Translations under genes and position numbers: made by a program
Source of the DNA: Kiritimatiellia bacterium
GTDB taxonomy: Bacteria > Verrucomicrobiota > Kiritimatiellia > RFP12 > DVOR01
Assembly: GCA_036651955.1 (NCBI GenBank)
Contig: JAVVWU010000001.1
Span: forward strand, 24,932 to 88,931
Length of the DNA stretch: 64,000 bases
Direction of reading: 5' to 3'
Part shown: positions 1 through 64,000 of the stretch, in pieces
How positions within the stretch are numbered: position 1 is the first letter of the stretch
How the letters are laid out: each line of letters begins with the position of its first letter
The notes under the pieces: generated by a model
Seen by the model: the letters and a program-made list of their open reading frames with translations, nothing else
What the model was told of the DNA's origin: nothing
Database searches by the model: none

Positions 1-852
1 ACGATTCCACATGGCATGAAGGCTCACAGAAGAACCGTCTTTCGTGTATGCGACGAGTTCCTCAGGAACTACGGTAAAGGCACACCGTACGCCGGTAAAC
101 CCTGCCTTCTTTGAGAATGAACGGAACTCAATGGCACACGTTTTCGCACCGTCTATCTCATAAATGGAATGAGGCAACGATGGATCACGAATAAACGCTT
201 CATACGCCGCATCAAAAAGAATCAAAGCTTTGTTTGCACGTGCATAGTCCACCCACGCTTGAAGCTGTTCGCGCGTTGCCGTTGCGCCCGTAGGATTATT
301 GGGGAAACAAAGATAAATCAAATCGACCGCTTCGGCAGGTGGCGCGGGGACAAAGCCATTGTCTGCATGACTTTCCAAATAACACAGCCCTTCATACCGT
401 CCTTCTTTTGCAATCCCGGTACGCCCAGCCATCACGTTCGTATCCACATAGACGGGATAAACAGGATCTGGAATGGCAATACAAAGCGTTTGCGCAAAAA
501 GCTCTTGTATGTTGGCACAATCACATTTAGAACCGTCACTGACAAAAATTTCGGAAGGTTGAATCGCACATCCACGCGCTTGATAATCGTGCCGCGCAAT
601 CGCTTCACGCAAAAAGGCGTATCCCTGTTCGGGACCATAGCCACGGAAAGTCGCTTCAACCGCCATTTCATCAACGGCTTTGTGCATCGCCGCCACACAC
701 GCCGGAGCGAGCGGCAACGTCACATCACCAATCCCCAATCGGATAATCTCTGCCGTCGGATTTTCTGCCTGATAGGCTTTGACCCGTTTCGCGATTTCAG
801 AGAAAAGATACGAGGCTTGCAACTTAGCAAAGTTTTCATTTACAGGAATCAT
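1..852 (-). CDS. dapL: LL-diaminopimelate aminotransferase, C-terminal part lies beyond the window start
   Basis: Reverse-strand translation from ATG at 852 gives [45 protein letters not shown]...[10 protein letters not shown]...SDGSKCD, the characteristic DapL N-terminus. The open frame continues to the window edge. The listed + strand ORF 169-1122 is its shadow. Confidence 0.8.
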
Positions 853-913
853 AAGAGCCTTTTCAATAAAAGAAACTGCGTGTCGAAACGCCGCCACGCA
901 TTCGACCTATCGG

Positions 914-1834
914 TCATCGTGTTTGAGTATAAAGAGGCGTCAAAATCCAACGGCGGTTATACCAGAACCATTGTTCCGGCTTCGCACGAATTTCCGCTTC
1001 AAAGAGATTCCAGACAGACTGTGAGAGCCGCACCATATCCGCGTCAACTTCAGCTTCTAAATCCGAGTATAACGGTTCACAAAGACGAATTATATGATGC
1101 GACGCATCCAATCGTTCCATAAAGAGAGGCACAATCGGAACATTCGCCATTCGCGCGAATTTCGCCATCCCTTTCCCTAATTGGACATCAGGCTTGCCGA
1201 ATACCGTCACACTCACACCGGGTTTGTTATGCCGGACATCTGGCAATATGGCAAACGCACCGCCACTTTTAAGATGATGCGCAATCCGGATAAAAGAGCT
1301 CGGACGCCGCCGATCTGCAGCCTCAAATTCACCGAGTCGATTCCGACAAAGCCATTTTTCAACAAGCGGATTATTTTGTGCCCGTGCCAGCGCCATGAGA
1401 GGAATACCAAAACTGCCACACGCAATTCCGGCAAAATCCCAGTTCCCCATATGTGGAAGCGCAAGCACCGCACCACCATGTTTGGCAATAATGGCACGTA
1501 ATTTTTCCCGCGCCTCCTCACATCCTTGAAGATGTGTAAGGAGATAATCATCATTCATCTTTCCGGCGTGCATGATTTCGACATAGTTCATCACCATGTT
1601 CCAAATCGAAACGCGCGCAATGCAACGAATCTTTTTCACAGGGAAATCGGCACCAAAAACTTCGCGCATCCGCGAAACCGTTTCACGTTTTAACGGCCAG
1701 TAAAAACAAAAGAAAATGCGGAAGAAAGCAGAAACAATAGCTCCAAGCACTGCAATCGGAATAAGGCAAACCGTCATCTGAGCGGAACGCAGAATTGCGT
1801 ACTCCAACAGATGCCTGAAACTGTATTTTTTCAT
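914..1834 (-). CDS. lipid A biosynthesis lauroyl/myristoyl acyltransferase (LpxL/HtrB family)
   Basis: 306 aa with an N-terminal TM segment and an acyltransferase-like core (HMGNWD, ILPD). Stop at 914 and ATG at 1832-1834. Confidence 0.75.
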   Translation of the reverse strand: MKKYSFRHLLEYAILRSAQMTVCLIPIAVLGAIVSAFFRIFFCFYWPLKRETVSRMREVFGADFPVKKIRCIARVSIWNMVMNYVEIMHAGKMNDDYLLTHLQGCEEAREKLRAIIAKHGGAVLALPHMGNWDFAGIACGSFGIPLMALARAQNNPLVEKWLCRNRLGEFEAADRRRPSSFIRIAHHLKSGGAFAILPDVRHNKPGVSVTVFGKPDVQLGKGMAKFARMANVPIVPLFMERLDASHHIIRLCEPLYSDLEAEVDADMVRLSQSVWNLFEAEIRAKPEQWFWYNRRWILTPLYTQTR

Positions 1835-1839
1835 GTAAA

Positions 1840-2274
1840 TTACTTACTTCCGACCGAGGCAATGAGATCAATTACATCTTGTCGTGTGGCATTCGCGAGA
1901 TCCGCCGCTTCTTGTAAAGTTTCAACGCGCGCTTTTACTGCCAATAATGTTTTACGATAATCGGCAATGAGCTCCATCATACTCGCAATCTTGTCGCCCA
2001 TCTGTTGTGCGGCGGATTCCGCCTTTACCAACATACGGCGTGTTTGAAGCAGCTGTTGAAGAAGCTCTCCCGGATCACAATCCAAATCCTCAAGGTGCAT
2101 CCCCTCTGGAATCGGAGCTTGAATAATGGAACCACAGGAAGGACAGGGTACTTGAAGACCTGCCGCACGATAATCCACGACTAAGTTATGCCCGCAATGC
2201 GGACAGTCAAATACAATGTCAGTGGGCATAATCTCAACGTCTTGAGCCTCGTCTTGATTCTCTTCATCGTTCAT
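1840..2274 (-). CDS. hypothetical double zinc-ribbon plus coiled-coil protein
   Basis: 144 aa with CPHCGHNL...(14)...CPSCGSII followed by a heptad-rich C-terminus. An AGGAGG RBS sits before the ATG. Confidence 0.55.
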   Translation of the reverse strand: MNDEENQDEAQDVEIMPTDIVFDCPHCGHNLVVDYRAAGLQVPCPSCGSIIQAPIPEGMHLEDLDCDPGELLQQLLQTRRMLVKAESAAQQMGDKIASMMELIADYRKTLLAVKARVETLQEAADLANATRQDVIDLIASVGSK

Positions 2275-2418
2275 AGCAAGCCTCCTAAAGATTGACGCAA
2301 GTCTAACAAACTTGGCAAGGTTCGTGCAACTCTAAGATTGCGTAGCAGGTCTCTCGCCTACCTCTTCTTTACTTATCGGCATCTATCACCGCGCCATCAG
2401 ACTAGTGACGCAGCGCCG

Positions 2419-4380
2419 TCAGCAGTGTGTGTATGTATGTGTTCTGTATGGGGGGGGGGGCTCTAGCCCACACGTTGTATCCAAAACACCCCCTGTTGTT
2501 GTAAACCGGCTTACGGTAACGTTATGTTCCGAACAAAAAGCACGAATTTCCGCCTCACGTTCCACGCCAATCGCCGCCGACGTTAAAATCAAATGCGTAG
2601 GACGAAGTTTTGCAAACACTCGCGATGATTTCAACTCTTCCAACGGCCCCAAAACAGGAAGATCGCGGAAAACGCGTCCGCGCATCGAAAGATTGTCCTC
2701 AAGAATACCTACCAGTGCTATGTTGTTACACGTCACATTGTATTCAAAGAACGTAATGTAGGCACGCAGATTCACTCCTGCCCCATAAAAAAGGATACGT
2801 TCAATCGTTGGGTTCGAAAGCGATTGCCGACGAAGACGATTATTTTCGACACCAGCAAGATATTGCAGAAATACCGTTTTCCCATGACGCACAAACAATA
2901 GAGGCAAAGGTAAAAGAAACGCCCATAAGATATGAAACGTCAGAAGGGAGTGCGCCAATTCCGGACGTGCAAAATTAAGTCCCATCTGCGAAATAAAGGA
3001 GCCAAATAAAATCGCAAAAACCAATTGATAACTATCCTTACGCGTACTCCGTTCCCAAATTCGCGTGTAACATCGTGCCAATACTAAGCAGACGATTACG
3101 GGAACAATAAAGGTCAACACAATATTCAGAAGCGTCATCGTTGAGAGGTATTCTGATGGTAGATTGAGCGCTGGAAGCATATGTAAAGAACAGAAAAGTC
3201 CCACCATAATCATCAAGTCCAAAACGGCATAGATAATTACAGCAACACTCCGACGCCCCACACTCACGGAAGGGCGTGTCAATAATCGTCCGGCATCCCA
3301 AATTTCCACATTGGTCATTGCCCGAACAACCACATAGGCAAACGCCATAAATCCCACCAGGAAAATAGAGGCTTTATATTCTTTTACACACACCACGAGA
3401 AATCCAATCGCGACCAAAAAAGACGCAAGACCGTAAAGACACCAGACCGCCAAACGTTGATTATTCCCCAACCAAAGCAAAAAACGATGATGGAAATGAT
3501 CGCAATCCGCCGTCATTACCGCCGACGTTTTATCATTTCTGACAGGATTCAGAAAATATCGTAACGTTCGCCGTACAATCGCCAGTAACGTATCCATCAG
3601 CGGGATTCCCAAACACAGCAGCGGCACTCCAATCGTCACAATCAACGCCTCTTGATTATAGGTGCGCAATGCGATTGTCGCCAAAAAGGTTCCTAGAAAA
3701 AGCGATCCAGTATCACCCAAGAAAATCGATGCGGGATTATAGTTATAACGCAAAAATCCCAACAAGACACCGATGAAAATTACCGAAACAAAAAGGATAT
3801 TGCGTTCTCCATTCGTAAAGATCACAACACCACAAAGTCCAATGGTTGCAATAATGGAGAGCCCGGAAGATAAACCATCCAACCCGTCAATCAAATTAAA
3901 GGCATTCACAATACCGACATACCACAACACCGTCAAAGGGACGTAGACCCATGGCGAATGTCCGAAGCTTCCGAAAATCGACTCCGGCAAAATAAATTGT
4001 GTACCACTGTAGCAGAAGAAAAGTGCCACCGCAATTTGTACAACCAATTTTATGGGTGCCGAAACACCTTTTACATCATCCCAAAAACCGGTCGCTGACA
4101 TCACTAAAGCGCCGATCGTGAACGGAATTAAAATATCAAGAAACGGTTGCTTCTCAATGAGTTCAGGAAAAAAATGAATGAGACCGAACGTCACAATAAA
4201 AAAAGAAGCCACGACCGCTACACCGCCACCACGCGGAATGGGGATTTTATTGATGCGCCGTTCCGAGGGAATATCTACCGCATTTAGTTTTCGCATCATC
4301 CACCGCACAATCGGTGTCAATACCAACGACAAAACAATCGATGCCAGACCAAGAACCAACAATTTCAAAAAAAAGATCAT
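2419..4380 (-). CDS. WecA/MraY-family undecaprenyl-phosphate sugar-1-phosphate transferase fused to a C-terminal Rossmann-like (sugar-transferase N-terminal type) domain
   Basis: 653 aa with multiple TM segments, FWDDVKG and NLIDGLDGL motifs typical of GT4 MraY/WecA. The C-terminus (ILFYGAGVNL...VLGPLEEL) resembles the CoA-binding domain of WbaP-like transferases. The ORF ends in a PPPP tail encoded by the poly-C tract. Confidence 0.75.
   Translation of the reverse strand: MIFFLKLLVLGLASIVLSLVLTPIVRWMMRKLNAVDIPSERRINKIPIPRGGGVAVVASFFIVTFGLIHFFPELIEKQPFLDILIPFTIGALVMSATGFWDDVKGVSAPIKLVVQIAVALFFCYSGTQFILPESIFGSFGHSPWVYVPLTVLWYVGIVNAFNLIDGLDGLSSGLSIIATIGLCGVVIFTNGERNILFVSVIFIGVLLGFLRYNYNPASIFLGDTGSLFLGTFLATIALRTYNQEALIVTIGVPLLCLGIPLMDTLLAIVRRTLRYFLNPVRNDKTSAVMTADCDHFHHRFLLWLGNNQRLAVWCLYGLASFLVAIGFLVVCVKEYKASIFLVGFMAFAYVVVRAMTNVEIWDAGRLLTRPSVSVGRRSVAVIIYAVLDLMIMVGLFCSLHMLPALNLPSEYLSTMTLLNIVLTFIVPVIVCLVLARCYTRIWERSTRKDSYQLVFAILFGSFISQMGLNFARPELAHSLLTFHILWAFLLPLPLLFVRHGKTVFLQYLAGVENNRLRRQSLSNPTIERILFYGAGVNLRAYITFFEYNVTCNNIALVGILEDNLSMRGRVFRDLPVLGPLEELKSSRVFAKLRPTHLILTSAAIGVEREAEIRAFCSEHNVTVSRFTTTGGVLDTTCGLEPPPPYRTHTYTHC
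2425..2460. repeat. simple-sequence tract: TG/TA microsatellite followed by an 11-nt poly-G (poly-C on the coding strand)
   Basis: tgtgtgtatgtatgtgttctgtatg then g x11 at 2450-2460, read directly. It lies in the last 14 codons of the glycosyltransferase ORF and about 175 bp upstream of the zinc-ribbon gene start. Confidence 0.9.
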
Positions 4381-5477
4381 TATCTAGCCTCCTCAAGAAG
4401 TTCAAGAACCTCATCCATAATTTCAACTTTTATTCCACGCCCAGAAGGCAAACAAATTCCACGCTTAAAAAGCATTGCATCTATTTCCGTTCCAAACGCT
4501 TCCATTTTTTCAAAGACCGGTTGCAATACCATTGGCTTCCAGAGTGGACGCGCTTCAATGCCACGTTTCGCCAAAACTTCCGTTGCCACCAAAGGATCAC
4601 AACCATCCAATAACGCCACCGTCAACCATCGATTCGGCGTTCCATACGCCGCCGTCGGCATCGGAGAAATCCAAGAATGTGAGACAAACCGTTCATTCCA
4701 TGCTTCCCAAACCTGCGCTTTATCATGCAAAGCCTCATCCAAGTGACGCAGCTGCGCCCAACCGACTGCCGCCGGAATATTGCCCATCCGCCCATGTGTC
4801 CCGACACAACGATGTTCATACCATGCCACCGGTTCCCGTGCCTGACACGCCAACGAACGACATTTTACCATCAATGCGCGATCCGAAGAGAGCAAAAGCC
4901 CTCCACCACCCGACGTAATAATTTTATTGCCATTCAGCGAGTAAACCGTTGCCCACGCCCCCACACCACTCGCCCGTCCCCGATAAGTTGCACCGACCGA
5001 TTCTGCGGCATCGGAAATCAACTTTACACCATAAGCCTCGCACAAAGAAATCAGCGCGTCCAAATCACAACTCTGCCCATACAAATCGGTCGCAATTACT
5101 GCGCGTGCACGCGGATGCGCTTTCAACGCACACTCCAAAAGTGTGGGTGACATCGTCCATGTAGACGGTTCACTTCCCACGAAAATCGGCGTCGCACCTA
5201 ACGTCACAAAAGGAGCAACCGAAGCAATAAAAGTGAGATTACTGGCAATGACTTCATCACCTGAACGAATCTCCATTGCTCTGGCAATCAGCTCCAGTGC
5301 CATCGTCCCCGACACTGTCGCCAAAACATCTGTAAATCCAAACCGCCGCGCCGCCTCCTGTTCCAAGGCGTCCACCATCGGACCACACGGCGCAATGTAG
5401 TTACTATCAAACGCAGCAGCGACCGCCTCACGTTCGGCAGTACCATTCATCCACGGAGGTGACAGAAACACTCTCAT
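4380..5477 (-). CDS. DegT/DnrJ/EryC1/StrS-family PLP-dependent sugar aminotransferase
   Basis: 365 aa with the SLNGNKIITSGGGG motif (PLP lysine) and fold-type I aminotransferase layout. Sits beside the sugar transferase. Confidence 0.85.
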   Translation of the reverse strand: MRVFLSPPWMNGTAEREAVAAAFDSNYIAPCGPMVDALEQEAARRFGFTDVLATVSGTMALELIARAMEIRSGDEVIASNLTFIASVAPFVTLGATPIFVGSEPSTWTMSPTLLECALKAHPRARAVIATDLYGQSCDLDALISLCEAYGVKLISDAAESVGATYRGRASGVGAWATVYSLNGNKIITSGGGGLLLSSDRALMVKCRSLACQAREPVAWYEHRCVGTHGRMGNIPAAVGWAQLRHLDEALHDKAQVWEAWNERFVSHSWISPMPTAAYGTPNRWLTVALLDGCDPLVATEVLAKRGIEARPLWKPMVLQPVFEKMEAFGTEIDAMLFKRGICLPSGRGIKVEIMDEVLELLEEAR

Positions 5478-5482
5478 CTTAT

Positions 5483-6256
5483 TTATTCTCCAGCGGAGAC
5501 CGGAAGCTTCTTAAATGAATAAAAGAGAATACCAAGATATTCTTTAACGTAATACGCACTTGACCCCATCGCTTCGGGTGATGGCAATCGCTGCCATAAG
5601 GGGGCGCGTTTTGCATTGTCCCTTGCAAGCGTCGCTTCATAATCACAGCCGACAGGAATAAATTCAATGCCGGGATAACGAAACAACATCATCGTCCGTG
5701 GCAAATGCCATGACGAGGTCACCACCAGCACCTTTTGACATTTCCGCGTTCGTAGCAAAGTAAACGTACGCAATGCATTCTCTTCCGTATTCCGTGACGC
5801 ATTCTCACATAAAATAGCAGCGCTCGGCACACCCATCGCCTCAAAGAAAAGCTTCTCTGATTTCATCGCACCCGCGCCAGAAGGAATAATGATAGGCGCC
5901 TTTTTTGCGTACCACAATCGCACCGCCATCACGGCACGATCCGACGACATATAACATTCTGGATACGGCACCATGTCCGTCACCGCTCCAATGCCACCGC
6001 CCAAAACGATAATCGCATCCGCCTGCGGAATATCTTTCAACGCAATCGGCGGGAATTTCTTTTCCAAAGAATATCCCAGTTTGATTGAAAGCGCAGGCAA
6101 AGCTGCCACAATAAGAAAAAGATCAATCAATACTAAAACAATCACCGGCTTCCACTGACGACGAAGCATCAACCAAAGACTTATCCCCGCCAGTGCAAAC
6201 AGCACCACCGAAAAAGGCATACAGCACCACGTCAAATACTTCGTTAATGCAAACAT
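5483..6256 (-). CDS. DUF218 (YdcF/ElyC/SanA-like) membrane-anchored protein
   Basis: 257 aa with an N-terminal TM helix and an IIVLGGG motif typical of DUF218. Confidence 0.65.
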   Translation of the reverse strand: MFALTKYLTWCCMPFSVVLFALAGISLWLMLRRQWKPVIVLVLIDLFLIVAALPALSIKLGYSLEKKFPPIALKDIPQADAIIVLGGGIGAVTDMVPYPECYMSSDRAVMAVRLWYAKKAPIIIPSGAGAMKSEKLFFEAMGVPSAAILCENASRNTEENALRTFTLLRTRKCQKVLVVTSSWHLPRTMMLFRYPGIEFIPVGCDYEATLARDNAKRAPLWQRLPSPEAMGSSAYYVKEYLGILFYSFKKLPVSAGE

Positions 6257-6888
6257 TATTCTGCGTTCCTTTCACGCATACGATGCAACAAAACAGCCAA
6301 ACTCACCGCGAGATCTTCTCGTTGCACCAAGACCGTCTCAGGAACGTCCAACTGCACCGGCGTAAAATTCCAAATTGCTTTGACACCGCCCGCCACCAAC
6401 TGTTCCGCCACGCGCTGTGCGCGATCTGCCGGCACAGTCAAAATGCCCAACGTCGCTCCCATCCGCGATACAGTCTCTGTCAATGTATTGACGGGGAATA
6501 CAGGAACACCTGCAAGAATAATATTACAGCGCTCCGGCATAGCATCAAATCCGGCGGCGATACTCAATCCCTGACGACGAAACCCCGGATATCCTAATAA
6601 TGCCGATCCTAACTTACCGACACCCACTAATACTGCCGTCATTTCTGCATCGGCTCCGGTGAGCCGTTCCAGTTCGGGAATTAACCGTTCAATTGAAAAG
6701 CCGACCCGTGGTGTACCGCGAACGCCAGTGCGAGCCAAATCTTTTCGCACCACAATCGGATCCAATCCTAACGTGCGTGCGAGTTCCACGCCCGAAACCG
6801 ACGTTGCCCCTTTAGCCGCCCAACTGCGAAGGGTGCGCAAATAAAGAGGAAGTCGTTGCAATACGGGCGTTCCAAGATTCATAAACAC
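6256..6888 (-). CDS. rex: redox-sensing transcriptional repressor Rex
   Basis: 210 aa with a winged-helix N-terminus and a Rossmann motif GVGKLG. Length and motifs match Rex. Confidence 0.8.
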   Translation of the reverse strand: MFMNLGTPVLQRLPLYLRTLRSWAAKGATSVSGVELARTLGLDPIVVRKDLARTGVRGTPRVGFSIERLIPELERLTGADAEMTAVLVGVGKLGSALLGYPGFRRQGLSIAAGFDAMPERCNIILAGVPVFPVNTLTETVSRMGATLGILTVPADRAQRVAEQLVAGGVKAIWNFTPVQLDVPETVLVQREDLAVSLAVLLHRMRERNAE

Positions 6889-6928
6889 ACCTCAAAGAAA
6901 CGATCGCGGAAAGACGTGCTTTTCAAAT

Positions 6929-8299
6929 TCAAACGTTCGCCTCTTCCGCTTCAGATGTTGTCTCTTCCACGGGAATTGATTCGGCAACCGTCTCAGAAGC
7001 TGTAGTAAGCGCTGACTCCGCCTCTGTTTCCGGCAGGACGCTCTCCTCCGCGGGCGCCTCCATCAAGGCGCATTCACGCACTTCATATCCGAGCAAACGA
7101 CAATCAAGCGGTCCATTCATAAAGGGATGAATGGCACACGTTTGCAAGTTGATTTTGAGCGATAACGCCTTGGATGCCGTAATCACCCATGCCATCCAAC
7201 CGGCAGGCACCGTGTTTTTCAACCACGTCCCAATTTCCTCATACAGCGGTTCTAACGTCACATCGTCTTCCAACCGCTCGCCATACGGCGGATTCATAAA
7301 AATGATTCCTGTCTGTTGTGGCAACGGTGTATCGGTGAAATCTTCCGCGAAGAATTTAATGTTCTTGTCCACGCCTGCAGTTTCAGCGTTCTTAATAGAA
7401 ATCACGACCGCTCCATCCGCCACGTCCACGCCGAGAATCAACGGTAACGAGGGATCATCCGCCGGCAATTCCGCCGCACGTGCCTGAACGACCATGTTTT
7501 TCCAAATCTCTTGAGGCGCAGCACCGAAGCGCTTCCGCACACTTTCGCCTGCGGTCTCGCCGGGAATAATATTTGTCCATCCCTTGAGTTGCATAAAGGC
7601 AAATGCGTTGTGGAACTTTCCGGGAGCAATGTGTCGCGCCATCAATGCCGCTTCGATTGCAGGCGTTCCGGAACCGCAGAAGGGAACGATGAAGGGACGT
7701 TTACAATCCCAACCCGATGCCATAATACAAGCCGCCGCCAATGATTCTTGCATCGGCGCAAGCCAGCCCTCTTTGCGGTAACCGCGACGAGACAACGTAT
7801 TGCCAGTCGTATCAATATAAATCTTCGCGTGTTCTCCCTCCCAGTGAAGAAAAACCGCCGCCGCATCATCTTCACGAGAAATATTGGGACGACGTGAACA
7901 GCGTTCGCGAATACGATCCACAATCGCGTCTTTGAGCTTCAACGTAGGCATCCGCGAATCAAATATCGTCTCGTTCTTCGTCGCATTCGTGATAAAGAAC
8001 GGTTTATCAGGATCCAGAATTTGTTCCCACGGCGCATCAACGCCGAGATGATACAAATCCATCAAATCGCGGCAGTTGGAACTCTGCACAAACGGCCACA
8101 ACACACGTTGCGCCGTACGCAAATGCAGATTAAGGCGAAAAATATCACGACAGGCGTTAGTCGCTTGAATACCGACCATCGTGTCTTTGACACCTAGAAT
8201 TTCATATCCCATCGCTTCCAGTTCCTGCTTGAGATACGGCGCAATGCCGCGTCCGCAAGTGACGGCGAGGGGGGTGGGGCTTGTCCAAAGGTTACGCAT
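6929..8299 (-). CDS. THUMP-domain class I SAM-dependent RNA methyltransferase (RlmL/RlmK-like) with an acidic C-terminal tail
   Basis: THUMP-like N-terminus and an MTase core with an NPPYGERL motif. Probable start MRNLW at 8299; the longer listed ORF overlaps rmuC. The last ~45 aa are rich in E, T, S and A. Confidence 0.75.
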   Translation of the reverse strand: MRNLWTSPTPLAVTCGRGIAPYLKQELEAMGYEILGVKDTMVGIQATNACRDIFRLNLHLRTAQRVLWPFVQSSNCRDLMDLYHLGVDAPWEQILDPDKPFFITNATKNETIFDSRMPTLKLKDAIVDRIRERCSRRPNISREDDAAAVFLHWEGEHAKIYIDTTGNTLSRRGYRKEGWLAPMQESLAAACIMASGWDCKRPFIVPFCGSGTPAIEAALMARHIAPGKFHNAFAFMQLKGWTNIIPGETAGESVRKRFGAAPQEIWKNMVVQARAAELPADDPSLPLILGVDVADGAVVISIKNAETAGVDKNIKFFAEDFTDTPLPQQTGIIFMNPPYGERLEDDVTLEPLYEEIGTWLKNTVPAGWMAWVITASKALSLKINLQTCAIHPFMNGPLDCRLLGYEVRECALMEAPAEESVLPETEAESALTTASETVAESIPVEETTSEAEEANV

Positions 8300-9335
8300 G
8301 TTCTTCCTCTTCGGGGATCTCCACTTTTTGCAAACGTTTCCGCATAAGATCCACACGGGAACGCGCCTCGTTGGTAGCCTTCGTGGCCTCGGCGAGTTTT
8401 TTATCCATTGCATCACACGCATCGACAAACTTGTCGAGCTGTGCTTTTACATCTGACATCAACCGCCACACTTCCGTGGCACGGCGTTGCACCGCAAGCG
8501 TCGTAAATCCCGCCTGCAAAGCATCAATCACCGCACCAATTGTGGCAGGTCCTGCTAATAAAATGCGTTTCTTACGGAAATCTGCAAAGGTTGCTTCATC
8601 TTGCATAATTTCCAAATACAGTCCCTCGGTAGGAACAAAAAGAACGGCAAAATTCGTTGTATACGGCGGCGCAATATAATCTTTCACTTGCGTGGCAAAC
8701 AGTCGCATAGAAGTCATCAACGCACTGCGCTCACGTTCGACCCCGACCTCATCGCCCGCCTTGGCACAAGTGACCATCCGTTCATATTCTTCTTTAGGAA
8801 ACTTAGCATCCATTGGCAAATAGACCGGCTTCCCCTCTTCTGTTCCGGGCAAAGCAATCGCAAATTCGACAATCTTCTGACTTCGCGGATTAGGCTTCAC
8901 ATTGCGGACGAACTGCCCCGGCGCAAGCATATCTTCCAGCAGCTGCCCGAGTTGCCACTCACCCCACGTCCCACGCGTTTTTACATTCCCCAGTAATCGG
9001 CTAAAGCTCGCCACCCCCTGTGACAGTGCATCCACATTCCGTAACTTCTCCTCCATGGCAGCAAGCGAACTTTGCAACTCTTTCCGTTGCGTTGCCGCCA
9101 ATTGCGCTTCATTTCCTTCTAACGTCGCAAGGCGTTGCGTGCTCTTCATTTCTAACGCCGCAAGCTGTTCCGTCAAATGAGCGCGAATACGATTTTCAGC
9201 TTGTGCCAAAGCTTCGGGCGTAGCAGACTCCGGCAGTTCAATCTTTGGACGGCGCAAAAGTGTCACGAGCAATACGACCACTGCGACTAACAGCAGAAGC
9301 CCTACGCCAAGACCTACGGAAAAAAGAATCTCCAT
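8292..9335 (-). CDS. rmuC: DNA recombination protein RmuC
   Basis: 347 aa with an N-terminal TM segment, a long coiled-coil and a conserved RmuC C-terminal region (FVPTEGLYLE). Confidence 0.8.
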   Translation of the reverse strand: MEILFSVGLGVGLLLLVAVVVLLVTLLRRPKIELPESATPEALAQAENRIRAHLTEQLAALEMKSTQRLATLEGNEAQLAATQRKELQSSLAAMEEKLRNVDALSQGVASFSRLLGNVKTRGTWGEWQLGQLLEDMLAPGQFVRNVKPNPRSQKIVEFAIALPGTEEGKPVYLPMDAKFPKEEYERMVTCAKAGDEVGVERERSALMTSMRLFATQVKDYIAPPYTTNFAVLFVPTEGLYLEIMQDEATFADFRKKRILLAGPATIGAVIDALQAGFTTLAVQRRATEVWRLMSDVKAQLDKFVDACDAMDKKLAEATKATNEARSRVDLMRKRLQKVEIPEEEEHA

Positions 9336-10640
9336 TTACGCCATCGCCTTTACGAGAGCATCTGCAAATTCCGAACATTTGACTTCGGTCGAGCCTTCCA
9401 TTAAACGGGCAAAGTCATACGTCACGACCTTCGCGGCAATGACCGTATCCATCGCGGCAATAATCTTATCCGCCGCCTCTGTCCATCCAATGTAACGCAA
9501 CATCATCTCGCCCGATAGAATCAGCGACCCCGGATTCACCTTGTCCATCCCTGCATATTTGGGCGCAGTACCATGCGTGGCTTCAAATACAGCAACGCCT
9601 GTCAACGTATTGATATTGGCTCCCGGTGCGATACCAATGCCACCGACACACGCCGCCAGCGCATCCGAAATATAATCGCCGTTCAAGTTCAACGTCGCAA
9701 TCACATCATATTCCGCTGGGCGTGTCAGAATCTGCTGCAAGAAGGCGTCGCAAATACAGTCTTTTACTACAATTTCACGCCCCGTCTTTGGATTCTTAAA
9801 CGAACACCAAGGACCGTTCCCCATCGGCTGCGCACCATACTCGCGTTGAACCAAGGCGTACCCCCAATCACGAAACGCCCCCTCAGTAAACTTCTGAATA
9901 TTCCCTTTATGAACAAACGTAACAGAGGCGCGATCTTCGGCAATGGCATACTGCACCGCCGCGCGAATCAACCGCTCACTGCCTTCCAACGACACTGGCT
10001 TAATCCCAATCGAACTCGTCTCAGGGAAACGAATCTTGCTCACACCCATTTCCTTCGTCAGAAAGTCAATGACCTTCTTCGCTTCGGGCGTTCCGCTCAT
10101 CCATTCAATACCCGCGTAAATATCCTCCGTGTTCTCACGAAAGATAACCATATCCGTCTGTTCAGGATGTAACACCGGCGATGGCACACCACGCACCCAC
10201 CGCACCGGACGCAAACAAACAAAAAGATCCAACTGTTGACGCAATGCCACGTTAATCGAGCGAATCCCGCCTCCGATAGGCGTCGTCAAAGGTCCTTTTA
10301 TCGAAACGAGACACTCCCTGCACACATCCACCGTTTCTTGAGGCAACCACACTGGCGAACCGTAGACCCGATTTGCTTTTTCGCCGGCATAAACTTCCGT
10401 CCACGCAATTTTCCGCCGATCTCCATATGCCGCCTTCACCGCCGCATTCCACACCTTCATCGCCGCCGCAGTAATATCAGGACCTGTTCCATCACCTTCA
10501 ATAAAAGGAATGATAGGACATTCTGGCACTTGCAAAGTCCCCTCTGCGCCCATTACAATTTTTTTGCCATTCGTTGCCATTTGAATCTTTTGATACGCCA
10601 TAGTCACAATCTCCACCGAGTTTCTCTTCAAAAAAGACAA
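9336..10640 (-). CDS. icd: NADP-dependent isocitrate dehydrogenase
   Basis: Motifs [35 protein letters not shown] and [10 protein letters not shown] are present. The true start may be the internal Met near 10601. Confidence 0.9.
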
Positions 10641-10883
10641 ATATACCGTCCATCATTATACCAAAGCCTTCTACTTCGCGTATTACATCGCAATAGATTG
10701 CAATCGACCATTAAAACGCACGAACAAAAGAACGATGACACCTCTGTTATACAAGTCCGCTTAACGCTTAAATATTTCCTCTGACATTTGCATCACATTC
10801 CCGCCCTATTCATTACCTATAATAAGTCATACGATTTGCACGTGTCCGCGCGCCTCTCGAATAAAGAGTGCGGAATAAGCTAG

Positions 10884-10913
10884 TTGACGTGTATTCATCA
10901 CCTTTGATATAGT
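10884..10913 (+). promoter_or_regulatory. putative sigma70-type promoter for the tRNA-Gly/tRNA-Val pair
   Basis: TTGACG at 10884-10889 and TATAGT at 10908-10913 with a 16-18 nt spacer. The tRNA 5' end is at 10927. Confidence 0.4.
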
Positions 10914-10926
10914 TTTCACCACATCT

Positions 10927-11000
10927 GCGGGCGTAATTCAATGGCAGAATAGGAGCTTCCCAAGCTTCTTACGAGGGTTCGATTCCCTTCGCCCGCTCCA
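10927..11000 (+). tRNA. tRNA-Gly (anticodon CCC)
   Basis: Cloverleaf folded by hand: acceptor GCGGGCG/CGCCCGC, anticodon stem GGAGC/GCTTC with loop TTCCCAA, T-loop GGTTCGATTCC, encoded CCA. Confidence 0.85.
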
Positions 11001-11005
11001 GTTTC

Positions 11006-11082
11006 GGGCAATTAGCTCAGTTGGTTAGAGCACTACCTTCACACGGTAGGGGTCACTGGTCCGAGTCCAGTATTGCCCACCA
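11006..11082 (+). tRNA. tRNA-Val (anticodon CAC)
   Basis: Acceptor GGGCAAT/ATTGCCC, anticodon stem CTACC/GGTAG with loop TTCACAC, T-loop GGTCCGAGTCC, encoded CCA. Confidence 0.85.
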
Positions 11083-11169
11083 TTTTCAGCCATGCAATCG
11101 CATGGCTTTTTGTTTGATCTTCGCTCTATTCGATTGCACGGAGACAAAGACTATATTATAGTTAACGGT

Positions 11170-12684
11170 ATGAATCCTGAACTTGTTTTTTCAAATGTAA
11201 CCTTTGAATATCCGGGCGCAACGGAAGCGATGTTTGAAGCGCTTTCGCTCCGCTTTTCTCAAGGATGGACGGGGATTGTAGGTGCGAATGGCGGCGGAAA
11301 GACCACGCTCCTGCATCTTGCGGCGGGACTTCTAAAACCTGAAATTGGTACCGTTCGTTGCGTGGGGCATTGTGATTTATGTGGGCAAACGGATGATGAA
11401 CCGCCGGCGGCGGCAGAAGCCTTTTTCTCGTCCTACGACACAGAAGCGTATCGTGTACGGGAGGCGTTCGGTGTAGATGAGGAAATGCTCGAACGCTGGG
11501 ACACGTTATCATTCGGCGAACGGCGTCGGCTGACGTTGGCGGCAACCGTTTTTGAAGGTCCGGATATTCTCTGTCTGGATGAACCAACAAATCATTTGGA
11601 TCCGGAGGCACGCGATCGTTTAATCAAAGGATTGCGACTCTTTACAGGGATTGGGTTGGTCGTGAGCCACGATCGTGTGTTGCTGGATGCGTTGTGTACG
11701 CAATGTCTTTTCGTTGGAAATGGAACGGCGATTTTACGTCCGGGGCGTTACGATGTGGGACGGGCGCAAGCCGAACGTGAACAGACGCTTGCATTGGATA
11801 CGTTGACGCGCTCTCAAGACCTTCTGCGTAAGGCAAAAGGTGAATTGCAACGGCGGCGTGTAGCGTTGCAGAATGTGGAGGCGCAAGATACGAAGCGCGC
11901 CGTTTCAAAGAATGACCACGATGCGCGCAATTACATCAATTCCAAACGTAATACGGATAGTACCGGCGGATTCGCCGCGGCGGCAGGGGCGCAGGCTCGG
12001 CGTGTGTCACGATTGGCGAAAGATATTGCAACGATGGATCGTCCGGAAAGTCGAAAGCTCGGATTGGCATTTCCGCTTGCTTTTCGTGCCAAGAGTAATA
12101 CGTTGCTGACCGTTCCGGCGCAGCAGCTTTCTTTGGGCGGAGAACGGCAATTGACGTTGCCTGAAATTATTCTTTGTCCAGAGGACCGTATTGCTTTGAC
12201 GGGGCCGAATGGCGCAGGAAAAAGTTCGCTCTTGCGTCTCCTGTTGCCGAAGATTACGTTGCCTGCGGAGCAAGTCCTCTATTTACCACAGGCATTGGAT
12301 GCGAAGGCGCGGGCGGAAATGCGCGAAACGCTGGATCGACTGCCACGCGAAGCGTTTGCACACGTTATGAATGTCGTTGCGACGTTGGGGTCGGAGCCGG
12401 GACGCGTCTCGGCGGCGGCGGATTGGAGCCCGGGGGAGGCGCGAAAGCTTTTCCTCGGATTAGCAACATTACGCCCTGTAGCATTGATGATTCTTGACGA
12501 ACCGACGAACCATTTGGATTTGCCCGCCGTTGAAAATCTTGAAGAAGCCTTGAACGAAGCGGAATGCGCGTTGCTCGTGATTAGCCATGATGCGCCGTTC
12601 TTAAAGCGCGTGTGTCCGAAGCGGTGGGAACTTTCGCTCGAAGGCACGTTCCGTGCCGTTGATTATTCGTTTAACAATGAATAG
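11170..12684 (+). CDS. ABC-F family ATPase (two ABC domains, no TM domain)
   Basis: Two Walker A motifs (GANGGGKTT, GPNGAGKSS), two LDEPTNHLD Walker B motifs and two signature-like motifs. Start is more plausibly 11170 than 11092, which abuts the tRNA. Confidence 0.85.
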   Translation: MNPELVFSNVTFEYPGATEAMFEALSLRFSQGWTGIVGANGGGKTTLLHLAAGLLKPEIGTVRCVGHCDLCGQTDDEPPAAAEAFFSSYDTEAYRVREAFGVDEEMLERWDTLSFGERRRLTLAATVFEGPDILCLDEPTNHLDPEARDRLIKGLRLFTGIGLVVSHDRVLLDALCTQCLFVGNGTAILRPGRYDVGRAQAEREQTLALDTLTRSQDLLRKAKGELQRRRVALQNVEAQDTKRAVSKNDHDARNYINSKRNTDSTGGFAAAAGAQARRVSRLAKDIATMDRPESRKLGLAFPLAFRAKSNTLLTVPAQQLSLGGERQLTLPEIILCPEDRIALTGPNGAGKSSLLRLLLPKITLPAEQVLYLPQALDAKARAEMRETLDRLPREAFAHVMNVVATLGSEPGRVSAAADWSPGEARKLFLGLATLRPVALMILDEPTNHLDLPAVENLEEALNEAECALLVISHDAPFLKRVCPKRWELSLEGTFRAVDYSFNNE

Positions 12685-12698
12685 ACGGGAGTTCGTTC

Positions 12699-12995
12699 AT
12701 GCTTGAATTGATTGATCGATTGCCGCAACAAATGTTAGAGACGTTGGGATCGATCGCGGGCGTTTTCGCCTGTGCGGCAATTCTCTTCCAAATCATTCGC
12801 GAATTACGTTCGCAAGAACGTTCGACCCTTTCTCTGGGGTATACCATCAGCTGGTGGATTGTCTTTCTCTTTTGGTTTTTCTACGGTGTACGATTTCGTG
12901 CGGTGGCGTTGTGGGGAAGCAACGCCGGTGGACTGATATTGCAGTCTGTACTGATTCTTGTAACACTTTGGAAAGGACGGAAATCGCATGACTGA
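12699..12995 (+). CDS. small three-TM membrane protein (PQ-loop/SemiSWEET-like or lipid-A-biosynthesis N-terminal-domain-like)
   Basis: 98 aa with three hydrophobic helices and a PQQ motif before TM1. Tightly packed between the ABC-F and acetyltransferase genes. Confidence 0.45.
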   Translation: MLELIDRLPQQMLETLGSIAGVFACAAILFQIIRELRSQERSTLSLGYTISWWIVFLFWFFYGVRFRAVALWGSNAGGLILQSVLILVTLWKGRKSHD

Positions 12996-13569
12996 AAAAG
13001 AAAAAATGTTAGCTGGCGAACTTTACGATGGGCACGATCCGGAATTGCTCAATCGTTATTGGATCGCCCGCAAACTCCTTCAGCGGCTCAATGGTCCCGA
13101 TGTGATTGATCCCGACGCGCGCGTAATAACGTTGCGAGAACTGCTAGGTCAGGCAGGCGAACGCTGTTGGATTGACGCGCCATTCCATTGCGATTACGGC
13201 GACAATATTTATATTGGCAAAGATGTGTATATCGGATACGACTGTATTTTCCAGGATGACAATCGCATTACGATTGGCGATGATTGTCTCATTGGTGCTG
13301 GAACGATTCTCTCTACCTCCGAACATCCGATTGTCCGTGCGCAACGGCTCCTTCCCGATACTACCACGGGAGGTACGCGTTACACGACGCGTACACGTCC
13401 CGTCTCGATTGGCAACGGCTGTTGGCTGGGCGCAGGCGTACGCGTTTTGCCTGGTGTTACCATTGGTGAAGGATGCGTTGTTGGCGCAGGCTCCGTCGTA
13501 AACCGAGACCTGCCGCCCAACACGGTTTGCGCGGGTGTTCCCTGCCGTGTGTTGCGAGCGATTGAGTAA
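12988..13569 (+). CDS. maltose/galactoside O-acetyltransferase family (Maa/LacA, hexapeptide repeat)
   Basis: Mac-type N-terminus MTEKEKMLAGELYDGHDPELL followed by left-handed beta-helix hexapeptide repeats. Confidence 0.85.
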   Translation: MTEKEKMLAGELYDGHDPELLNRYWIARKLLQRLNGPDVIDPDARVITLRELLGQAGERCWIDAPFHCDYGDNIYIGKDVYIGYDCIFQDDNRITIGDDCLIGAGTILSTSEHPIVRAQRLLPDTTTGGTRYTTRTRPVSIGNGCWLGAGVRVLPGVTIGEGCVVGAGSVVNRDLPPNTVCAGVPCRVLRAIE

Positions 13570-13596
13570 GCCCAGCCTCGTCCCCGATACCGCAGT

Positions 13597-13629
13597 GCGC
13601 GCACGTCTTTTGCACGTGCGCTTTTATTT
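13597..13629 (+). terminator. Rho-independent terminator
   Basis: gcgcacg ... cgtgcgc stem followed by ttttattt, just after the acetyltransferase stop. Confidence 0.5.
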
Positions 13630-13661
13630 CAAAAGGGCGCCATTATGCTATCTTATGAATA

Positions 13662-14528
13662 TTGAAAGGTCTTAAGTCAATGAATTCATATGCTTCACCT
13701 GTCATGTTTCTTCCTAAAGCGTTTCTCGTTCTCTTCCTTATCGGTGCCGCATTCGCGTCACTCCCTGCGCAACTGCTTCCACGCACGCAAGCGAAGGCGC
13801 CCACTGAACTACCGGCATCATTAAAGCCCGAAGCGCAACAACGAGATTCTTATATTTGGGCAGATCGTCATGCAGCGGTATTAGAACGCAACAAAACAGT
13901 CAAGCCGGAAGTCGTTTTCTTTGGCGATAGTATCACCCATTTTTGGGGCGGAGAACCCAACGCGCAGAAATACAATATTGGCGCCGATTCATGGGATAAA
14001 CTCTTTAAGGGACACACCGTCACCAATCTCGGCTTTGGCTTCGACTATGTCGATAACGCCTATTTCCGCGTACAGAATGGCGAACTTGAGGGGATTTCCC
14101 CGAAGATTATTATCGTCTGTATCGGAACCAACAATCTCGGGCACCGTAAAGACTCCGCGCAAGATTGCGCCGCAAACACGCGTGCCTTTGTCCAACTCCT
14201 TCGCACCACGGCGCCGCAATCAAAAATCCTCCTGTTGGGAATCTACCCACGCCGTGAAGCGGAATTGGCAGAACCGATTCGTGAGAACAATCAGTTGATT
14301 GCAAAATTAGCCGATAATAAACATATCTTTTTTGCCGATGTCGGGCGTGTCCTATTGAGTGCCGATAAAAAGCTGGCGAATCCCAAGTTGATGCGCGACA
14401 CCGTTCATCCCAATGCCGAAGGTTACCGTTGCTTAGCGGCAGAGATTGCAAAGAAGTTAGCGGCACTCCATCCGCAGTTCCGCAAAGGCGCCCTTACGCC
14501 ACTGTCGCAGAAGCGAATGACGAAGTAA
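13662..14528 (+). CDS. secreted SGNH/GDSL-family hydrolase (esterase/acetylesterase-like)
   Basis: Signal peptide, a VVFFGDSITHFWGG serine block and GTNNLG. Start may be the internal Met at 13680. Confidence 0.75.
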   Translation: MKGLKSMNSYASPVMFLPKAFLVLFLIGAAFASLPAQLLPRTQAKAPTELPASLKPEAQQRDSYIWADRHAAVLERNKTVKPEVVFFGDSITHFWGGEPNAQKYNIGADSWDKLFKGHTVTNLGFGFDYVDNAYFRVQNGELEGISPKIIIVCIGTNNLGHRKDSAQDCAANTRAFVQLLRTTAPQSKILLLGIYPRREAELAEPIRENNQLIAKLADNKHIFFADVGRVLLSADKKLANPKLMRDTVHPNAEGYRCLAAEIAKKLAALHPQFRKGALTPLSQKRMTK

Positions 14529-14551
14529 TTCAACTGCCACCATTCTTATCT

Positions 14552-14590
14552 AAAAAAAGAGAAGGACTCTGAGAGTCCTTCTCTTTTTTT
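14552..14590. terminator. bidirectional Rho-independent terminator between convergent genes
   Basis: aaaaaaagagaaggactctgagagtccttctcttttttt: a perfect 12-bp stem with A-run and T-run flanks. Serves the GDSL gene (+) and the EF-G gene (-). Confidence 0.85.
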
Positions 14591-14604
14591 AGATAAGCGC
14601 AACC

Positions 14605-16713
14605 TTATTCGTCGTTGGCTTCAGAGTAACCGCGCACCTTGCCGTCTTTACGACGCTTGGTGACGATCTCATCCTGAAGGGTCTTAGGAACGGCTTCGTA
14701 ATGGTCAAATACCATCGTGAAGGAACCACGTCCCTGCGTGAGCGTACGAATGGAGTTGGAATAACCGAACATTTCACCAAGCGGAACAAAGGCGTGGACG
14801 AGACGGGCACCGCCGCGTTCTTCCATACCTTCGATGCGACCACGACGCTGTGACAGTGAACCGGTCGCGGCACCCATGTAATCTTCGGGAACAACAACTT
14901 CGACCTTCATGATCGGCTCAAGAAGCTGTGGCTGGCTCTTCAGGAAGATTTCCTTGAAGCACTGACGCGCAGCGGTCGAGAACGCAAATTCAGAAGAGTC
15001 AACGTCATGGTAGCTACCATCATAGAGCGTTGCAATCAACGGCAACACAGGATAACCAGCCAAAGGACCGGATTCCATTGCGGCACGCGTTCCCTTTTCA
15101 ACAGCAGGAATATACTCGCCGGGGATGTTACCGCCCTTAACCGCATTGATAAATTCAAATTCTTTACCTTGTTCCTGCGGTGCAAGCTTCATGCACACAT
15201 GGCCATACTGACCACGACCACCGGACTGCTTTTTGTGCTTGTATTCGCCATCACCAAGCGTCGCAATCGATTCACGGTAAGCGACTTCGGGCCGACCCAC
15301 TTCGCACGCCACGCCAAACTCGCGTTTCAGACGATCCACGATGATTTCAAGGTGAAGTTCACCCATACCGGAAATAATCGTTTCAGAGGTTTCTTGGTCA
15401 AACGAAACGGTGAACGTCGGATCTTCCTGTGCGAGCGTATGCAACGCCACGCCCAACTTCTCGTTGTCGCCACGTGACAAAGGCTTTACCGCGATCGAAA
15501 TAACAGGTGCGGGGAAGTCAATCGATTCAAGCTGAATCGGATTCGTCGGATCACACAGCGTATCGCCCGTACGAGTCAAAGGAAGACCAATGACCGCGAC
15601 GATATCGCCGGCATAAGCTTCTTCCAACTTTTCCTGATGATTCGCGTGCATACGGAAGAGGCGGGAAATACGCGCCGTTTTATTGATCGATGTATCGAGA
15701 ATTTCCGATCCTGCCACAAGCGTACCGGAATAAACACGGGTGAAAATAATCTTACCCATATTCTTATCGGACATAATCTTGAATGCCAACGCGCTAAGCG
15801 GTGCATTATCTTCGGCAGGACGCGTGATGGTCGGATCCGATTCATCTGTCACTGGAGGAATATCCTTCGGGCTTGGCAGATAATGAACCACCGCATCCAA
15901 AAGCACCTGAATGCCTTTATTCTTAAACGCCGTACCGCAGAAAGCAGGCATAATCGTACGAGCAATGACACCCTTACGCAAACCCTTGATGATCTCTTCC
16001 TTGGTGAGCGTACCTTCTTCAAAGTACTTGTTCATGAGCGCCTCGTCCTGTTCGGCGGCGGCTTCAATCATCTCATGACGCATTTCTTCGCACTGATCTT
16101 TAAGATCTGCAGGGATTTCAGAATAAATCTGCTTCAGTCCTTGTGTTTCCTTATCATAGGTCACCAGGCGATTCTCGAGAAGATCCACGACACCTTCAAA
16201 CGTTTCACCTGCACCCAAAGGGCACTCCATAGGAACAGGGCGCGCCTTGAGCTGATCGCGAACCTGCTTCATGACGGCGAAGAAATTGGCACCGACACGG
16301 TCCATCTTGTTCACGAAAATCAACTTTGGCACTTTGTACTTTTCGGACTGACGCCAAACCTGCTCGGACTGAGGCTGTACGCCACCGACTGCACAGAAAA
16401 CTGCAACCGCACCGTCCAGCACGCGTAAAGAACGTTCAACTTCCGCCGTGAAGTCCACGTGCCCGGGAGTATCAATCAGAGAAATCATGTAGTTTCCCCA
16501 CATGACCGCCGTTGCAGCAGAAGTGATCGTGATACCACGTTCCTGTTCCTGCACCATCCAGTCCATGGTGGCACCGCCATCATGCACTTCACCAATCTTA
16601 TGGTTCTTGCCTGAATAAAAAAGGATACGTTCCGACGTCGTTGTCTTGCCGGCGTCAATGTGGGCCATAATACCGATATTACGGATGTGGTCCAAGGGAA
16701 TCTTGCGTGCCAT
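14605..16713 (-). CDS. fusA: elongation factor G paralog (EF-G2-like, stand-alone, not in a str operon)
   Basis: GTPase motifs [17 protein letters not shown] and NKMD plus EF-G domains II-V. Start MARKIPLD at 16713. Confidence 0.9.
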
Positions 16714-17088
16714 AACTGTACTCCTTAAAAGGTCTTTGCTCGAAAAGTTCATTTACTCTATCAAATCTCAACCCTTATGCGCAACTGCGAAAAGATTTCG
16801 AGACAAAATGCGCCATTCCGCCTCCCTCCTCCCTACTCTTCTCGAACAACTTACGGATCCGCATTGCGTTGACGGGTGCACTTTGTTAATTTAGCACCAC
16901 GTCATGGGAGAGCCATGACAAATAATTGCATTTGCAAACACAGTTGCTCTGACTGAAATCCGCTAAATTTCAAAACCCAAGCAACGTGTAAAGCAGGTGC
17001 GCCATTTCGGCGCGCCCTCTTTTCACGTATTCGGGTAAGGGTCTTAGCGGAACCTCAGTCAGAACACGTCAAAAGAAGGCGCGTTTTT

Positions 17089-18702
17089 ATGTCTGAGAAC
17101 TCAAAGCCGACAACTGCTACCGTTGTCAAAAACTTCTCCCTTAAACTTCTCCCTTGGCTTTCCTTTGCTCTTTTCCTGACTGCCATTTATGTCTTAAATG
17201 TTTGTTTTTACTTTTCTTCAGATGATTGTATCTATGGACTTACAAACACGCCAACCGTTTCAGGCGTTCGCGTACCGCTTAATTCGCTCAATCATGTTTG
17301 GATTGCCAACTGGGAAGACGGTTATCGCCCTATTGTACATTTCTTCGTCCGCCTCTTTACTGGAGTTCTCGAAAAAAGCGCCTTTAATATTACTAATACA
17401 ATGGTCGTTGGTCTGCTCTTTCTGCTTATACATCGGTTGGCACTTGGAACGTGGCGACTTTCATTTCAAAAGCTGATTCTCCTCCTTACGCTGGGCGTTC
17501 TTATTCTTTTTAAGGGAGAAAGTTATTTGTGGGCTTCAGGAAGTCTTAATTATCTATGGGCAGGAACATGGACGCTCCTTTTTGTCCTTATGCGCGAACA
17601 GTTAGAGCGTACTCCCGCGTTCCGCTTGACACTCTTACCTATGATGATTGCAGCCATCCTTTTCGGATGGGCTCAGGAATCTTTTTCTGTTCCGATTTGC
17701 TTTGCGTTAGCGCTTTATTCTCTTTTTCATCTCAAAAAGCTTTCTTGCTCTAAAATTCTCCTCTTTGGATGTTATGGAATTGGCACCTTTTTACTCTGTA
17801 TCATCGCGAGTTGGCGAACAGAGACAATTGCACCGCCGTCTCTCACAAACTTCATCGCGACACAAATTAAAATAGGATGGGCAATTAAAGGCGTTTGGAT
17901 CGTTGCGCTCCTTTTTCTTATTACGAAAGGAAAACGCGTATTCCTTCAACAAAACGCATTTGAACTTCTTGTCATTCTCGGTAGCCTCTTACTCATTTCT
18001 GCGGTCGGATTCAATGGAGAACGCTGCTTGTGGTGTGCCAATCTTTTCGCCCTTATAATCGTAATGCGCGAAATAAAGCAAATGCGTTGGATGACGCTTT
18101 CCGCAACAATCGTACTCCCCGTATTACTGACAGTACTAATTCTATTCGGATTAAAAATCCGTCGTAACTTTGATACGTTTCTCTCTCAATTTCTTGCGTC
18201 ATCAGATAATGTCTGCTGCCACGAGCGTGTCCTCACAGGCATTTTCTCTCGTTTTTTTCATCAGGCAATTTATACTTGGCAGCCTTCCGAAGGACACGGA
18301 CGCGGGTTCGCCGAATATCATGGACGAAAGGAAGCGCCTATTGCTTTGTCACGTGAACTTTATGAAAACCTTTACCTTAAAGATAGTTTTTGTATCGCGG
18401 AGAATCAGGTAAAGACCGCTGAAAAGATTTACACCACGCCTACAGCAAATGCATTTGTAATGCCTCTTTTGCCCAACGATACGCGCGATTGGAATCAATT
18501 CAAAGTCACAATTACGTACAATCCACCTAAAAATATTCGGACGTGGCTTGCACATGAACGTGCCATTCGCCAAAATCCAACTGTTTCAAATCAACAAACT
18601 CCCGTTGTTCTCACCACTTCGCATGGACGTTATTTACTTATCGTAAAAGACGTCGGATATGCGCCCTATCTCAACTCCATTCGCTTTGATCCGTTACGGT
18701 AA
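17089..18702 (+). CDS. polytopic membrane protein of unknown function (possible GT-C/O-antigen-polymerase-like), AT-rich
   Basis: 537 aa with more than 10 predicted TM helices and visibly lower GC than its neighbours. No recognisable catalytic motif. Confidence 0.55.
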   Translation: MSENSKPTTATVVKNFSLKLLPWLSFALFLTAIYVLNVCFYFSSDDCIYGLTNTPTVSGVRVPLNSLNHVWIANWEDGYRPIVHFFVRLFTGVLEKSAFNITNTMVVGLLFLLIHRLALGTWRLSFQKLILLLTLGVLILFKGESYLWASGSLNYLWAGTWTLLFVLMREQLERTPAFRLTLLPMMIAAILFGWAQESFSVPICFALALYSLFHLKKLSCSKILLFGCYGIGTFLLCIIASWRTETIAPPSLTNFIATQIKIGWAIKGVWIVALLFLITKGKRVFLQQNAFELLVILGSLLLISAVGFNGERCLWCANLFALIIVMREIKQMRWMTLSATIVLPVLLTVLILFGLKIRRNFDTFLSQFLASSDNVCCHERVLTGIFSRFFHQAIYTWQPSEGHGRGFAEYHGRKEAPIALSRELYENLYLKDSFCIAENQVKTAEKIYTTPTANAFVMPLLPNDTRDWNQFKVTITYNPPKNIRTWLAHERAIRQNPTVSNQQTPVVLTTSHGRYLLIVKDVGYAPYLNSIRFDPLR

Positions 18703-18726
18703 TTCTTAACGCTTTATTTTATCTCG

Positions 18727-18756
18727 AGCGGCTCACGTTGTAATAAGCGTGAGCCG
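18727..18756 (+). terminator. Rho-independent terminator
   Basis: gcggctcacg ... cgtgagccgc: a 10-bp stem followed by ttta. Confidence 0.55.
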
Positions 18757-18793
18757 CTTTATGTATAAAGAGAAGAAGTACTGCTTTATAAAG

Positions 18794-18822
18794 AAAAAAG
18801 CTGAACGGCAGAACCGTTCAGC
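18794..18822 (-). terminator. Rho-independent terminator for the minus-strand tRNA pair
   Basis: agctgaacgg ... ccgttcagct hairpin with an A6 run on the + strand (T-run on the minus strand) immediately 3' of tRNA-Lys. Confidence 0.6.
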
Positions 18823-18832
18823 TTATCCAAAA

Positions 18833-18908
18833 TGGTAGGGGTGCACGGGCTTGAACCGTGGACCCAGTGATTAAGAGTCACTTGCTCTACCAACTGAGCT
18901 ACACCCCC
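18833..18908 (-). tRNA. tRNA-Lys (anticodon CTT)
   Basis: Reverse complement folds: acceptor GGGGGTG, anticodon stem AGTGA/TCACT with loop CTCTTAA, T-loop GGTTCAAGCCC, CCA. Confidence 0.85.
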
Positions 18909-18918
18909 ATAAGGAGGA

Positions 18919-18994
18919 TGGAGCGAACTAAGGGACTCGAACCCTCAACCTCCACCTTGGCAAGGTGGAGCTCTACCAATTGAGCTAAGTTCGC
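18919..18994 (-). tRNA. tRNA-Gly (anticodon GCC)
   Basis: Reverse complement folds: acceptor GCGAACT, anticodon stem CCACC/GGTGG with loop TTGCCAA, T-loop GGTTCGAGTCC, CCA. Confidence 0.85.
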
Positions 18995-19010
18995 ACAAAA
19001 GACAGGTGAA

Positions 19011-19039
19011 ATATAACACATCCTTTACGTTTTTTGCAA
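19011..19039 (-). promoter_or_regulatory. putative promoter for the minus-strand tRNA-Gly/tRNA-Lys operon
   Basis: On the minus strand: TTGCAA (-35, 19034-19039), a 17-nt spacer and TTATAT (-10, 19011-19016). The tRNA 5' end is at 18994. Confidence 0.4.
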
Positions 19040-19155
19040 CACTTTTTTTACGTCTTTGAGCGCGCCACTCGCACTCTTCTGTAGAACTCTCACCTAAAGG
19101 CAAAAAGACGTATGCGCTATGCCTCCGATGTATGACACCGCAGTGAAGCAAGAGC

Positions 19156-19214
19156 CGTACCTCACTGACCCTGACCTCGTACCTCAGTGAGGTAGAGGGG
19201 CAGACTCAGTGAGG
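19156..19214. repeat. partial, inverted copy of the multi-hairpin intergenic repeat (hairpin-cluster portion only)
   Basis: A 41-nt exact match to the reverse complement of 56459-56499, then a diverged hairpin arm in which ctcagtgagg replaces ctcactgagg. Confidence 0.6.
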
Positions 19215-19392
19215 TTCACCTTTATCTCGTATAGCTTTATAGAGGTCATCTATTTGCTTCTCGCTTAAAAGGGCTTGTTCAGAAAGTACTGTCAGGAATC
19301 ACTCGCCGTATCGCGATACGGTGATCTGCCTTCCCTCTTTGTCATCGCACCACGCACGGAGGCAAAGACACGCAGAAGGAAAAGAATATGTT

Positions 19393-19569
19393 ATGCTTCT
19401 CGCCATGAAAGTATTTTTAGTTTTAGCACTCTTCGTGGTTGTAGGATTGACCGGATGTGTCAATCAATCAATTGCAGCTCGCCGTTCGGATATTCCATGG
19501 AATCAGCCGAATCGCTCCGAGGCGACGGGAGCGTTGCCTGCGTCCATTACAAATCAATATGAGGACTAA
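19393..19569 (+). CDS. small putative lipoprotein (58 aa)
   Basis: MLLAMKVFLVLALFVVVGLTGC: a signal peptide with an L-T-G-C lipobox. An AGGAAAAG RBS lies 9 nt upstream. Stop at 19567-19569, 1 nt before the ribD ATG. Confidence 0.45.
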   Translation: MLLAMKVFLVLALFVVVGLTGCVNQSIAARRSDIPWNQPNRSEATGALPASITNQYED

Positions 19570-19570
19570 T

Positions 19571-20596
19571 ATGCCTTCGCTTTCGCCTGAAGATGCGTGT
19601 TGGTTGAGTTTGGCGTTGACGGAGGCTCAAGTTTACGTTGGACAAACGTCGCCAAATCCGGCAGTGGGCGCGGTGGTGGTTCGTGATTCTGCAGTTTTGG
19701 GGAAAGGTGCGCATCTCGGTGCAGGCGGTCCGCACGCGGAAGTACAAGCGGTGTCAGCGTGTACGGAGGATCTGGCAGGGGCAACGTTGTATGTAACGTT
19801 AGAGCCGTGTTCAACGACGGGGCGAACGCCGCCATGTTGCGATCTCATTTGTGCAAAGAAGTTTGCGCGTGTCGTGATTGGATGTTTGGATCCGAATCCC
19901 AAACACGCAGGGCGTGCCATTGAAATTTTACAATCGGCGCGGATTGAGGTCGTGGTGGCAGAGGGAGAGATTGCACAAAGATGTCAGGAAATGATTGCGC
20001 CGTTTGCAAAAAGAATGATTATGGGGCTTCCCTATCTTCGGTTGAAACTGGCGATGACGTTGGATGGGGCGATTGCCGATCGTTCGGGTAAGTCGCAATG
20101 GATTTCCGGCGAGGAAGCTCGGGCGTGGGTGCAGTCGTTGCGTGCGCGTGTGGATGCGGTGATGGTTGGTGCCGGAACAGTACGTGCCGATCATCCTTCT
20201 TTGCAATCTCGCCTTCCGGAAGTGCCACTTAAACAGCGAATCTTGGTCGATCGTTCGCATCCTTTGCCCGAAGCGGATTGTCTGCAACCCAAAACGTGGG
20301 TGGCAACAAAAGATTTGGGATATGACGGCGTTCATTTGGAATCGCTTTTACGCGAGATCTGTTCGCGCGGTATCAATGATGTGTTGTGTGAGGGCGGCGG
20401 ACAACTCGCAGGGGCATTGTTGGATGCAGGGCTTGTAGATGAGCTCTGGTGTCTCTATGCGCCTAAAATTTTAGGCGACCGTTCGGCTCACAGTGGATTT
20501 GAAGGGCTTCATCGTACGCTTCCGAATGCGGTGGGATTGACCTTGGTCAGCGTGCGTCAATTGGGTTCCGATGTATTGCTCCAATATCATCGATAA
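19571..20596 (+). CDS. ribD: bifunctional riboflavin biosynthesis protein RibD (deaminase/reductase)
   Basis: CMP/dCMP-type deaminase motifs HAEVQA and LEPCSTTGRTPPC, followed by a RibD C-terminal reductase domain. Confidence 0.9.
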   Translation: MPSLSPEDACWLSLALTEAQVYVGQTSPNPAVGAVVVRDSAVLGKGAHLGAGGPHAEVQAVSACTEDLAGATLYVTLEPCSTTGRTPPCCDLICAKKFARVVIGCLDPNPKHAGRAIEILQSARIEVVVAEGEIAQRCQEMIAPFAKRMIMGLPYLRLKLAMTLDGAIADRSGKSQWISGEEARAWVQSLRARVDAVMVGAGTVRADHPSLQSRLPEVPLKQRILVDRSHPLPEADCLQPKTWVATKDLGYDGVHLESLLREICSRGINDVLCEGGGQLAGALLDAGLVDELWCLYAPKILGDRSAHSGFEGLHRTLPNAVGLTLVSVRQLGSDVLLQYHR

Positions 20597-20644
20597 ATAT
20601 ACAGTTCTCTTTCAACGCCTTTCTTTTGTTAAACTACGTGGTCT

Positions 20645-22012
20645 ATGGATCAAATGACCTACCTCGTAATGTTTTTATTTCTCATCGCACTGATTGCGGT
20701 GGTGCCAATGTTTTTCCACAAAATTCACGTACCGGCGGTGGTGGCGTTGATGGTGGTCGGGATTGTGATTGGGCCGAACTGTTTGGACGTCTTAGGGCAG
20801 ATTGCAGGGAGTATGCACTCGGGGGTACAAGCGGCAACGTTGTATCGGATTGTGGATGCGCTAGGATTTCTCGGGCTTGTGTTTCTGATGGCGTTGGCAG
20901 GAGTGGAGACGAATTTGCGGCTCTTGTCGAATGAACGTAAAGCCGTTTCGGTGCTTTCGGTGATGACGTTTCTTTTGCCGGCGGCGGCGGGATTTGGCGT
21001 TTATTGGCTATTTGATTCAGGGAATTGGATCGCCGCGGTGGTGTATGCATCACTCTTTGCATCGCACGATGTCGGGATTGTTTTTCCCGTATTGCGTGAA
21101 ATGGGACTGATGCGTTCGCGGTTTGGCGTGACGGTTCTATCAGCAACGATTATCACAGACATTCTTTCGTTGGTAACGTTTGCGGTGTGCATTCAGCTTC
21201 ATGCCATGTCTTCTAATCTTCGCATCATTCAAAGTATTTCATTATTAGACCGCGTCAACCTTTCCGTGCTTGGCGCATGGTTTACGCCTTGTTTTCTCGG
21301 CGTGATGTTACTTTTTTTCACGGCGGTGATTCTGCTCATTCCATCACTTTGGCGATGGGTGGGCTGTCTTGTGCCGCACGCCGATGAATCCAAAACGACG
21401 TTCTTCGTCTTAGTGGTGCTGCTCGTGGTATTGCTCGGTGAACTGTTAGGGATTAACTTGATTGTCAGCGCGTTTATCACCGGCATTGCGATTGCGCGGA
21501 CACCGGGATTTCGGAATCCTTCCGATGGCGTTCATCAGAAGCTGGAAGCTATCGGGTTCGGGCTTGTGATTCCTTTTCTCTTTCTCGGATTCGGCTTTCA
21601 AGCCGATCTCAAAGTGTTCTTAGGGATGACGGAAAATGCAGATCTCTTGCGCGGCTGGCTCATTGCAGGGACGACGGTAGTCGGACTGATTGCGAGTAAA
21701 ATTGGAAGCGGTTATCTCGCTTTACGGTGTACCGGATTCGGTAATCGGCAAAGTTTCTGTGCCGGACTGATGACCGTACCGCAACTCTCTGCCACGATTG
21801 CCGCCGCGCTGATTGCGAAAAACCTCGGCATTTTGGATGCAGTCTTTTTCAACGCAATTGTCGTGCTTTCGCTCTGCACCGCGATTCCTTTTCCGCCACT
21901 GGTACGGTTCTTTATCAATCGAAGCCACGTTCCCTTTGTCCGTCGCCGTGCGCACGCTATGGCGGAGGACAATATGATTGCCGATCTTAAACATTTGGAT
22001 CTCACCGTATGA
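20645..22012 (+). CDS. CPA2-family cation/proton antiporter (Kef/NapA-type Na+/H+ exchanger)
   Basis: 455 aa with about 12 TM helices and a typical exchanger layout. Confidence 0.8.
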   Translation: MDQMTYLVMFLFLIALIAVVPMFFHKIHVPAVVALMVVGIVIGPNCLDVLGQIAGSMHSGVQAATLYRIVDALGFLGLVFLMALAGVETNLRLLSNERKAVSVLSVMTFLLPAAAGFGVYWLFDSGNWIAAVVYASLFASHDVGIVFPVLREMGLMRSRFGVTVLSATIITDILSLVTFAVCIQLHAMSSNLRIIQSISLLDRVNLSVLGAWFTPCFLGVMLLFFTAVILLIPSLWRWVGCLVPHADESKTTFFVLVVLLVVLLGELLGINLIVSAFITGIAIARTPGFRNPSDGVHQKLEAIGFGLVIPFLFLGFGFQADLKVFLGMTENADLLRGWLIAGTTVVGLIASKIGSGYLALRCTGFGNRQSFCAGLMTVPQLSATIAAALIAKNLGILDAVFFNAIVVLSLCTAIPFPPLVRFFINRSHVPFVRRRAHAMAEDNMIADLKHLDLTV

Positions 22013-22980
22013 TGCCGTCCAAAAGTCTTCCGTCCGAACTTCTCAAGGTCAGCGACCTTTCCGTGACGTTTCATACGCCGACCGGCGATGTAACCGCCGT
22101 TCCCGGCGTGAGTTTGGATGTGCGCGTCGGTGAACGTGTGGCACTCGTCGGCGAAAGTGGTTGCGGAAAATCGGTGACCGCACTTGCCCTGACCGCACTT
22201 CCGCCGACCGACCGCGCGATCCGCTCCGGATCGGTCACCTTTGACGGACGCGACTTGCTACACGATCCGCAAGCACTTCGGGAGGCACGTCGGCAGGGGA
22301 TTGCCTATGTCTTTCAAGACCCGATGGCAAGTCTCAACCCTGTACTGCGCATTCGCGATCAAATCGCCGAAAATCTCCTTCATCTCCCACGCCGTGCGCG
22401 TCCCGATCGGATTGTTGAACTGTTAGGCGATGTGGGGCTTCCCGATCCGGTGCGTGCCGCCTCCGCCTATCCGTGCGAATTGTCCGGCGGACAATGCCAG
22501 CGTGTGATGTTGGCGATGGCACTTGCGGCAGAACCAAAGTTACTCATTGCCGATGAGCCAACGACGGCACTTGACGTCACCACGCAACGGCTCATCCTCG
22601 GTTTAATGGATCGCCTCGCCGAAGAACGGCAGATGGCGTTGCTTTTAATTACGCATAATCTCGGAATTGTCGCGAACTATATGCACCGTCTCTATGTGAT
22701 GTACGCCGGACGTATTGTGGAGAGCGGTTCGGTGCAAGACGTGCTTTCGGATCCGCATCATCCTTATACACAAGGATTGCTTGCCGCCGTTCCAAGCCTT
22801 CGCCTCGACAAAACGCGTTTACAAGATATTCCCGGGACGGTGCCAACGCCCGGACGTTTCCCGCCCGGCTGCGCCTTTGCCCCTCGTTGCCCTCACGCTT
22901 CGCCTGCGTGTACGCTTGAAATTCCGTCCCTTCAAGTCACAGGCGAACGTGCGTGCCGCTGTTCATTTCTTTCACAATAG
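22009..22980 (+). CDS. orphan OppD/DppD-type ABC ATPase
   Basis: Walker A GESGCGKS, signature LSGGQCQRVMLA, Walker B LLIADEPT and a C-terminal oligopeptide-ABC domain with a Cys cluster. Its ATG overlaps the antiporter stop (ATGA). Confidence 0.85.
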   Translation: MMPSKSLPSELLKVSDLSVTFHTPTGDVTAVPGVSLDVRVGERVALVGESGCGKSVTALALTALPPTDRAIRSGSVTFDGRDLLHDPQALREARRQGIAYVFQDPMASLNPVLRIRDQIAENLLHLPRRARPDRIVELLGDVGLPDPVRAASAYPCELSGGQCQRVMLAMALAAEPKLLIADEPTTALDVTTQRLILGLMDRLAEERQMALLLITHNLGIVANYMHRLYVMYAGRIVESGSVQDVLSDPHHPYTQGLLAAVPSLRLDKTRLQDIPGTVPTPGRFPPGCAFAPRCPHASPACTLEIPSLQVTGERACRCSFLSQ

Positions 22981-23066
22981 TTGCTTCATTGATACATATT
23001 GCGGTCACCATAGGCAACAACCACAACCTATTGTGTTCCATTTATTAGTCTAAACGAATTGTGCCG

Positions 23067-23095
23067 TTGACAGATTGCCCTGACAGTGTTATAGT
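23067..23095 (+). promoter_or_regulatory. strong sigma70-like promoter upstream of pflB
   Basis: TTGACA (23067-23072), a 17-nt spacer and TATAGT (23090-23095), about 80 nt before the pflB ATG. Confidence 0.55.
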
Positions 23096-23173
23096 CTGCC
23101 CCACTTTTCCGATTCGTTAGAGCGGAGATACCGCAAAAGTCGGAAACTCATTTAGGAAGAAAAGGAGCAAGCC

Positions 23174-25411
23174 ATGTTCCAATATCCTGCATTCAAGACC
23201 GGCAAATGGGTCGAGACCATTGATGTCCGCGATTTTATCCAAACCAACTATACACCTTACGACGGCTCCGCATCGTTCCTTACCAAGCCGACGGAACGTA
23301 CGGCAAAAATCAACGCCAAGTATGAAGAACTCCACAAACAAGAGTTTGAAAAAGGCGGCGTGTTAGATGTTGATACAGATAATGCGGCAAGCTTGCTCAC
23401 ACACAAAGCCGGTTACCTCGACAAAGAACACGAACTGATTGTCGGGCTTCAAACCGATGCGCCTTTGAAACGTGCCATCAACCCGTTCGGCGGAATGCGT
23501 ATGGCAGAACAAGCCGCAGAATCGTACGGGTATCAAATGAGCGACACGCTCAAGCACGAATTTACCTATCGCACCACGCACAACGAAGGCGTATTCCGTG
23601 CATATACGGCAGAAATGCGCGCGCTGCGTTCGGCGCACGTACTCACCGGATTACCCGATGCTTATGGACGCGGACGTATCATTGGCGATTATCGTCGCGT
23701 GGCACTTTACGGGATTGATCGCCTCGTTGCGGAAAAGCAAAAAGACTTGGACGCCATTGGCACTGCACCCGATGCCATTATGACCGATGAGACCATTCGT
23801 CTGCGTGAAGATGTGTGGCGGCAGATTGACTTCCTCGAGCGCCTGCAAAAGATGGCGGAAATGTACGGTAAGGATATTTCCAAACCTGCCGTGACCGCAC
23901 AGGAAGCCGCACAAGCGATTTACTTCGCCTATCTCGCTGCCATTAAGGAACAGAATGGTGCTGCCATGAGCTTGGGACGCACCTCGACCTTCCTTGACAT
24001 TTACCTCAATCGCGATCTTCAGGCGGGCGTTCTCACAGAAGAAACCGCACAGGAATTGGTCGATGATTACGTGCTTCACTTGCGTATGAATCGTCAGCTT
24101 CGTACGCCCGAGTACAACGATATCTTCGCCGGAGATCCCACGTGGACCACCGAATCTTTGGGCGGTATGGGACAAGACGGGCGTACGCTCGTCACCAAAA
24201 CTTCATTCCGTATGTTGCATACGCTTGAGAACCTTGGTTCTGCTCCCGAGCCGAATATGACCGTCCTTTGGGCGCAGAAACTGCCACAAGGGTGGAAAGA
24301 TTACTGCGCACACGTTTCGATTGTGACCGACTCGGTGCAATACGAAAATGACGACCTTATGCGCGAACGCTTTGGCGATGATTACGCCATTGCCTGCTGC
24401 GTCTCGGCGATGACCCTTGGCAAAGATATGCAGTTCTTCGGCGCACGTGCCAACCTCCCCAAGGTGCTCCTCATGGCACTGAATGGCGGACGTGAAGAAA
24501 TCAAAGGCACGCAAGTCGCGCCGGTCTCCGATCTTCCGCCTGCTGGTCCATTGGACTACGAAGACGTCATGGCGCGCTATAAGACGTTGATTGCGTGGCT
24601 AGCGCATCAATACGTCAATACGATGAACGTCATTCACTATATGCACGACAAATACGCCTACGAGAAACTCCAAATGGCGCTTCATGACACGCATTTGGCA
24701 CATCGTTGGATGGCGTTTGGCGCTGCCGGTATTTCGGTTGCCGCTGACTCCTTGAGTGCCATTAAGTATGCCAAGGTTACGCCGGTGCGCAATGCTGATG
24801 GAATCATCACGCGCTTTACCATTGACGGCGACTTCCCCACCTTCGGTAATGACGACGATCGCGTCGATGCCATTGCCAAAGAGCTTGCCGAATACTTCTA
24901 CGCCGAATTGAAAAAGACGCCGTGCTACCGCGATGCCGAACATACGTTGTCGTTGCTGACGATTACGTCCAACGTCATGTACGGACGCAACACCGGTGAC
25001 ACACCCGATGGCAGAAAGTCGGGCGAACCTTTCGCGCCGGGAGCCAACCCCATGCACGGACGTGACGCCTCGGGGGCGACGTTCTCGCTCAACTCCGTAG
25101 CGAAGCTCAATTATGATGCTTGCCGTGACGGCATCTCCAACACCTTCACCATTAACCCTATGGCATTGGGGAAGGAAGAGACCGAGCAAGTACAGAAGTT
25201 GACCCGTCTAATGGATGGATACTTCGTGCAAGGTGCACACCACTTGAATGTCAACGTCTTCAATACTGATTTGTTGCGTGACGCTCAAGCACATCCCGAA
25301 AAGTATCCGAGCTTGACCATTCGCGTCTCAGGATACGCCGTGCGCTTTATCAACCTCAGCAAAAAGCATCAGGACGAAGTCATCGCCCGTACATGCCACA
25401 GCTGTCTGTAA
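23174..25411 (+). CDS. pflB: formate C-acetyltransferase (pyruvate formate-lyase)
   Basis: 745 aa with the C-terminal glycyl-radical motif [11 protein letters not shown] and the active-site region with paired Cys. No activating-enzyme gene is adjacent. Confidence 0.95.
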
Positions 25412-25426
25412 GCCTCGATACATACA

Positions 25427-25464
25427 AACAAGAAGCCCCGCATATTGCGGGGCTTCTTGTTTGT
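25427..25464. terminator. bidirectional Rho-independent terminator
   Basis: aacaagaagccccgc atatt gcggggcttcttgtt: a perfect 15-bp stem between convergent pflB (+) and the permease gene (-). Confidence 0.75.
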
Positions 25465-25474
25465 ACACGACTGA

Positions 25475-28174
25475 TTAACGCTTAAGTAAGTGGCGTAAGA
25501 GCAGAACGATTGGGATCGGCGTAATCAACAGCGTTGCGGCAAAAAGCACCGCGACACCCTGTCCAATCTGCGCCCACGGCAAAACCAATGTCGTCGGAAG
25601 TCCGCCAAAAGGCATCCACGCCAACGTCCATCCGGTAAAACTCCACCCGACGGTAAGCCCAAAGAGCAACGACAAAACACTGGCAACAGCGCACAACATC
25701 AACACTTGCGCCAAAAGAAAACGTCCCATTTGTCCACGTGTCATTCCAATTGCATGCAAGGTGCGCAGCTCCGCTGCCATTGCCCGTACGTTCGCCGAAA
25801 GGAGTGAGACAAATCCGAAGCAGAGAATCAACAATGACCCCAAAGGAATCCGAGCCAGCGCACCGACGAGTTCCGCACTGTGCGTCAACGTGCCTTCACT
25901 GATTTCATCGCGCAAATGCACCACCACATTCGGAACGGCAGACACGCTCTTCCCGCCACGAGCAGAGGCGGAGAGCATCGACGTTTCCGGCGCAGCGTCC
26001 GCGAGACGTTGCAACTTCGTTTCAAGACGTTCCGCAGCGGAATAAAGAGCAAGCGGTGTCGTTGCCGGTAGCTCTTTGACCGATAGGAATCGAATGCGCT
26101 GATGACGTTCGGGATCCCACGCCTTCGCCACCTCTGCACCGATAAAGACAGGTCCTAACGTTGCAAACGGCGAACCGTTCCGTCCACGCATTTGCGCCCG
26201 CGCCGTGACAAGATGCCAATTACAACGCACAACCTTTGTTATCGTCAGCGGCAATGTAATCACCGCCCCACTCTTTTCTTTACGTTGAATACGGAAGCTA
26301 TCGCCCACCTTCATTTGACACTGTTGCGCAAACATTTCGGTGACCGAGACACCCGTTGCGCCGGGCGTTGCAATCAAGAGAATATTATTTTGCTTCGGTT
26401 GCGCTCCGGCGCGTTGCGACAAGGCGTTGAAGTCGTCCTCGTGCAAACGGTACTGCTCTGCGGAGAACGGCAGCAGCGCGGCGTCCGCACGTGCAAGCGT
26501 CTCTTCCGTGATACCGTCAGGTAAAAGCGACACAATCGCTACAGGAAAATCAAGTGATGGAATAAAAGGCGAAGTGAGCGAATTTCCCCATAAGTGAATG
26601 GCGATGAATCCGCCCAGTCCAACGGTGAGCGTCAGCACCATGCGTGCATTCCGATCCGCCGAACGGCACAACGTTCCACGCAACAACGTCGGGTTCAACC
26701 GCAACAGTGCGCCCACCGGACGCACAAGAACGCAATCGCAAAAAGCGAGCAACGGTTTCGCCAAAAGAATCAATCCGGTAATACACAACGGCAATCCAAC
26801 CAGCAAAAACCAAAGACTGCGGAGCAACGGATTGGCAGAAAATCGTACCAACGTCAACAGTATGGGGCAAAGGCAAAGAACTGCCACCATCGTTCTCACA
26901 CTCATTTGCTTCGATTGCCAGCCGGTCGGCGCAGGGCGCAACTCACACGGCGTTTGCCGTGCGATTCGGCGCAGCGGAACCATCAGCGCCGCGAATGTGG
27001 AGAGTGCAATTAAAAAAGCTGTCCCCACCGGTGTCACCCACATTAGATGAACACCGTCGGGAAATATCAACGGTTGGGAACGGACCCATAACGTTAGAAT
27101 GCCGCCGCCCACGAGGAAACCGATGATGCCGCCGACGCCTGCAATAAAAGCGCCTTCCATTGAAATCAACCGCCGCAATTGTGCCGCCGTCATTCCTATC
27201 GCCCGTAAGCGCGCATAACGCAAACGATTCTGTTCAATCCCGATACACAACGCATCAATCATCATACAGAGCGTGGCGACACAGGCGAGAATCACAAGCA
27301 ACGGCACTTGTCGCGAGAGGTTGCTAATGGCATCACTCCGCAATTGATGAAGCACATCCGTTCGCGTCACAAGCTTTGCGGCGTCATCATCAGGAGAAAT
27401 CGTCCGCACCGTTTCAATAAGCGCCGCTGCGGAACCGTGCGCTTTGAGTTGAATCAAGATGAGATTGGTGCGCCCCGCCGTCTCGGAAAGTGCGGCGGCG
27501 TCTGCAAGCGTGTTGGAGGCGAACATCGTCGGAAATCCGGAAACGGGACGCGTCTGTTCCGAAAGATAACCGCAGATAACGGCTTCCACGCGTCCTCTCG
27601 GTGTCACCACCGGAACACGCGTTCCTACAGGTGGACACACGGCAAGCCCTTCTACTCCAAATCCAAAGGGCGAAATGACGAACTCCGGTTCGACCGCCTC
27701 CGCTCGTGGCCAACGTCCCGCCGCAAGTCCTTCTGGATAAGGACAGCCTTGTGGGAAGTCGCGCACAGGCGCAATCCCTCCACCATAACCGGGACCTTGA
27801 ACGGGACGGCCTTCGGGTCGCCAATCCAGTCGGCAACGAAACACGGTGGTGCACGTCAGAGACGCCACATCGGGCGAAGTCTGAACGGCATTCACGACGG
27901 GCAAAGGAATCATCTTAAACGGTGAACCGTGGGCAAGCGTCTGCATCCCCGACCCTTTGGGTGCGGCGGCAGAGGCGCGTCCAGTTGACACCCAACAATC
28001 ATAAGGGCGCCCCATTGCTTCACTCAACGGTTGCCCTTGATACCACGTGGTTACGGCAAGTCCCAACGTCCACGCCAAAAGCGCTGACGCCGCCGCAATC
28101 CCCACGATTGCACACACGAGACGAATCCGATCGCGACGCAACGTATCGGAGAAAAGAAGCCTCAGCGCGTTCAT
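25475..28174 (-). CDS. large ABC permease with two FtsX-like domains (MacB/LolE/YbbP-like)
   Basis: 899 aa with two four-TM FtsX-like modules, each preceded by a large periplasmic domain. Overlaps the upstream ATPase gene. Confidence 0.8.
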   Translation of the reverse strand: MNALRLLFSDTLRRDRIRLVCAIVGIAAASALLAWTLGLAVTTWYQGQPLSEAMGRPYDCWVSTGRASAAAPKGSGMQTLAHGSPFKMIPLPVVNAVQTSPDVASLTCTTVFRCRLDWRPEGRPVQGPGYGGGIAPVRDFPQGCPYPEGLAAGRWPRAEAVEPEFVISPFGFGVEGLAVCPPVGTRVPVVTPRGRVEAVICGYLSEQTRPVSGFPTMFASNTLADAAALSETAGRTNLILIQLKAHGSAAALIETVRTISPDDDAAKLVTRTDVLHQLRSDAISNLSRQVPLLVILACVATLCMMIDALCIGIEQNRLRYARLRAIGMTAAQLRRLISMEGAFIAGVGGIIGFLVGGGILTLWVRSQPLIFPDGVHLMWVTPVGTAFLIALSTFAALMVPLRRIARQTPCELRPAPTGWQSKQMSVRTMVAVLCLCPILLTLVRFSANPLLRSLWFLLVGLPLCITGLILLAKPLLAFCDCVLVRPVGALLRLNPTLLRGTLCRSADRNARMVLTLTVGLGGFIAIHLWGNSLTSPFIPSLDFPVAIVSLLPDGITEETLARADAALLPFSAEQYRLHEDDFNALSQRAGAQPKQNNILLIATPGATGVSVTEMFAQQCQMKVGDSFRIQRKEKSGAVITLPLTITKVVRCNWHLVTARAQMRGRNGSPFATLGPVFIGAEVAKAWDPERHQRIRFLSVKELPATTPLALYSAAERLETKLQRLADAAPETSMLSASARGGKSVSAVPNVVVHLRDEISEGTLTHSAELVGALARIPLGSLLILCFGFVSLLSANVRAMAAELRTLHAIGMTRGQMGRFLLAQVLMLCAVASVLSLLFGLTVGWSFTGWTLAWMPFGGLPTTLVLPWAQIGQGVAVLFAATLLITPIPIVLLLRHLLKR

Positions 28175-28911
28175 ACCATCAAGTCCAAATAATGCGCCGA
28201 AACCGTTGCCGCATTATGTTCGGAAGCAAACGATCCGCGCAATGCGCCATCTTTTAATACATAAATTGTTTCCGCCGCCGCCGCAATTTGCGGATCATGG
28301 GAAATCAAAAGAATTGCCGTACCACGTTCCTGATTAAGGCGCGTCAATGTGACGCAGAAGTCGCGCGCGGCAGGAGAATCAAGATTACCGGTAGGCTCAT
28401 CGGCAAGAATCACACGCGGGCTCATTGCAAATGCACGGGCAATCGCCGTGCGTTGCGCTTCACCACCCGACAGACGATCCGCCGGTTGATTTCGGCGATG
28501 TGAAAGCCCGACGAGCGAAAGGAGTTGCTCCAAGAGTGCTTCAGGCAGTTCCTGCCCCTCCAAGAGCGCCGGCAACGCAATATTCTCCGCCACTGAAAGC
28601 GTCGGAATTAAGTTGCAGTCTTGAAACACAATCCCTACCTCTCGCCGTCGCAAGAGTGTCAACGCGTGATCGTTCAATCCAACCAACGAACGCCCCGCCA
28701 CACGAATATCGCCTTCGTCGGCAGGCAGCAGTCCTGCGAGCAAATTCATCAGCGTCGTTTTGCCCGAACCCGAAGGTCCCATAATGGCGTGGAACGCACC
28801 TTCTGGCAACGCAAAGTCAATGCCATGAAGCACTTGCAGACGTTGCCCGTCCACCTCAAAAGACTTCCGAAGCGCAATGGCTTCAAGTGCAGGAACTGTT
28901 GCTTTTGTCAT
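28171..28911 (-). CDS. MacB/LolD-type ABC ATPase
   Basis: Walker [11 protein letters not shown], signature [14 protein letters not shown] and Walker [12 protein letters not shown]. Start MTKATVP at 28911. Confidence 0.85.
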
Positions 28912-28912
28912 G

Positions 28913-30997
28913 CTAAAACCTAACGTGAAACGAAAGCTCAAACGTCCGTCCATCATTGGCAAACGCTTGAAGATTACGGGCAGACTCAATTCCGCGTGAA
29001 TCGAAAAGGTTCCGCACCGCTAAAATACAGGAGACATTATCGCCGAAAGGAAGCTCCGCAGAGGCATCAAAGGTCAATAGGCTCTTCACCGCATACCGTT
29101 CGCCAGCCGGTTGTCCGCGGAAAGTCATCAGCCAATTATCACGCCATCTTCCGCCAAAGCCCAATACCGTACCGCCTAACCAGCTCGCCTTATAACTCGT
29201 CCAAAATGAAAGGGCGTGAGGCGGAAAGCGATCAAAGCGCAATCCTCGCGTCTTGTCGTAGTAATCAATATATGTATAGGCAAGGAAGAGCGACCAGTTC
29301 TCGGTAATATTGCCACTGGCAGAGAGTTCAATGCCTTGCGAGTTTGTCTTTCCATCTTCCACATACGCCGTTAAATCGGGATCAATGGTATCGGTTACCG
29401 CAACGGGGGCATTGCTCTGATCAATATGAAAATACGTTGTCGAAATCCAAAGGCTCTCAACTGGATTGACGCGAATCCCCGCCTCCTTCTGAATGGCACG
29501 CCAAGTGCCCGATAAATAGTCGGTCGAAGAACTTCCCTGTTGACCACTTTTTGTCCACTTCTTTTGATTGAAGTTTGGCGTATCGGTAAGTGACACATTA
29601 GCGAAAAGAATTGCCCATCCGGCTTCGGCGACATCATACGAGAGCCCCAATCGCGGCGAATACGTCCACGCGTGTTCGTGTTTGACGCTATCATGCCAGT
29701 CGGCACGCAATCCCATCATCAGGCTGACGCCACGCCACTGTGCCAATTCCTGCGCCGTCAGCCCAATCTTCTTCTGCTCTTCTTGACTACTAGCAACTTT
29801 CCCGAGGTCAATCGGTTTTGATCCAAACGATCCCTTGCCTTGGCTTTGCTTCATCGTGATATTCGCGCCGATAATCAACTGATGCTTCACCTCCGAACTG
29901 TCAAACGTAAGGACTGCCTCTTGTCCGGCATACCACGCCCGCGTCAGACGATCACCAGCACCATATTCGTACAGCGCCTTTGGACTAAACCGCGGTGAGG
30001 AGTTCGGTCCGCGATAGTGATAACGGTTTTCCGTTTGGAACATCGACGCGCGTGTCCTCAAGGACAGCCAATCATTCACCTTGCCCTCTACCCGAAACGC
30101 TCCGCCATGCGTCATAAACTGCATTCGATCACCCGCTTCGGCATAGGTAGAATCCCACGAATCACCATTCACCGGTTTGCCAAATGCCGTACGAATACCT
30201 TGGTGCGCCGGTTGATTGCTGTATTGATAGAAAAGATCGGCACCAATCTCCAACCGCTCCTCCAGACGCAATGTCAGGCTCGGCGCAATCGAATACGTCC
30301 GCCCCACGCCAGCAGCTGACAGCGCATACCCCGGCTCACGCCATTCCATCGAAAGTGGCACACGCACCGCAAAATTCTCTTCCGCCACAACTTGATTGAT
30401 ATCGCTCATAAATTTCAACCGCGATCCCGATCCACGCGAATATGAACCACGAACGGTAAAATCACGGAAACTTTGCGTAAAATCGGGACGTTTCGGTTGA
30501 AGGATAATCGTGCCGCCAGCTCCCGACACATCCGACATACTGTTACTCTGACTGCCATACGCGCCGCCGACGGGACCTTTGACGATATCGACTCGTTCGA
30601 GCAGAGAAGGGTCAAGGAACGTCCCAATGCCACCAGTCAAAGGCACACCGCCCAACAGCACCTCATTCCCCGAAAAACCGCGAATCGTATACGCTCCGGC
30701 ATTTCGCGCCATCACCGTTTTTCCGCCTTGGTAAATTCCTGGCTGAAGTGCTAAAAGTTGATCTAAATCGGTCGGATTACGTTCGCGAATAAAGTCGGCG
30801 GTCAACGAATCCACAGTAAAAGGAGACTCCTGCGGCGGCATCTCCAAAAGCATCCCCGCATCGGTCGTTTCTGCGCGATATTTTGGAAGCGCGGCGGCGG
30901 TAACCACGATTGTATCATTGGTGCTAGCAGAAAGCATATTTGAAAGAAGTACAGAAGTAAGCACAAGTGCGTACTGAATGCCATTGACGTATTTCAT
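28913..30997 (-). CDS. TonB-dependent outer-membrane receptor
   Basis: Signal peptide, a plug domain (DTIVVTA...VDIVKGP) and a C-terminal beta-barrel ending in F. Start MKYVNG at 30997. Confidence 0.85.
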   Translation of the reverse strand: MKYVNGIQYALVLTSVLLSNMLSASTNDTIVVTAAALPKYRAETTDAGMLLEMPPQESPFTVDSLTADFIRERNPTDLDQLLALQPGIYQGGKTVMARNAGAYTIRGFSGNEVLLGGVPLTGGIGTFLDPSLLERVDIVKGPVGGAYGSQSNSMSDVSGAGGTIILQPKRPDFTQSFRDFTVRGSYSRGSGSRLKFMSDINQVVAEENFAVRVPLSMEWREPGYALSAAGVGRTYSIAPSLTLRLEERLEIGADLFYQYSNQPAHQGIRTAFGKPVNGDSWDSTYAEAGDRMQFMTHGGAFRVEGKVNDWLSLRTRASMFQTENRYHYRGPNSSPRFSPKALYEYGAGDRLTRAWYAGQEAVLTFDSSEVKHQLIIGANITMKQSQGKGSFGSKPIDLGKVASSQEEQKKIGLTAQELAQWRGVSLMMGLRADWHDSVKHEHAWTYSPRLGLSYDVAEAGWAILFANVSLTDTPNFNQKKWTKSGQQGSSSTDYLSGTWRAIQKEAGIRVNPVESLWISTTYFHIDQSNAPVAVTDTIDPDLTAYVEDGKTNSQGIELSASGNITENWSLFLAYTYIDYYDKTRGLRFDRFPPHALSFWTSYKASWLGGTVLGFGGRWRDNWLMTFRGQPAGERYAVKSLLTFDASAELPFGDNVSCILAVRNLFDSRGIESARNLQAFANDGRTFELSFHVRF

Positions 30998-31163
30998 GCG
31001 CGATAGTTTATCGGATAAAAAAAAGTGGCGCAAGCGTCTTTCGTTGCCGCCTCGTCCTCCACTGACCTCTGGCAAAAACTTCGCCCCACGCTCTCGCCCC
31101 TCTCCGCCGTCGCTTCGCTTCAACCGCTATCCTAAAGCGCCCTTGCCAGAATCGTGCCAATAC

Positions 31164-31529
31164 TGCATAAGTCCTACTTGCGTTGCCGACATCAAACGAT
31201 ACTTATGCAGAGCGCACGAACAGCACAAGCCGACGCCTCGCTCGCGTACCTCAGTGAGGCGGAGCGTCTACCTCACTGAGGTACGAGGTCAAGGTCAATG
31301 AGGTAGAGGTCGTACCTCACTGAGGTGCGCGGGCAAACCTTTTGCAATATCTCTTGAAATTTGTTGAGGCTACGACTAAAGCACGATAAATGAAGGAGTA
31401 AGGGGCGTCTCCTCAGACTGTTTCCCACGCCTCAAACTATAAGCGACGCTTGCCGACTTATCAGAGCGTGTTATGCCGCTCTAATTCCTGCATAAGTGTA
31501 GGAAGGAAATAAAATGTCTATTTGAAATT
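31164..31529. repeat. multi-hairpin intergenic repeat element, copy A (366 bp)
   Basis: Starts with ctgcataagt, a 28-nt loop, then acttatgcag. Then three tandem hairpins built from cctcagtgagg/cctcactgagg arms. Then a conserved core ttgcaatatctcttgaaatttgttga..gactaaagcacga. Ends with a third ctgcataagt and tctatttgaaat. Collinear with copy B. Confidence 0.75.
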
Positions 31530-31687
31530 GGCTCATCGGCGAGGAGATGGGCAACGGCGAAAGAGAGTCTTATCGACTCCTCTATTAAAGTATTCGCTAC
31601 CCTCTTGTTGGAGTATGAAAAGTTTTGAAAATAGTGTTTGTGTCAAAGATTCAATTTTAGTATACTTTGTCTCGTTTTATGCTTTCT

Positions 31688-31772
31688 GGTGGGGTACCGA
31701 AGTGGACAACCGGGGCAGACTGTAAATCTGCTGTCTATGACTTCCTTGGTTCGAATCCAAGCCCCACCACCA
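31688..31772 (+). tRNA. tRNA-Tyr (anticodon GTA), type II with a long variable arm
   Basis: Acceptor GGTGGGG/CCCCACC, anticodon loop CTGTAAA, long variable arm, T-loop GGTTCGAATCC, encoded CCA. Confidence 0.9.
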
Positions 31773-31778
31773 TTTTCA

Positions 31779-31809
31779 AGCCTGCAAACTTATGTTTGCA
31801 GGCTTTTTA
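31779..31809 (+). terminator. Rho-independent terminator after tRNA-Tyr
   Basis: agcctgcaaac ttatg tttgcaggct followed by ttttt. Confidence 0.7.
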
Positions 31810-31932
31810 TATGCTCCACGCAACACTTTTGCTCGCACTCCTTACCTACTATAAAGGCGTATCCGCGGTTATACGAGCCGTTTTAGAATCTCTTAAAACA
31901 TTGCCGCGAATCCTTTTTTATGCACTTTCGAC

Positions 31933-31962
31933 TTGATTTACTATCCACGAGGCAGGTATAAT
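31933..31962 (+). promoter_or_regulatory. putative promoter of the V-ATPase operon
   Basis: TTGATT (31933-31938), an 18-nt spacer and TATAAT (31957-31962), about 25 nt before the atpE ATG. Confidence 0.45.
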
Positions 31963-31987
31963 ATTCGCGTAAGTAAGAAAGGCCTGT

Positions 31988-32563
31988 ATGGAAAACCTAG
32001 ATGCACTATTAGACAAGATTCGCAAGGACGGCGTCGAAACGGCACAAGCCGAAGCCGATGCGTTAATTGCCAAGGCGCAAGAATCTGCAACGGCGCTTCT
32101 CGCTCAAGCAAAGGCTGAAGCCAAACTGGTTGTAGAGAAGGCGAAAGCAGATGCCGATCGTCTGGCACAAGGTGCGGAAGCAACGCTTCGTCAGGCGGCA
32201 CGCGATGTCATTATTCAATTGGGACAGGAAGTAACGGCACTCTTCGATCGAACGTTGGGTGGCGCAGTAGATTCCGCCCTCAACACGCAAGCTTTCATAG
32301 AAACGTTAGTGACGGAAGCGGTAACGGCGTATCTCCAGACGGGGGACGTGACGCTTGTCGCCAATCCGGCATTAGTCGCTACGCTCAAAGCGCGTCTTGC
32401 CGAACAGAAAAATGTCACCGTAGTGACCGATGCGCGGACAGGCGCAGGATTCAAAGTGCGGTTAGAAGGCGGACGTGTAGAGCACGACTTTACCGCCGAT
32501 TCAATTACCGCTTCTCTCGCCGCATTGCTTCGTCCTCAATTGGCAGCTTTGTTGAAAGACTAA
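31988..32563 (+). CDS. atpE: V-type ATPase subunit E
   Basis: 191 aa, largely helical and coiled-coil, in first position of a V-ATPase operon, as in Chlamydia and spirochaete operons. Confidence 0.75.
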   Translation: MENLDALLDKIRKDGVETAQAEADALIAKAQESATALLAQAKAEAKLVVEKAKADADRLAQGAEATLRQAARDVIIQLGQEVTALFDRTLGGAVDSALNTQAFIETLVTEAVTAYLQTGDVTLVANPALVATLKARLAEQKNVTVVTDARTGAGFKVRLEGGRVEHDFTADSITASLAALLRPQLAALLKD

Positions 32564-32564
32564 C

Positions 32565-33095
32565 ATGAGTTTAGGCTACCTCTTAGCTTCGCTTCCAATG
32601 CTTTACCCTGACCGTGCGCCACAGGTAACGGTCGAAGCATTTGTTTCAGCTTGTGAAAGTGCCGTCGGTGCGGAAGATGCTTTGGCGGCGGCACTTTTGG
32701 CTCGAAACGACCCACGTCCGAGCCGTCACCGGTACGTTCTGGCGTGGCGTGATTTTGAAAACGCCATCGACGGCGCGATTGGACGGCGGCGAATTGCCAA
32801 GCGTGGTACTGGTGCAGCAGATTTTGTACCGCCCGAAACATCGTTGTATCCGGTGGGACTTGTGCGTGCGATTGATGCCGCCTTTGAATCTGCACCCGAT
32901 CCTTTAGCGCGTGAAGAAGCGTTATTGCGCGTGCGCTGGGCGGCGGCAGAAGAAATGGGTGGCGCAGATCCTCATGCGCGAAGTCAACTTTTTGCTTATG
33001 CCGCGAAACTCTCTATGACCGCGGCGCGCGCAGCGCGAGATACTGAAAAGGGACGCGTTCGGTTGGACGCCGCATTGCCTCAACAAACGCTCTAA
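32565..33095 (+). CDS. V-ATPase operon-associated hypothetical protein (DUF2764-like position between E and A)
   Basis: 176 aa with no catalytic motif. Occupies the slot held by a conserved hypothetical in Chlamydia, Treponema and Borrelia V-ATPase operons. Confidence 0.5.
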   Translation: MSLGYLLASLPMLYPDRAPQVTVEAFVSACESAVGAEDALAAALLARNDPRPSRHRYVLAWRDFENAIDGAIGRRRIAKRGTGAADFVPPETSLYPVGLVRAIDAAFESAPDPLAREEALLRVRWAAAEEMGGADPHARSQLFAYAAKLSMTAARAARDTEKGRVRLDAALPQQTL

Positions 33096-33107
33096 AGGTA
33101 AGGCTAC

Positions 33108-34856
33108 ATGGAAAAAACAATCGGTCAAGTAACAGGCGTCAATGGCAACATGATTACGGTGGCATTTGCCAGTGTCGTGGCGCAGAATGAAGTCGGATAT
33201 GCGTGCATTGATCGGGGAAACGGTCAACGGCTCCGTTTGATGAGCGAAATTGTCCGTATCCGTAATGGTGTCGCTGACTTGCAAGTCTTTGAAGATACAC
33301 GCGACCTCAAAGTCGGCGATGACTTGGAATTTTCAGGTGATATGCTTTCTGCGGAATTGGGTCCCGGACTTTTGGGGCAAATCTATGACGGATTGCTCAA
33401 TCCGCTACCGCAATTAGCCGAACAATGCGGCTTCTTCTTGCAGCGCGGTACCTATCTTCCTTCATTGGATCGTGCTGCCAAGTGGGCGTTTACGCCTACG
33501 GTTCAAGTAGGCGATCGCTTAACCGCTGGCGAAACACTCGGAACGGTTCCCGAAGGCGTTTACACGCACCGAATCATGGTGCCCTTTGCGTGGCGCGATC
33601 TCTATACGGTCAAATCTCTCATGCCTGCCGGTGAATACACCGTCGAAGATACGGTTGCCATTCTGACCGATACTCAAGCGGTAGAGCACGAAGTCAAGCT
33701 TATGCAAAAGTGGCCGGTCAAGCTCCCGATTACGTGCTACACGGAGCGGTTACGCCCGAGCGAAACGCTCTCAACCGGCGTGCGTGAAGTCGATACGTTC
33801 TTCCCTGTAGCATTAGGCGGTACCTATTGCATTCCCGGTCCTTTCGGTGCCGGAAAGACGGTGATTCAGCACCAGACCTCCCGCTATGCGGACGTGGATA
33901 TTGTAATTGTGGCGGCGTGTGGCGAACGTGCCGGTGAAGTCGTTGAAACGCTGCGTGAATTTCCCGAATTGCAAGATCCCAAGACAGGGCGTTCGCTCAT
34001 GGAACGTACGGTGATTATTTGCAACACCTCCTCGATGCCGGTGGCGGCGCGTGAAGCTTCCGTTTATACGGCGGTGACCTTAGCCGGATATTACCGGCAG
34101 ATGGGACTCAATGTTTTGCTTCTGGCAGACTCCACCTCCCGTTGGGCGCAGGCGCTGCGTGAAATGTCGGGACGCTTGGAAGAAATTCCCGGCGATGAAG
34201 CGTTCCCTGCCTATCTTGAATCGGTGATTGCAGGCTTTTATGAACGCGCTGGACGCGTGCGGCTCAAAGACGGTTCCATTGGCTCCGTCACGATTGGCGG
34301 CACCGTTTCCCCTGCTGGCGGTAACTTCGATGAACCGGTAACGCAAGCAACGCTCAAAGTCGTAGGTGCTTTCCACGGACTTTCGCGCGCACGTTCCGAT
34401 GCCCGCCGATTCCCTGCAATTGATCCTTTGGATTCGTGGTCGAAGTACAAGAGTGTCATTGACCAGCCGCGCGTCGAAGCTATGCGCGGACTGATTCGCA
34501 AAGGTTCGGATGTCGAACAGATGATGAAGGTCGTCGGCGAAGAGGGAACGGCAATGCCCGACTTCTTGAACTATCTCCGAAAAGAATTGATTGACACCGT
34601 TTACCTTCAACAAAACGCGTTTAACGAAGTCGATGCTTGCGCTCCAGTGGCACGTCAACGCGACACGTTCGCCGTTTTGGAAGATTTGGTAGGCGCAGAC
34701 TTTGCTTTTGAAGACAAGGCGGCGGCACGCCATACGTTCCTGCGCTTCCAGCAGGCGTTTATTGATTGGAATAATACGCCAGCGGAAACACCCGACTATG
34801 AAACGCGCAAAGCTGCGCTTTATACGCTCATTGAGGAGGCGCCTAAGAATGCATAA
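33108..34856 (+). CDS. atpA: V-type ATPase catalytic subunit A
   Basis: Walker A GPFGAGKT and an A-subunit non-homologous insert, 582 aa. Confidence 0.95.
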
Positions 34857-36147
34857 GCTCTATCATCGTATCGACAATATTTCCGGCTCCGTCGTGACGC
34901 TTCGTGCAACGGGCGTACGGAACAAAGAACTGGCAGAGATTGAATCGCGTACCGGGACGTCTCTCGCGCAGGTCATCAAGCTTGCCGGCGATGAAGTCAC
35001 ACTTCAAGTATTCGCCGGTGCGCGTGGCATTGCCGTCGATGCCGAAGTTAAATTCCTCGGACATCCGATGCAAGTCCCATTTGGTGACGAATTGCTCGGA
35101 CGCGTGTTTACCGGTTCGGCTCGTCCGCGTGACAATGGACCTGAACTTTCGATGAGCCCCACCGACATCGGCACGCCTTCGGTAAATCCTGCCAAACGTA
35201 TTATCCCGCGCCATATGGTGCGTACCGGTATCCCGATGATTGACGTTTTCAATACGTTGGTTGAAAGTCAAAAGCTCCCCATTTTCGCTCGCGCCGGTGA
35301 ACCTTACAATGACCTTTTGGCGCGAATCGCATTGCAGGCGGAAGTTGACATTATCATTTTGGGCGGGATGGGATTGAAGCACGATGATTATCTCGCCTTC
35401 CGTGATACGCTGGACGCTTCGGGCGCATTGTCACGCACCGTTATGTTTGTTCATACCGCCGCCGATCCGGTTGTGGAATGTATGCTCGTGCCTGATTTGT
35501 CGCTCGCCGTGGCAGAACAGTTCGCATTGAAGGGGAAACGCGTCTTGGTGTTGCTCACCGATATGACTTCGTTTGCCGATGCGATGAAGGAAATCGCCAT
35601 TACGATGGAGCAAATTCCTTCCAACCGCGGTTATCCCGGCGACCTCTATTCGCAATTGGCCTCTCGTTACGAAAAAGCCGTTGACTTTGAAGGTGCCGGT
35701 TCGATTACGATTCTCGCCGTCACCACGATGCCGGGCGATGACGTCACGCACCCTGTCCCTGATAACACCGGCTACATCACCGAAGGACAGTTCTACCTGC
35801 GCAATGGACGCATTGAACCTTTCGGCTCGCTTTCGCGTCTCAAACAGCAAGTCAACAAAGACACGCGCGCCGACCATCGCACCATTATGGACGCCATGAT
35901 TAAACTCTATGCGCAGTACAAAGATGCGGCAGAGAAGCAATCCATGGGCTTCCGTATGAGTGACTGGGATAAGAAACTGTTGAAATACGGGACGCTCTTT
36001 GAACAGAAGATGATGGATATTTCCGTCAATATTCCATTGGAACAAGCCTTGGACTTAGGATGGGAAATCCTTGCCGATTGCTTTGAGCCTATGGAGTCCG
36101 GTATCCCCACGCAAATGACCGATCAGTTTTGGCCCAAAAAGAGTTAA
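34849..36147 (+). CDS. atpB: V-type ATPase subunit B
   Basis: Start [15 protein letters not shown] at 34849 overlaps the atpA stop. B-subunit fold without a functional P-loop. Confidence 0.9.
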
Positions 36148-36153
36148 AACGTT

Positions 36154-36765
36154 ATGGCGAAAATCAAACACACCAAAACGGAAATGAAAGCGCAAAGTGA
36201 TGCGCTGAAGCGGTTCCAACGCTTTTTGCCGATGTTGCAATTAAAGAAGCAACAGTTGCAGGCGGAAATTGCCGGAATCTCGCTGAAACTCTCCGAAGTG
36301 CAAGCGCGCGAAGCGGTGGCACGGAAACGTTTGGAAACGTGGATTTCGCTCTATGCCGATGCCGATGTCGCACCGGAACGGTTGGTCTCATTTAACAAAG
36401 TTTTAACCGCTTCTGGAAATATCGCCGGCGTTGCCATTCCGCTCTATGAAGGTATTGATGCCGTTCCGACCGTGCTGGATCCTTTCCGTACGCCGGCGTG
36501 GACCGATGATGCGCAAACGATGTTGGCGGAATTGATGGCGCTTCGTGCCGAAGGCGATGTGTTACGTCGGCAACGGGAGTTGATTCAAGAAGAACTTCAT
36601 ACCACCGCGCAACGCGTCAACCTCTTTGAAAAGGTTAAAATCCCCGAGTGCAAAGAGAACATTCGCGTCATTCGTATCTTTATCGGTGACGAGCAAACTG
36701 CCGCCGTGGTGCGCGGAAAAATTGCCAAGGGACGTGCGCCCCAACAAGAGGAGGCGACCGCATGA
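36154..36765 (+). CDS. atpD: V-type ATPase subunit D
   Basis: 203 aa helical central-stalk protein, immediately after B. Confidence 0.8.
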   Translation: MAKIKHTKTEMKAQSDALKRFQRFLPMLQLKKQQLQAEIAGISLKLSEVQAREAVARKRLETWISLYADADVAPERLVSFNKVLTASGNIAGVAIPLYEGIDAVPTVLDPFRTPAWTDDAQTMLAELMALRAEGDVLRRQRELIQEELHTTAQRVNLFEKVKIPECKENIRVIRIFIGDEQTAAVVRGKIAKGRAPQQEEATA

Positions 36766-38615
36766 TTGTGCCAATGGAACAGCTCATTTTGCTCTGTGCG
36801 ACCGCAGATCGAGCCTCTGCACTGGAAGCTTTACGTGCATTAGGATGCGTCCACGTCCGGCTTGAATTGCGCGACAGCGAACCCATTCGTCGAGCCGCCA
36901 TGACGGTGGCTTCGGTGGAACAGTCCCTTCGCATTCTTTCAATCGCAGAAACCAACGGGCTTTTTGCGTTCAAGCCGGAAACGGATTCGCCCGTCGCAAC
37001 GATGACGGTCCCCGAACTGCTTGCCGCAGCGGAAGCGCTTCAATCGTTGGACTCCGTTATCGATGTCACGCGTGCCGCAGAATTGATTACGCGGCTTCGC
37101 GAAGAACATTTTACATTACGGCAAACGCTCCACCGCTATCACCCGTTTGGAAGTCTCACGCCGGCAACCATTCAAATGCTCAAGGCAAAAGGACTTCCGG
37201 TCACGCTTTTCAAACTTTCCGAAAAGTCTGCCGCAGCACTGGATGCAGCGACTCCGGAAGCGGTGCTGTGCGTTCACTTTGGTGTTGAAGCCGCCTTCCT
37301 TTATGGCGCATGGGTCGGCGTCGCGCCTTTGCCCGAAGGCTGTGAAGTCCTTCCGCTCCCCGCTCTTTCCACTGCGGAAATGACGGCAGATGCCGAACGC
37401 ACCGAAAGTGTTGCACACGCACTCCTCCATCGGCTGGCGAATGCCGTCGAAACATTGCGTCCGCAATTCGTTCGCCTCCTCGCACAAAAGAGTGAGAGTA
37501 AAGCGTTCGCGGAAGTCTCCGAAAATCTTCGCACCGAAGGTTCGGTCGCATATCTCTTGGGATATGTACCGCAAAGAGCACAAGCAGAACTTTTGGCAAA
37601 AGCGTCCGCGAACGGTTGGGGGCTTGCACTCAATCCGCCCGAACCGGATGATCCGCATGTCCCCGTTATGCTCGAACCGCCACGCGGATTTCGTGCCATT
37701 ACGACACTGTTCAAAGGATTGGGAATTTTACCGGGCTATGCGGAAAGTGATATCAGCGTTCCGTTCTATGTCTTTTTCTCGCTCTTCTTTGCGATGCTCA
37801 TTGGTGATGCCGGATATGGCGCACTCATGCTTCTAGGCGTCGGTGCGGCAGCGTGGAAACTTCATGCCAAGAAAGCCGCACGCCCCGTGCTGCTGATCTT
37901 CTCGGTCTTTTGCCTTGCAACGATTCTGTGGGGCGTTCTCTCCGGAACATATTTTGGCATCAACCATCAACAGCTCCCTGCCTGTCTCACGGCATTGCCA
38001 ACGGTCGATTGGCTCGGCAATCAGGACAATATTATGTTCCTGTGCTTTGCCATTGGAGCCGTTCATCTCTGTCTGGCGCGATTGTGGAACGCGATTTGTC
38101 TCGCCCCGAATACTAAAGCATTGGCAGAACTCGGATGGATGGGCGTCACGATTTCAATGTTTCTAATTGTCGCAGGCATTGTCGTGAGTTGGTTTACGCA
38201 ACCGACATGGACGTGGTGGCTCCTCGGTGGAAGTGTCGCACTGATTGCACTCTTTATGCTCAAGCCGTGCGAACTCAAAACGCAAGGTGTCTCTCTGGGA
38301 ATGCTTCCGCTCAACGTCATCAGCTCCATGGGCGATGTCATCAGTTACGTGCGTCTTTTTGCCGTGGGGCTGGCTTCGGTAAAAGTCGCAGAAAACTTCA
38401 ACACCATGGCGTTCCAGCTTGAAATGCCGATGGTCTTTCGCATTCTCTGTATCTGTCTCATTCTGCTTTTGGGACACGGGCTGAACTTAGCAATGGGCGC
38501 ACTTTCAATTCTTGTACATGCCGTGCGTCTCAATACACTCGAATTTTCAGGCGCGAAGGGAATTACGTGGTGCGGCGTGCCCTACGTTCCCTTCCGTTCA
38601 ACTTCTCAACAGTAA
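36762..38615 (+). CDS. atpI: V-type ATPase subunit I (a-subunit)
   Basis: 617 aa with a cytoplasmic N-terminal half and a C-terminal half of about 7-8 TM helices. Overlaps the atpD stop. Confidence 0.85.
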   Translation: MIVPMEQLILLCATADRASALEALRALGCVHVRLELRDSEPIRRAAMTVASVEQSLRILSIAETNGLFAFKPETDSPVATMTVPELLAAAEALQSLDSVIDVTRAAELITRLREEHFTLRQTLHRYHPFGSLTPATIQMLKAKGLPVTLFKLSEKSAAALDAATPEAVLCVHFGVEAAFLYGAWVGVAPLPEGCEVLPLPALSTAEMTADAERTESVAHALLHRLANAVETLRPQFVRLLAQKSESKAFAEVSENLRTEGSVAYLLGYVPQRAQAELLAKASANGWGLALNPPEPDDPHVPVMLEPPRGFRAITTLFKGLGILPGYAESDISVPFYVFFSLFFAMLIGDAGYGALMLLGVGAAAWKLHAKKAARPVLLIFSVFCLATILWGVLSGTYFGINHQQLPACLTALPTVDWLGNQDNIMFLCFAIGAVHLCLARLWNAICLAPNTKALAELGWMGVTISMFLIVAGIVVSWFTQPTWTWWLLGGSVALIALFMLKPCELKTQGVSLGMLPLNVISSMGDVISYVRLFAVGLASVKVAENFNTMAFQLEMPMVFRILCICLILLLGHGLNLAMGALSILVHAVRLNTLEFSGAKGITWCGVPYVPFRSTSQQ

Positions 38616-38628
38616 AGGAAAACATCAC

Positions 38629-39111
38629 ATGGATATGAACATTGCTCTGGGCGTTGCTGGTGCCGTAACCTGTCTCGCTCTTTCCGCCGTTGGCTCGGCA
38701 TTTGGAACTGGATTTGCAGCGGCAGGTGCCGTAGGCGCATGGAAGAAATGCTATGCACAAAACCGCCCTGCGCCTTTCCTTTTGCTCGCTTACGTCGGCG
38801 CGCCGATTACACAAACGCTCTACGGTATGATTCTTATGTTTACGATGATTGGCACCGCGACTGCCAAGGCAGGAATCTTGCCGGGCGCAGGATTGGCAAT
38901 GTTAATCCTCGGAGCCTTTGCCGGCATTGCCATTGGAATGTCCGCACTCTTTCAGGGACGTGCCGCAGGATGTGCCGCCGATGCACAGGGCGAAACCGGT
39001 CAAGGCTTCACCAACAACCTTGCCGCGCTCGGTATCATTGAAACCGTCGCCATCTTCGTCATGGTCTTTACGCTCATTGCCGTAGGTAAGCTGGTCGTTG
39101 TCGCCGCCTAA
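38629..39111 (+). CDS. atpK: V-type ATPase proteolipid subunit K (c-ring)
   Basis: 160 aa, four TM helices, Gly/Ala-rich hairpins duplicated in tandem. Confidence 0.85.
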   Translation: MDMNIALGVAGAVTCLALSAVGSAFGTGFAAAGAVGAWKKCYAQNRPAPFLLLAYVGAPITQTLYGMILMFTMIGTATAKAGILPGAGLAMLILGAFAGIAIGMSALFQGRAAGCAADAQGETGQGFTNNLAALGIIETVAIFVMVFTLIAVGKLVVVAA

Positions 39112-39137
39112 AGGGCAGCTCTCGCGCCGCTCATTTT

Positions 39138-39183
39138 CAGGACATACCTGCGATTTTCATCACAGGTATGTCCTGTATCATTT
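39138..39183 (+). terminator. Rho-independent terminator of the V-ATPase operon
   Basis: caggacatacctg cgattttcatca caggtatgtcctg: a 13-bp stem followed by tatcattt. Confidence 0.7.
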
Positions 39184-39271
39184 GGAATACAGAGGCAGAA
39201 GCGCATATTTAATTCATGCGATATTCTCCGTTCGGTGATAGACTGATTCAAGTCTTAATGCAAGGAGTATA

Positions 39272-41266
39272 GTGATGAAAACGTTTCTCTGTTCTTTTAT
39301 GATTGCCGCCTGCCTCTTGTTGGGGCTCGTAACCACAACCGTTCATGCTGCCGCCACGCCGCCCGCCGGCACGGCACAAGCCGCCCCCATCATCGCGAAA
39401 AAAGGCGAAGCACAGTGGCATGGATATCAACGTATCAACTTTACTTTTGACGGAAGATCCGCTTGGGTGACCGTTCCTAAAGCTGTTGCCCCCGGCGCTC
39501 CGTGGATGTGGCGCGCGCGTTGGCCCGGATATCACGATGAAATTGACGTCAAGCTTTTGGAAGCAGGCTATCACACCGTTTATGTTGACACGCCCGATAT
39601 GTATGGTTCTCCGCGTGCCATGGCGGTTTGGGATCGTTTCTACCAGTATCTCATCTCGACGTATCATTTTTCCGCCAAGACCGTACTCTATGGATGCAGT
39701 CGCGGAGGCTTTTTCATTTACAACTTCGCCAACCGTTGGCCTGAACGCGTGGCAGTCATCTATGGCGATACTCCGACCATGGATTTCAAATCGTGGCCGC
39801 AAGGAAAAGACGGTATGAGCGTCGGCTCTGCTGGCGACTGGAAACAGTTAATAGCGCAATACGGATTTGCCTCCGAAGCCGAAGCAGATGCGAGTACGGA
39901 CATCCCGCTCAACTATGCCGAGCGCATTGCCGCCCACCATATTCCCATTTGGCACACCATCGGTCCCGAAGACCGCGTCGTTCCCCCCAAATATAATTCC
40001 GAACCGTTCGCTGCGCGTTATCGTGCCGCCGGCGGAGAAATTACGTTGCATTACAACAAAGGTCCCTATCAATTACAAGGACACCATTTCCCCTTGGATG
40101 CGGTGAATGAATCGGTACAATTCATCATTCAAAACACGCCGCTTCCAGACCTCCCTGCCTCCCTTATGGCGACGTGGTCGAAGAATGCCGTGAACCTTCG
40201 CCCCGCATTGGAACGTATCCTTGCCAAAAAGCAAGCGCGTGTAATTTTCCTCGGCGGTTCCATTACCTACAACCCCGGTTGGCAAAATATGACGATGGAC
40301 AGCCTCCGTCGCCGTTTCCCACAAGTGCAATTTGAGTTTCGCAATATCGGCGTGCCTTCCCTCGGCTCCTTAAGCCACGTTTTCCGTTGGCGCGAACATT
40401 TTGCCGGTCCTGCGGATCTCGTCTTTTTCGAGTCCGTCGTCAACGACCTTCACAACAGCCAAACGCCCGAAGAAATTGAACGTGCATATGAAGGCGTTTT
40501 ACGCGGGATTCAAATCGAAAATCCGAACGTTGGATTGATTTGCCTCCACTTTGCTGAACCACGTTACACCGCCGCTTATGCCCAAGGTCAACTGCACCCG
40601 ATTGTCGCGACCCATACACGGATTGCCTCCCACTATGCGTTGCCACAGCTCAACCTCGCCAAAGAAGTTGCCGACCGTTTAGCCGCCAAGCAATTCGACT
40701 GGGAACGTGACTTCCGCGATTTGCACCCCTCTCCTTTCGGTCAACGGTTGTACTACTCCGCCATTTCTAAACTGTTCAATGAAGCACTCGCTGCCGCGCA
40801 GCAGTCCGTTGCCACTGTCAAACTTCCTGCTGCCATACGCAAAGATGCGTGGACTTACGGAAACTTTATTCCCGGAGCCAAAGCCTACAACTTAAACCGC
40901 GCGAAACCAGTAAGCGCGTGGAAGCCACTTCGCCCGATGGAAACACGTGCGATGTTCGTCAATTGCCCGATGCTCGTCGCGGAAGGTGAAGGAGCCTCCT
41001 TCTCGATGGACTTCACAGGGTCGATTATGGGCGTTTACATTGTTGCCAGTCCCGAATCCGCCGTTCTTGAATATTCCGTAGATGGGGCAAAATGGAACTC
41101 CGTGGATACCTTTACCCGATGGAGCAGTTATATCTGTATGCCGTGGCCCTTCATCTTGGAAAAGAATTTGTCGGAAGGTAAACACACCGTACAGTTCCGC
41201 GTAAAAGCCAATGGTAAGCGTAACCTTGTCAACTTCTACGCCCTCTGCGTCGCCCCAATCAAATAG
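39272..41266 (+). CDS. secreted multidomain carbohydrate esterase (alpha/beta-hydrolase domain plus SGNH-hydrolase domain plus C-terminal beta-rich domain)
   Basis: Signal peptide. YGCSRGG nucleophile elbow (GxSxG) in the N-terminal domain. VIFLGGSITYNPGW SGNH block I in the middle domain. 664 aa. Confidence 0.7.
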   Translation: MMKTFLCSFMIAACLLLGLVTTTVHAAATPPAGTAQAAPIIAKKGEAQWHGYQRINFTFDGRSAWVTVPKAVAPGAPWMWRARWPGYHDEIDVKLLEAGYHTVYVDTPDMYGSPRAMAVWDRFYQYLISTYHFSAKTVLYGCSRGGFFIYNFANRWPERVAVIYGDTPTMDFKSWPQGKDGMSVGSAGDWKQLIAQYGFASEAEADASTDIPLNYAERIAAHHIPIWHTIGPEDRVVPPKYNSEPFAARYRAAGGEITLHYNKGPYQLQGHHFPLDAVNESVQFIIQNTPLPDLPASLMATWSKNAVNLRPALERILAKKQARVIFLGGSITYNPGWQNMTMDSLRRRFPQVQFEFRNIGVPSLGSLSHVFRWREHFAGPADLVFFESVVNDLHNSQTPEEIERAYEGVLRGIQIENPNVGLICLHFAEPRYTAAYAQGQLHPIVATHTRIASHYALPQLNLAKEVADRLAAKQFDWERDFRDLHPSPFGQRLYYSAISKLFNEALAAAQQSVATVKLPAAIRKDAWTYGNFIPGAKAYNLNRAKPVSAWKPLRPMETRAMFVNCPMLVAEGEGASFSMDFTGSIMGVYIVASPESAVLEYSVDGAKWNSVDTFTRWSSYICMPWPFILEKNLSEGKHTVQFRVKANGKRNLVNFYALCVAPIK

Positions 41267-41290
41267 CGCATACACTCAACAGGTGAAAAC

Positions 41291-41338
41291 AAGTGTAGCG
41301 TTGCACTTCTGACGAGGTACAACGCTACACTTATTTGG
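41291..41338 (+). terminator. putative terminator after the esterase gene
   Basis: aagtgtagcgttg ... caacgctacactt: a 13-bp stem with a 16-nt loop followed by a T-rich run (atttggg). Confidence 0.45.
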
Positions 41339-41771
41339 GAATATCTCAAAAGCAAATTCACAGTCCAAACAGATTACGACTCCCTCTAAAACGATAGTAC
41401 TTCTACTCGCTAAGACGTTATCGAATACTGTACTTTCTAATTTTCACTGTCAGCTCCAAAATTCATAAAGACATTCGCTTGAGCAGTCAGTCTACATAAA
41501 TGTATTTGATATCGCCCATTGACGTAGTCGTTATACGATTCTGATATGAACCGTATGCGTTATAAACCTCATGAAAAAGGTAGAGGAGGCGTATCGTCAT
41601 TACGTTTATTATTAAGAATCTAATTGCTAATGAACCTAAACATGCCTTTAACTTGACGTAGCATTAAAATTTGTGCTACTTTCAATATCAGAAAGAGTGT
41701 GGATTTGGTTTGACACTGAAGTATCACACTGTCATTTATTCGGATGATTAAAGGGTATAGGGACATCTGCA

Positions 41772-42671
41772 ATGAAAACTTGGATTACTTTTTTACTGTT
41801 GATAGGGTTCGTTTATTGTGCACAAGCGAATAACGAAGTGGAGATAATTCCAACATATGATTCTACTGCGATTCAAATAAAGAATATTACGCGCGTAGAT
41901 GATGAGAATGAATATTCAGCACTTCCGGCGTTGACGAAACAAGAAAGAATACAAAACGAGGAAAGTGGACAATCAATTGATTTGAGTTACACATCAAAAT
42001 ACGGTTATATACCAATTCAACAGGACGGTAGTTCCAGGAAAAGAGACTATCGCAATTTATGGAAAAGAGTTGCTGTCACCGGATGGCATCATTTTGATGT
42101 TGTTTACGAAGTTACGGGAGAAACAATAGATAGACGTCCTTCCGTTAATAAAATTCCCGAGATAACGATTACCTATGCGCTATTATATGATATGAGTAAA
42201 TCTAAATTATTAACTCAACTTTTAATGAATGCCGCAAAAGCGGATTGTAAGGTTGATTGGTATTTGGAAGATATTAAAAATCCTCACTATTACGTGATGG
42301 TGACACGAACGATTACTTATCAAAACATTGCTCATGGGCAAGAACATCGTGCGAGAGTGTGCGTTCCCCCATCATTTATTGTGGCGTATGGTCTGCCAGT
42401 GTGTTTTTCCGCTGAACTTAAAATGAATGGTAAACGTCAAGGGGAAGTGATGACACAAATGTGTTCTGGAGTAAAGATTGAGGAGCATAAGCTTTCGTCG
42501 CTTCTTGTTGAGAAAAATGCAAAAGGGGAATCCACTCCGTCAGCATGGTGGAAAAGTATCCGAACAATTTCTTCCACCGTCGGGGAGCGATTGGATGTTT
42601 TGCAGGATCGTAGTATGACACCCTTTTATATGTTCAATGATTTTGACTATAATCAAGTGAAACAGGATTGA
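41772..42671 (+). CDS. secreted hypothetical protein encoded in a strongly AT-rich islet
   Basis: Signal peptide MKTWITFLLLIGFVYCAQA, 299 aa, no recognisable domain. Codon usage is very different from neighbours. Preceded by about 500 bp of AT-rich noncoding DNA. Confidence 0.6.
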   Translation: MKTWITFLLLIGFVYCAQANNEVEIIPTYDSTAIQIKNITRVDDENEYSALPALTKQERIQNEESGQSIDLSYTSKYGYIPIQQDGSSRKRDYRNLWKRVAVTGWHHFDVVYEVTGETIDRRPSVNKIPEITITYALLYDMSKSKLLTQLLMNAAKADCKVDWYLEDIKNPHYYVMVTRTITYQNIAHGQEHRARVCVPPSFIVAYGLPVCFSAELKMNGKRQGEVMTQMCSGVKIEEHKLSSLLVEKNAKGESTPSAWWKSIRTISSTVGERLDVLQDRSMTPFYMFNDFDYNQVKQD

Positions 42672-42795
42672 GTCCGCTTCGTAGGAAATCTTCCTTCTTT
42701 TTGTAGAAAATTAGTAAGTCAATCTCCCTCGCGATGCGCACGGTGGCGATGGATTCATTGCGGGAGAGTGTTGCATTTGGTATGATATTTTTGCA

Positions 42796-43641
42796 ATGCG
42801 CGTGCTCTATGTATTTATTGATGGTGTGGGATACGCACTGGCGGGGGAGTCCAATCCTGTCCGTCCAGAGGTCTGTCCAACGTTGTACCGTTTGATGCAA
42901 AATGCAGCAGTCAAATTGGACACACGTTTAGGCGTATCAGGATTACCGCAGTCGGCAACGGGGCAAGCGACATTGTACACCGGCGTGAACGCTTCACAGG
43001 TTATGGGACGACACAAAGAAGGGTTCCCCGGACCCACCTTGTGCCGATTGCTTCAAGAGGACAATCTCTTTTTGGAATTACAACGGCGAGGCAAGAAGGT
43101 GTGTTTTGCCGATGCTTATTTTGCAGATACTGCGGAGGAGCTTTCTGCTCGGCGCTTTAAGTCAGTCACAACGATTATGTCGCTGACAGCGCCTACGACG
43201 ATTCGCTATCAACGGGATATGTTGGCAGGACGTGCAGTGCTTCACGATTTAACTCGTCAAGCGATTGTCCCCAAAGGCTACATAGGCCCTACGATTACGC
43301 CCGAAGATGCTGCCGATCAGTTGCTCGCCATTGCTGCGGAAAACGATTTTACGCTGTTCGAGTATTTCTTAACGGATATCGCAGGGCATTCGCAGAACAA
43401 AGAACAGGCAGAAGGCGTATTGCATTCGTTAGACACTTTTCTTACGCGCGTTGTCGAACGGCGTGACGAAGAGACACTGCTGTTAATCACCTCTGACCAC
43501 GGGAATATTGAGGATTTAAGTACGCGCGGACATACGTTTAACCCCGTGCCTTTAATTGTGTTGGGGCCTCACGCAGAAGAAATTCAACGTGGAGCCGAGT
43601 CTTTAATTGATGTTATGCCGCGTTTGCTACGGGCAATGTAA
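42796..43641 (+). CDS. alkaline-phosphatase-superfamily metalloenzyme (ApgM/phosphopentomutase-like)
   Basis: N-terminal LYVFIDGVGYA and C-terminal ITSDHGNIEDL...NPVPLIVLGP motifs typical of cofactor-independent mutase-like metalloenzymes. Shorter (281 aa) than canonical ApgM. Confidence 0.55.
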   Translation: MRVLYVFIDGVGYALAGESNPVRPEVCPTLYRLMQNAAVKLDTRLGVSGLPQSATGQATLYTGVNASQVMGRHKEGFPGPTLCRLLQEDNLFLELQRRGKKVCFADAYFADTAEELSARRFKSVTTIMSLTAPTTIRYQRDMLAGRAVLHDLTRQAIVPKGYIGPTITPEDAADQLLAIAAENDFTLFEYFLTDIAGHSQNKEQAEGVLHSLDTFLTRVVERRDEETLLLITSDHGNIEDLSTRGHTFNPVPLIVLGPHAEEIQRGAESLIDVMPRLLRAM

Positions 43642-43652
43642 AGAGGACGACT

Positions 43653-44651
43653 ATGATGAAACACTTCTTACTTGCGTTGACCGCCCTTGCCGCTCTTCCT
43701 CTCTTCGCACAAACATTAACTGTTAATCAAAAGGTAACCACTCCGATTAAGGACGCGGCAATACTGACGGTCACCGGTACGCCGACGATTTCTACTTCTA
43801 ATATGACCGCCTTAGAGGCGGAGATTACCTTCACGCTTCCGACGATTGACCCGCTTTACAGTGAAACAGTCACGACCGCAGACAAACTGGTAATTTGCCC
43901 TAACGCCGCAGGGACACAGCTACTCATCAGTAATGCCGTGGCAGGAAACGCAGGATGGTTCAGCTATACATTGCCGACGCCACTCTCTGCGACCTCTCCG
44001 ACTTCTCTTTCCATTCGTGCAATCGCCTTTCTTGATGCTTCTGTATTGAAGTATGACGTCTATGTAAAGAATGGATCGACTTACGAAAAAGCAGCGAAGG
44101 GCATTACTTCTCCAAGTTCAAATGCAACGCTTGCCTCTGTCGCCTTTGAAGGTGCAGGCTCTGCGACCAACATTTTATTGGCGCAAATGCCTGTTAGCAG
44201 TGGCGAAACTCCTCCTTCTCCTGAACAGGTTTCAAAATATGCCGAATGGTCGCAAGATTCAGGAAAAGGTGGCGCACTTCCTGCGGACGCAACGGATACC
44301 GATAAACAAAATGCGTTTGCCATGAATGTGGGCGGAACACCACACCTTTCCGTTACAGCAATTGATGCACAAAGCGGAACTATTACACTTAAAGGATCGT
44401 ATATACCAGCGACAGCGGGCGGAGTCGAAACAACCGCTGATCTCGATAACATCAATGGCGTACTGACGATTTCATCTTATACGACACTCGGTGCAACGCC
44501 CACGATTCACAAAGTTAACGTCGTTGCCCAAGCGGACAAAACGGTGATTATCCCGTTCCCTGTTGCTAACGCTCCCTTTGTGAAAGCCACACTGAGTGTT
44601 GCCGCCCAGACGACAGGGGCAGACGTTGACGCAAAACCAAAAGCTCCGTAA
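43653..44651 (+). CDS. secreted Thr/Ser/Ala-rich surface protein (adhesin-like), hypothetical
   Basis: Signal peptide MMKHFLLALTALAALPLFAQ, 332 aa, low complexity rich in T, S and A. Confidence 0.6.
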   Translation: MMKHFLLALTALAALPLFAQTLTVNQKVTTPIKDAAILTVTGTPTISTSNMTALEAEITFTLPTIDPLYSETVTTADKLVICPNAAGTQLLISNAVAGNAGWFSYTLPTPLSATSPTSLSIRAIAFLDASVLKYDVYVKNGSTYEKAAKGITSPSSNATLASVAFEGAGSATNILLAQMPVSSGETPPSPEQVSKYAEWSQDSGKGGALPADATDTDKQNAFAMNVGGTPHLSVTAIDAQSGTITLKGSYIPATAGGVETTADLDNINGVLTISSYTTLGATPTIHKVNVVAQADKTVIIPFPVANAPFVKATLSVAAQTTGADVDAKPKAP

Positions 44652-44699
44652 CGTTTAGCACTCCACTTTTAATTCCCTAAAGCAAGGACAAAGACTCCC

Positions 44700-45731
44700 A
44701 TGGACAAGAAGCATTCCGCATATACCGCCGCTGGCGTTGATATTGACAAGAAGATGAAAGGTATCGAAACCATTAAGCAAATGGTTAAAAAGACCGTAAC
44801 CCCCGGTGTGGTTGGAGGAATTGGCAGCTTCGGCGGTCTTTTCCAAAGCCCGGGCGCAGACACGCTCATTGTCGCGTCTGCCGATGGCGTGGGAACCAAG
44901 CTGAAAGTCGCCGCAATGGTCGGACGGCACGATACGGTAGGACAAGACATTGTGAACCATTGCGTCAATGATATTTTGGTGCAAGGGGCAACGCCTCTCT
45001 TCTTTATGGATTATATCGGCGCTTCCGTTTTTGATGCAGAAATCTTCAATGCGGTGATTTCAGGTTTGTGCAAAGCCTGTGCCGAAAATGGTTGCGCGCT
45101 TCTCGGTGGTGAGACCGCTGAAATGCCGGGGCTTTATCCGATCGGCGAATATGACCTTGTCGGAACGATTATTGGTCAGGTGAAGAAAGATAAAGTTATC
45201 ACAGGCGATGCGATTCAAGTCGGTGATGTGTTGATCGGACTGCCCTCGGGCGGACTTCAAACCAACGGTTTTTCGTTGGCACGTAAAGTCATCTTTGAAC
45301 AGGAAGGCAAAAAGCCCGAAGATCTTGTTCCGGGAACGCAAGTCACGTTTGCAGACGCACTCTTGGCGGTTCATAAGAGTTTTCTCAAGCCCATTACACA
45401 AGTAATGAATGCCGGCGTGAACATTCACGGTATGGCGCATATCACCGGTGGCGGATTCTACGACAATATTCCGCGTGTCCTTCCGAAGAATGTCGATGTT
45501 ACGATTGACTCCGCAAGTTGGGAAGTTCCTCAAATCTTCCAGTTCATTCAAGAAAAAGGGAATGTCGACAGGGAAGAAATGTACCGCGTATTTAATATGG
45601 GTATCGGATTCATCCTTGCCGTTGACTCCGCCGCCGTTGGAACGACGTTGAAAGCGTTAGAAGCGGCAGGCGAACAGCCGATCATCATCGGTGGCGTGAA
45701 CCCCGGCAACAAGACCGTTCATGTGATTTAA
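44700..45731 (+). CDS. purM: phosphoribosylformylglycinamidine cyclo-ligase (AIR synthetase)
   Basis: AYTAAGVDIDKKMKG...GIGSFGGLF PurM N-terminal motifs, 343 aa. Confidence 0.9.
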   Translation: MDKKHSAYTAAGVDIDKKMKGIETIKQMVKKTVTPGVVGGIGSFGGLFQSPGADTLIVASADGVGTKLKVAAMVGRHDTVGQDIVNHCVNDILVQGATPLFFMDYIGASVFDAEIFNAVISGLCKACAENGCALLGGETAEMPGLYPIGEYDLVGTIIGQVKKDKVITGDAIQVGDVLIGLPSGGLQTNGFSLARKVIFEQEGKKPEDLVPGTQVTFADALLAVHKSFLKPITQVMNAGVNIHGMAHITGGGFYDNIPRVLPKNVDVTIDSASWEVPQIFQFIQEKGNVDREEMYRVFNMGIGFILAVDSAAVGTTLKALEAAGEQPIIIGGVNPGNKTVHVI

Positions 45732-45750
45732 GAATCGTCGGTCATAATAA

Positions 45751-45783
45751 AAGGGAAGCTCCTCACGGAGCTTCCCTTTTATT
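45751..45783. terminator. bidirectional Rho-independent terminator
   Basis: aagggaagctcc tcac ggagcttccctt flanked by A-run and T-run, between convergent purM and the U32 peptidase gene. Confidence 0.7.
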
Positions 45784-45798
45784 ATGGCGAATGCTCAA

Positions 45799-48183
45799 TT
45801 AGAATCGGTACTCTTTAAATCGATCCGTAAAGAGTGGCGCCGCCATAAGGACATCGCGCCAATTCGCAAAGAAGAGATCCGCCCCCGCCCACGACAAATC
45901 CACGCGTTGACGTACATAGCCCAAAGAGAGCAATTCGCGCGTATGGTTCTGTGCCGACCACGGACGTTCAGAATAAGTAACCCACAAACGTCCTAAACGC
46001 GTGACACATAAACGGTGACCATTTCGATCGGTCAACCGTGGCGGCGCCTCTTCGCCAACGAGAGGGCGCGTGAACGCAATAAAGAGCGGTGCAATTTGTG
46101 CCACGAGAATTTCGCGTGGTAAATCATCAGGCAAGGACAGTACATTCGGAAGATTGGACTCGGGTCCTGTCACTGCACCACGAATACCGAGCGCCGCTTG
46201 CACCTGAGCCGCCTCCGGATTCGTGGCATACCATGTCCAATCCGCCCAAATATCAAAGGCATCACAGAACGGTTGGAGATCCATAAGAAACTGCCAAGAC
46301 GTGAGATCGGCGACCTCAAATCGGCGGAAGCCTTTATCCACCAAGCTCCCTATCATTCCGGCGAGCGCAGTCAAATCGGCATCACGCAACGCTGGTGGCA
46401 GCGCAATCCGCAACTTTTCGCGTGGCACAGTTTCAATCCACGGCGTGAGCTGCCGCAAGGTGGTTTCACTCGTCAAAGCAACGATCACGTCTTCGGGCAT
46501 TTCATGCCCCAGCACCTTTGTCGCCTGTAAGACGGAGACTTTCACACTATAACGTGGCTCTGTTGCCACTGGGGCACTCGCCGCATCCGTTTTCACCGTA
46601 CGTTTCCGCTCGGGAATAATCAAGATTTCAGCGCGACGATTTTTAGCTTCCGCCGCAAGACGTTCACGCGTCCGCGCCGCCCACTCGCGGCGTGTCGCAT
46701 TGAGAATCGACGCCGGCAGGAAAAGTCCTTGAGGGTCTTGGAAGTCCAGCGAACGCAAGAAGAATCCTTCATCTCCCAATCGCGCGAGCAGACGTTCTGC
46801 GGCTTCACGTGAACACTCGGGCTTCTTGGCGGCATCTAATGTCGCAGGTGCCGACACCTCTGTTCCGCAGCCACGCAACGTAAGCGCGGTAGGAGTCAGT
46901 GTCAGCGTCAAGTCCGCCGGATGCAAAATTCGCGTATCCGTCGAACGCGGTGTCGGCACAGGGAACGAACGGCGAACGGCTTGTGAAGCGGAGCAGTACA
47001 CAATAGCACCGCGCGGGATTTCCTCTTCGATCTCCTCCGGCAAAGCGACTTCAACACGAATCCCCGCCGGAAGTGTAATGGCAAGACGACGCGTTTTCGC
47101 ATCGCAGAAACGATCCACCGCAAACCCGACAGGGCGACCGCCGGTGGGCAAATCAATTTGAATACCATCGTGTTTTTCAAGTGCGCGCACGGTTTCAAAG
47201 GAGAGCCAACGCGATCCTTCATGATCGGTAAGCACTTCACGAACTTTACCAATCGGCGCACCACGATGTCCAATGCAAAGGGAATCAATAATCGTTTCGG
47301 GCGTGGCGGAACCGTTCTTAGAGTAGAGCGGAGTCCACGGACGCGAAAAAATGGTTTGAAGATCGGCAGTCTTTTTGGCAATCCCTTCAGGAGAGAGAAC
47401 GCCATTCAGTAAATCACTATAAAGATCGGTGACCGCCGCAACGTAAAGCGGGTTCTTCATACGCCCCTCAATTTTAAGAGAGGCTAAAGGCAACGTTCGT
47501 AGTTCCTCGGCAGTTTCGACGCTTGCCAAGTCGCGCATTGAAAACGGATGGTTTTGTGTTCCATTCACATCGCAAAAACTTTGACGGCAGCAGTAGGCAC
47601 AGCGTCCGCGGTTACCACTCCGCCCCGCCGTCAGAGATGAGTAGAGACAAAGTCCGCTCACGCTATAACAAAGCGCACCATGGATAAAGACTTCGATTTC
47701 AACACCGGCTTTTTGTCCAATCTCGGCAGCCTCGCGCAAGGTCAATTCACGCGCCGTCACAATGCGCACAAAGCCCAATGCCTTCAACGCGCGTGCGCCT
47801 GCCACAGACGTACACGACAATTGCGTACTGGCATGAAGCGGAATCGTCGGGAAATGTTTATGAATGATTGAGGCAAGTCCTAAGTCCTGCACAATGACAC
47901 CGTCAATCGCAAGGTCTTCCAATGTCACTAACAGTGGCAAAAGGTCCGCACGTTCACGCGTTTCAATCAACGTATTGAGCGTTACATAAACCTTGCGTGG
48001 ACGTTCAAACGTTCGCGCATAAGCAATCAAGCGCGTGAGTTCATCCATCGTAAAATTGGCGGCATCGGCACGCGCAGAAAAACGTTTCAGTCCGAGGTAG
48101 ACCGCGTCGGCACCGTAAGCAAACGCTGCGACAGCCGCTTCAAAAGATCCGGCAGGCGCTAACAATTCAGGTAAGGAGTTCAT
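45799..48183 (-). CDS. U32-family peptidase, long form (collagenase-like; RlhA/TrhP-type putative RNA-modification enzyme family)
   Basis: N-terminal ELLAPAG signature, the FIHGALCYSVSGLC...SGNRGRCAYCCRQS Cys-rich block and a long C-terminal extension. 794 aa. Confidence 0.85.
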   Translation of the reverse strand: MNSLPELLAPAGSFEAAVAAFAYGADAVYLGLKRFSARADAANFTMDELTRLIAYARTFERPRKVYVTLNTLIETRERADLLPLLVTLEDLAIDGVIVQDLGLASIIHKHFPTIPLHASTQLSCTSVAGARALKALGFVRIVTARELTLREAAEIGQKAGVEIEVFIHGALCYSVSGLCLYSSLTAGRSGNRGRCAYCCRQSFCDVNGTQNHPFSMRDLASVETAEELRTLPLASLKIEGRMKNPLYVAAVTDLYSDLLNGVLSPEGIAKKTADLQTIFSRPWTPLYSKNGSATPETIIDSLCIGHRGAPIGKVREVLTDHEGSRWLSFETVRALEKHDGIQIDLPTGGRPVGFAVDRFCDAKTRRLAITLPAGIRVEVALPEEIEEEIPRGAIVYCSASQAVRRSFPVPTPRSTDTRILHPADLTLTLTPTALTLRGCGTEVSAPATLDAAKKPECSREAAERLLARLGDEGFFLRSLDFQDPQGLFLPASILNATRREWAARTRERLAAEAKNRRAEILIIPERKRTVKTDAASAPVATEPRYSVKVSVLQATKVLGHEMPEDVIVALTSETTLRQLTPWIETVPREKLRIALPPALRDADLTALAGMIGSLVDKGFRRFEVADLTSWQFLMDLQPFCDAFDIWADWTWYATNPEAAQVQAALGIRGAVTGPESNLPNVLSLPDDLPREILVAQIAPLFIAFTRPLVGEEAPPRLTDRNGHRLCVTRLGRLWVTYSERPWSAQNHTRELLSLGYVRQRVDLSWAGADLFFANWRDVLMAAPLFTDRFKEYRF

Positions 48184-48938
48184 TAAAAAACCACCGTAGT
48201 ATCAAAGGAATCAAACGAAGCCTCAATGCGGTCTTTCTCCGCATCAGGCAGTGGGCAACCGGCGAGAAACAGGACTTTCAATGTCCGCCACGGACGAAGA
48301 TCGTCCGGCAGCTTCTCGATTTTCGTATTGCGTAAATCAAGCAATTCAAGCCCCGTACCGAGATCGTCCGGCACCGCGGTAAGAGGATTTCCAGAAAGCG
48401 TAAGATGCCGTAATGCGGACGGCTTCAGCGGCGTTGCCGTGAGCTGATTGTCGGCAAGATAAAGCCGTTCAATCGTTGCTGGGAGCGGTGGCAGAATGGT
48501 GAGATGATTGCCATTGAGACGGAGAAAACGCAACGGCATTTGCGACATATCGGGAAGCGAAGTCAAAAGATTGCGGTCAAGATTCAAATACGTTAACGGC
48601 ACGGCGCTGAACGTTGCCGGCAAGTTCGTCAAACGATTATCCGCCAGCCACAACCGTTCAACTGTGGGAGGAACAAGATCACGTGGCAGTGCCGGCAAGT
48701 CATTCCCCGAAAGATTCAAATCACGCACCGAAGAGGGCACACGTAATTGATAGACACGCTCGGCACCGACCGTACGCAGATGTAATTCACGCAGGTTGGA
48801 ATCAGCAGAAAGACGAGGAATTGCATTCGTTCCTTCTACCATAACAATCGTCGAACGATCACACTCGGGCGCCTCCTGCGGTTCATAACAGCCGCATAAA
48901 CTCATCAGCATTCCGCCGAGGATCGCGTACTTCATCAT
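48183..48938 (-). CDS. leucine-rich-repeat lipoprotein
   Basis: MMKYAILGGMLMSLCGC lipobox, then about 8 LRR units (LxxLxLxxNxLTxLP). Confidence 0.75.
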   Translation of the reverse strand: MMKYAILGGMLMSLCGCYEPQEAPECDRSTIVMVEGTNAIPRLSADSNLRELHLRTVGAERVYQLRVPSSVRDLNLSGNDLPALPRDLVPPTVERLWLADNRLTNLPATFSAVPLTYLNLDRNLLTSLPDMSQMPLRFLRLNGNHLTILPPLPATIERLYLADNQLTATPLKPSALRHLTLSGNPLTAVPDDLGTGLELLDLRNTKIEKLPDDLRPWRTLKVLFLAGCPLPDAEKDRIEASFDSFDTTVVF

Positions 48939-50071
48939 TCCCATTGCGCAATTTCTCCACAAAGAATCGGCGTGCAGCTGCCGTCCGGCTGTTCGAGCAA
49001 CAATGCGCCATCTGCACGGATTCCACCGCTGATGCCTTCCAGAATGCTGTCGGACTGGCGGACAGAAATCGGCTTCCCCTTTTTACAATCAACGGCAGCA
49101 AGCTCTTCACTCAACGCCGCCAAGCCACCTGCGCACCATTTTTGATATACGCTTTCAAATCGTTCACAGAAATGCGCCAGAAGCATCATACGATCGATAG
49201 CACCTTTTAATCCAATGGCTCGATATGCGACCGATTCCGGCACGGCACCGACATTCACGCCGATTCCAATGATGATTCCTTCGATCCCCTCCGCAGAGGT
49301 TTGCGCTTCACAGAGAATGCCACAGACTTTCCGATCCCCAATCAAAATATCGTTGGGCCATTTAAGACCGGCGTCTAAATCCAACTCCTGACGCAAAACC
49401 TGCGCCATCGCCAAACCGGCGACAAGCGGAACCGTTGCGGCGATTTCAGCCGGAAGGAGAGGGCGCACCAAAAGAGAAAAGAGCAACGCTTGTCCCGGTT
49501 CAGAAAGCCACGTCCGCCCCAAACGTCCACGTCCTGCCGTTTGCGTCTCGGTGACCACAAGAGAACCTTCCACAGCACCGGCTTCGGCACGTTGGAGCAT
49601 TTCATCATTCGTGGAGGCACAAGACGAAAGAAAGGTACTCGCACGCCCCATCATTTCACTGTGCAGATGTGCGCCGAAAAAGCGTTCGCGCAAAAAGACT
49701 AAAAGGGCTTGATCGGCGGCGGCAAAATCATGCTGCATCAGTGCATCAGGTGCGCACCAGTCACTCGCAAGATGTTCTTTTAAGACCGCTTCGCCCGATT
49801 CTACGGCACAGAGAACAGAGGACAAGGTAATCGAAAATTCAGGATAACAGTAATTAACAACCGGACCTTCGCCGAGGACAGAGAGCTCTAAATTGAGCTC
49901 TTCACGGACTTCACGCACCGCCGCCTGCGAAGCCGTTTCTCCCCGTTCTATTTTACCGCCGGGGAATTCCCACTTCTGCGACGTCGAAACCGTTTGCGAG
50001 GCTCCGCGTTGTACACAGAAAACTTTTCCCTCATCATTCAAGATAAGTGCTGCAGCAACATTCAAATGCAT
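48935..50071 (-). CDS. NUDIX hydrolase (MutT-like) fused to biotin--protein ligase BirA catalytic domain
   Basis: N-terminal NUDIX box GGKIERGETASQAAVREVREELNLE. C-terminal BirA motifs GRGRLGRTW and KWPNDIL. 378 aa. Confidence 0.8.
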   Translation of the reverse strand: MHLNVAAALILNDEGKVFCVQRGASQTVSTSQKWEFPGGKIERGETASQAAVREVREELNLELSVLGEGPVVNYCYPEFSITLSSVLCAVESGEAVLKEHLASDWCAPDALMQHDFAAADQALLVFLRERFFGAHLHSEMMGRASTFLSSCASTNDEMLQRAEAGAVEGSLVVTETQTAGRGRLGRTWLSEPGQALLFSLLVRPLLPAEIAATVPLVAGLAMAQVLRQELDLDAGLKWPNDILIGDRKVCGILCEAQTSAEGIEGIIIGIGVNVGAVPESVAYRAIGLKGAIDRMMLLAHFCERFESVYQKWCAGGLAALSEELAAVDCKKGKPISVRQSDSILEGISGGIRADGALLLEQPDGSCTPILCGEIAQWE

Positions 50072-50156
50072 AGTATACAGTATATCAAACGCTTCGACAT
50101 CATAGCTTCCGCTCCATCACAAAAGGCGGAGTTCCTCAGCGACATTAACGGAGCGG

Positions 50157-51326
50157 TCACTTCCGTGCAAGAAGCACCGTATATCCGCGACGCGAGAACG
50201 TATTGAGGACTTCAAAATGCGCAGCGGTAAGGAGTTCCGTCGGTTGGACTTCACGTTTAGAAATAAAGGCAATCATCCCGCCTCTTTTCAACACGCGTGA
50301 TGCCGTCTCAATAAAAAACTCCGCAATACGCCAATCGCCAAAATAAGGCGGATTCGCAAGAAACAAATCGTAACGATTCGGTTCGCCCAGTCCTTCATCG
50401 GAAAAGAGTACTTCTCCTGCGTGCGGATAACGGCGAAGGTTCTCCATCACCGCATCACGCGCGCACACATTTGAATCTTGATACGTTACGTGCAACTTCT
50501 TTTCGGGGAACGCCGTTGCCAATAACAGCCCGTCCATACCACAGCCACACCCCATGTCCATAATCCAATCGCCGTCATCAAATGCGACTTGTTCGGCAAC
50601 CACTTCCGTCAGTGCCAAACCGCCCATATCGGCACGGCGATGACAGAAACATCCGGGGAGCGTCATCAACTTAATCGGCTCATGTCCCTTGAGCGAGATT
50701 TCAAACTCTGCGGAGTGCGTGGACTGTTCCGTTCGTAAAATCGGATGCGCCAACGTCGCAAAAAGAACGGTGACTTCCCCCGTCTTTTTGTCGCCAAACT
50801 TTTTCAACGTGACTTTATCGCAATACTTTTTCACCCGCTTAAGAAACGTTTCATTGAGCGCATCGGAAGCAATGAAAAAACGGCGCCCTTGCGGAGCAGA
50901 ATCTTCGCACAACGTTTCCAACATATTCAATTGGAGTTCGGCGGTGCCATCGCCTTTGGTCATTTGCCAAAACACCGTTGACGCTTTCGCAAACGCGTGC
51001 AAGTCCGATTCCGCAGACACATGAAAGAGTGCTTTCGGCGCCTGATTATCGTCAAGATTCCGTTGGAGAATGCGCGCAGTATGAGCATCGAACGTATGCA
51101 CCTGATACGCTTCTCCTTGCCCACGCAACCACACCGCTTGCGCCAGTGCGCTCGTTCGCCCGCCCAGAAAAAGACAGCTGCCAAGCGTTTGAGCGATCGT
51201 GGGGAGCTGCTCCACCAAAGCGTTTTCGGTAAGATTAAGCCCACTGCGTGAAATGACACGAAGCGTACGATCTAAGAAAAGCTCTTTACGAGCATGGGGG
51301 TGATGAGTCAGCGTGATTGTCAGCAT
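50157..51326 (-). CDS. two-domain class I SAM-dependent methyltransferase (RsmC/RlmG-like 'MTS' family)
   Basis: C-terminal domain with GCGCGMDG (SAM-binding glycine-rich loop) and NPPYF. The N-terminal domain looks like a degenerate duplicate. Confidence 0.7.
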   Translation of the reverse strand: MLTITLTHHPHARKELFLDRTLRVISRSGLNLTENALVEQLPTIAQTLGSCLFLGGRTSALAQAVWLRGQGEAYQVHTFDAHTARILQRNLDDNQAPKALFHVSAESDLHAFAKASTVFWQMTKGDGTAELQLNMLETLCEDSAPQGRRFFIASDALNETFLKRVKKYCDKVTLKKFGDKKTGEVTVLFATLAHPILRTEQSTHSAEFEISLKGHEPIKLMTLPGCFCHRRADMGGLALTEVVAEQVAFDDGDWIMDMGCGCGMDGLLLATAFPEKKLHVTYQDSNVCARDAVMENLRRYPHAGEVLFSDEGLGEPNRYDLFLANPPYFGDWRIAEFFIETASRVLKRGGMIAFISKREVQPTELLTAAHFEVLNTFSRRGYTVLLARK

Positions 51327-52318
51327 ACATTTCCTTTACGGCCGACGACCAGCCAAGCGAGAAAGAGAAGAGTACGGACGGTGCCATCCGCAATCCCATG
51401 AATCAATTGTTTACCGCGTAAAAAACGATATTGATACGTTTGGCGCGTGCCGTCATAGTACCGGCGGGTAATGTTAAAGCCACACGCCTTCATTGCGCGT
51501 TCGTAGCGACGCCCCTCATACCGCCAGTTTTCAAACCACGGTTTTTTCGTACCGTAAAAGTGAAGAATGGCAGGACGCACGGCAGCTTCAATGGCTTGAC
51601 GCTCCGTCCACCCGCGCCAACGAAAGACAAAAAGATGTGAGACCGCTAAGCGCGACATTCCATCGTGCCAATTCCATCGTGGATGCAGAGAAACAACGTG
51701 ACGAAAGAGCGCACGATTGAGAAGTCCCTGATCAAGATCAGGAAGCTCGACATACGTCGCAATCTGTTCCAACCAAAACTGCACCGAATAATGTTCACGG
51801 AAAAAAGTGAGATTCATCACCAAAACACCGGAATTGAAATATCCAAACATCGCCTCTGGCATACGCGCTAAATGACACACATGTCCGTCCCGCGTCTCTT
51901 CATAGACCGCCGCGACGGCGTTTTCGCCAAGAGAAACATTGAAAAGAGGAAGCAAATTCTCGCAGACCAAGACGTCGGTATCAAGGTAAACGAGCTTCTC
52001 AATTGACGGAAAAAGTTCGGGCAGGAAAAGGCGCGCAAAAGCCGTAACCGGAAGATCTGCATACGAACGTTTAATCACATCAGCAAAATCTGCATGAGCT
52101 AATCGTTCACGCATCTCTACGACTTCGAGCGTACAGCCGCGCCGTTCAATTTCCTCCCGCACGCGAACCAAATGCTCTTCCGTAAGTCCATTAGATAATA
52201 AAAGGACACGATATCGCGCCGCTGGACAAGCCGTTTGGACAAGCGAATAAATCGCAACCGTCAATGACAGAAAGCCATTGTCGTCAGAAGCAAATGCGAC
52301 GGGAATGAAGGAGTCCAT
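51320..52318 (-). CDS. glycosyltransferase family 8 (LPS alpha-1,3-galactosyl/glucosyltransferase-like)
   Basis: IPVAFASDDNG...YLDTDVLV (DxD) layout of GT8. Paralogous to the tandem GT8 pair at 60.6-62.7 kb. Confidence 0.8.
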   Translation of the reverse strand: MDSFIPVAFASDDNGFLSLTVAIYSLVQTACPAARYRVLLLSNGLTEEHLVRVREEIERRGCTLEVVEMRERLAHADFADVIKRSYADLPVTAFARLFLPELFPSIEKLVYLDTDVLVCENLLPLFNVSLGENAVAAVYEETRDGHVCHLARMPEAMFGYFNSGVLVMNLTFFREHYSVQFWLEQIATYVELPDLDQGLLNRALFRHVVSLHPRWNWHDGMSRLAVSHLFVFRWRGWTERQAIEAAVRPAILHFYGTKKPWFENWRYEGRRYERAMKACGFNITRRYYDGTRQTYQYRFLRGKQLIHGIADGTVRTLLFLAWLVVGRKGNVC

Positions 52319-52333
52319 AGAAGTTTCAGTATA

Positions 52334-53089
52334 TCACAGCACGCGGTCGAAAAAGTCCGTCAGACGTACGAAGGTATCAGCCAAATCGTTGAATTTCAAC
52401 AGCGCACGAGAGTCCAAAGGCGTCGGAGTATCGTTCACAATCACCAGTCGCGCACCACATCGATAAGCTTCCTCCGGAAGAGAGGCTGCCGGATAGACCG
52501 TCAGACTACTTCCAAGGACGAGGCACAAATCAGCCTGTTGACAGGCTTCCGTTGCCTCTCGAAGAACGGTTTCATTCAAGGCTTCACCATAGAAAATAAT
52601 ATCGGGTTTGAGAATGCCGCCACAAGAACAGGTGGGGACTTCTCCCGCCCGAACAATCGGAGCCACCTCATCGTAAGGATACGTCTTGGCACACGTCAAG
52701 CAATGATGAACGTGCGGCGAACCGTGAACTTCAAAGACCTTACGCGATCCTGCGAGCGTATGCAAACGGTCAATATTTTGTGTCACCACTGCGGAGAGTA
52801 GCCCGCGCGACTCCAATCGCGCCAGTACATGGTGCACCGTACAGGGATGAAAAAGCTCAAGCGCATAAACGAAATCTTTAGCCCATGCGTAGAATAAAGA
52901 GGGATCGCGAAGGAACAGATCGATCCCAAACAGTTCCTCCACACGATAACCCTTAAACGTATCGTTATAGATTCCTTCTTTTCCTCGGAAGTCACGGATG
53001 CCACTCGCCGTTGAAACGCCTGCTCCGGTAAATGCGACCGTACTTGTCGAGGACAGCAGGCATTCATAAAGTTCGCCAACATCATTCAT
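52334..53089 (-). CDS. NAD-dependent protein deacylase, canonical sirtuin (CobB-like)
   Basis: GAGVSTASGIRDFRG, QNIDRLH and a zinc ribbon (CLTC...CSCGG). Start MNDVGELYE at 53089. Confidence 0.85.
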   Translation of the reverse strand: MNDVGELYECLLSSTSTVAFTGAGVSTASGIRDFRGKEGIYNDTFKGYRVEELFGIDLFLRDPSLFYAWAKDFVYALELFHPCTVHHVLARLESRGLLSAVVTQNIDRLHTLAGSRKVFEVHGSPHVHHCLTCAKTYPYDEVAPIVRAGEVPTCSCGGILKPDIIFYGEALNETVLREATEACQQADLCLVLGSSLTVYPAASLPEEAYRCGARLVIVNDTPTPLDSRALLKFNDLADTFVRLTDFFDRVL

Positions 53090-53813
53090 TTGTGTGACCT
53101 CTTGGCGCGCTTGTGGGCGACGAATGAGAACGATTAAACGGTAAACTCGCGACATGAACCACCGTGGCATAAGAACGCCACGTCCGAATCACTAAATTTC
53201 GCCCTTGCTCCCATCCGCTTAAATGCGCAATCAACAGAAGTGAAATAAAGGCGAAAAGTAAATTCGCAAAGACAATGACTTCATATGAGAAAAGTCGCCC
53301 ATACACGCGGACATCCGGCTGCGCCACAGTTAAGAGTGCATCTCCCGTATACAGCAAATGAAAAAGGAACGCCATTCCAAGGACGAAATTCCACAGTTCT
53401 GCCGCTACCGCCTCCGGCCAAAACCCATCCACAATCCAGCGAAGCAGCACGAAAAATAAGAGATAGAGCGGCACACAATAAGGCGCAAGTGTAATAAAAA
53501 GGTTGGACTTCGACAGTTCCACAAATCCGCCCGTCTCGCGAATACTCACACGATGAATCCGCGCACCACAGCAAACGCCAGCAAGCGCGTGTGTCATCTC
53601 ATGTGCAAAGACGTACACGGGCGAAAGCTTCCGCCCCTTCCAGACATAGAGCATCGTCATCACCACGCCACCGCCGACAAACCACCATTGCCCTGCCGTG
53701 AAAAGCGTACGCGGTACAGCATCAAGCGCAAGACAGCGCAAAACGGAAACCGCAAGCGCCCACAAAAAAGGAAGCCCCACAAGCGCAAGTAAAAACAGTA
53801 TCAGTTTTTTCAT
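53082..53813 (-). CDS. polytopic membrane protein with HExxH zinc-metallopeptidase motif
   Basis: FAHEMTHAL in a predicted TM region, 243 aa with about 6 TM segments (M50B/DUF3267-like). Confidence 0.55.
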   Translation of the reverse strand: MKKLILFLLALVGLPFLWALAVSVLRCLALDAVPRTLFTAGQWWFVGGGVVMTMLYVWKGRKLSPVYVFAHEMTHALAGVCCGARIHRVSIRETGGFVELSKSNLFITLAPYCVPLYLLFFVLLRWIVDGFWPEAVAAELWNFVLGMAFLFHLLYTGDALLTVAQPDVRVYGRLFSYEVIVFANLLFAFISLLLIAHLSGWEQGRNLVIRTWRSYATVVHVASLPFNRSHSSPTSAPRGHTNE

Positions 53814-53819
53814 AAGCCC

Positions 53820-56183
53820 CTATTCCTTTGCGGAAGGAGCCTCCAACCGCATCCGCGCCACTTTCGCCGAAGGCAAACTATCTGCCACACTGCCAAATTT
53901 TTCCAACGCCGATTGTACCGATTTAGACTTCGCAATATCTTCTGCGCGGAAATAACGATTCACAAAAAGCCGTGCCGAAACCGCCAATTCTGCACGATCT
54001 GAAGCACGCAACGCACGCGCACCAACATCATCTGCAATTTGCCCGAAAAGAATACGGAAGGCGTCTCCTTGATGTTCAAGTACAAAATCTTTCCACGCAA
54101 TCTTCTGTCCTGCGAGCGTAATCGACGCTGCTTCCGCATCAGTCACGCCATAGCGGGTCAACTGCCCCGCCTTTGCACTCTTGCACAACCACTCTTTGAG
54201 CAAGCCAAATCTTTCGATACGTTCCAACACGACTTTCGCCGCTTCTTTTGCTTCCGATGATTTCAATCGTGCCATTCGCATCTTTACCTTTTTGCCCGCC
54301 GCTTCCGGCATAAAGAGATCAAGCTCCGAACCGACCGAACTTTCCAACGTTGCAATCGAGGCGACCTCTTCCACAATGGCATTTTGTTCTCGCTCTAAAG
54401 CTTCTTTCCGATGCTGTTCTTGCGTCGCCTTCGCCTCTGCCTGCCGCCGTGCAATGACTGCGGACTCCATTTCTACACGCGCACGATCCACCGTCTTGCG
54501 CCATCCTTTTTGCTGCATCCGCAAAGCATTCAAATCAGCCTTTGCCGACTTTACTTCCGCCGTGGAATCCCACGCTTCAACTGCTTTTTGTGCCGTTGCG
54601 ACCATCGCCTCCACCGCCTCTGCCGTTGCCGTCGCATCCATCGCCGTCACCCGCAGTCCGTCCACTTCCGCACGGAGCTTTTCCGTCCCGACAGCAACGG
54701 TTTTCAATCGCGCAACAGTACCATATGCCTGCTGCAATTCACGTAACATTGCCGTCGGCGCTTCTCCCTCCAACGCTACCAACCATTGCGTTTGATCGGG
54801 AAGCGTGGCACGTTCCGCCCGCTTCGCAAGCCCTGCGACGAGACGTTCCGCCTCTGCCACGCCCTCTTTCGTCACAGGGACACGCCCTGCCACCGTTTCG
54901 GACAGCGTTTCCAAAAGCTGCTGATGTTGCACAAGTGGAGACACAACGGCGGACGGCGCAGACGTTGACACCGTTGCCTCCGGTTTTTCCGAGGCGTGTC
55001 GATACGATGCAATTCCCCACCATGTCAAACCACCGATCAACAAAAGAAGTCCGCCGCCAACCCCGCCAAAAATTCCGATCAACGCTTTCTTGGAAAGTCC
55101 GGGCGCAACAGGTTTAATCAACGGTGTTTGCACTTTTACAACCGAAGTCATCGGACGGGACGGGCTCATCGGCATTAAAGGTTGCGTCACACCGGCATTG
55201 CCACTGCGCGGCTTAAGGACAATACGCTTTCCGGCAAAAGAACCCGTTTCCGGCATTTCGCGCTTCATATCATTGATAAGCGCATCATAATTGGGATAAC
55301 GGCGAAGCGGTTCCGCCTCCAGCATCCGCATAATGACTTTTGCAATGCCTTCGGGACAGCTTGGTGCAACCGTCTGCAACGGTTTCGCCGGTCCCACCAA
55401 ACGCGCCTTCATCACCTCGACCGCATCGGCGCCTTCAAAAGGAGGAACGCCTGCAATCGCATGGTACAACGTTCCGCCAAGCGAATAAATATCGGCGCGT
55501 AAATCCACTTTCTGTTTACGTAAAGTCTCGGGCGCAATGTAGTACGGCGTTCCCCAAACTTCATTCGTTCCCTCCGACTTTGAACCGCCCAATGCCGCAA
55601 TTCCGAAATCTGCAAGCTTCGCCTGATGCTCTTCATTGATAAGAATATTTTCCGGCTTCACATCACCATGAACCAGCCCCTGCTCCGCCGCTGCCTTTAG
55701 CCCCTGCGCAATCTGCATTCCAATTCCAAATGCCGTCACCGGTGCGACCGCTCCTGCCAACATCATCCGATCCAACGCCTCCGGTTGCACCAGCTCCATC
55801 ACCAAATACGGTTGCCCTTCCACATCACCAAAAGCATAAACCCCGACAATATTAGGCGAATTGAGACGCGCCGCCGCCTGCGCTTCCCGTTTGAAATTCT
55901 CAATAAAGACCGGATCTTCGTTGACCCTCTCCTTAAGAATCACCTTCACCGCAATTTTACGTTGAAGCCCATCATCCACCCCCTCATACACCGCGCCCAT
56001 GCCGCCTTTACCTAATAGGCGCACCAATCGATACTGTCCCAATTGACCGGGAACCATAATCTCCGCCCCACATTGAGGGCAAACCGTCTGCGTCAGCGGC
56101 TCAAGATTTTGTGGCAATACCACTTCACAAAGAGGACACTTTGCGTGCTCAATCGGTCCGGCACAAATTCCGCTGTCGTTCAT
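53820..56183 (-). CDS. Ser/Thr protein kinase with N-terminal double zinc ribbon, single TM and a long extracytoplasmic coiled-coil domain
   Basis: Glycine loop GKGGMGAVYEG, AVKVI, HGDVKPENILI and DFGIA. Zinc ribbon CPLC...CPQCG at the N-terminus. TM LIGIFGGVGGGLLLLIGGL. About 440 aa coiled-coil-rich tail. Confidence 0.9.
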   Translation of the reverse strand: MNDSGICAGPIEHAKCPLCEVVLPQNLEPLTQTVCPQCGAEIMVPGQLGQYRLVRLLGKGGMGAVYEGVDDGLQRKIAVKVILKERVNEDPVFIENFKREAQAAARLNSPNIVGVYAFGDVEGQPYLVMELVQPEALDRMMLAGAVAPVTAFGIGMQIAQGLKAAAEQGLVHGDVKPENILINEEHQAKLADFGIAALGGSKSEGTNEVWGTPYYIAPETLRKQKVDLRADIYSLGGTLYHAIAGVPPFEGADAVEVMKARLVGPAKPLQTVAPSCPEGIAKVIMRMLEAEPLRRYPNYDALINDMKREMPETGSFAGKRIVLKPRSGNAGVTQPLMPMSPSRPMTSVVKVQTPLIKPVAPGLSKKALIGIFGGVGGGLLLLIGGLTWWGIASYRHASEKPEATVSTSAPSAVVSPLVQHQQLLETLSETVAGRVPVTKEGVAEAERLVAGLAKRAERATLPDQTQWLVALEGEAPTAMLRELQQAYGTVARLKTVAVGTEKLRAEVDGLRVTAMDATATAEAVEAMVATAQKAVEAWDSTAEVKSAKADLNALRMQQKGWRKTVDRARVEMESAVIARRQAEAKATQEQHRKEALEREQNAIVEEVASIATLESSVGSELDLFMPEAAGKKVKMRMARLKSSEAKEAAKVVLERIERFGLLKEWLCKSAKAGQLTRYGVTDAEAASITLAGQKIAWKDFVLEHQGDAFRILFGQIADDVGARALRASDRAELAVSARLFVNRYFRAEDIAKSKSVQSALEKFGSVADSLPSAKVARMRLEAPSAKE

Positions 56184-56353
56184 GTCATATTCCCTTTAAT
56201 GGGGATAGTATAGCGCGGTTTTCCACCTTCCGCAATGCGTCACGTGCGCGATCGCCACGCCACGACCGTCGCCCGCTCGACGCCGAATGCCGATTTGCCA
56301 CAAAAGTAGCCGCGCCGTCGCGTACCCGTCCGACTGTGCCGAAACTCTCCACT

Positions 56354-56718
56354 CTGCATAAGTCCACATCCGAGTGCAATCCAAAATGCCTACTTATGCA
56401 GAGGGCACAGTTTATGGCACCGTCGGGTACGCCGTGAGCCTCAGTGAGGTAAGAGGTCTACCTCACTGAGGTACGAGGTCAGGGTCAGTGAGGTACGAGC
56501 GCTACCTCACTGAGGTGCGCGGGCAGACCTTTTGCAATATCTCTTGAAATTTGTTGATGCTATGACTAAAGCACGAAGAATGAACGACTAAAGTCGCCTC
56601 CTCGGACAGTTCCACGCCGTAAAACTATAAGAGCGCTCCGCCACTCCCATAAGCGCTCTCTTATCCTTCTCTAATTCCTGCATAAGTGTCATAAGAAATT
56701 AAAACCTCTATTTGAAAT
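56354..56718. repeat. multi-hairpin intergenic repeat element, copy B (365 bp)
   Basis: Same architecture and orientation as copy A. The ctgcataagt/acttatgcag hairpin has an identical 28-nt loop length but a different loop sequence. The hairpin cluster (56437-56516) and the ttgcaatatctcttgaaatttgttga core are near-identical. The terminal ctgcataagt and tctatttgaaat are conserved. Confidence 0.75.
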
Positions 56719-56876
56719 GACGCCGCGTTATTAGCTGCGCATATTCTTTACCGCGCAAACGGCACGCATTGCTGCCAAAAGCCGAGAACTTCCAATTAAC
56801 TTGACCGTGGTAATGAAAATCTGTAAAGTACGCGACATCAACTGCTGTTCGCAGATTACAAGGGAGGATGTTTCCG

Positions 56877-58181
56877 ATGAAACGCAATAAGAAGTATCAT
56901 TTTGAAACGCTTCAACTCCACGTGGGACAGGAAATGCCAGACGCCGTAACGGGCGCGCGTGCCGTGCCGATTTACCAAACAACCTCTTATGTTTTCAATT
57001 CGTGTGCCCATGCTCAAGCGCGGTTTAATTTAGAGGACAGTGGCAATATTTACGGACGAATTACCAATCCGACCACCGCTATTTTCGAGCAACGTATGGC
57101 GGCGCTTGAAGGTGGCGTTGCGGCACTCGCCTTTGCTTCTGGTGCCGCCGCAATTACTGCCACGATACGAAATTTGGCGCGGAGCGGAGATCATCTTGTT
57201 GCGGCAAGAAATCTTTATGGCGGAACGGCAAACTTTCTAGCGCATACACTTCCCGAAACAGGAATCACCACAACGTTTGTTGACTGCTCCGAGAGTGCCG
57301 CAGTTCAAAAGGCGTTTCGTCCGAATACGCAAGCACTCTTTGTTGAAACGTTAGGGAATCCCAATTCAGAAATTGCCGATTTTGAAACGTTGGCAAAGAT
57401 TGCACATGAGCATAACGTTCCGTTGATTGTCGATAATACGTTCGCGACACCGTATCTGGTGCGTCCGCTCGAACATGGCGCCGATATCGTCATTCACTCC
57501 GCAACAAAATTTATTGGCGGTCATGGGACTACGCTCGGCGGTGTCCTTATTGATGGCGGTACGTTTCACTGGGACAATGGAAAATTCCCGGGGCTGAGTG
57601 AGCCGTGCCCCAGTTATCACGGCGTACGATTTACAGAAGTTGCGGGCAAAGCCGCTTTTGTGACGCGCGCCCGTACCCTTCTCTTGCGAGATGAAGGTGC
57701 AGCACTGTCGCCTTTTAATGCGTTTCTTCTCTTACAAGGTCTTGAAACATTGTCCTTGCGCGTTGAACGGCAGCTGTCCAATGCGCTGCGTGTGGTGCAG
57801 TTCCTCGAGAAACATCGTTTAGTGGAAGCCGTTCATCATCCGTCGGTGAGTCCCGATCAACGCCAACGGGCTTTATATGAAGCCTATTTCCCGAACGGAG
57901 GCGGTTCTATTTTCACTTTTGAAATCAAAGGTGGAGCAACAGAAGCCTGTGCATTTATTGATCACCTACAGCTGTTTTCGCTCTTGGCAAATGTTGCTGA
58001 CGTTAAATCTTTAGTCATTCATCCGGCGACAACGACACATTCGCAACTTTCGCCCGAAGCACTCGCGGAGGCAGGAATCCGCAGCAATACCATCCGTCTT
58101 TCGATTGGCACTGAACATATTGAGGATTTGTTAGACGATTTGTCGGAGGCGTTCGATTACGTTCAGACGCACTCCGTATAA
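56877..58181 (+). CDS. metY: O-acetylhomoserine aminocarboxypropyltransferase / sulfhydrylase
   Basis: PLP-lysine motif HSATKFIGGHGTTLGG and a Cys/Met gamma-family fold. Start MKRNKKY at 56877. Confidence 0.9.
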   Translation: MKRNKKYHFETLQLHVGQEMPDAVTGARAVPIYQTTSYVFNSCAHAQARFNLEDSGNIYGRITNPTTAIFEQRMAALEGGVAALAFASGAAAITATIRNLARSGDHLVAARNLYGGTANFLAHTLPETGITTTFVDCSESAAVQKAFRPNTQALFVETLGNPNSEIADFETLAKIAHEHNVPLIVDNTFATPYLVRPLEHGADIVIHSATKFIGGHGTTLGGVLIDGGTFHWDNGKFPGLSEPCPSYHGVRFTEVAGKAAFVTRARTLLLRDEGAALSPFNAFLLLQGLETLSLRVERQLSNALRVVQFLEKHRLVEAVHHPSVSPDQRQRALYEAYFPNGGGSIFTFEIKGGATEACAFIDHLQLFSLLANVADVKSLVIHPATTTHSQLSPEALAEAGIRSNTIRLSIGTEHIEDLLDDLSEAFDYVQTHSV

Positions 58182-58197
58182 AGAGCGACGAAACGCG

Positions 58198-59298
58198 CTA
58201 TTGCGCGCCCTTATTGCGACAGCTGTGGCGAAAGGTCTCAGCGTAAGTCCCATATAGAAGCAAAGCAACGACAGGCACAAGGAAGTAAAATCCGAGCCGA
58301 TGAGAATGTTCGTGAGAGAGTAATGCCTGAGACGGAAGCGTCACCCATGATGCCAGTGGGAAGTCAATCAGCAGTGCCATCAGAACGGCGACGGAAACAA
58401 CGCCAACGACAAAACAAACGACCGTCCTCCACCCCAAATTTCGCCCTAAAACAAGCAGTGCGCCGACGTGCGTTGTGGGAGCACAAACAAGAAAGATAAA
58501 AGCGGTGCCGGGCGTTAAGCCGTTGGCAATCAGCCCTGCTGCCACTGGAACAATCGCCACCGAACAGGCATACGTAGGAATACCAATCAGCATTGCCAGT
58601 AAATACGCCACGGGCAATGCAACGCCTTGGAAAAGATTTTCAGGAATACACACCGTGAGTGCCGCCGCAATCAAAACGCCAATTGCCAAAAGAATCGACA
58701 GTTCGCCGGGCAGATGAATAAAGGCATAACGCGCCGCATCGCGAACACGTTCAGAACGGGAAGCGAATTCATGATGATGCGCTTCGCCTTCGAGATGCGG
58801 ATGTTCGCTATCGTGATGATGACAGCCACACAGTCCGGCACAGTCCGGCTCCAAATTTTCCGTTTCATGCAGCGGCGGTACCGCGACACCGTACCACCGA
58901 ACAAGTGCACCACAAACCAGTCCCGAAATCACCGCGCCCACAAGACGCAGCAGCATCATTACAGGTCCCAGCATTGACCACGTCAAAGGAAGCGCGTCAC
59001 TCCCTGACTGTGGCGTCGATGCCATAAAGGCGCAAACCGCTGATTTGCGTGCGCCACTATGACGTAACGCTAATGCCACCGGCAGAACACCACAGGAGCA
59101 CAATGGCAACGGCAAGCCGAAAAACGAAGCTTTCACAATAGGCCACCATCCCTGTCCGCCCAAATGACGGTGCATCCTTTTTTCTGTAAGAAAGTAGGAA
59201 CAGAGAAAAGCAATCAGCATTCCAAGTAAAAGCCACGGCGCCATGTCCAGCCAAATGTCCAGCACTGCGTCCCAATACTCGTACCACATACTAGGCAT
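58198..59298 (-). CDS. DUF318/YraQ-family permease with a His-rich loop
   Basis: Two repeats of a four-TM unit with conserved CSCG and CS motifs. Central loop CGCHHHDSEHPHLEGEAHHHE. Confidence 0.6.
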   Translation of the reverse strand: MPSMWYEYWDAVLDIWLDMAPWLLLGMLIAFLCSYFLTEKRMHRHLGGQGWWPIVKASFFGLPLPLCSCGVLPVALALRHSGARKSAVCAFMASTPQSGSDALPLTWSMLGPVMMLLRLVGAVISGLVCGALVRWYGVAVPPLHETENLEPDCAGLCGCHHHDSEHPHLEGEAHHHEFASRSERVRDAARYAFIHLPGELSILLAIGVLIAAALTVCIPENLFQGVALPVAYLLAMLIGIPTYACSVAIVPVAAGLIANGLTPGTAFIFLVCAPTTHVGALLVLGRNLGWRTVVCFVVGVVSVAVLMALLIDFPLASWVTLPSQALLSHEHSHRLGFYFLVPVVALLLYGTYAETFRHSCRNKGAQ

Positions 59299-60583
59299 CC
59301 TTTACGAGACGCGTTGCCAATGCAGACAACCCGTGATCACGTGCGCCAAAAAGAGCAAGCATCGTTCCGGGACGTGCGACAGCTCGCAAACGTTCTTCCG
59401 CCACCGACAAATCTGCCACCTGTTCCACCGGACAAGTGAGCCGAGAAAAGAGAACCTCGCTGTTAATACTCCGATCCGCCGTCCCGCCGTCATCATAAAC
59501 GGGAAGTAAAAACAGTTTGTCACAAGGACGCACCGTCGCATTAAACATAGCGACAAGTCCCTCTAACATTTTACGTAGCGGCGCATATCCGTGCGGACGC
59601 CAGACACCATACACCCCTTGAGGACAAACGGCGGAGAGTGTCGTCCATGCGGCAGAAAGTTTTTCAATATTATGCGCATAGTCATCGACGACCATTGCCC
59701 CGTGACACGTCCCGACACGTTCCAACCGGCGGCGAATGCCACGGAAAGTTGCCAGCGCGTGGTTCAACTTTTCCGCATCAAATCCCAAAGCAAGCGCCAT
59801 CGAAAGTGCCGCTTTAGCGTTGGCAATATTATGTGCCCCCGGCATTGGCAGCATCCACGAACGTCCGCGCCATTGAAAGACAGACTCCCATAAACCGTCC
59901 GGCGAAAAAGTCTCTGGCGGTTCCTCACGTGAATCAATGACCACACCGGAAGCTTTCGACTTAAAAGCATCAAAGAGGCGAATCGCTTCCTCTTTCGGGA
60001 AATGATCACCTGAAGCATTCGTAATAATAATATGTGCAGGCGATAGTACCATCAAAGATTTATCAGATTCGTCCGCTTCCACCACCATCCATCCCTTCGG
60101 ATCGGAAGACGTGCGCACCGATCCGACACGTGTGCCGTCAGCATCATAGCCTGTCATTTCGGCACCATTGATAATACACGGATCTGCGCCACAGACCGTC
60201 AGTAAATGTCCCAGCAATGCCGTCACGGAAGACTTGCCGCACGTTCCTGTCACCGCAATCAGCGTATGCCCTTCGGACAGCTTCGCTAAAACTTCACTTC
60301 GATGACAAAGATTCAGCCCCAAACTTTTCGCACGCACAAAATCGGGATTATCCTGTTCAATCGCCGTCGAATAAACCACCGTGCCTGTTTGAGCAGAAAT
60401 AGCAGAACCGTCTTGCGGAAAAAGTTGAACGCCCTGTTGGCGAAGCGTATCGAGGACAGGCGCAAAACGTCCTAATCCTAAGAGACGATCAGAGCCACTG
60501 ACGTGCCATCCTTGATCAATGAAAATCTGCGCAAGCGCACTCATGCCCACGCCACCAATGCCTATGAAATGAATAGATTGCAT
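59291..60583 (-). CDS. MurC/Mpl-family UDP-N-acetylmuramate ligase
   Basis: MQSIHFIGIGGVGMSALA N-terminus and VTGTCGKSS P-loop. Start at 60583; 430 aa, so possibly Mpl rather than MurC. Confidence 0.8.
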   Translation of the reverse strand: MQSIHFIGIGGVGMSALAQIFIDQGWHVSGSDRLLGLGRFAPVLDTLRQQGVQLFPQDGSAISAQTGTVVYSTAIEQDNPDFVRAKSLGLNLCHRSEVLAKLSEGHTLIAVTGTCGKSSVTALLGHLLTVCGADPCIINGAEMTGYDADGTRVGSVRTSSDPKGWMVVEADESDKSLMVLSPAHIIITNASGDHFPKEEAIRLFDAFKSKASGVVIDSREEPPETFSPDGLWESVFQWRGRSWMLPMPGAHNIANAKAALSMALALGFDAEKLNHALATFRGIRRRLERVGTCHGAMVVDDYAHNIEKLSAAWTTLSAVCPQGVYGVWRPHGYAPLRKMLEGLVAMFNATVRPCDKLFLLPVYDDGGTADRSINSEVLFSRLTCPVEQVADLSVAEERLRAVARPGTMLALFGARDHGLSALATRLVKDA

Positions 60584-60638
60584 AGGGCGAAAGTATAACA
60601 CCTTTGCTATACTTGCAGTAATCTGAAATGAGGACCTT

Positions 60639-61697
60639 ATGAAGACCATTCCAATCGTTCACTGTTTTGATTACAAATATATTATTCCTGCGAGCGTCTG
60701 TTTCCATTCTTTGTTGCGCCATGGCAATCGCGACTGCTTTTATCAACTGTTAGTCATCGGTAGTGGATTAACGCCGGAACATTGCGAAGCGCTTCAAGCC
60801 GTTGTCCGCCCCTTTCCCAATGCCTCGCTTGAAATTATCGAAGCGCCCAAACTGGATCTTCCCGACGGTGGCGAAGTGCTTTCTGCCAATCTTTCCAAAG
60901 ACGTCTTTTATAAAATGCTGATTCCCGAAATCTTTCCGCAATACGATCGCATTATCGTTTCCGATGTGGATATTGTTTACACTGGCGACACCTCGGGAAT
61001 TATGGATTTTCTCCCCGAAGACGACGATGCCTACTTTGCCGGTATTCCCGATCCCGGATATGCCGTTTGGAGAAATGAAGGCATTCTGCGAACGCTCGGC
61101 ACACCGAAGAGTTTCCACCGCTACGATCGTTTCTACACAAAAGAAATGAAAGAGAAATTGTGGTTGAACACCGGATATATGGTGCTCAACGCCAAGAAAA
61201 TGCGCGCGGATAAAATCTCACAAAAGTGTATGGCATATGCAAATGCAAATTTCAAACGGCTCGTTCTGCTCGATCAAGACGTTCTGAATATCATCTGTTT
61301 TCCGCACCTTCGCGCCGTGCCACCGCAATATATGGCGTTTGCGTTGTACCGCAAATTCTATAATGAACTGACTGCCGAACAGCGTAGCGCCGCCCCGGAA
61401 TGGGATGCAATGTTTGCAAAGCCACTTCTCCTTCACTACGTTTCCGGTCTTAAGCCGTGGAAATATCCTGCCTCTCAATTAGCGGAAGTATGGTTCGACA
61501 ATCTCATCGACTGCGGACTATTCGATCAGTGGCGGATTAGTGCTGAAAAACTGGCGCACCCTTACGAACACATTAAGAAACGCCGTCAGATTTGGAAAGG
61601 TTCGATACCTTTCACCTTGCACCCATTGCGAAAATTTGTTCTTACCATTTCCAAAGATACATATGAAACTGCCAAATATGAAGGAGGCGTGCAGTGA
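60639..61697 (+). CDS. glycosyltransferase family 8, tandem paralog 1
   Basis: IPIVHCFDYKYIIPASVCFHSLL...VSDVDIVY (DxD). About 55 % identical by eye to the next gene. Confidence 0.8.
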   Translation: MKTIPIVHCFDYKYIIPASVCFHSLLRHGNRDCFYQLLVIGSGLTPEHCEALQAVVRPFPNASLEIIEAPKLDLPDGGEVLSANLSKDVFYKMLIPEIFPQYDRIIVSDVDIVYTGDTSGIMDFLPEDDDAYFAGIPDPGYAVWRNEGILRTLGTPKSFHRYDRFYTKEMKEKLWLNTGYMVLNAKKMRADKISQKCMAYANANFKRLVLLDQDVLNIICFPHLRAVPPQYMAFALYRKFYNELTAEQRSAAPEWDAMFAKPLLLHYVSGLKPWKYPASQLAEVWFDNLIDCGLFDQWRISAEKLAHPYEHIKKRRQIWKGSIPFTLHPLRKFVLTISKDTYETAKYEGGVQ

Positions 61698-62752
61698 GAA
61701 CAATTCCAATCATTCATTGTTTTGACCACAATTATATTCTGCCCGCCGGCGTCTGTTTCCAGTCCCTGCTTGCAACAGCGAATCCCGATACGTTTTACGC
61801 ATTGCACGTTATCGGTACAGCATTAACCGATGAGGACAAAGAAACACTGTTAACGATTGTCCGCAAATTCCCGAATGCCTCGCTTGAATTTATCGAAGCT
61901 CCCGCGCTGGATCTTCCCGGCGGTGGTGAAATCTCATCGGGGAATCTTTCCAAAGACGTTTTTTATAAAATGCTTATTCCTGAACTTTTCCCACAATATG
62001 ATGTCGCGATCGTGACCGACGTAGACGTTGTTTATAAAAATGATATTGCAACCGCTTTTGATTATTTAAGCGCCGATGACGATGCCTATTTTTGTGGAAC
62101 AAAAGACGTTGGCTACTCCGTTTGGAACAACACCGGCATCTTGCGCGAGTTGGGTGCGCCCAAATTCTTCGTTCGTTACAATCGTCTCTTCTCCTCCGAA
62201 GAACGTGCCGCACTCAAAATCGGCGCCGGTTTTTGCATTTTCAATTGCAAACGTATGCGCGAAGACAAGATTCCTAAAAGATGTCTTGATTTCACCCGTA
62301 AGAACTTTTCACGTTTGTTGCTTCCAGAGCAAGACGTACTGAATATCGTTTGTGCGTCCAAGGTAAAAACGATGCCCTCACGCTTCATGGCGATTGCTTA
62401 CTACGACAAATATTATCAGGAACTCACAGCGGAACAACGCGCGAAGAATCCGGCATGGGATGAAATGTTTTCCGACCCTGTGCAAATACACTATGCTTCC
62501 GGTATTAAACCGTGGAAGTACCCTGCCTCGCCATTGGCAGATCCATGGTTCAAAGCGCTTTTTGACAGTGGACTGTTTGACCGTTGGCGGCTTTGGTTTG
62601 ACCACTATTTGCATCCGTATGAAGAAGTCAAAAAGACACGCGACCTTTTCGAGTTTTCCGTTCCCTTTACGTGGAAACCGCTGCGCCGGCTCATTGTCAA
62701 TTTCTCTAAAGATACCTATGAGGAACATGACCGTGATACCGTTCAAGAGTAA
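61694..62752 (+). CDS. glycosyltransferase family 8, tandem paralog 2
   Basis: [23 protein letters not shown]...VTDVDVVY. Collinear with paralog 1 over the full 352 aa. Overlaps its stop (ATGA-type). Confidence 0.8.
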
Positions 62753-63452
62753 CATTACACGAAATGCCCGCAAGAAAGTCTTACGGGTGCACGACCTCCA
62801 ATTGGTTCTCCGCAATCGGCAAACGTTCTCCGAGACGTTTCGATGCGAACCGCATGTGCAACTCTCCCCTTCGGTAGGAACCGATGGCTTACTGGAAGTC
62901 GGCGCGTACACTTACTTTGCCCAAAGCCGCCTTCAAGACGTACTCATTCACGGACTGCGCATTGGGCGCTACTGTTCCGTCGCGCCGTTTACGCAAATCA
63001 ATCCTTTTACGCACGCCCTTCGCTGGCTGTCAACGTCCTCCTACGTTTCCACCGGTCACGGATGGAATCCGAATGGCGCGCCAGTCACCATTGGCAACGA
63101 TGTATGGGTGGGCACGCAAGTTGTCATTCTTCCGGGCGTAACCGTTGGCGATGGCGCCATCATTGCCGCTGGTGCGATTGTAACCAAAGATGTCCCGCCC
63201 TACGCAATCGTCGGCGGCGTCCCTGCGAAAATCGTTCGAATGCGTTTCCCCGAACCGCTGATAGAGCGCCTCTTACGCGTGCGTTGGTGGCAATACGATC
63301 TCCGCTCACGCGACTTCGGATATGACGATCCGGAACGCGCCTTGGATCAAATCGAAGCCGCCGTTGCTCAAGGAGAATTGCAACCGTATACTCCTGAGTG
63401 GATTACCGCCGAAACGCTCCGCCAAACGTTACGCCCTTGGTGGTCGCGTTAA
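62727..63452 (+). CDS. xenobiotic-acetyltransferase-family (Vat/CatB-like) hexapeptide-repeat O-acetyltransferase
   Basis: [53 protein letters not shown]...RWWQYD closely matches the Vat/CatB C-terminal signature. Start overlaps the 3' end of the GT8 gene. Confidence 0.8.
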
Positions 63453-63466
63453 TGCGCCTACAATAG

Positions 63467-63500
63467 AAAAAGCCTCCGATCCTCGGAGGCTTCTTGGTTT
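63467..63500. terminator. bidirectional Rho-independent terminator
   Basis: aaaaagcctccg atcct cggaggcttcttggttt between the convergent acetyltransferase and SDR genes. Confidence 0.7.
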
Positions 63501-63514
63501 ACGAGAGCCGCGCT

Positions 63515-64000
63515 TTACAATAGTTGTTGCCCGGCGGCAACATAAAGAATCTGCCCCGTCACCGAAGCCGTTCGCAAAAGAAATTCAACCGCGCGATAAA
63601 CATCTTCAATCGTTGGACGCGGTGTCAGACACACGCCACCCTTCTCGCGATGATCGGCAGAAGGCGGTGGAAGGATCGGACCAGGCGCAATACCATTGAC
63701 ACGCGCCCCACTCTCCTGCCCCCACGCACGCGCCGCTTTCAACGTCCAATCACGCAATCGCCGCTTCCCTTCGACATAGCCTTGTATATTCGGCGGCAAT
63801 GCCTCGGGCAGACGATTCACACGCGCATCTAAAAACGTAATCACGTGCGCCTTTGGGAACTTTTCATGAAGGCACTCGGCAATCCAAACGGGCGCGGCAT
63901 GATTCGCAAGCCCCATACGTTCCGCCGAACCATTCAGCTCAAAAAGTCCTGCCAAGAGAAGAACCGCATCACACGCCGGCAACGTCTCTGCGACACGTTC
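63515..64000 (-). CDS. short-chain dehydrogenase/reductase (SDR) family protein; C-terminal part in window, N-terminal part beyond the window end
   Basis: NGIAPGPI motif typical of classical SDRs. The open frame runs off the window end. Confidence 0.65.
   Translation of the reverse strand, partial: ERVAETLPACDAVLLLAGLFELNGSAERMGLANHAAPVWIAECLHEKFPKAHVITFLDARVNRLPEALPPNIQGYVEGKRRLRDWTLKAARAWGQESGARVNGIAPGPILPPPSADHREKGGVCLTPRPTIEDVYRAVEFLLRTASVTGQILYVAAGQQLL

What the first reader, a model, noticed from the sequence alone, without database searches (positions are those of the whole stretch)
2425..2460. Hypermutable-looking simple sequence (TG/TA microsatellite plus G11 homopolymer) at the 3' end of a glycosyltransferase gene and upstream of a zinc-ribbon gene
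An 11-nt poly-G run (poly-C in the coding strand) directly abuts a TG/TA dinucleotide-like tract. Both are classic slipped-strand mispairing substrates.

The tract encodes the PPPP...YRTHTYTHC tail of the WecA-like transferase. I translated the -1 and +1 tract lengths and both give alternative short tails of about 17-21 aa rather than truncation. ON/OFF switching of the enzyme is therefore unlikely.

The tract is also about 175 bp upstream of the zinc-ribbon/coiled-coil gene, in a position where tract length could modulate read-through or promoter activity. Homopolymeric G tracts of this length are rare in roughly 55 % GC genomes except at contingency loci.
Basis: partly seen in the sequence, partly recalled or inferred. 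Interest (0 to 1): 0.6.

Follow-up and report, generated by a model that had tools for sequence, protein, structure and literature searches.

The report
Hypervariable poly-C tract at gene end
An 11-base run of G (C on the coding strand) at the very end of a sugar-transferase gene in an uncultured gut Kiritimatiellia bacterium changes length between near-identical strains, but it only rewrites a floppy tail of the enzyme and lies outside the next operon's promoter, so it is a real but fairly ordinary slippage hotspot.

Summary
G11 lies at window 2450-2460, which is C11 on the coding strand. It is the only G/C run longer than 6 in 64 kb. It forms the last codons of a 653-aa MraY/WecA-type glycosyltransferase, 176 nt upstream of a zinc-ribbon gene.

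In assemblies of 99.1-99.8 % identical strains the tract is C10, C11, C16 or C22. In four further assemblies a gap or contig end falls at or near it. Nine other homopolymers in the same 7 kb never vary. The tract is therefore hypermutable.

Its consequences look small:
- Homologues end about 10 residues before the tract.
- AlphaFold gives residues 639-653 low confidence (pLDDT below 50), which suggests disorder.
- Four strains use all three stop codons, so no tail is conserved.
- A promoter-like motif (TTGnnn-N18-TA(G/A)ACT) is conserved across four species. Its -35 element is 121 nt downstream of the tract, so the tract is not a promoter spacer.

The tract sits in a roughly 160-nt species-specific junction where synteny breaks. 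The TG/TA "microsatellite" is short and imperfect.

Best reading: slipped-strand tail switching of the "C-terminal phase variation" type, probably near-neutral. It is a new member of a known kind, with modest interest.

The parts
2450..2460 (-). Hypervariable homopolymer: C11 on the coding strand, G11 on the + strand. It encodes the poly-proline at residues 641-644 of the transferase.
   Evidence: Searches show it is the only G/C run longer than 6 in the window. Its length is 10, 11, 16 or 22 in near-identical strains. Other homopolymers are invariant.
2422..2449 (-). Imperfect CA/TA-rich low-complexity stretch (ATACAGAACACATACATACACACACTGC). It has no stop in any frame and encodes the alternative tails.
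   Evidence: It is not reported by Tandem Repeats Finder. One strain (L001) carries an AC-to-G change here that shifts the frame by -1.
2397..2421 (-). The three frame-specific stop codons reached after the tract: TGA at 2419-2421 (C11 frame), TAG at 2402-2404, and TGA at 2397-2399.
   Evidence: Read directly from the sequence and from simulated tract lengths 7-24. All three stops are used among four strains.
2419..4380 (-). Gene for a 653-aa polyprenyl-phosphate sugar-phosphate transferase. It has an N-terminal MraY/WecA-type GT4 domain, extra transmembrane helices and a C-terminal Rossmann-like domain. The folded part ends near residue 625.
   Evidence: Pfam PF00953, E = 1.2e-39. The Foldseek search matches MraY and DPAGT1 at E = 4e-9 to 4e-6, and the C-terminal domain matches 3nkl. 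AlphaFold model: mean pLDDT 81.9, last strand at 622-625, residues 639-653 below 50. Homologues end before the tract.
2330..2493 (-). Species-specific junction segment between the conserved end of the transferase gene and the conserved promoter-like motif of the next operon. It contains the tract, the CA-rich stretch, a strain-variable 7-8-nt indel and several SNPs.
   Evidence: Synteny with Ca. Spyradenecus (L010) runs from window 10601 to 2494 and stops there. The upstream neighbours of the zinc-ribbon operon differ in every species.
2281..2329 (-). Putative promoter and RBS of the zinc-ribbon operon: -35 TTGCAC at 2329-2324, an 18-nt spacer with TG at -15/-14, -10 TAGACT at 2305-2300, and GGAGG at 2285-2281.
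   Evidence: The architecture TTGnnn-N18-TA(G/A)ACT plus GGAGG is kept in four species whose surrounding sequence is otherwise diverged. It is invariant among the strains apart from two adjacent spacer bases in L005. The simple consensus scan did not call it.
1840..2274 (-). Zinc-ribbon / coiled-coil gene (144 aa), the first gene of a conserved block: zinc-ribbon, LpxL-like acyltransferase, aminotransferase, PFK.
   Evidence: Only weak zinc-ribbon Pfam hits. Homologues are 63-88 % identical in sister species and always sit next to the acyltransferase.
914..1834 (-). Lipid A biosynthesis (LpxL-type) acyltransferase gene, starting 5 nt after the zinc-ribbon gene.
   Evidence: Pfam PF03279, E = 4.9e-25.

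Best explanation
The tract is a slipped-strand-mispairing hotspot: a pure poly-C run on the coding strand that gains and loses bases quickly.

It sits just past the folded, conserved end of a MraY/WecA-type initiating glycosyltransferase. A length change therefore does not switch the enzyme off. It changes the number of prolines (3 to 7 in the strains seen) and moves translation among three short alternative tails of 13-24 residues, each ending at its own stop codon. This is the arrangement described as "C-terminal phase variation".

The tract lies in a roughly 160-nt species-specific junction. This junction was created when the Rex-DUF218-DegT-transferase block came to lie next to the conserved zinc-ribbon/LpxL-like operon. 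That operon carries its own promoter-like motif close to its start, 121 nt beyond the tract.

- **Shown:** the tract exists, it is exceptional for this sequence, it varies between strains, its length determines the tail, it lies beyond the conserved domain, and it lies outside the conserved promoter-like motif.
- **Inferred:** the variation arises by replication slippage, and the tail variants have little or no effect on enzyme function, so the tract is tolerated rather than used as a switch.
For: - **Outlier.** G11 is the only G/C run longer than 6 in 64 kb. Shuffles give 0.12 expected G9 matches.
- **Variation between strains.** Lengths are 10, 11, 16 and 22 in strains 99.1-99.8 % identical over 1.6-6.3 kb.
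- **Assembly failures at or near the tract.** There is a 29-N scaffold gap exactly over the tract in L003. The L006 contig starts 7 nt after it. The L112 contig ends 40 nt before it. In the RSD41 MAG both flanking genes are partial.
- **Control.** Nine other homopolymers of 6-8 nt in the same 7 kb have the same length in every assembly that covers them.
- **Tails.** The four resolved strains have four different tails and use all three stop codons.
- **Position relative to the protein.** 61 homologues at 48-55 % identity end about 10 residues before the tract and none has a poly-proline tail. In the AlphaFold model the last strand is 622-625 and pLDDT is below 50 for 639-653.
- **Synteny.** Synteny with L010 ends at window 2494. 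The transferase has different downstream neighbours in L010/L090/L094, L091/L092 and L113. The zinc-ribbon operon has different upstream neighbours in three other species.
- **Promoter.** A conserved TTGnnn-N18-TA(G/A)ACT motif with GGAGG lies at window 2329-2281.
- **Relaxed constraint.** The junction carries an indel and several SNPs between strain lineages.
- **Precedent.** C-terminal phase variation by 3'-terminal poly-G tracts was described in Helicobacter canadensis, including in a sugar-nucleotide enzyme (PMC2823697). Long G/C runs occur in capsule genes of Akkermansia, which I place in the same PVC superphylum from my own knowledge (PMC3048395).
Against: - No read-level data were available. 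Within-population switching, its rate and its reversibility are not shown.
- Illumina assemblies can misreport long homopolymer lengths, so individual values such as 10 versus 11 are uncertain.
- A long, pure tract kept in both strain lineages could reflect selection for mutability. However, only about 0.8 % divergence separates the lineages, so this says little.
- A homologous transferase in a Lentisphaeria MAG has C9 five nt after its stop. Another homologue has G9 inside its ORF. These hint that homopolymers on this gene family may not be accidental.
- Runs of 3-7 prolines could affect translation of the enzyme. This was not tested.
- Only about 80 kb of the genome could be inspected.
Confidence: 0.6

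Rival explanations
1. Functional C-terminal phase variation, acting as a rheostat. Tract length would tune the amount or behaviour of the initiating transferase. It could do so through the number of consecutive prolines (ribosome stalling that depends on EF-P) or through the identity of the tail (stability, interactions). Subpopulations would then differ in surface glycan output.
For: - The tract encodes 3-7 consecutive prolines depending on its length.
- The gene belongs to a class often under phase variation: a surface-glycan initiating enzyme paired with a DegT aminotransferase.
- The same family carries G9 inside the ORF in L091/L092 and C9 next to the stop in L019.
- Only 5 G/C runs of 8 or more occur in 1.33 Mb of fetched loci.
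- The concept is published (PMC2823697).
Against: - The tail lies beyond the conserved fold and has low AlphaFold confidence.
- No tail is preferred among strains, and all three frames are seen.
- Most orthologues have no tract at all.
- No expression data exist.
Confidence: 0.2
2. Regulator of the downstream operon. Tract length would change how much transcription from the transferase operon reads through into the zinc-ribbon/LpxL-like genes. For example, the C-rich, G-poor RNA could act as a length-tunable loading site for Rho. Alternatively, the tract could pair with the G5 located 29 nt upstream.
For: - All genes from Rex to PFK are on one strand, and no intrinsic terminator lies after the transferase gene.
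- The 60 nt starting at the tract have C = 26 and G = 9, which places them in the top 0.12 % of 60-nt windows on this strand.
- The minimum-free-energy fold pairs the G5 at 2489-2493 with the tract.
Against: - The operon has its own conserved promoter-like motif 121 nt downstream of the tract.
- In sister species the operon sits behind unrelated genes without any such tract.
- The fold is no more stable than shuffled sequence (z = -0.19).
- There is no Rfam match.
- The tract is translated in every frame, which would hinder Rho loading.
- The rest of the junction is poorly conserved between strains.
Confidence: 0.1
3. Promoter-spacer switch, as in Bordetella fim or Neisseria opc/porA. Tract length would set the spacing or strength of a promoter for the zinc-ribbon gene.
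For: - Long poly-C or poly-G tracts upstream of genes are the classic form of transcriptional phase variation (own knowledge).
- The tract is upstream of the zinc-ribbon gene.
Against: - The scan found no promoter-like site on the - strand near the tract.
- The conserved -35/-10 pair lies at 2329-2300, which is 121 nt away. Its 18-nt spacer does not include the tract.
- The tract lies inside an ORF.
Confidence: 0.03
4. Assembly or sequencing artefact. The run, or its length differences, would come from homopolymer errors or poly-G read artefacts rather than from biology.
For: - All the data are short-read metagenome assemblies.
- Several assemblies break or leave gaps here.
- Scaffold N-gaps also occur elsewhere, for example at L114 19841-19850.
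Against: - The tract is internal. It has the same unique flanks in five independent assemblies from NCBI MAGs and Logan.
- Lengths from 10 to 22 differ by far more than typical miscalls.
- All other homopolymers agree across the assemblies.
Confidence: 0.05

Closest known systems
C-terminal phase variation by 3'-terminal homopolymeric tracts (Helicobacter canadensis; Snyder et al. 2010, PMC2823697)
   Same: A long G/C homopolymer sits in the last codons of a coding sequence. All three frames give a full-length protein that differs only in a short C-terminal tail. Tract length varies between sequenced populations. The affected genes include sugar-nucleotide and surface-structure enzymes.
   Different: Here there is a single tract in about 80 kb rather than dozens per genome. 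The organism is an uncultured gut Kiritimatiellia. The tail lies wholly beyond the conserved fold. The variation is shown between strains, not within one read set.
Translational ON/OFF phase variation of glycosyltransferase genes by poly-G/C tracts (Campylobacter, Neisseria lgt/pgtA, Haemophilus, Pasteurella; e.g. PMC2193922, PMC9176279, titles and abstracts seen)
   Same: The mutational mechanism (slipped-strand mispairing at a G/C run) and the gene class (surface-glycan transferase) are the same.
   Different: Those tracts lie early or in the middle of the ORF, so a frameshift truncates the enzyme. Here the tract is 13 codons from the stop and cannot truncate the enzyme.
Promoter poly-C/poly-G switches (Bordetella fim2/fim3, Neisseria opc, porA; own knowledge)
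   Same: The tract is poly-C of about 10-22 nt and lies upstream of a gene.
   Different: Those tracts lie within or directly beside the -35/-10 elements. This one is 121 nt upstream of the conserved -35 and inside a coding sequence.
Long mononucleotide runs in capsule and acyltransferase genes of Akkermansia muciniphila (van Passel et al. 2011, PMC3048395)
   Same: The host is a gut bacterium, in the same PVC superphylum by my own knowledge. The runs are G8 and C10 in polysaccharide-related genes and were proposed as phase-variation candidates.
   Different: That proposal rested on one genome. Here length variation between strains is actually seen, and the position makes an ON/OFF effect unlikely.

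Membership tests
Simple-sequence contingency locus (SSR-mediated phase variation) | A repeat tract long enough for frequent slippage (G/C run of about 8 or more) | tested here: met
   C11 in the window and C10 to C22 in other strains.
Simple-sequence contingency locus (SSR-mediated phase variation) | Tract length is polymorphic among very close relatives while the flanks are stable | tested here: met
   Four different lengths occur in strains 99.1-99.8 % identical. Nine control homopolymers are invariant.
Simple-sequence contingency locus (SSR-mediated phase variation) | High-frequency, reversible switching within a clonal population | not testable with these tools
   No raw reads or cultures were available. 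Gaps and contig breaks at or near the tract are only suggestive.
Simple-sequence contingency locus (SSR-mediated phase variation) | A length change switches or grades the expression of a gene | tested here: not met
   No frame truncates the enzyme. The tail lies beyond the conserved domain and has low AlphaFold confidence. The tract is outside the downstream promoter-like motif. A graded effect was not measured.
C-terminal phase variation (Snyder et al. 2010) | The homopolymer lies at the 3' end of the coding sequence, so every frame yields a protein that differs only at its C-terminus | tested here: met
   Simulated lengths 7-24 give three tails of 12-24 residues after residue 640. The definition is in PMC2823697.
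C-terminal phase variation (Snyder et al. 2010) | Tract-length heterogeneity within the read data of one population | not testable with these tools
   Only assemblies were accessible.
Promoter-spacer homopolymer switch (fim/opc/porA type) | The tract lies between or directly beside the -35 and -10 elements of the regulated gene | tested here: not met
   The conserved -35 (2329-2324) and -10 (2305-2300) are 121 nt or more from the tract. No promoter-like site lies at the tract.
Polyprenyl-phosphate N-acetylhexosamine-1-phosphate transferase superfamily (MraY/WecA, Pfam Glycos_transf_4) | Sequence match to the family profile above the curated cut-off | tested here: met
   PF00953: 136.4 bits against a cut-off of 27, E = 1.2e-39, residues 86-239.
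Polyprenyl-phosphate N-acetylhexosamine-1-phosphate transferase superfamily (MraY/WecA, Pfam Glycos_transf_4) | Polytopic membrane fold like MraY/DPAGT1 | tested here: met
   The model (pLDDT 81.9) matches MraY 5jnq at E = 4e-9 and target TM-score 0.73, and DPAGT1 at E = 3e-7. The protein is about twice as long as WecA. Its extra C-terminal domain resembles 3nkl.
Polyprenyl-phosphate N-acetylhexosamine-1-phosphate transferase superfamily (MraY/WecA, Pfam Glycos_transf_4) | Specific substrate and pathway (WecA-like UDP-GlcNAc : Und-P transfer) | not testable with these tools
   Only the conserved pairing with a DegT-type aminotransferase hints at an amino-sugar substrate.

The most novel reading that the evidence does not exclude
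The tract could be a selected, length-tunable control element rather than junk. By setting the length of the poly-proline stall and/or the strength of a C-rich Rho-loading site at the end of the transferase message, it would couple the output of the glycan-initiating enzyme to read-through into the adjacent lipid A acyltransferase operon.

Independent G/C homopolymers on the same transferase family support a wider version of this idea. One homologue in a Lentisphaeria MAG has C9 five nt after its stop, and a 44 % GC relative has G9 inside its ORF.
Probability: 0.12. Interest if true: 0.6.

Novelty: new member of a known kind. Interest (0 to 1): 0.3.

Why it matters
This gives sequence-level evidence for a hypermutable homopolymer in Kiritimatiellia. 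The case also shows that such tracts can be recognised from public MAGs alone.

The practical value is modest. The site is a good strain marker. It is also a known trouble spot for assembly and gene calling: the transferase is annotated with lengths of 639, 653, 660 and 664 aa, or as partial, because of it.

It would matter more if tract length turned out to tune the initiating glycosyltransferase or the neighbouring lipid A acyltransferase operon. That would be a graded, non-ON/OFF form of surface variation in a gut commensal.

Tried and rejected
- **Genome collection, first scan.** The whole transferase was used as query and no relative was found. The species appears to be absent from the representative genomes.
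- **Genome collection, second scan.** The family alignment was used, but the generic GT4 motifs filled the 80-locus limit mostly with unrelated Firmicutes and Actinobacteria. Only about 9 full-length relatives were recovered.
- **Metagenome scan.** A C-terminal-domain alignment gave only 7 loci. The survey of orthologous 3' ends is therefore small.
- **Motif and structure scans around the tract.** There were no Rfam matches, no intrinsic terminator and no - strand promoter call. The RNA fold of the junction is no better than shuffled sequence (z = -0.19).
- **Rho.** A search for a Rho gene in the window by its Walker-A motif found nothing. This is uninformative for a 64-kb piece.
- **Literature.** Searches for the run and assembly accessions found nothing, so the source study and sequencing platform remain unknown.
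- **G9 variation in L091/L092.** Exact-protein look-ups can only return the in-frame length, and neighbouring genes of fetched loci may not be looked up. Variation of that tract could not be assessed.
- **More of the genome.** Extending beyond both window ends by about 9 and 8 kb found no further long G/C run.
- **Rejected ideas.** An ON/OFF switch of the transferase, a promoter-spacer switch, and the antisense ORF at 2405-2761 (+) as a real gene. The last lies wholly inside or opposite the well-supported transferase ORF.
Full report
**1. What is in the sequence**

Window 2450-2460 is eleven G on the + strand. All nearby genes are on the - strand, so in the genes' own direction this is C11.

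The window is 51.0 % GC, yet G/C homopolymers are strongly avoided. Apart from this run there is one G6 and one C6, while A/T runs reach 8. A G9 pattern matches only inside this tract. Shuffled sequence gives 0.12 expected matches, and none of 100 shuffles reaches the observed 3.

Next to the tract, at 2422-2449, lies a CA/TA-rich stretch on the coding strand: ATACAGAACACATACATACACACACTGC. It is imperfect. The longest perfect dinucleotide repeat is four units, and Tandem Repeats Finder does not report it at minimum score 30.

**2. The genes around it**

The tract forms codons 641-644 of a 653-aa ORF at 4380..2419 (-), whose tail reads ...GLEPPPPYRTHTYTHC*.

- The ORF matches Pfam Glycos_transf_4, the MraY/WecA family, with E = 1.2e-39.
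- Its AlphaFold model has mean pLDDT 81.9. The N-terminal half superposes on MraY and human DPAGT1 (Foldseek E = 4e-9 to 4e-6).
- A C-terminal Rossmann-like domain weakly resembles PDB 3nkl.
- NCBI names for identical or near-identical proteins place the organism in uncultured Kiritimatiellia MAGs.

Upstream on the same strand are Rex, DUF218 and a DegT-type aminotransferase that overlaps the transferase start. Downstream, after 144 nt, come a 144-aa zinc-ribbon/coiled-coil gene (2274..1840), an LpxL-type lipid A acyltransferase (1834..914), an aminotransferase and PFK.

**3.

Exact-protein look-ups of neighbouring genes returned independent assemblies of the same species from NCBI MAGs and Logan assemblies of SRR25820365-8. 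They are 99.1-99.8 % identical to the window over 1.6-6.3 kb.

| Assembly | State at the tract |
|---|---|
| L004/L115 | C10 |
| window | C11 |
| L001 | C16 |
| L002 | C22 |
| L003/L114 | 29-N scaffold gap exactly over the tract |
| L006 | contig starts 7 nt after the tract |
| L112 | contig ends 40 nt before the tract |
| RSD41 MAG | both flanking genes partial |

Sources for this table are.

As a control, the nine other homopolymers of 6-8 nt in the shared 7 kb have the same length in every assembly that covers them. The length differences are therefore specific to this tract and far larger than ordinary miscalls. Individual values such as 10 versus 11 should still be treated with caution. 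Scaffold gaps also occur elsewhere, for example at L114 19841-19850.

What could not be shown is variation within one population. That needs the reads.

**4. What a length change does to the transferase**

I simulated tract lengths 7-24 on the window backbone. This gives three tails after residue 640, each preceded by a variable number of prolines:
- ...YRTHTYTHC*
- ...HTEHIHTHTADGAASLV*
- ...IQNTYIHTLLTALRH*

The corresponding stops are at 2419-2421, 2397-2399 and 2402-2404.

The four resolved strains carry four different tails and use all three stops. L001 adds a 1-nt change in the CA-rich stretch. No tail is therefore conserved.

Sixty-one homologues at 48-55 % identity end about ten residues before the tract position, with unrelated short tails and no poly-proline. 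In the model the last strand is at residues 622-625, and residues 639-653 have pLDDT below 50. The tract thus rewrites a tail of low model confidence beyond the fold. It cannot truncate the enzyme.

**5. Is it part of the downstream promoter? No**

The zinc-ribbon protein is far better conserved than the transferase. In other gut Kiritimatiellia species it is 63-88 % identical, against 55 % or less for the transferase. The block of zinc-ribbon, LpxL-like acyltransferase, aminotransferase and PFK is kept in those species, but the gene in front of it differs each time:
- glutamine synthetase III
- a divergent phosphoglucomutase, 1.1 kb away
- a hypothetical protein

Sequence just upstream of the zinc-ribbon start is otherwise diverged. 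Even so, all four species keep TTGnnn, an 18-nt spacer with TG at -15/-14, TA(G/A)ACT, and then GGAGG. In the window these are at 2329-2324, 2305-2300 and 2285-2281. Among the strains this segment is invariant apart from two adjacent spacer bases in L005.

I read this as the operon's own promoter and RBS. That reading is an inference from conservation. The simple consensus scan did not call it. The tract lies 121 nt upstream of the -35 element, so it cannot act as a promoter spacer.

**6. Where the tract sits in evolutionary terms**

Gene order is shared with Candidatus Spyradenecus (L010) from window 10601 down to 2494. It stops at the end of the transferase gene. In other species the transferase is followed by:
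- an M3 peptidase-like gene, identified from its sequence by my own reading and not annotated by any tool (L010, L090, L094, L091/L092)
- a PEP-CTERM protein after a 790-nt spacer (L113)

Neither arrangement has a homopolymer at the transferase's 3' end.

The roughly 160 nt between 2330 and 2493 are therefore a species-specific junction between two conserved blocks. Besides the tract and the CA-rich stretch, the junction holds a 7-8-nt indel and several SNPs between the two strain lineages. That density is several times the roughly 0.8 % background, which suggests relaxed constraint.

There is no intrinsic terminator, no Rfam family and no unusually stable RNA fold here.

**7. Best explanation and rivals**

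The best-supported reading is a slipped-strand hotspot that produces C-terminal tail switching and is probably close to neutral. I give this confidence 0.6. The hypermutability and the tail switching themselves are much more secure than the neutrality.

Rivals:
- **Rheostat on the transferase (0.2).** It would act through poly-proline length or tail identity.
- **Effect on read-through into the lipid A acyltransferase operon (0.1).** The mechanism could be a C-rich, G-poor Rho-loading site. The 60 nt starting at the tract are in the top 0.12 % for C-over-G on this strand. This is almost true by construction, however, and the tract is translated in all frames.
- **Promoter-spacer switch (0.03).**
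- **Artefact (0.05).**

**8. Comparison with what is known**

The arrangement matches "C-terminal phase variation" described for Helicobacter canadensis. There, eight genes, including rfbB, carry G11-G14 tracts near their 3' ends (PMC2823697).

It differs from two other classic types, both named here from my own knowledge:
- ON/OFF transferase switches of Campylobacter, Neisseria and Pasteurella, where the tract is early in the ORF.
- Promoter poly-C switches, such as Bordetella fim and Neisseria opc.

Akkermansia, which I place in the same PVC superphylum from my own knowledge, was reported to have G8 and C10 runs in capsule-related genes (PMC3048395). A search for papers combining Kiritimatiellia with phase variation or homopolymers found none on Kiritimatiellia.

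The finding is a new member of a known kind.

**9. Limits**

- Only about 80 kb of this genome could be inspected: the window plus about 9 and 8 kb of flanks from other MAGs. It holds no other G/C run longer than 6. That argues against a dense contingency system but cannot exclude one.
- The survey of orthologous 3' ends is small, about 15 loci.
- One distant homologue in a Lentisphaeria MAG has C9 five nt after its stop.
- Another homologue, from a 44 % GC relative, has G9 inside its ORF at the conserved W-G-G.
- Only five G/C runs of 8 or more occur in 1.33 Mb of fetched loci. This recurrence is worth a proper test, but it was noticed after the fact.

Noticed in passing
L019 6936-6951 (uncultured Lentisphaeria MAG, CALABZ010000223.1): A distant homologue (28 % identity, 646 aa) of the same transferase family has a C9 run starting 5 nt after its stop codon. 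This is nearly the same relative position as the window's tract. Only 5 G/C runs of 8 or more occur in 1.33 Mb of fetched loci.
   Followed up: partly
L092 1910-1918 and L091 1236-1244 (ERZ808277 / ERZ808286 contigs, 44 % GC): A 48-51 % identical homologue of the transferase carries G9 inside its ORF, at the conserved Trp-Gly-Gly near residue 127 of 644. A 1-nt change there would truncate the enzyme, which makes it a classic ON/OFF candidate. Both contigs have G9. Variation could not be assessed.
   Followed up: partly
window 19180-19194, 31247-31327, 56437-56517: A palindromic element TACCTCACTGAGGTA recurs at three places. At two of them it forms arrays of three copies with a 22-nt period. 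There are 13 matches with up to 2 mismatches, against 0.42 expected. It looks like a REP-type interspersed palindrome. Its function and distribution were not examined.
   Followed up: partly
window 2281-2329 (-); L097, L107, L109, L111 upstream of the zinc-ribbon gene: A promoter-like architecture, TTGnnn-N18-(TG)-TA(G/A)ACT followed by GGAGG, is conserved in four Kiritimatiellia species in front of the zinc-ribbon/LpxL-like/aminotransferase/PFK block. It may be a useful first promoter model for this uncultured clade.
   Followed up: yes
window 1840-2274 (-): The 144-aa zinc-ribbon/coiled-coil protein has no assigned function. It is nevertheless 63-88 % identical across species whose transferase is only about 50 % identical, and it always directly precedes an LpxL-type acyltransferase. 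This suggests a conserved partner role in lipid A or envelope biogenesis.
   Followed up: partly
window 2346-2362 (-); alignment A3 columns 152-165: Two strain lineages differ by a 7-8-nt indel plus substitutions (GATGCCGATAAGTAAAGAAG versus GACTCTAAGAAG) in the junction. Contigs L005 and L007 break near here, probably because both alleles co-occur in a sample.
   Followed up: partly
window 2489-2493 (+ strand C5, which is G5 on the coding strand): This is the only other G run of 5 nearby. It lies 29 nt upstream of the tract, and the predicted RNA fold pairs it with the poly-C. The fold as a whole is no more stable than shuffled sequence (z = -0.19).
   Followed up: partly
window 60639-61697 and 61694-62752 (+): Two tandem, overlapping 352-aa genes of glycosyltransferase family 8 are followed by a hexapeptide-repeat acyltransferase. 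This is another surface-glycan cluster, and it carries no homopolymer tract.
   Followed up: no

What the first reader, a model, noticed from the sequence alone, without database searches (positions are those of the whole stretch)
31164..31529. Novel structured intergenic repeat element with conserved geometry: three copies of a 10-mer plus a triple-hairpin cluster
Architecture of the element:
- The 10-mer CTGCATAAGT occurs three times: direct at 31164, inverted at 31202 as ACTTATGCAG forming a hairpin with a 28-nt loop, and direct again at 31489.
- Between them sits a cluster of three tandem hairpins at 31247-31327 whose arms are the near-palindromes CCTCAGTGAGG and CCTCACTGAGG, including the direct repeat AGGTCAAGGTCA.
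- This is followed by a conserved about 80-nt core: ttgcaatatctcttgaaatttgttgaggctacgactaaagcac.

The element lies in a divergent intergenic region between the TonB-dependent receptor operon start and tRNA-Tyr. It is not coding; the only ORF across it reads through the hairpins. It does not look like a CRISPR, a canonical REP/BIME or an IS.

Conserved stems combined with a loop of fixed length but free sequence suggest a structured RNA or a protein-recognised DNA architecture. Candidates are iteron-like regulator binding, a recombination site, or a MITE-like mobile unit recognised in trans.
Basis: seen in the sequence. Interest (0 to 1): 0.75.

Follow-up and report, generated by a model that had tools for sequence, protein, structure and literature searches.

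The report
Modular palindromic intergenic repeat family
The flagged sequence is one copy of a species-specific, non-coding repeat built from two long DNA palindromes and a conserved arm, found at least three times in an uncultured Kiritimatiellia bacterium. It looks like a new example of the palindromic intergenic repeats common in bacteria, not a new kind of RNA or mobile system.

Summary
Copy A is 31163-31528 and a second full copy B is 56354-56718. A third copy C lies upstream of trmB in sister assemblies.

Each copy has three modules:
- P1: CTGCATAAGT, a 28-nt non-conserved spacer, then ACTTATGCAG, inside a longer quasi-palindrome.
- P2: four 22-bp units around (TA)CCTCAsTGAGG(TA), together a ~95-bp quasi-palindrome.
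- A ~200-bp non-palindromic arm with an invariant 31-mer and a third 10-mer.

P2 also occurs alone at window 19136-19215 and upstream of dnaK in L037. Flanking genes are unrelated and conservation is mosaic, so this is neither a segmental duplication nor a shared promoter of paralogous genes.

I found no Rfam family, no conserved RNA fold in the arm and no strand bias in stem mismatches. There are no target-site duplications, no insertion polymorphism among the conspecific MAG contigs compared, and no transposase in about 93 kb. There were no relatives in GTDB representative genomes, JGI metagenomes, IMG/VR, plasmids or phages.

One strain carries a six-base patch that makes a P2 arm perfectly complementary. 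This is the signature of hairpin-templated repair in DNA.

Best reading: a lineage-specific BIME/BOX/MITE-like DNA repeat family, confidence 0.5. A protein-operator or small-RNA cassette remains possible. Interest is modest.

The parts
31122..31162 (.). Copy A: outer left arm of quasi-palindrome P1. It is weakly complementary to 31211-31244, and the sequence is not shared with copy B.
   Evidence: DNA fold (z = -2.1 for A). The equivalent region of B, 56320-56353, pairs strongly (z = -6.2).
31163..31172 (+). Copy A: 10-mer #1, CTGCATAAGT. It is the left inner arm of P1 and the left limit of A/B sequence homology.
31173..31200 (.). Copy A: 28-nt spacer (loop) of P1. It has the same length in B but unrelated sequence. 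It is almost invariant between strains at the orthologous site.
   Evidence: No guide-like match to neighbouring DNA.
31201..31210 (-). Copy A: 10-mer #2, ACTTATGCAG (inverted copy). It pairs with #1 (28-nt gap) and is also a perfect 10-bp inverted repeat with #3 (277-nt gap).
   Evidence: (I9, I10)
31211..31244 (.). Copy A: variable segment V2. It forms the right outer arm of P1 and the left foot of P2.
31245..31332 (.). Copy A: module P2, four 22-bp units each centred on (TA)CCTCAsTGAGG(TA). Together they form a ~95-bp quasi-palindrome centred on AGGTCAAGGTCA.
   Evidence: family D1, 22-nt spacing; z = -7.8. 88% identical to B.
31337..31367 (+). Copy A: invariant 31-mer ACCTTTTGCAATATCTCTTGAAATTTGTTGA, identical in A, B and C.
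31368..31443 (+). Copy A: semi-conserved arm (about 80% identity between A and B, similar in C). It includes the conserved words CTAAAGCA, CTCCTC, CCACGC and AAACTATAAG, and a 3-codon ATG-NNN-NNN-TAA at 31389-31400.
31444..31477 (.). Copy A: variable segment V3. Each copy has a different short hairpin here, and it is not maintained between strains.
31478..31498 (+). Copy A: 21-mer CTCTAATTCCTGCATAAGTGT, containing 10-mer #3 (31488-31497). CTGCATAAGTGT is also invariant in copy C.
31499..31528 (+). Copy A: tail ending in TCTATTTGAAAT. It is shared by A and B (about 77%) but largely absent from C, so it marks the right limit of A/B homology.
56320..56718 (+). Copy B, same orientation and layout. 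Long P1 palindrome 56320-56431, with 10-mers at 56354 and 56392. P2 array 56435-56522. Invariant 31-mer 56527-56557. 10-mer #3 at 56678-56687. End at 56718. It lies between a Ser/Thr kinase gene (minus strand) and metY (plus strand).
19136..19215 (-). Stand-alone P2 array with no P1, no 31-mer and no 10-mer. It lies upstream of the tRNA-Gly/tRNA-Lys operon.
   Evidence: I1, I2; nhmmer E = 2e-17

Best explanation
The element belongs to a lineage-specific family of non-coding, modular, palindrome-rich intergenic DNA repeats in an uncultured Kiritimatiellia species. Its closest analogues in architecture are BIME/REPIN, BOX and MITE-type repeats.

A full copy, about 370-410 bp, has three modules:
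1. P1, a long quasi-palindrome. Its invariant inner arms are CTGCATAAGT and ACTTATGCAG, around a 28-nt spacer of free sequence.
2. P2, about 95 bp, made of four 22-bp units with a palindromic core of alternating central base. P2 also exists as an independent unit.
3. A non-palindromic arm of about 200 bp, with an invariant 31-mer and a third CTGCATAAGT.

Shown:
- There are at least 3 full or near-full copies and at least 2 P2-only copies, all in promoter-containing intergenic regions with unrelated flanks.
- Conservation between copies is mosaic.
- I detected no RNA-family match and no coding signal.
- The copies are similar enough to break or mis-join several independent assemblies.
- One strain carries a clustered six-base change that makes a P2 arm the perfect complement of its partner.

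Inferred:
- The element acts as DNA. Its palindromes extrude as hairpins or cruciforms, either in single-stranded DNA at the replication fork or in the negatively supercoiled DNA upstream of active promoters.
- Complementarity of the arms is kept up by hairpin-templated repair and by conversion between copies, not by selection on an RNA.
- The family originally spread through a trans-acting enzyme that recognises the 10-mer and the hairpins, such as a transposase or an HUH/Y1-type protein encoded elsewhere.
- It is now essentially immobile, and any effect on neighbouring promoters is secondary.
For: - Two full copies with the same geometry, and chance is excluded.
- Copy C upstream of trmB is seen at five contig ends and in two chimeric joins, where the switch point falls inside the shared array.
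- P2-only copies are at window 19136-19215 and L037 16204-16298. The L037 copy keeps a decayed stub of the core.
- Flanking genes are unrelated: TonB receptor and tRNA-Tyr, kinase and metY, an unknown neighbour and trmB, tRNA-Gly/Lys, and GH31 and dnaK.
- Identity is mosaic: 100% in the 10-mers and the 21-mer, 97% across the junction plus the fully identical 31-mer, 88% in the array, and background level in the spacer, V2 and V3.
- The palindromes fold far better than shuffled sequence: z = -7.8 and -6.5 for P2, and -6.2 for P1 of copy B.
- In L023, copy A has six substitutions within 31320-31338. Five of them turn the right arm into the exact reverse complement of CCTCGCTCGCGTACCTCA.TGAGG. 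This fits quasi-palindrome correction (from my own knowledge).
- There is no Rfam hit at gathering or at E <= 10.
- The consensus fold of the arm is weak: -9 and -14.7 kcal/mol per 200 nt, with 1-3 compensatory pairs.
- G.T and A.C mismatch counts are similar: 5/5, 6/2, 7/4 and 3/2.
- ORFs across the element end at different places in A, B and C, by my own reading of the frames (for A and B, the alignment for C). Their translations match no predicted protein.
- Contigs of MAG and Logan assemblies end inside the element: L032, L033, L034, L035, L038, L052, L053, L055 and L056.
Against: - Only about 93 kb of the genome could be read, so a high genome-wide copy number is an extrapolation. Copy C was found through assembly chimeras, not by random sampling.
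- Mobility is not shown. There are no target-site duplications. No copy is gained or lost in the conspecific MAG contigs compared, over about 60 kb of the region. No transposase or RAYT is present in the accessible DNA.
- An invariant 31-mer and seven identical 10-mers, next to segments at background identity, suggest sequence-specific selection. A decaying selfish repeat would not need that, so the pattern favours a protein-binding or RNA function.
- All copies sit upstream of promoters, and three of the five are next to tRNA genes or trmB. Classical REPs instead lie mostly at 3' ends of genes (from my own knowledge).
- No relatives were found elsewhere, so the evolutionary history cannot be traced.
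Confidence: 0.5

Rival explanations
1. It is a cis-regulatory protein-binding cassette. A dedicated DNA-binding protein recognises CTGCATAAGT. Two inverted sites 38 bp apart, plus a third site about 290-325 bp downstream, would allow a DNA loop. Another dimeric protein, or the same one, binds the four phased 22-bp palindromes, which sit about two helical turns apart and so face the same side of the helix. The cassette would tune the adjacent promoters of tRNA-Tyr, tRNA-Gly/Lys, trmB, metY and dnaK.
For: - The 10-mer is exactly conserved in every instance seen, and the 31-mer is invariant, while neighbouring segments are at background identity.
- The array has a strict 22-bp period with a palindromic core.
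- All five loci are promoter-containing intergenic regions. Two of the three tRNA loci in the window have an array upstream, and copy C is upstream of trmB.
- The central base of each palindrome varies freely, as expected for a dimer site.
Against: - No regulator gene is linked to any copy.
- The distance from the array to the downstream promoter varies widely, roughly 90 to 380 nt, and the L037 array is in the opposite orientation.
- The downstream genes share no obvious pathway.
- The L023 variant rewrites 5 bases at the array-core junction with no apparent cost.
- The complementarity of the outer arms of P1 and P2 has no role in this model.
Confidence: 0.2
2. It is a family of paralogous small-RNA genes with their own promoter. 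A sigma-54-type -24/-12 element (GGGCAa-N5-TTGCA, 31331-31346) would drive a transcript of about 150-180 nt. Its 5' end would be the invariant block, acting as a seed. P1 or P2 would serve as upstream activator sites, as in GlmY/GlmZ or the Qrr RNAs.
For: - The -24/-12-like motif is conserved in A and B.
- The invariant block recalls the 32-nt identical region of the Qrr RNAs (from my own knowledge).
- The organism plausibly uses sigma-54. TGGCACGGTGAGTGCA lies about 75 nt upstream of dnaK (L037), and TGGCACGATTCTGGCA at 31144-31159 (minus strand) lies upstream of the TonB receptor gene.
- The mosaic conservation is typical of sRNA paralogues.
Against: - The essential GG of the -24 element is lost in copy C (AGTCAG) and in copy A of L023 (GAGCGA).
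- The two-mismatch motif is common by chance, with 36 expected per window.
- There is no intrinsic terminator.
- There is no conserved fold and almost no covariation on either strand.
- There is no Rfam hit.
- P2-only copies lack the promoter and the arm.
Confidence: 0.12
3. It is a still-functional non-autonomous mobile or recombination unit. One version is a 297-bp MITE bounded by the perfect 10-bp inverted repeats ACTTATGCAG (31201) and CTGCATAAGT (31488). The other is a site-specific recombination substrate in which the three 10-mers are recombinase sites. In both, an enzyme encoded elsewhere in the genome does the moving.
For: - The terminal-inverted-repeat geometry is exact in A and B (I10).
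- There are at least 3 copies in unrelated contexts.
- The extra 10-mer sits at a fixed 28-nt distance in both copies.
- Different left flanks are joined to the right part of copy C in two MAGs (L051, L054). These could be real recombinants and not chimeras.
Against: - No target-site duplication flanks either candidate boundary.
- Homology between A and B continues 31 nt beyond the right repeat.
- There is no presence/absence polymorphism among the conspecific MAG contigs compared.
- No transposase or recombinase is in reach.
- The 28-nt and 13-nt spacings do not fit the 6-8 bp crossover regions of tyrosine-recombinase core sites (from my own knowledge).
Confidence: 0.1
4. It is a recent segmental duplication, a shared promoter or leader of paralogous genes, or chance similarity.
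For: None beyond the existence of two similar stretches.
Against: - The flanks are unrelated immediately outside the element, and the neighbouring genes are not paralogous.
- Divergence is mosaic, not uniform.
- A third copy and P2-only copies exist.
- Motif counts far exceed the shuffles.
Confidence: 0.02

Closest known systems
BIME / REP / REPIN palindromic repeats (enterobacteria, Pseudomonas); features recalled from my own knowledge
   Same: P2 is a cluster of short palindromic units whose orientation, marked by the central base, alternates. Short linkers separate the units, and adjacent or nested units pair into long hairpins. P2 is intergenic, occurs several times, and also occurs as a stand-alone module.
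   Different: - There is no sequence similarity.
- The units are 22 bp with a 11-15-bp palindrome, whereas REPs are ~35-bp imperfect palindromes with a 5' GTAG head.
- All copies lie upstream of promoters, not at 3' ends of genes.
- No RAYT could be looked for.
- The full element carries two further modules, P1 and the 200-bp arm, that BIMEs lack.
BOX elements of Streptococcus pneumoniae (boxA - boxB(n) - boxC); recalled from my own knowledge
   Same: The design is modular: a left module, an internal short unit repeated in tandem, and a right module. The element is non-coding, strongly self-folding and intergenic. Copies differ by module content.
   Different: - It is unrelated in sequence and in host phylum.
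- The internal units here are palindromic and form one large quasi-palindrome.
- The unit number is 4 in every copy seen, whereas boxB number varies.
- BOX elements number more than 100 per genome, a count that could not be made here.
MITEs such as Correia/NEMIS elements
   Same: It is small (about 300-400 bp) and non-coding, with exact 10-bp inverted repeats (31201 and 31488). Copies sit next to promoters of unrelated genes.
   Different: - There are no target-site duplications.
- Homology extends beyond the inverted repeats.
- A third copy of the repeat lies 28 nt outside the left one.
- No parent IS is known, and no insertion polymorphism was seen.
Sigma-54-dependent sRNA cassettes (GlmY/GlmZ, Qrr1-5)
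   Same: There are paralogous intergenic units with upstream inverted repeats, a -24/-12-like motif in A and B, and a perfectly conserved ~30-nt block.
   Different: - The -24 GG is not conserved in copy C or in one strain's copy A.
- There is no terminator and no conserved fold.
- There is no transcript evidence and no enhancer-binding protein nearby.

Membership tests
REP/BIME/REPIN | Short imperfect palindromic units in alternating orientation that pair into hairpins | tested here: met
   Four 22-bp units with central base G, C, A/G, C. They fold as nested or adjacent hairpins, with z = -6.5 to -7.8.
REP/BIME/REPIN | Conserved GTAG head 5' of each ~35-nt palindrome | tested here: inconclusive
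   Units are flanked by GTAC or GTAG/CTAC, which overlap the palindrome and do not precede it. The unit length of 22 bp is also shorter.
REP/BIME/REPIN | Tens to hundreds of copies per genome | not testable with these tools
   Only about 93 kb of the species is accessible, and it holds 5 arrays. The genome is absent from the DNA-searchable collections.
REP/BIME/REPIN | A cognate RAYT (Y1 transposase) gene in the genome, often flanked by REPs | not testable with these tools
   None is present in the window or in the flanks read. The rest of the genome cannot be reached.
REP/BIME/REPIN | Typical location at 3' ends of genes or inside operons | tested here: not met
   All five loci are promoter-containing intergenic regions. 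Three of them (A, B and the stand-alone array at 19136) lie between divergent genes.
MITE | Terminal inverted repeats | tested here: met
   ACTTATGCAG (31201-31210) and CTGCATAAGT (31488-31497) are 10/10 complementary, and the same is true in B.
MITE | Target-site duplication flanking the repeats | tested here: not met
   No direct repeat is present at either candidate boundary in A, B or C.
MITE | Insertion polymorphism (filled and empty sites) among strains | tested here: not met
   Copies A, B and the stand-alone arrays are present, at 98-99.5% identity, in every conspecific MAG contig that spans them. No extra copies were found in about 60 kb of compared sequence.
MITE | A parent IS with the same ends | not testable with these tools
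BOX-type modular repeat | Left module, tandem internal unit and right module, with copies that differ in module content | tested here: met
   The layout is P1, then 4 x 22 bp, then the arm. P2-only copies exist, and copy C lacks the tail. This is analogy only, with no homology.
Known RNA family (Rfam 15) | Covariance-model match at or near the gathering score | tested here: not met
   Apart from the tRNA genes themselves, only sub-threshold chance hits appear, mostly miRNA-hairpin models on the palindromes.
Structured RNA (any) | A conserved fold with compensatory changes and G.U tolerance on one strand | tested here: not met
   The arm folds weakly, at -9 and -14.7 kcal/mol with 1-3 compensatory pairs. 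The palindromes show balanced G.T and A.C mismatches. Power is low, with 3 paralogues plus strain variants.
Sigma-54 promoter | Invariant GG at -24 and GC at -12 with fixed spacing | tested here: inconclusive
   The feature is present in A and B. The GG is lost in copy C and in copy A of L023.
CRISPR array | Direct repeats of 23-50 bp separated by unique spacers of similar length, with cas genes | tested here: not met
   The period is 22 bp. The linkers are 7-11 nt and resemble one another, the units are palindromic, and there are no cas genes.

The most novel reading that the evidence does not exclude
The three exact CTGCATAAGT sites, the invariant 31-mer and the phased 22-bp palindromes could form a dedicated control cassette. 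It could be an operator set bound by an unknown protein, or a family of trans-acting small RNAs. It would be placed upstream of translation-related genes (tRNA-Tyr, tRNA-Gly/Lys, trmB) and others. That would make it a previously unseen regulatory architecture in Kiritimatiellota, not a passive repeat.
Probability: 0.15. Interest if true: 0.6.

Novelty: new member of a known kind. Interest (0 to 1): 0.3.

Why it matters
If the best reading holds, this adds a well-defined modular palindromic repeat family to a phylum where none has been described.

It has practical consequences. The repeat breaks metagenome-assembled genomes of this species, and it appears to have produced two chimeric joins in public MAGs.

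It also gives a clean natural example of quasi-palindrome correction, seen as a six-base patch in one strain.

If the invariant 10-mer and 31-mer turn out to be protein or RNA recognition sequences, the element would mark a new regulon linked to tRNA genes in an uncultured lineage.

Tried and rejected
1. **Core 22-mer scans.** Exact scans for GCAATATCTCTTGAAATTTGTT gave 0 hits in IMG/VR, GTDB representative genomes and JGI metagenomes. The species is absent from those DNA-searchable collections, so I could not count copies genome-wide.
2. **Palindrome-pair pattern.** CCTCAsTGAGG-N8-13-CCTCAsTGAGG gave 0 viral hits. It gave 16 hits in GTDB, all in unrelated phyla (Streptomyces, Chloroflexota, a Prevotellaceae MAG, Burkholderiaceae and others), inside their own tandem arrays. 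Among the nine neighbouring genes I scanned, only the three orthologous Burkholderiaceae loci share a gene, so there is no common context. I judged these to be ascertainment hits, not relatives.
3. **P1 arm pattern.** CTGCATAAGT-N26-30-ACTTATGCAG in JGI metagenomes gave 10 hits, about the number expected by chance. None carried any other part of the element.
4. **ORF trick.** I used six-frame peptides of the element as a protein query, hoping to catch spurious ORFs called on other copies. Nothing was found at E <= 10.
5. **Rfam.** Searches at the gathering threshold and at E <= 10 on both copies found nothing relevant.
6. **Plasmid and phage BLAST.** There was no plasmid match, and only a 37-nt chance match in Klebsiella phages.
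7. **Sigma-54 promoter idea.** It looked attractive for A and B but is undermined by copy C and by L023.
8. **Sigma-70 promoter or terminator inside the element.** The scans gave no more sites than their shuffle controls, and no site is shared by A and B. The tRNA-Tyr and metY promoters lie outside the element.
9. **Programmable or guide-like variable segments.** There are no matches to neighbouring or window DNA beyond chance. The spacers are also stable between strains.
10. **Coding potential.** ORFs through the element end at different points in A, B and C (plus my reading of the alignment).
11. **Left part of copy C.** Every assembly breaks or mis-joins there.
Full report
**1. What is in the sequence**

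- CTGCATAAGT is at 31163-31172 and 31488-31497, and its reverse complement ACTTATGCAG is at 31201-31210.
- CCTCAGTGAGG is at 31249, and CCTCACTGAGG at 31271 and 31315.
- AGGTCAAGGTCA is at 31286-31297.

The exact 10-mer occurs six times in 64 kb. All six lie in two places with near-identical geometry: 31163/31201/31488 and 56354/56392/56678. The 11-mer palindrome has 8 matches against 0.44 expected.

A second full copy, B, therefore lies at 56354-56718. It aligns with copy A (31163-31528) from the first 10-mer to ...TCTATTTGAAAT, and the flanks on both sides are unrelated.

**2. Source organism and context**

MetY, the kinase, the TonB receptor and the V-ATPase proteins of the window are identical or nearly identical to proteins of several NCBI MAGs named Kiritimatiellia bacterium. 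The window belongs to a 105,887-nt contig.
- Copy A lies between a TonB-dependent receptor gene (minus strand) and tRNA-Tyr (plus strand).
- Copy B lies between a Ser/Thr kinase gene (minus strand) and metY (plus strand).
- No transposase, recombinase, reverse transcriptase or enhancer-binding protein is encoded in the window or in the flanks I could fetch.
- By my own reading of the sequence, candidate sigma-70 promoters of tRNA-Tyr and metY lie outside the element.

**3. Anatomy**

A full copy has three modules.

*P1.* The two inverted 10-mers enclose 28 nt. The length is the same in A and B, but the sequence is unrelated. In B the complementarity continues outward to give a ~112-nt quasi-palindrome, 56320-56431 (z = -6.2). 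In A the extension is weak (z = -2.1). The outer arms differ in sequence between A and B.

*P2.* There are four 22-bp units, each with the core (TA)CCTCAsTGAGG(TA). Family D1 shows the strict 22-nt spacing. The units pair either side by side or nested, giving a ~95-nt quasi-palindrome (z = -7.8 in A, -6.5 in B).

*The arm.* This is about 200 nt and not palindromic. It begins with the 31-mer ACCTTTTGCAATATCTCTTGAAATTTGTTGA. A semi-conserved stretch follows, at about 80% identity. Next come a variable stretch, the block CTCTAATTCCTGCATAAGTGT, and a tail.

**4. More copies**

P2 occurs alone at window 19136-19215, upstream of the tRNA-Gly/tRNA-Lys operon. It also occurs alone in L037 at 16204-16298, between a GH31 gene and dnaK about 5 kb to the left of the window. 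There it keeps a decayed stub of the first ~35 nt of the core.

A third copy, C, lies upstream of trmB.
- Its right part, from array unit 3 or 4 to the third 10-mer, sits at the end of five contigs: L052, L053, L055 and L056 directly, and L051 and L054 as joins.
- In L051 it is joined to the left part of B. In L054 it is joined to the left part of A. In both cases the switch falls inside the identical stretch of the array.
- I read these two joins as assembly chimeras, but real recombinants cannot be excluded.
- The left part of copy C was not recovered in any assembly.

Other MAG and Logan contigs also end inside the element: L032, L033, L034, L035 and L038.

In about 93 kb of accessible sequence there are therefore three full or near-full copies and two P2-only copies. 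The genome-wide number cannot be counted. The core 22-mer has no match in IMG/VR, GTDB representatives or JGI metagenomes.

**5. Comparison of A, B and C**
- The 31-mer and CTGCATAAGTGT are invariant in all three.
- The junction GTGCGCGGGCA is changed in C to GTGCGCAGTCA.
- The tail TCTATTTGAAAT is not kept in C.
- Identity is mosaic: 100% for the 10-mers and the 21-mer, 97% for the junction plus the fully identical 31-mer, 88% for the array, 80% for the semi-conserved arm, and background level for the spacer, V2 and V3. Unrelated flanks score 52-57% under the same gapped measure.

This pattern, together with the unrelated flanks and downstream genes (tRNA-Tyr, metY, trmB), excludes a recent segmental duplication and a shared leader of paralogous genes.

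**6. RNA or DNA?**
- No Rfam family matches at the gathering threshold or at E <= 10.
- The consensus fold of the arm is weak on both strands, at -9 and -14.7 kcal/mol per 200 nt, with one and three compensatory pairs.
- Stem mismatches in P2 show no clear preference for G.T over A.C. The counts are 5/5, 6/2, 7/4 and 3/2, so there is no sign of selection on one transcribed strand.
- The V3 hairpin of copy B is broken by a polymorphism in three of four strains.
- Translations through the element end at different points in the three copies, and they match nothing in the protein collection.

Statistical power is low, with three paralogues plus strain variants. What evidence there is points to DNA.

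**7. A hairpin-templated mutation**

In L023 (GCA_036649275.1), copy A differs from the window by six substitutions clustered in 31320-31338. Five of them convert the right arm of P2 into the exact reverse complement of the left arm, CCTCGCTCGCGTACCTCA.TGAGG. The outer 24 positions then pair perfectly except at the central base.

A and B share the unconverted sequence, so the L023 state is derived. A single event that perfects a quasi-palindrome is the classical signature of template switching within a hairpin. That interpretation comes from my own knowledge of quasi-palindrome correction. It indicates that these palindromes do fold in vivo as DNA.

The same patch destroys the GG of the sigma-54-like motif.

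**8. The sigma-54 idea**

GGGCAa-N5-TTGCA at 31331-31346, and the equivalent in B, fits the -24/-12 consensus with two mismatches. The organism may use sigma-54. TGGCACGGTGAGTGCA lies about 75 nt upstream of dnaK, and TGGCACGATTCTGGCA (31144-31159, minus strand) lies upstream of the TonB receptor gene.

However, two-mismatch hits are common, with 36 expected per window. The GG is also lost in copy C and in L023. I therefore keep an sRNA cassette only as a minor rival.

**9. Mobility**
- ACTTATGCAG (31201) and CTGCATAAGT (31488) form perfect 10-bp inverted repeats around 297 bp, which is a MITE-like geometry.
- Against this, there is no target-site duplication. A/B homology continues 31 nt beyond the right repeat. 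A third 10-mer sits 28 nt outside the left repeat.
- Orthologous copies in the conspecific MAG contigs compared are 98-99.5% identical. No copy is gained or lost over about 60 kb of compared sequence.
- The variable segments have no guide-like match to neighbouring DNA, and they are stable between strains.

**10. Position**

All five loci are promoter-containing intergenic regions. Two of the three tRNA loci in the window have an array upstream, and copy C is upstream of trmB. By a rough post-hoc estimate, the chance of two of three arrays falling in three of about 50 intergenic regions is about 0.01.

This could reflect a regulatory role. It could equally reflect a preference of palindromes, or of the enzyme that spread them, for the negatively supercoiled DNA upstream of strong or divergent promoters. 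That second reading is inference.

**11. Conclusion**

The most economical reading is a lineage-specific, modular, palindrome-rich intergenic DNA repeat family. Its P2 module resembles BIME/REPIN repeats, its overall design resembles BOX elements, and its 10-bp inverted repeats resemble MITEs. It shows no homology to any of these, and several of their defining features are unmet or untestable.

The exact conservation of the 10-mer and the 31-mer is the main unexplained point. It keeps a protein-operator or sRNA function alive as a rival.

I rate it a new member of a known kind, with modest interest.

Noticed in passing
L023 9333-9351 (orthologue of window 31320-31338): Six clustered substitutions in one strain make the right arm of the P2 palindrome the perfect complement of the left arm. 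This looks like a natural quasi-palindrome-correction (template-switch) event.
   Followed up: yes
L051 9470-9870 (GCA_036659595.1) and L054 825-1452 (GCA_036648375.1): In two public MAG contigs, the left part of copy B (L051) or copy A (L054) is joined to the right part of a third copy upstream of trmB. The switch falls inside the shared 22-bp array. These are probably assembly chimeras caused by the repeat, though real recombinants are possible.
   Followed up: partly
window 31144-31159 (minus strand): TGGCACGATTCTGGCA is one mismatch from the sigma-54 -24/-12 consensus. It is intergenic, correctly oriented, about 135 nt upstream of the TonB-dependent receptor gene, and directly abuts copy A.
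   Followed up: partly
L037 16310-16440: Upstream of dnaK-groES-groEL there is a near-consensus sigma-54 motif, TGGCACGGTGAGTGCA. Upstream of it are repeated GTGCCA(C) words and the perfect inverted repeat CCAAACCGTGCCA-N12-TGGCACGGTTTGG. Together these suggest sigma-54/enhancer-type control of the chaperone operon in this lineage.
   Followed up: no
window 31389-31400, 56579-56590; copy C in L052: A three-codon frame ATG-NNN-NNN-TAA keeps its start and stop in copies A, B and C while the two inner codons vary (MKE, MND, MKG/MNG). There is no clear ribosome-binding site, so it is probably chance.
   Followed up: no
L008, L012, L019 (Prevotellaceae MAG); L009, L010 (Chloroflexota MAG); L011, L016, L017 (Burkholderiaceae, downstream of an FMN-dependent dehydrogenase gene): Unrelated genomes carry their own tandem arrays, with a 20-23 bp period, built on the same 11-mer palindrome CCTCAsTGAGG. 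Only the three orthologous Burkholderiaceae loci share a neighbouring gene. I judged these to be ascertainment hits, but the recurrence of this palindrome was not controlled against another arbitrary palindrome.
   Followed up: partly
window 60639-61697 and 61694-62752: Two adjacent glycosyltransferase family 8 genes of 352 aa each are tandem paralogues, about 78-80% identical at the DNA level over the repeat blocks.
   Followed up: no
window 14545-14597: A perfect 26-bp inverted repeat with a 1-nt centre, flanked by A/T runs, lies between the convergent GDSL-lipase and EF-G genes. It is probably a bidirectional terminator.
   Followed up: no
window 31775-31800 and 11085-11104: The terminator after tRNA-Tyr (GCCTGCAAAC-TTAT-GTTTGCAGGC) contains ACTTATG and begins and ends like the P1 arms (CTGCA...TGCAG). 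The 3' flanks of tRNA-Val and tRNA-Tyr are also similar to each other (family D11). Both are probably coincidental.
   Followed up: no

What the first reader, a model, noticed from the sequence alone, without database searches (positions are those of the whole stretch)
41267..42795. Strongly AT-rich islet carrying a secreted hypothetical protein behind about 500 bp of AT-rich noncoding DNA
The GC content drops sharply by eye relative to the flanks. The ORF (41772-42671) has a signal peptide, no recognisable domain and different codon usage. The 5' noncoding stretch (41340-41770) is long for this compact genome and AT-rich.

It is flanked by two other secreted or unknown proteins (42796-44651). 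The pattern is typical of horizontally acquired effector, toxin or adhesin cargo, or of a xenogeneic-silenced locus. The 500-bp leader could hold a regulatory RNA or multiple promoters.
Basis: seen in the sequence. Interest (0 to 1): 0.55.

Follow-up and report, generated by a model that had tools for sequence, protein, structure and literature searches.

The report
Strain-variable extra pilus-like subunit gene
The AT-rich patch is a 1.44-kb piece of DNA, present in only some strains of one Kiritimatiellia species, that carries a second, highly diverged copy of the Amuc_1102/MUL2A pilus-like surface protein; it is a modest but clean case of strain-level gain of a surface-structure gene, not a toxin or effector island.

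Summary
Window 41280-42719 is the lowest-GC stretch of the 64 kb (0.386 against 0.510; gene GC3 0.33, z = -4.5).

The 299-aa ORF is not domain-less. It is a divergent member of the Amuc_1102/MUL2A pilus-like family. Its only significant PDB fold match is 7DSZ, and it matches the family member P0002 at E = 9e-68.

In about 40 related loci the homologue is always the first gene of the operon MUL2A-PilM-Amuc_1100-Amuc_1099-secretin. Here it stands alone, between a GDSL-type hydrolase gene and a conserved metalloenzyme-unknown-purM trio.

The same genomes also carry the normal operon, with a 44%-identical copy, so this is a second, unlinked copy.

A conspecific strain about 99% identical in the flanks has 51 bp where the window has 1,440 bp. 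Among eight conspecific MAGs, three carry the islet, three are empty and two are undetermined. Two outgroup species lack it. Carriers show no SNP across it.

No integrase, tRNA, terminal repeat, phage or plasmid relative was found, and the leader holds no detectable RNA element.

Best reading: a recently gained, recombination-spread cassette encoding an alternative subunit for the resident pilus-like machine. The gain is shown; the function is inferred. It is a new member of a known kind and of moderate interest.

The parts
41280..42719 (.). The islet proper: 1,440 bp present in the window. A conspecific empty-site strain has an unrelated 51-bp spacer here (L042:1573-1623).
   Evidence: blastn of L042 against the window gives L042:1-1572 = 39708-41279 (99.1%) and L042:1624-14638 = 42720-55731 (99.2%). 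The junctions were read. GC is 0.386 for the slightly larger span 41267-42795 that was measured. There is no SNP between the two carrier assemblies across it.
41291..41332 (+). Strong terminator-like hairpin at the left edge of the islet: a 13-bp perfect stem plus 5 further pairs, followed by UUAUUU. It starts 25 nt after the stop codon of the GDSL-type gene and probably insulates the cassette from read-through.
   Evidence: Inverted repeat I1. Fold of 41262-41350: -31.9 kcal/mol, z = -5.9, 0 of 200 shuffles as good. Its role as a terminator is inferred.
41333..41771 (+). AT-rich non-coding leader. It has no credible ORF, no Rfam match, no excess RNA structure and no similarity to anything else fetched.
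   Evidence: ORF list; Rfam; fold z = -0.57; blastn and tblastx against all loci found nothing; the canonical-leader model R1 gave no hit.
41653..41682 (+). Best candidate promoter of the cassette: TTGACG, an 18-nt spacer ending in TGc, then TACTTT. The -10 element ends 90 nt upstream of the ATG.
   Evidence: Own hexamer scan. The tool's sigma-70 scan did not list it. This is inferred only, with no expression data.
41772..42671 (+). CDS of 299 aa: a divergent, unlinked second copy of the Amuc_1102/MUL2A family pilus-like protein. It is identical to NCBI MEG1787640.1 and MEG1933165.1 (RR133_01080).
   Evidence: E = 9e-68 to P0002, 44% identity; accessions; AF2 model, Foldseek 7DSZ E = 1.5e-6, prob 1.00; NF042424 is the only NCBIfam hit, sub-threshold.
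41772..41828 (+). Predicted Sec-type signal peptide (residues 1-19, cleavage after A-Q-A). It is not a type IV prepilin (class III) signal.
   Evidence: Read from the sequence. The family consensus is MKxWM...A-x-A|Q. No signal-peptide predictor was available.
41931..42011 (+). 27-residue insertion (residues 54-80, LTKQERIQNEESGQSIDLSYTSKYGYI) that is unique to this copy. It lies in the variable N-terminal region that is modelled with low confidence.
   Evidence: Alignment A1, columns 71-99. pLDDT is below 50 for residues 67-103.
42672..42719 (+). 3' tail of the islet, with a weak AT-rich hairpin (AGGAA-AUC-UUCCU) followed by a T-run. It is a possible weak terminator.
   Evidence: Sequence. 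The fold is not better than shuffles (z = 0.08), so this is weak.
39272..41266 (+). Left flank (context, not cargo): a secreted 664-aa protein with a GDSL-like lipase/acylhydrolase domain. In the empty-site strain it is followed after 32 bp by the annotated 317-aa metalloenzyme ORF.
   Evidence: Pfam PF13472; gene table of L042.
42796..45731 (+). Right flank (context, not cargo): a conserved core trio of metalloenzyme (281 aa), secreted unknown protein (332 aa) and purM.
   Evidence: Pfam. The trio is conserved in outgroup species L047 and L048 without any Amuc_1102-like gene. The metalloenzyme family is typically 280-281 aa long.

Best explanation
Window 41280-42719 is a 1.44-kb single-gene cassette that a sublineage of this Kiritimatiellia species gained recently. 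It sits in the short spacer between a GDSL-type hydrolase gene and the metalloenzyme-unknown-purM core trio, where it replaced 51 bp.

Shown by comparison:
- The cassette carries a strong hairpin at its left edge, about 440 bp of AT-rich leader, and one intact gene for a secreted 299-aa protein.
- That protein is a fast-evolved extra copy of the Amuc_1102/MUL2A family, the first gene of the MUL2 type IV pilus-like locus of PVC bacteria.
- It groups with the host species' own canonical MUL2A rather than with those of other species. Its composition (GC3 0.33 against 0.51) shows that it equilibrated somewhere other than this chromosome.
- It has no mobility genes. Carriers share an identical tract that runs into both flanks, which suggests it moves between strains by homologous recombination in the flanks.

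Inferred:
- The protein is exported by Sec.
- It uses the resident PilM-Amuc_1100-Amuc_1099-secretin machinery, encoded elsewhere in the same genome, as an alternative or additional surface subunit.
- This would give carrier strains a variant surface structure, with different adhesion or glycan-binding specificity, or different antigenic or phage-receptor properties.
- It would be transcribed from its own promoter in the leader.
For: Composition.

Family:
- All 16 word-index hits carry PF28178 (Amuc_1102).
- The only significant PDB fold match is 7DSZ (Amuc_1102): E = 1.5e-6, prob 1.00, target-normalised TM 0.58-0.60; the next hit has E = 0.058.
- NCBIfam's only hit is NF042424, 'Amuc_1102 family pilus-like protein'.
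- 54 of 76 positions that are invariant in 15 canonical members are retained, against about 40% identity overall.

Context:
- In every other locus with downstream DNA (L001-L007, L010-L040, L050-L052) the homologue is directly followed by PilM, Amuc_1100, Amuc_1099 and secretin.
- In every locus where it was computed, the homologue's GC matches its host locus.
- The window has none of those partner genes.

Second copy in the same genome:
- P0001 is MEG1787640.1 and MEG1933165.1.
- The canonical P0002/P0151 is MEG1787957.1 and MEG1933760.1 (RR133_04150). It is followed by PilM (...958/...761), Amuc_1100 (...959/...762) and Amuc_1099 (...960/...763).
- Assembly GCA_036648375.1 holds both L003 (canonical operon) and L044 (right end of the islet).

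Gain and polymorphism:
- Empty site in L042, with flanks 99.1-99.2% identical.
- The empty-site N-terminus RLIVRSLSLHN, encoded by the 51-bp spacer, is also present in two further MAGs.
- Outgroups L047 and L048 lack the islet.
- Independent Logan contigs L008 and L009 reproduce the junctions.
- There is no SNP over 40496-42902 between carriers, against about 4.8 per kb elsewhere. 6.8 were expected in the islet, so P(0) is about 0.001.

Origin:
- In the NJ tree the copy is sister to the host's canonical copy in 159 of 200 bootstraps, at 49.6% identity against at most 40.6% to all others, on a long branch.
- No closer relative exists among 1.84 billion cluster representatives; the next best is 42%.

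Function of the family: Amuc_1102 is MUL2A and is structurally like an archaeal type IV pilin; MUL2B is PilM (PMC13174399). The proteins of the Amuc_1098-1102 cluster are abundant in the outer-membrane fraction (PMC5332112).
Against: - There is no expression, localisation or interaction evidence. The functional step is inference from family and context.
- The copy lost 22 of the 76 positions that are invariant in canonical members. It also lacks the conserved promoter and leader of the canonical genes, so it could be regulated differently or poorly expressed.
- Its own promoter candidate is weak and was not picked up by the standard scan.
- Formal family thresholds are not reached: NF042424 scores 16.6 bits against a cut-off of 55, and the precomputed PF28178 hit is only 'faint' for this protein.
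- The AF2 model is of moderate quality only (mean pLDDT 63; core 75-88).
- The donor and the insertion mechanism are unknown. There is no target-site duplication, terminal repeat, integrase or tRNA.
- The sister relationship to the host copy rests on an NJ tree with 80% bootstrap support and a long branch.
Confidence: 0.6

Rival explanations
1. Decaying relic. The cassette is a functionless leftover of a transferred or duplicated MUL2A gene, drifting towards AT and on its way to loss. The presence/absence polymorphism would then simply reflect neutral loss or gain.
For: The copy sits on the longest branch of the family and has lost 22 of 76 otherwise invariant positions. It lacks the canonical promoter and leader and has no partner genes nearby. 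Half of the resolved strains do without it.
Against: The ORF is intact over 299 codons in an AT-rich sequence, where stop codons arise easily. Invariant positions are kept far more often than average positions (71% against about 40%). The fold is still recognisable as 7DSZ, and the signal peptide is intact. An in-place relic would drift towards the host's composition rather than sit at GC3 0.33. The zero diversity among carriers argues for a recent arrival.
Confidence: 0.15
2. Stand-alone secreted adhesin or other extracellular protein. It would use only the Amuc_1102 fold and work independently of the MUL2 PilM/secretin machinery.
For: The gene is unlinked from the operon, has its own leader and carries a unique 27-residue insertion. 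It has a Sec-type rather than a prepilin-type signal (sequence).
Against: The canonical members have the same Sec-type signal and are nevertheless always operon-linked, in about 40 loci. The conserved core that is retained is the part shared with operon-linked members.
Confidence: 0.13
3. Mobile-element cargo, of the phage 'moron' or plasmid-gene type. A captured pilus-subunit mimic would block or modify the host pilus-like structure, for instance for superinfection exclusion, and was later stranded in the chromosome.
For: It is an AT-rich, single-gene, self-contained unit with a hairpin at one end, as morons are (own knowledge). It descends from the host clade yet has a foreign composition and a fast-evolving sequence. 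It is strain-variable.
Against: No relative was found in 50,697 phage records, 72,556 plasmids, 2.9 million IMG/VR contigs, PHROGs or BFVD structures. No prophage, integrase or other mobile gene lies within the 64 kb around it. The neighbours on both sides are core genes.
Confidence: 0.1
4. Assembly or binning artefact: a chimeric contig joining foreign AT-rich DNA to a Kiritimatiellia contig.
For: The source is a metagenome-assembled genome. Several sister assemblies break their contigs at or near the junction (L043 starts at 42727, L044 at 42675, L045 at 42775).
Against: Both junctions are reproduced in two NCBI MAGs (the window and L041). Both junctions are also spanned by Logan contig L008, and the right junction by Logan contig L009. 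The cargo is phylogenetically closest to the host's own gene. The contig breaks are what a presence/absence bubble in the assembly graph would give.
Confidence: 0.02

Closest known systems
Amuc_1102 (MUL2A) of Akkermansia muciniphila: PDB 7DSZ, Pfam PF28178, NCBIfam NF042424
   Same: The fold is the same: 7DSZ is the only significant PDB match, with E = 1.5e-6 and prob 1.00. Both are secreted proteins of about 200-300 aa. The family is the first gene of the locus Amuc_1102-PilM(Amuc_1101)-Amuc_1100-Amuc_1099-secretin(Amuc_1098), which is also found in Kiritimatiellia (PMC13174399, PMC5332112).
   Different: Sequence identity is only 16% over the structural alignment, and curated sequence thresholds are not reached. 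This copy is unlinked from the operon, AT-rich, strain-variable and carries a 27-residue insertion.
The canonical MUL2A homologue of the same species (P0002/P0151, e.g. RR133_04150), first gene of its MUL2-like operon (loci L001-L003)
   Same: It is the closest relative of the window protein: 44% identity over the full length and 49.6% on gap-poor columns, and sister in the NJ tree. The two share the signal-peptide type and many derived motifs (YQNI, GLPVCFSAE, SLLVEK...SAWW). Both are present in the same genomes.
   Different: The canonical copy has host-like GC (0.51; GC3 0.55), the conserved TTGACG-N17-TATACT promoter and leader, and its operon partners. It is identical or nearly identical in carrier and non-carrier strains alike. 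The islet copy has none of these features.
Unlinked or alternative pilin genes and variable pilin alleles of type IV pili, e.g. Pseudomonas aeruginosa pilA allele groups and Neisseria pilE/pilS (own knowledge, not tested here)
   Same: The logic is the same: a subunit gene lies apart from the assembly machinery, varies between strains, moves horizontally and changes the exposed surface of a conserved machine.
   Different: Those are true type IV pilins with a class III signal peptide processed by PilD. This family has a Sec-type signal, and its role as the fibre subunit is not established. No silent-cassette recombination system is seen here.
Prophage 'morons' and small genomic islets (own knowledge)
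   Same: It is a single AT-rich gene inserted between two unrelated genes, with a terminator-like hairpin and its own upstream region, and it is present in only some strains.
   Different: It is not in a prophage. It has no mobility gene, tRNA or flanking repeat, and no phage or plasmid relative was found.

Membership tests
Amuc_1102 / MUL2A pilus-like protein family (PF28178, NF042424) | Sequence match to the family model at the curated threshold | tested here: not met
   NF042424 is the only NCBIfam hit, but it scores 16.6 bits (E = 0.0047) against a cut-off of 55; P0002 scores 22.8 bits. The precomputed PF28178 hit is 'faint' for this protein and unmarked (E <= 1e-5) for P0002. Homology to PF28178 members is nevertheless strong (E = 9e-68 to P0002). 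The protein is therefore a distant relative, not a member by the curated cut-off.
Amuc_1102 / MUL2A pilus-like protein family (PF28178, NF042424) | Fold of the Amuc_1102 crystal structure (7DSZ) | tested here: met
   Foldseek of the AF2 model matches 7DSZ chains C, A and B at E = 1.5e-6 to 4.8e-6, prob 1.00, target-normalised TM 0.58-0.60. The next hit has E = 0.058. Caveat: mean pLDDT is 63 (core 75-88).
Amuc_1102 / MUL2A pilus-like protein family (PF28178, NF042424) | Position as first gene of the MUL2 locus, directly upstream of PilM (MUL2B), Amuc_1100, Amuc_1099 and secretin | tested here: not met
   tblastn finds no PilM, Amuc_1100, Amuc_1099 or secretin in the 64-kb window. All other loci examined have them. 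The feature is met by the other copy in the same genome.
Amuc_1102 / MUL2A pilus-like protein family (PF28178, NF042424) | Envelope localisation and a role in the pilus-like structure or in mucin/particle attachment | not testable with these tools
   This is known only for Akkermansia (PMC5332112, PMC13174399). There are no data for Kiritimatiellia.
Horizontally acquired genomic islet | Composition and codon usage outside the host's range | tested here: met
   GC 0.386 against 0.510. Gene GC z = -4.7 and GC3 z = -4.5. Codon usage z = -5.5. It is the lowest-GC stretch of the window. Homologues in other genomes match their hosts' GC.
Horizontally acquired genomic islet | Presence/absence between close relatives, with an intact empty site | tested here: met
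   L042 has 51 bp in place of 1,440 bp between flanks that are 99.1-99.2% identical. The count is 3 carriers, 3 empty and 2 undetermined. It is absent in two outgroup species.
Horizontally acquired genomic islet | Mobility signatures: integrase or transposase, tRNA target, direct or inverted terminal repeats | tested here: not met
   No tRNA lies nearby. There is no terminal repeat or target-site duplication, only 3-4 bp of CAA microhomology at the junctions. The islet holds no other ORF.
Horizontally acquired genomic islet | An identifiable donor | tested here: not met
   The nearest protein is the host's own paralogue at 44%. The protein is a singleton among 1.84 billion cluster representatives. 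No phage, plasmid, viral-contig or JGI match was found.
Type IV pilin (class III signal peptide) | Prepilin leader ending in G, followed by F/M-T-L-x-E and a hydrophobic N-terminal helix | tested here: not met
   The N-terminus is MKTWITFLLLIGFVYCAQA|NNE and the family consensus is A-x-A|Q. There is no G|FTLxE motif.
cis-regulatory RNA or riboswitch in the 5' leader | A match to a known RNA family, or structure beyond the composition-matched expectation | tested here: not met
   Rfam gathering and E <= 1 searches found nothing in the leader. The fold gives z = -0.57. The model of the canonical MUL2A leader gives no hit.

The most novel reading that the evidence does not exclude
MUL2A may be the exchangeable, exposed subunit of the PVC MUL2 pilus-like apparatus. 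Strains of one species would then swap or add divergent MUL2A variants as free-standing cassettes, by recombination in core flanks, to change what the structure binds or which phages and antibodies recognise it. This would be a subunit-variation system for a machine whose fibre subunit and function are still unsettled. The islet would give a natural pair of carrier and non-carrier strains, close to isogenic at this locus (flanks about 99% identical), in which to test that.
Probability: 0.25. Interest if true: 0.55.

Novelty: new member of a known kind. Interest (0 to 1): 0.35.

Why it matters
The MUL2 locus (Amuc_1098-1102) is prominent in Akkermansia biology. It is tied to growth on mucin, to attachment and to the immunoactive protein Amuc_1100, yet what MUL2A does in the structure is still uncertain.

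Three points follow from this case:
- The same locus is universal in a clade of gut Kiritimatiellia.
- One species carries a strain-variable, fast-evolved extra MUL2A outside the operon.
- That marks MUL2A as the component under diversifying or strain-specific selection, and it offers natural carrier and non-carrier strains for comparison.

For genome annotation, it turns a 'hypothetical protein in an AT-rich island' into a named family member. It also corrects the over-extended start of the neighbouring metalloenzyme gene.

The case is not a new kind of system.

Tried and rejected
Searches that found nothing:
- The local Pfam copy gave no hit for the ORF, because the family is newer than the copy.
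- A PDB sequence-profile search did not reach 7DSZ. Only the fold search did.
- The leader as RNA: nothing in Rfam at gathering or at E <= 1; MFE z = -0.57.
- The leader as a relic of a gene or of the canonical upstream region: blastn and tblastx against all loci found nothing. A sequence model of the conserved canonical promoter and leader (A4/R1) did not hit it. MAFFT's apparent alignment of the proximal TTGACA region is therefore not accepted as homology.
- Mobile-element origin: tblastn against phages and plasmids, PHROGs, IMG/VR contigs, BFVD structures and a 45-mer in JGI metagenomes were all negative.
- Terminal repeats or a target-site duplication: none beyond chance matches.

Hypotheses rejected:
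- Low GC as a family trait. The homologue's GC tracks its host locus in the 30 other loci where it was computed.
- Deletion in the empty-site strain rather than gain. This is disfavoured because the 51-bp spacer is not a subset of the islet, the outgroups lack the islet, and carriers show no diversity.
- Truncation of the metalloenzyme gene by the insertion. The family length is 280-281 aa, so the 317-aa form is an over-called start.

Dead ends and technical notes:
- Trying to find the source genome's own operon through PilM hit names and contig look-ups led nowhere. The exact-sequence cluster look-up solved it.
- A first raw per-codon likelihood did not flag the gene. After correction for amino-acid composition it did.
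- The first tree script timed out.
Full report
**1. The observation**

The GC dip is real. 300-bp windows fall to 0.35-0.38 over 41400-42450, while the flanks sit near 0.52. At 1-kb resolution, 41001-43000 holds the two lowest values of the whole window.

It contains the minimum at every window size tried, about 4 SD below the mean.

The ORF 41772-42671 (+, 299 aa) exists. Among 43 long ORFs it has the lowest GC (0.384, z = -4.7) and the lowest GC3 (0.33 against 0.511 +/- 0.049, z = -4.5). Its synonymous codon usage, corrected for amino-acid composition, is the second most atypical (z = -5.5). The only stronger outlier is a doubtful ORF at 169-1122.

The 505-bp upstream gap is the fifth longest of 48 gaps, whose median is 15.5 bp.

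**2. What the gene is**

The local Pfam copy found nothing. The large protein database returned 16 homologues, all carrying the recent Pfam family PF28178, and the query is identical to 'hypothetical protein RR133_01080 [Kiritimatiellia bacterium]'. The contig look-ups name PF28178 as Amuc_1102.

Amuc_1102 is MUL2A. It is the first gene of the Akkermansia type IV pilus-like locus Amuc_1102-Amuc_1101(PilM, MUL2B)-Amuc_1100-Amuc_1099-Amuc_1098(secretin). Its crystal structure is 7DSZ, described as similar to an archaeal type IV pilin (PMC13174399; PMC10688800; PMC5332112).

An AlphaFold2 model built on the 16-sequence alignment has mean pLDDT 63, with 75-88 over the core at residues 106-280. Its only significant PDB match is 7DSZ: E = 1.5e-6, prob 1.00, target-normalised TM 0.58-0.60. 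The next hit has E = 0.058.

NCBIfam's only hit is NF042424, 'Amuc_1102 family pilus-like protein'. It is far below the cut-off (16.6 bits against 55), as is the canonical Kiritimatiellia copy (22.8 bits). The protein is therefore a distant but real relative of Amuc_1102.

Its N-terminus is a Sec-type signal (A-Q-A|N), as in the whole family (A-x-A|Q). It is not a prepilin signal.

**3. What is unusual about its context**

In every related locus with downstream sequence, the homologue is directly followed by PilM, Amuc_1100, Amuc_1099 and a secretin. These loci are L001-L007, L010-L040 and L050-L052, from many Kiritimatiellia/'Spyradenecus' gut MAGs whose GC ranges from 0.48 to 0.70. In each locus where it was computed, the homologue's GC and GC3 match its host locus. 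Low GC is therefore not a family trait.

The window contains none of the partner genes. The gene sits alone between a secreted protein with a GDSL-type hydrolase domain (39272-41266) and a Metalloenzyme-superfamily protein (42796-43641). These are followed by a secreted 332-aa unknown protein and purM.

**4. A second copy in the same genome**

Exact-sequence look-ups give the following:
- The islet protein is NCBI MEG1787640.1 and MEG1933165.1 (RR133_01080).
- The canonical homologue (P0002/P0151, 44% identical) is MEG1787957.1 and MEG1933760.1 (RR133_04150), in the same two assemblies.
- The canonical copy is immediately followed by PilM (...958/...761), the Amuc_1100-family protein (...959/...762) and the Amuc_1099-family protein (...960/...763).

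Assembly GCA_036648375.1 likewise holds both the canonical operon (L003) and the right end of the islet (L044).

**5. A strain-variable gain**

Fetching contigs through the identical purM protein gave a conspecific assembly (GCA_036659595.1, locus L042) that also holds a canonical operon (L001). In L042 the annotated 317-aa metalloenzyme ORF starts 32 bp after the GDSL-type gene.

The alignment is L042:1-1572 = window 39708-41279 (99.1%) and L042:1624-14638 = window 42720-55731 (99.2%). So 51 bp in L042 stand where the window has 1,440 bp.

The 51-bp spacer encodes the N-terminus RLIVRSLSLHN of an over-extended 317-aa annotation of the metalloenzyme. That N-terminus is also found in two further MAGs (RSB74, RR982).

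Among eight conspecific MAGs:
- Three carry the islet: RR268 (the window), RR133 and RSD41.
- Three have the empty site: RSB14, RSB74 and RR982.
- Two break their contig at or near the junction, as a presence/absence bubble in an assembly graph would give.

Two outgroup species, whose metalloenzyme is 80-82% identical, keep the metalloenzyme-unknown-purM trio but have other genes upstream and no Amuc_1102-like gene.

Independent Logan assemblies confirm the layout. L008 spans both junctions and L009 spans the right one, which excludes a chimeric contig.

Between the two carrier assemblies there is no difference over 40496-42902, while the surrounding 21 kb differ at about 4.8 sites per kb. 6.8 differences were expected in the islet, so P(0) is about 0.001. 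The non-carrier differs from the carriers at seven sites in the last 760 bp of the left flank. The islet is therefore linked to a short flanking haplotype. This is the pattern expected if it spreads among strains by homologous recombination in the flanks.

**6. Anatomy of the cassette**

- It has no tRNA, integrase, transposase, terminal repeat or target-site duplication. Only a 3-4 bp CAA microhomology marks the junctions.
- At the left edge, starting 25 nt after the stop codon of the GDSL-type gene, is a strong hairpin at 41291-41332. The fold of 41262-41350 gives -31.9 kcal/mol, z = -5.9.
- About 440 bp of AT-rich leader follows. It has no ORF of note, no Rfam match, no excess structure (z = -0.57) and no similarity to any fetched locus.
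- The canonical homologues share a strikingly conserved upstream unit: TTGACG-N17-TATACT, then AGTSAA..TGGT, a hairpin and an AAGGAG Shine-Dalgarno sequence. A model of that unit does not match the islet leader. The best candidate promoter of the cassette's own is TTGACG(41653)-18 nt with TG-TACTTT(41682). This is inferred only.
- The 48-bp tail has at best a weak terminator.

**7. Origin**

The protein is the most derived member of the family.
- It keeps 54 of the 76 positions that are invariant in the 15 canonical members.
- It has a unique 27-residue insertion (residues 54-80).
- It is depleted in G/A/R/P (18% against 22-31%).
- In an NJ tree it is sister to the host species' own canonical copy in 159 of 200 bootstraps, at 49.6% identity against at most 40.6% to any other member, on a branch about three times longer.
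- An exhaustive HMMER scan of 1.84 billion cluster representatives finds nothing closer than 42%.
- No relative was found in phage, plasmid or viral-contig collections, in PHROGs or in BFVD.

The simplest reading is this. The gene descends from the MUL2A of this host clade. It evolved for a long time in a lower-GC setting, either an unsampled relative or an unsampled mobile element. It then re-entered this species recently.

**8. Mechanism proposed**

Shown: a recently gained, self-contained, single-gene cassette that encodes an intact, secreted, divergent MUL2A-family protein, in genomes that also have a complete MUL2-like operon.

Inferred (about 0.4 for this step): the protein is exported by Sec and is handled by the resident PilM/Amuc_1100/Amuc_1099/secretin machine as an alternative or additional subunit. 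This would change the adhesive, antigenic or phage-receptor properties of the surface structure in carrier strains.

Rivals: a decaying relic (0.15), a stand-alone secreted adhesin (0.13), mobile-element cargo acting as a pilus decoy (0.10) and an assembly artefact (0.02).

**9. Comparison with what is known, and verdict**

The gene works like, and is a distant relative of, Amuc_1102/MUL2A. It fails the curated sequence cut-offs and the defining operon linkage, so it is best called an unlinked divergent paralogue rather than an orthologous MUL2A. As an islet it has atypical composition and a clean empty site, but no mobility signature.

It is a new member of a known kind. Interest is moderate (0.35). 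Its main value is as a natural handle on which MUL2 component varies between strains.

Noticed in passing
L001:5583-5682, L004:7904-8003, L011-L035 (alignment A4); not in the window: The canonical MUL2A genes of Kiritimatiellia share a highly conserved upstream unit. This holds across genomes with GC from 0.48 to 0.70. The unit is TTGACG-N17-TATACT (the -10 hexamer is invariant in 20 of 20), then AGTSAA(N)TGGT, a variable GC-rich hairpin whose sequence differs between species while a stem remains, and an AAGGAG Shine-Dalgarno sequence. It may be a conserved 5' leader or regulatory element of the MUL2 operon. RNAalifold found no consensus pairs, probably because the hairpin region is misaligned.
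   Followed up: partly
window 43653-44651: The 332-aa secreted protein of unknown function between the metalloenzyme gene and purM is a hotspot of differences between conspecific strains. It shows about 19 SNPs per kb, plus indels that give products of 332-335 aa. Yet a gene of this size (314-329 aa, no Pfam hit) sits at the same position in the outgroup species L047 and L048. It could be a fast-evolving surface protein.
   Followed up: partly
window 42720-42795 and L042:1592-1699: In empty-site strains the metalloenzyme is annotated as 317 aa, starting inside the 51-bp spacer. The family is otherwise 280-281 aa long, so the 317-aa start is probably over-extended and the ATG at 42796 is the true start.
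   Followed up: yes
L043 (starts at window 42727), L044 (42675), L045 (42775): Several independent assemblies of conspecific strains end their contigs within about 55 bp of the right junction of the islet. This is what a filled/empty polymorphism within one sample would do to an assembly graph.
   Followed up: partly
window 17089-18702; 2419-4380; 60639-62752: Other moderately low-GC genes (0.43-0.47) are envelope or glycan related: a DUF6056 membrane protein, a GT4-family transferase and two tandem 352-aa GT8 glycosyltransferase paralogues. They are the next-lowest GC patches of the window after the islet.
   Followed up: no
window 169-1122 (+): This ORF has by far the most atypical codon usage of the window (z = -9.3) and overlaps a 306-aa ORF on the other strand (914-1834). 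It is probably not a real gene in this frame.
   Followed up: no
window 31632-31675 (+) and 56198-56237 (-): The model of the MUL2A promoter and leader picks up weak matches with an exact TATACT. One lies just upstream of tRNA-Tyr. The other lies in the 684-bp gap just upstream of the 787-aa Ser/Thr kinase gene (53820-56183, minus strand). This suggests that TTGnnG-N17-TATACT is the general housekeeping promoter form in this organism.
   Followed up: no
L019 (CAVDHG010000075.1): A contig deposited under 'Agathobacter rectalis' carries a complete Kiritimatiellia-type MUL2 operon, with PilM 71% identical to that of L001. This is probably contamination of that bin.
   Followed up: no
window 33108-39111: A V-type ATPase operon (A, B, D, I and K/c subunits) lies directly upstream of the GDSL-type gene. 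It is core context and is identical in arrangement in carrier locus L041.
   Followed up: no
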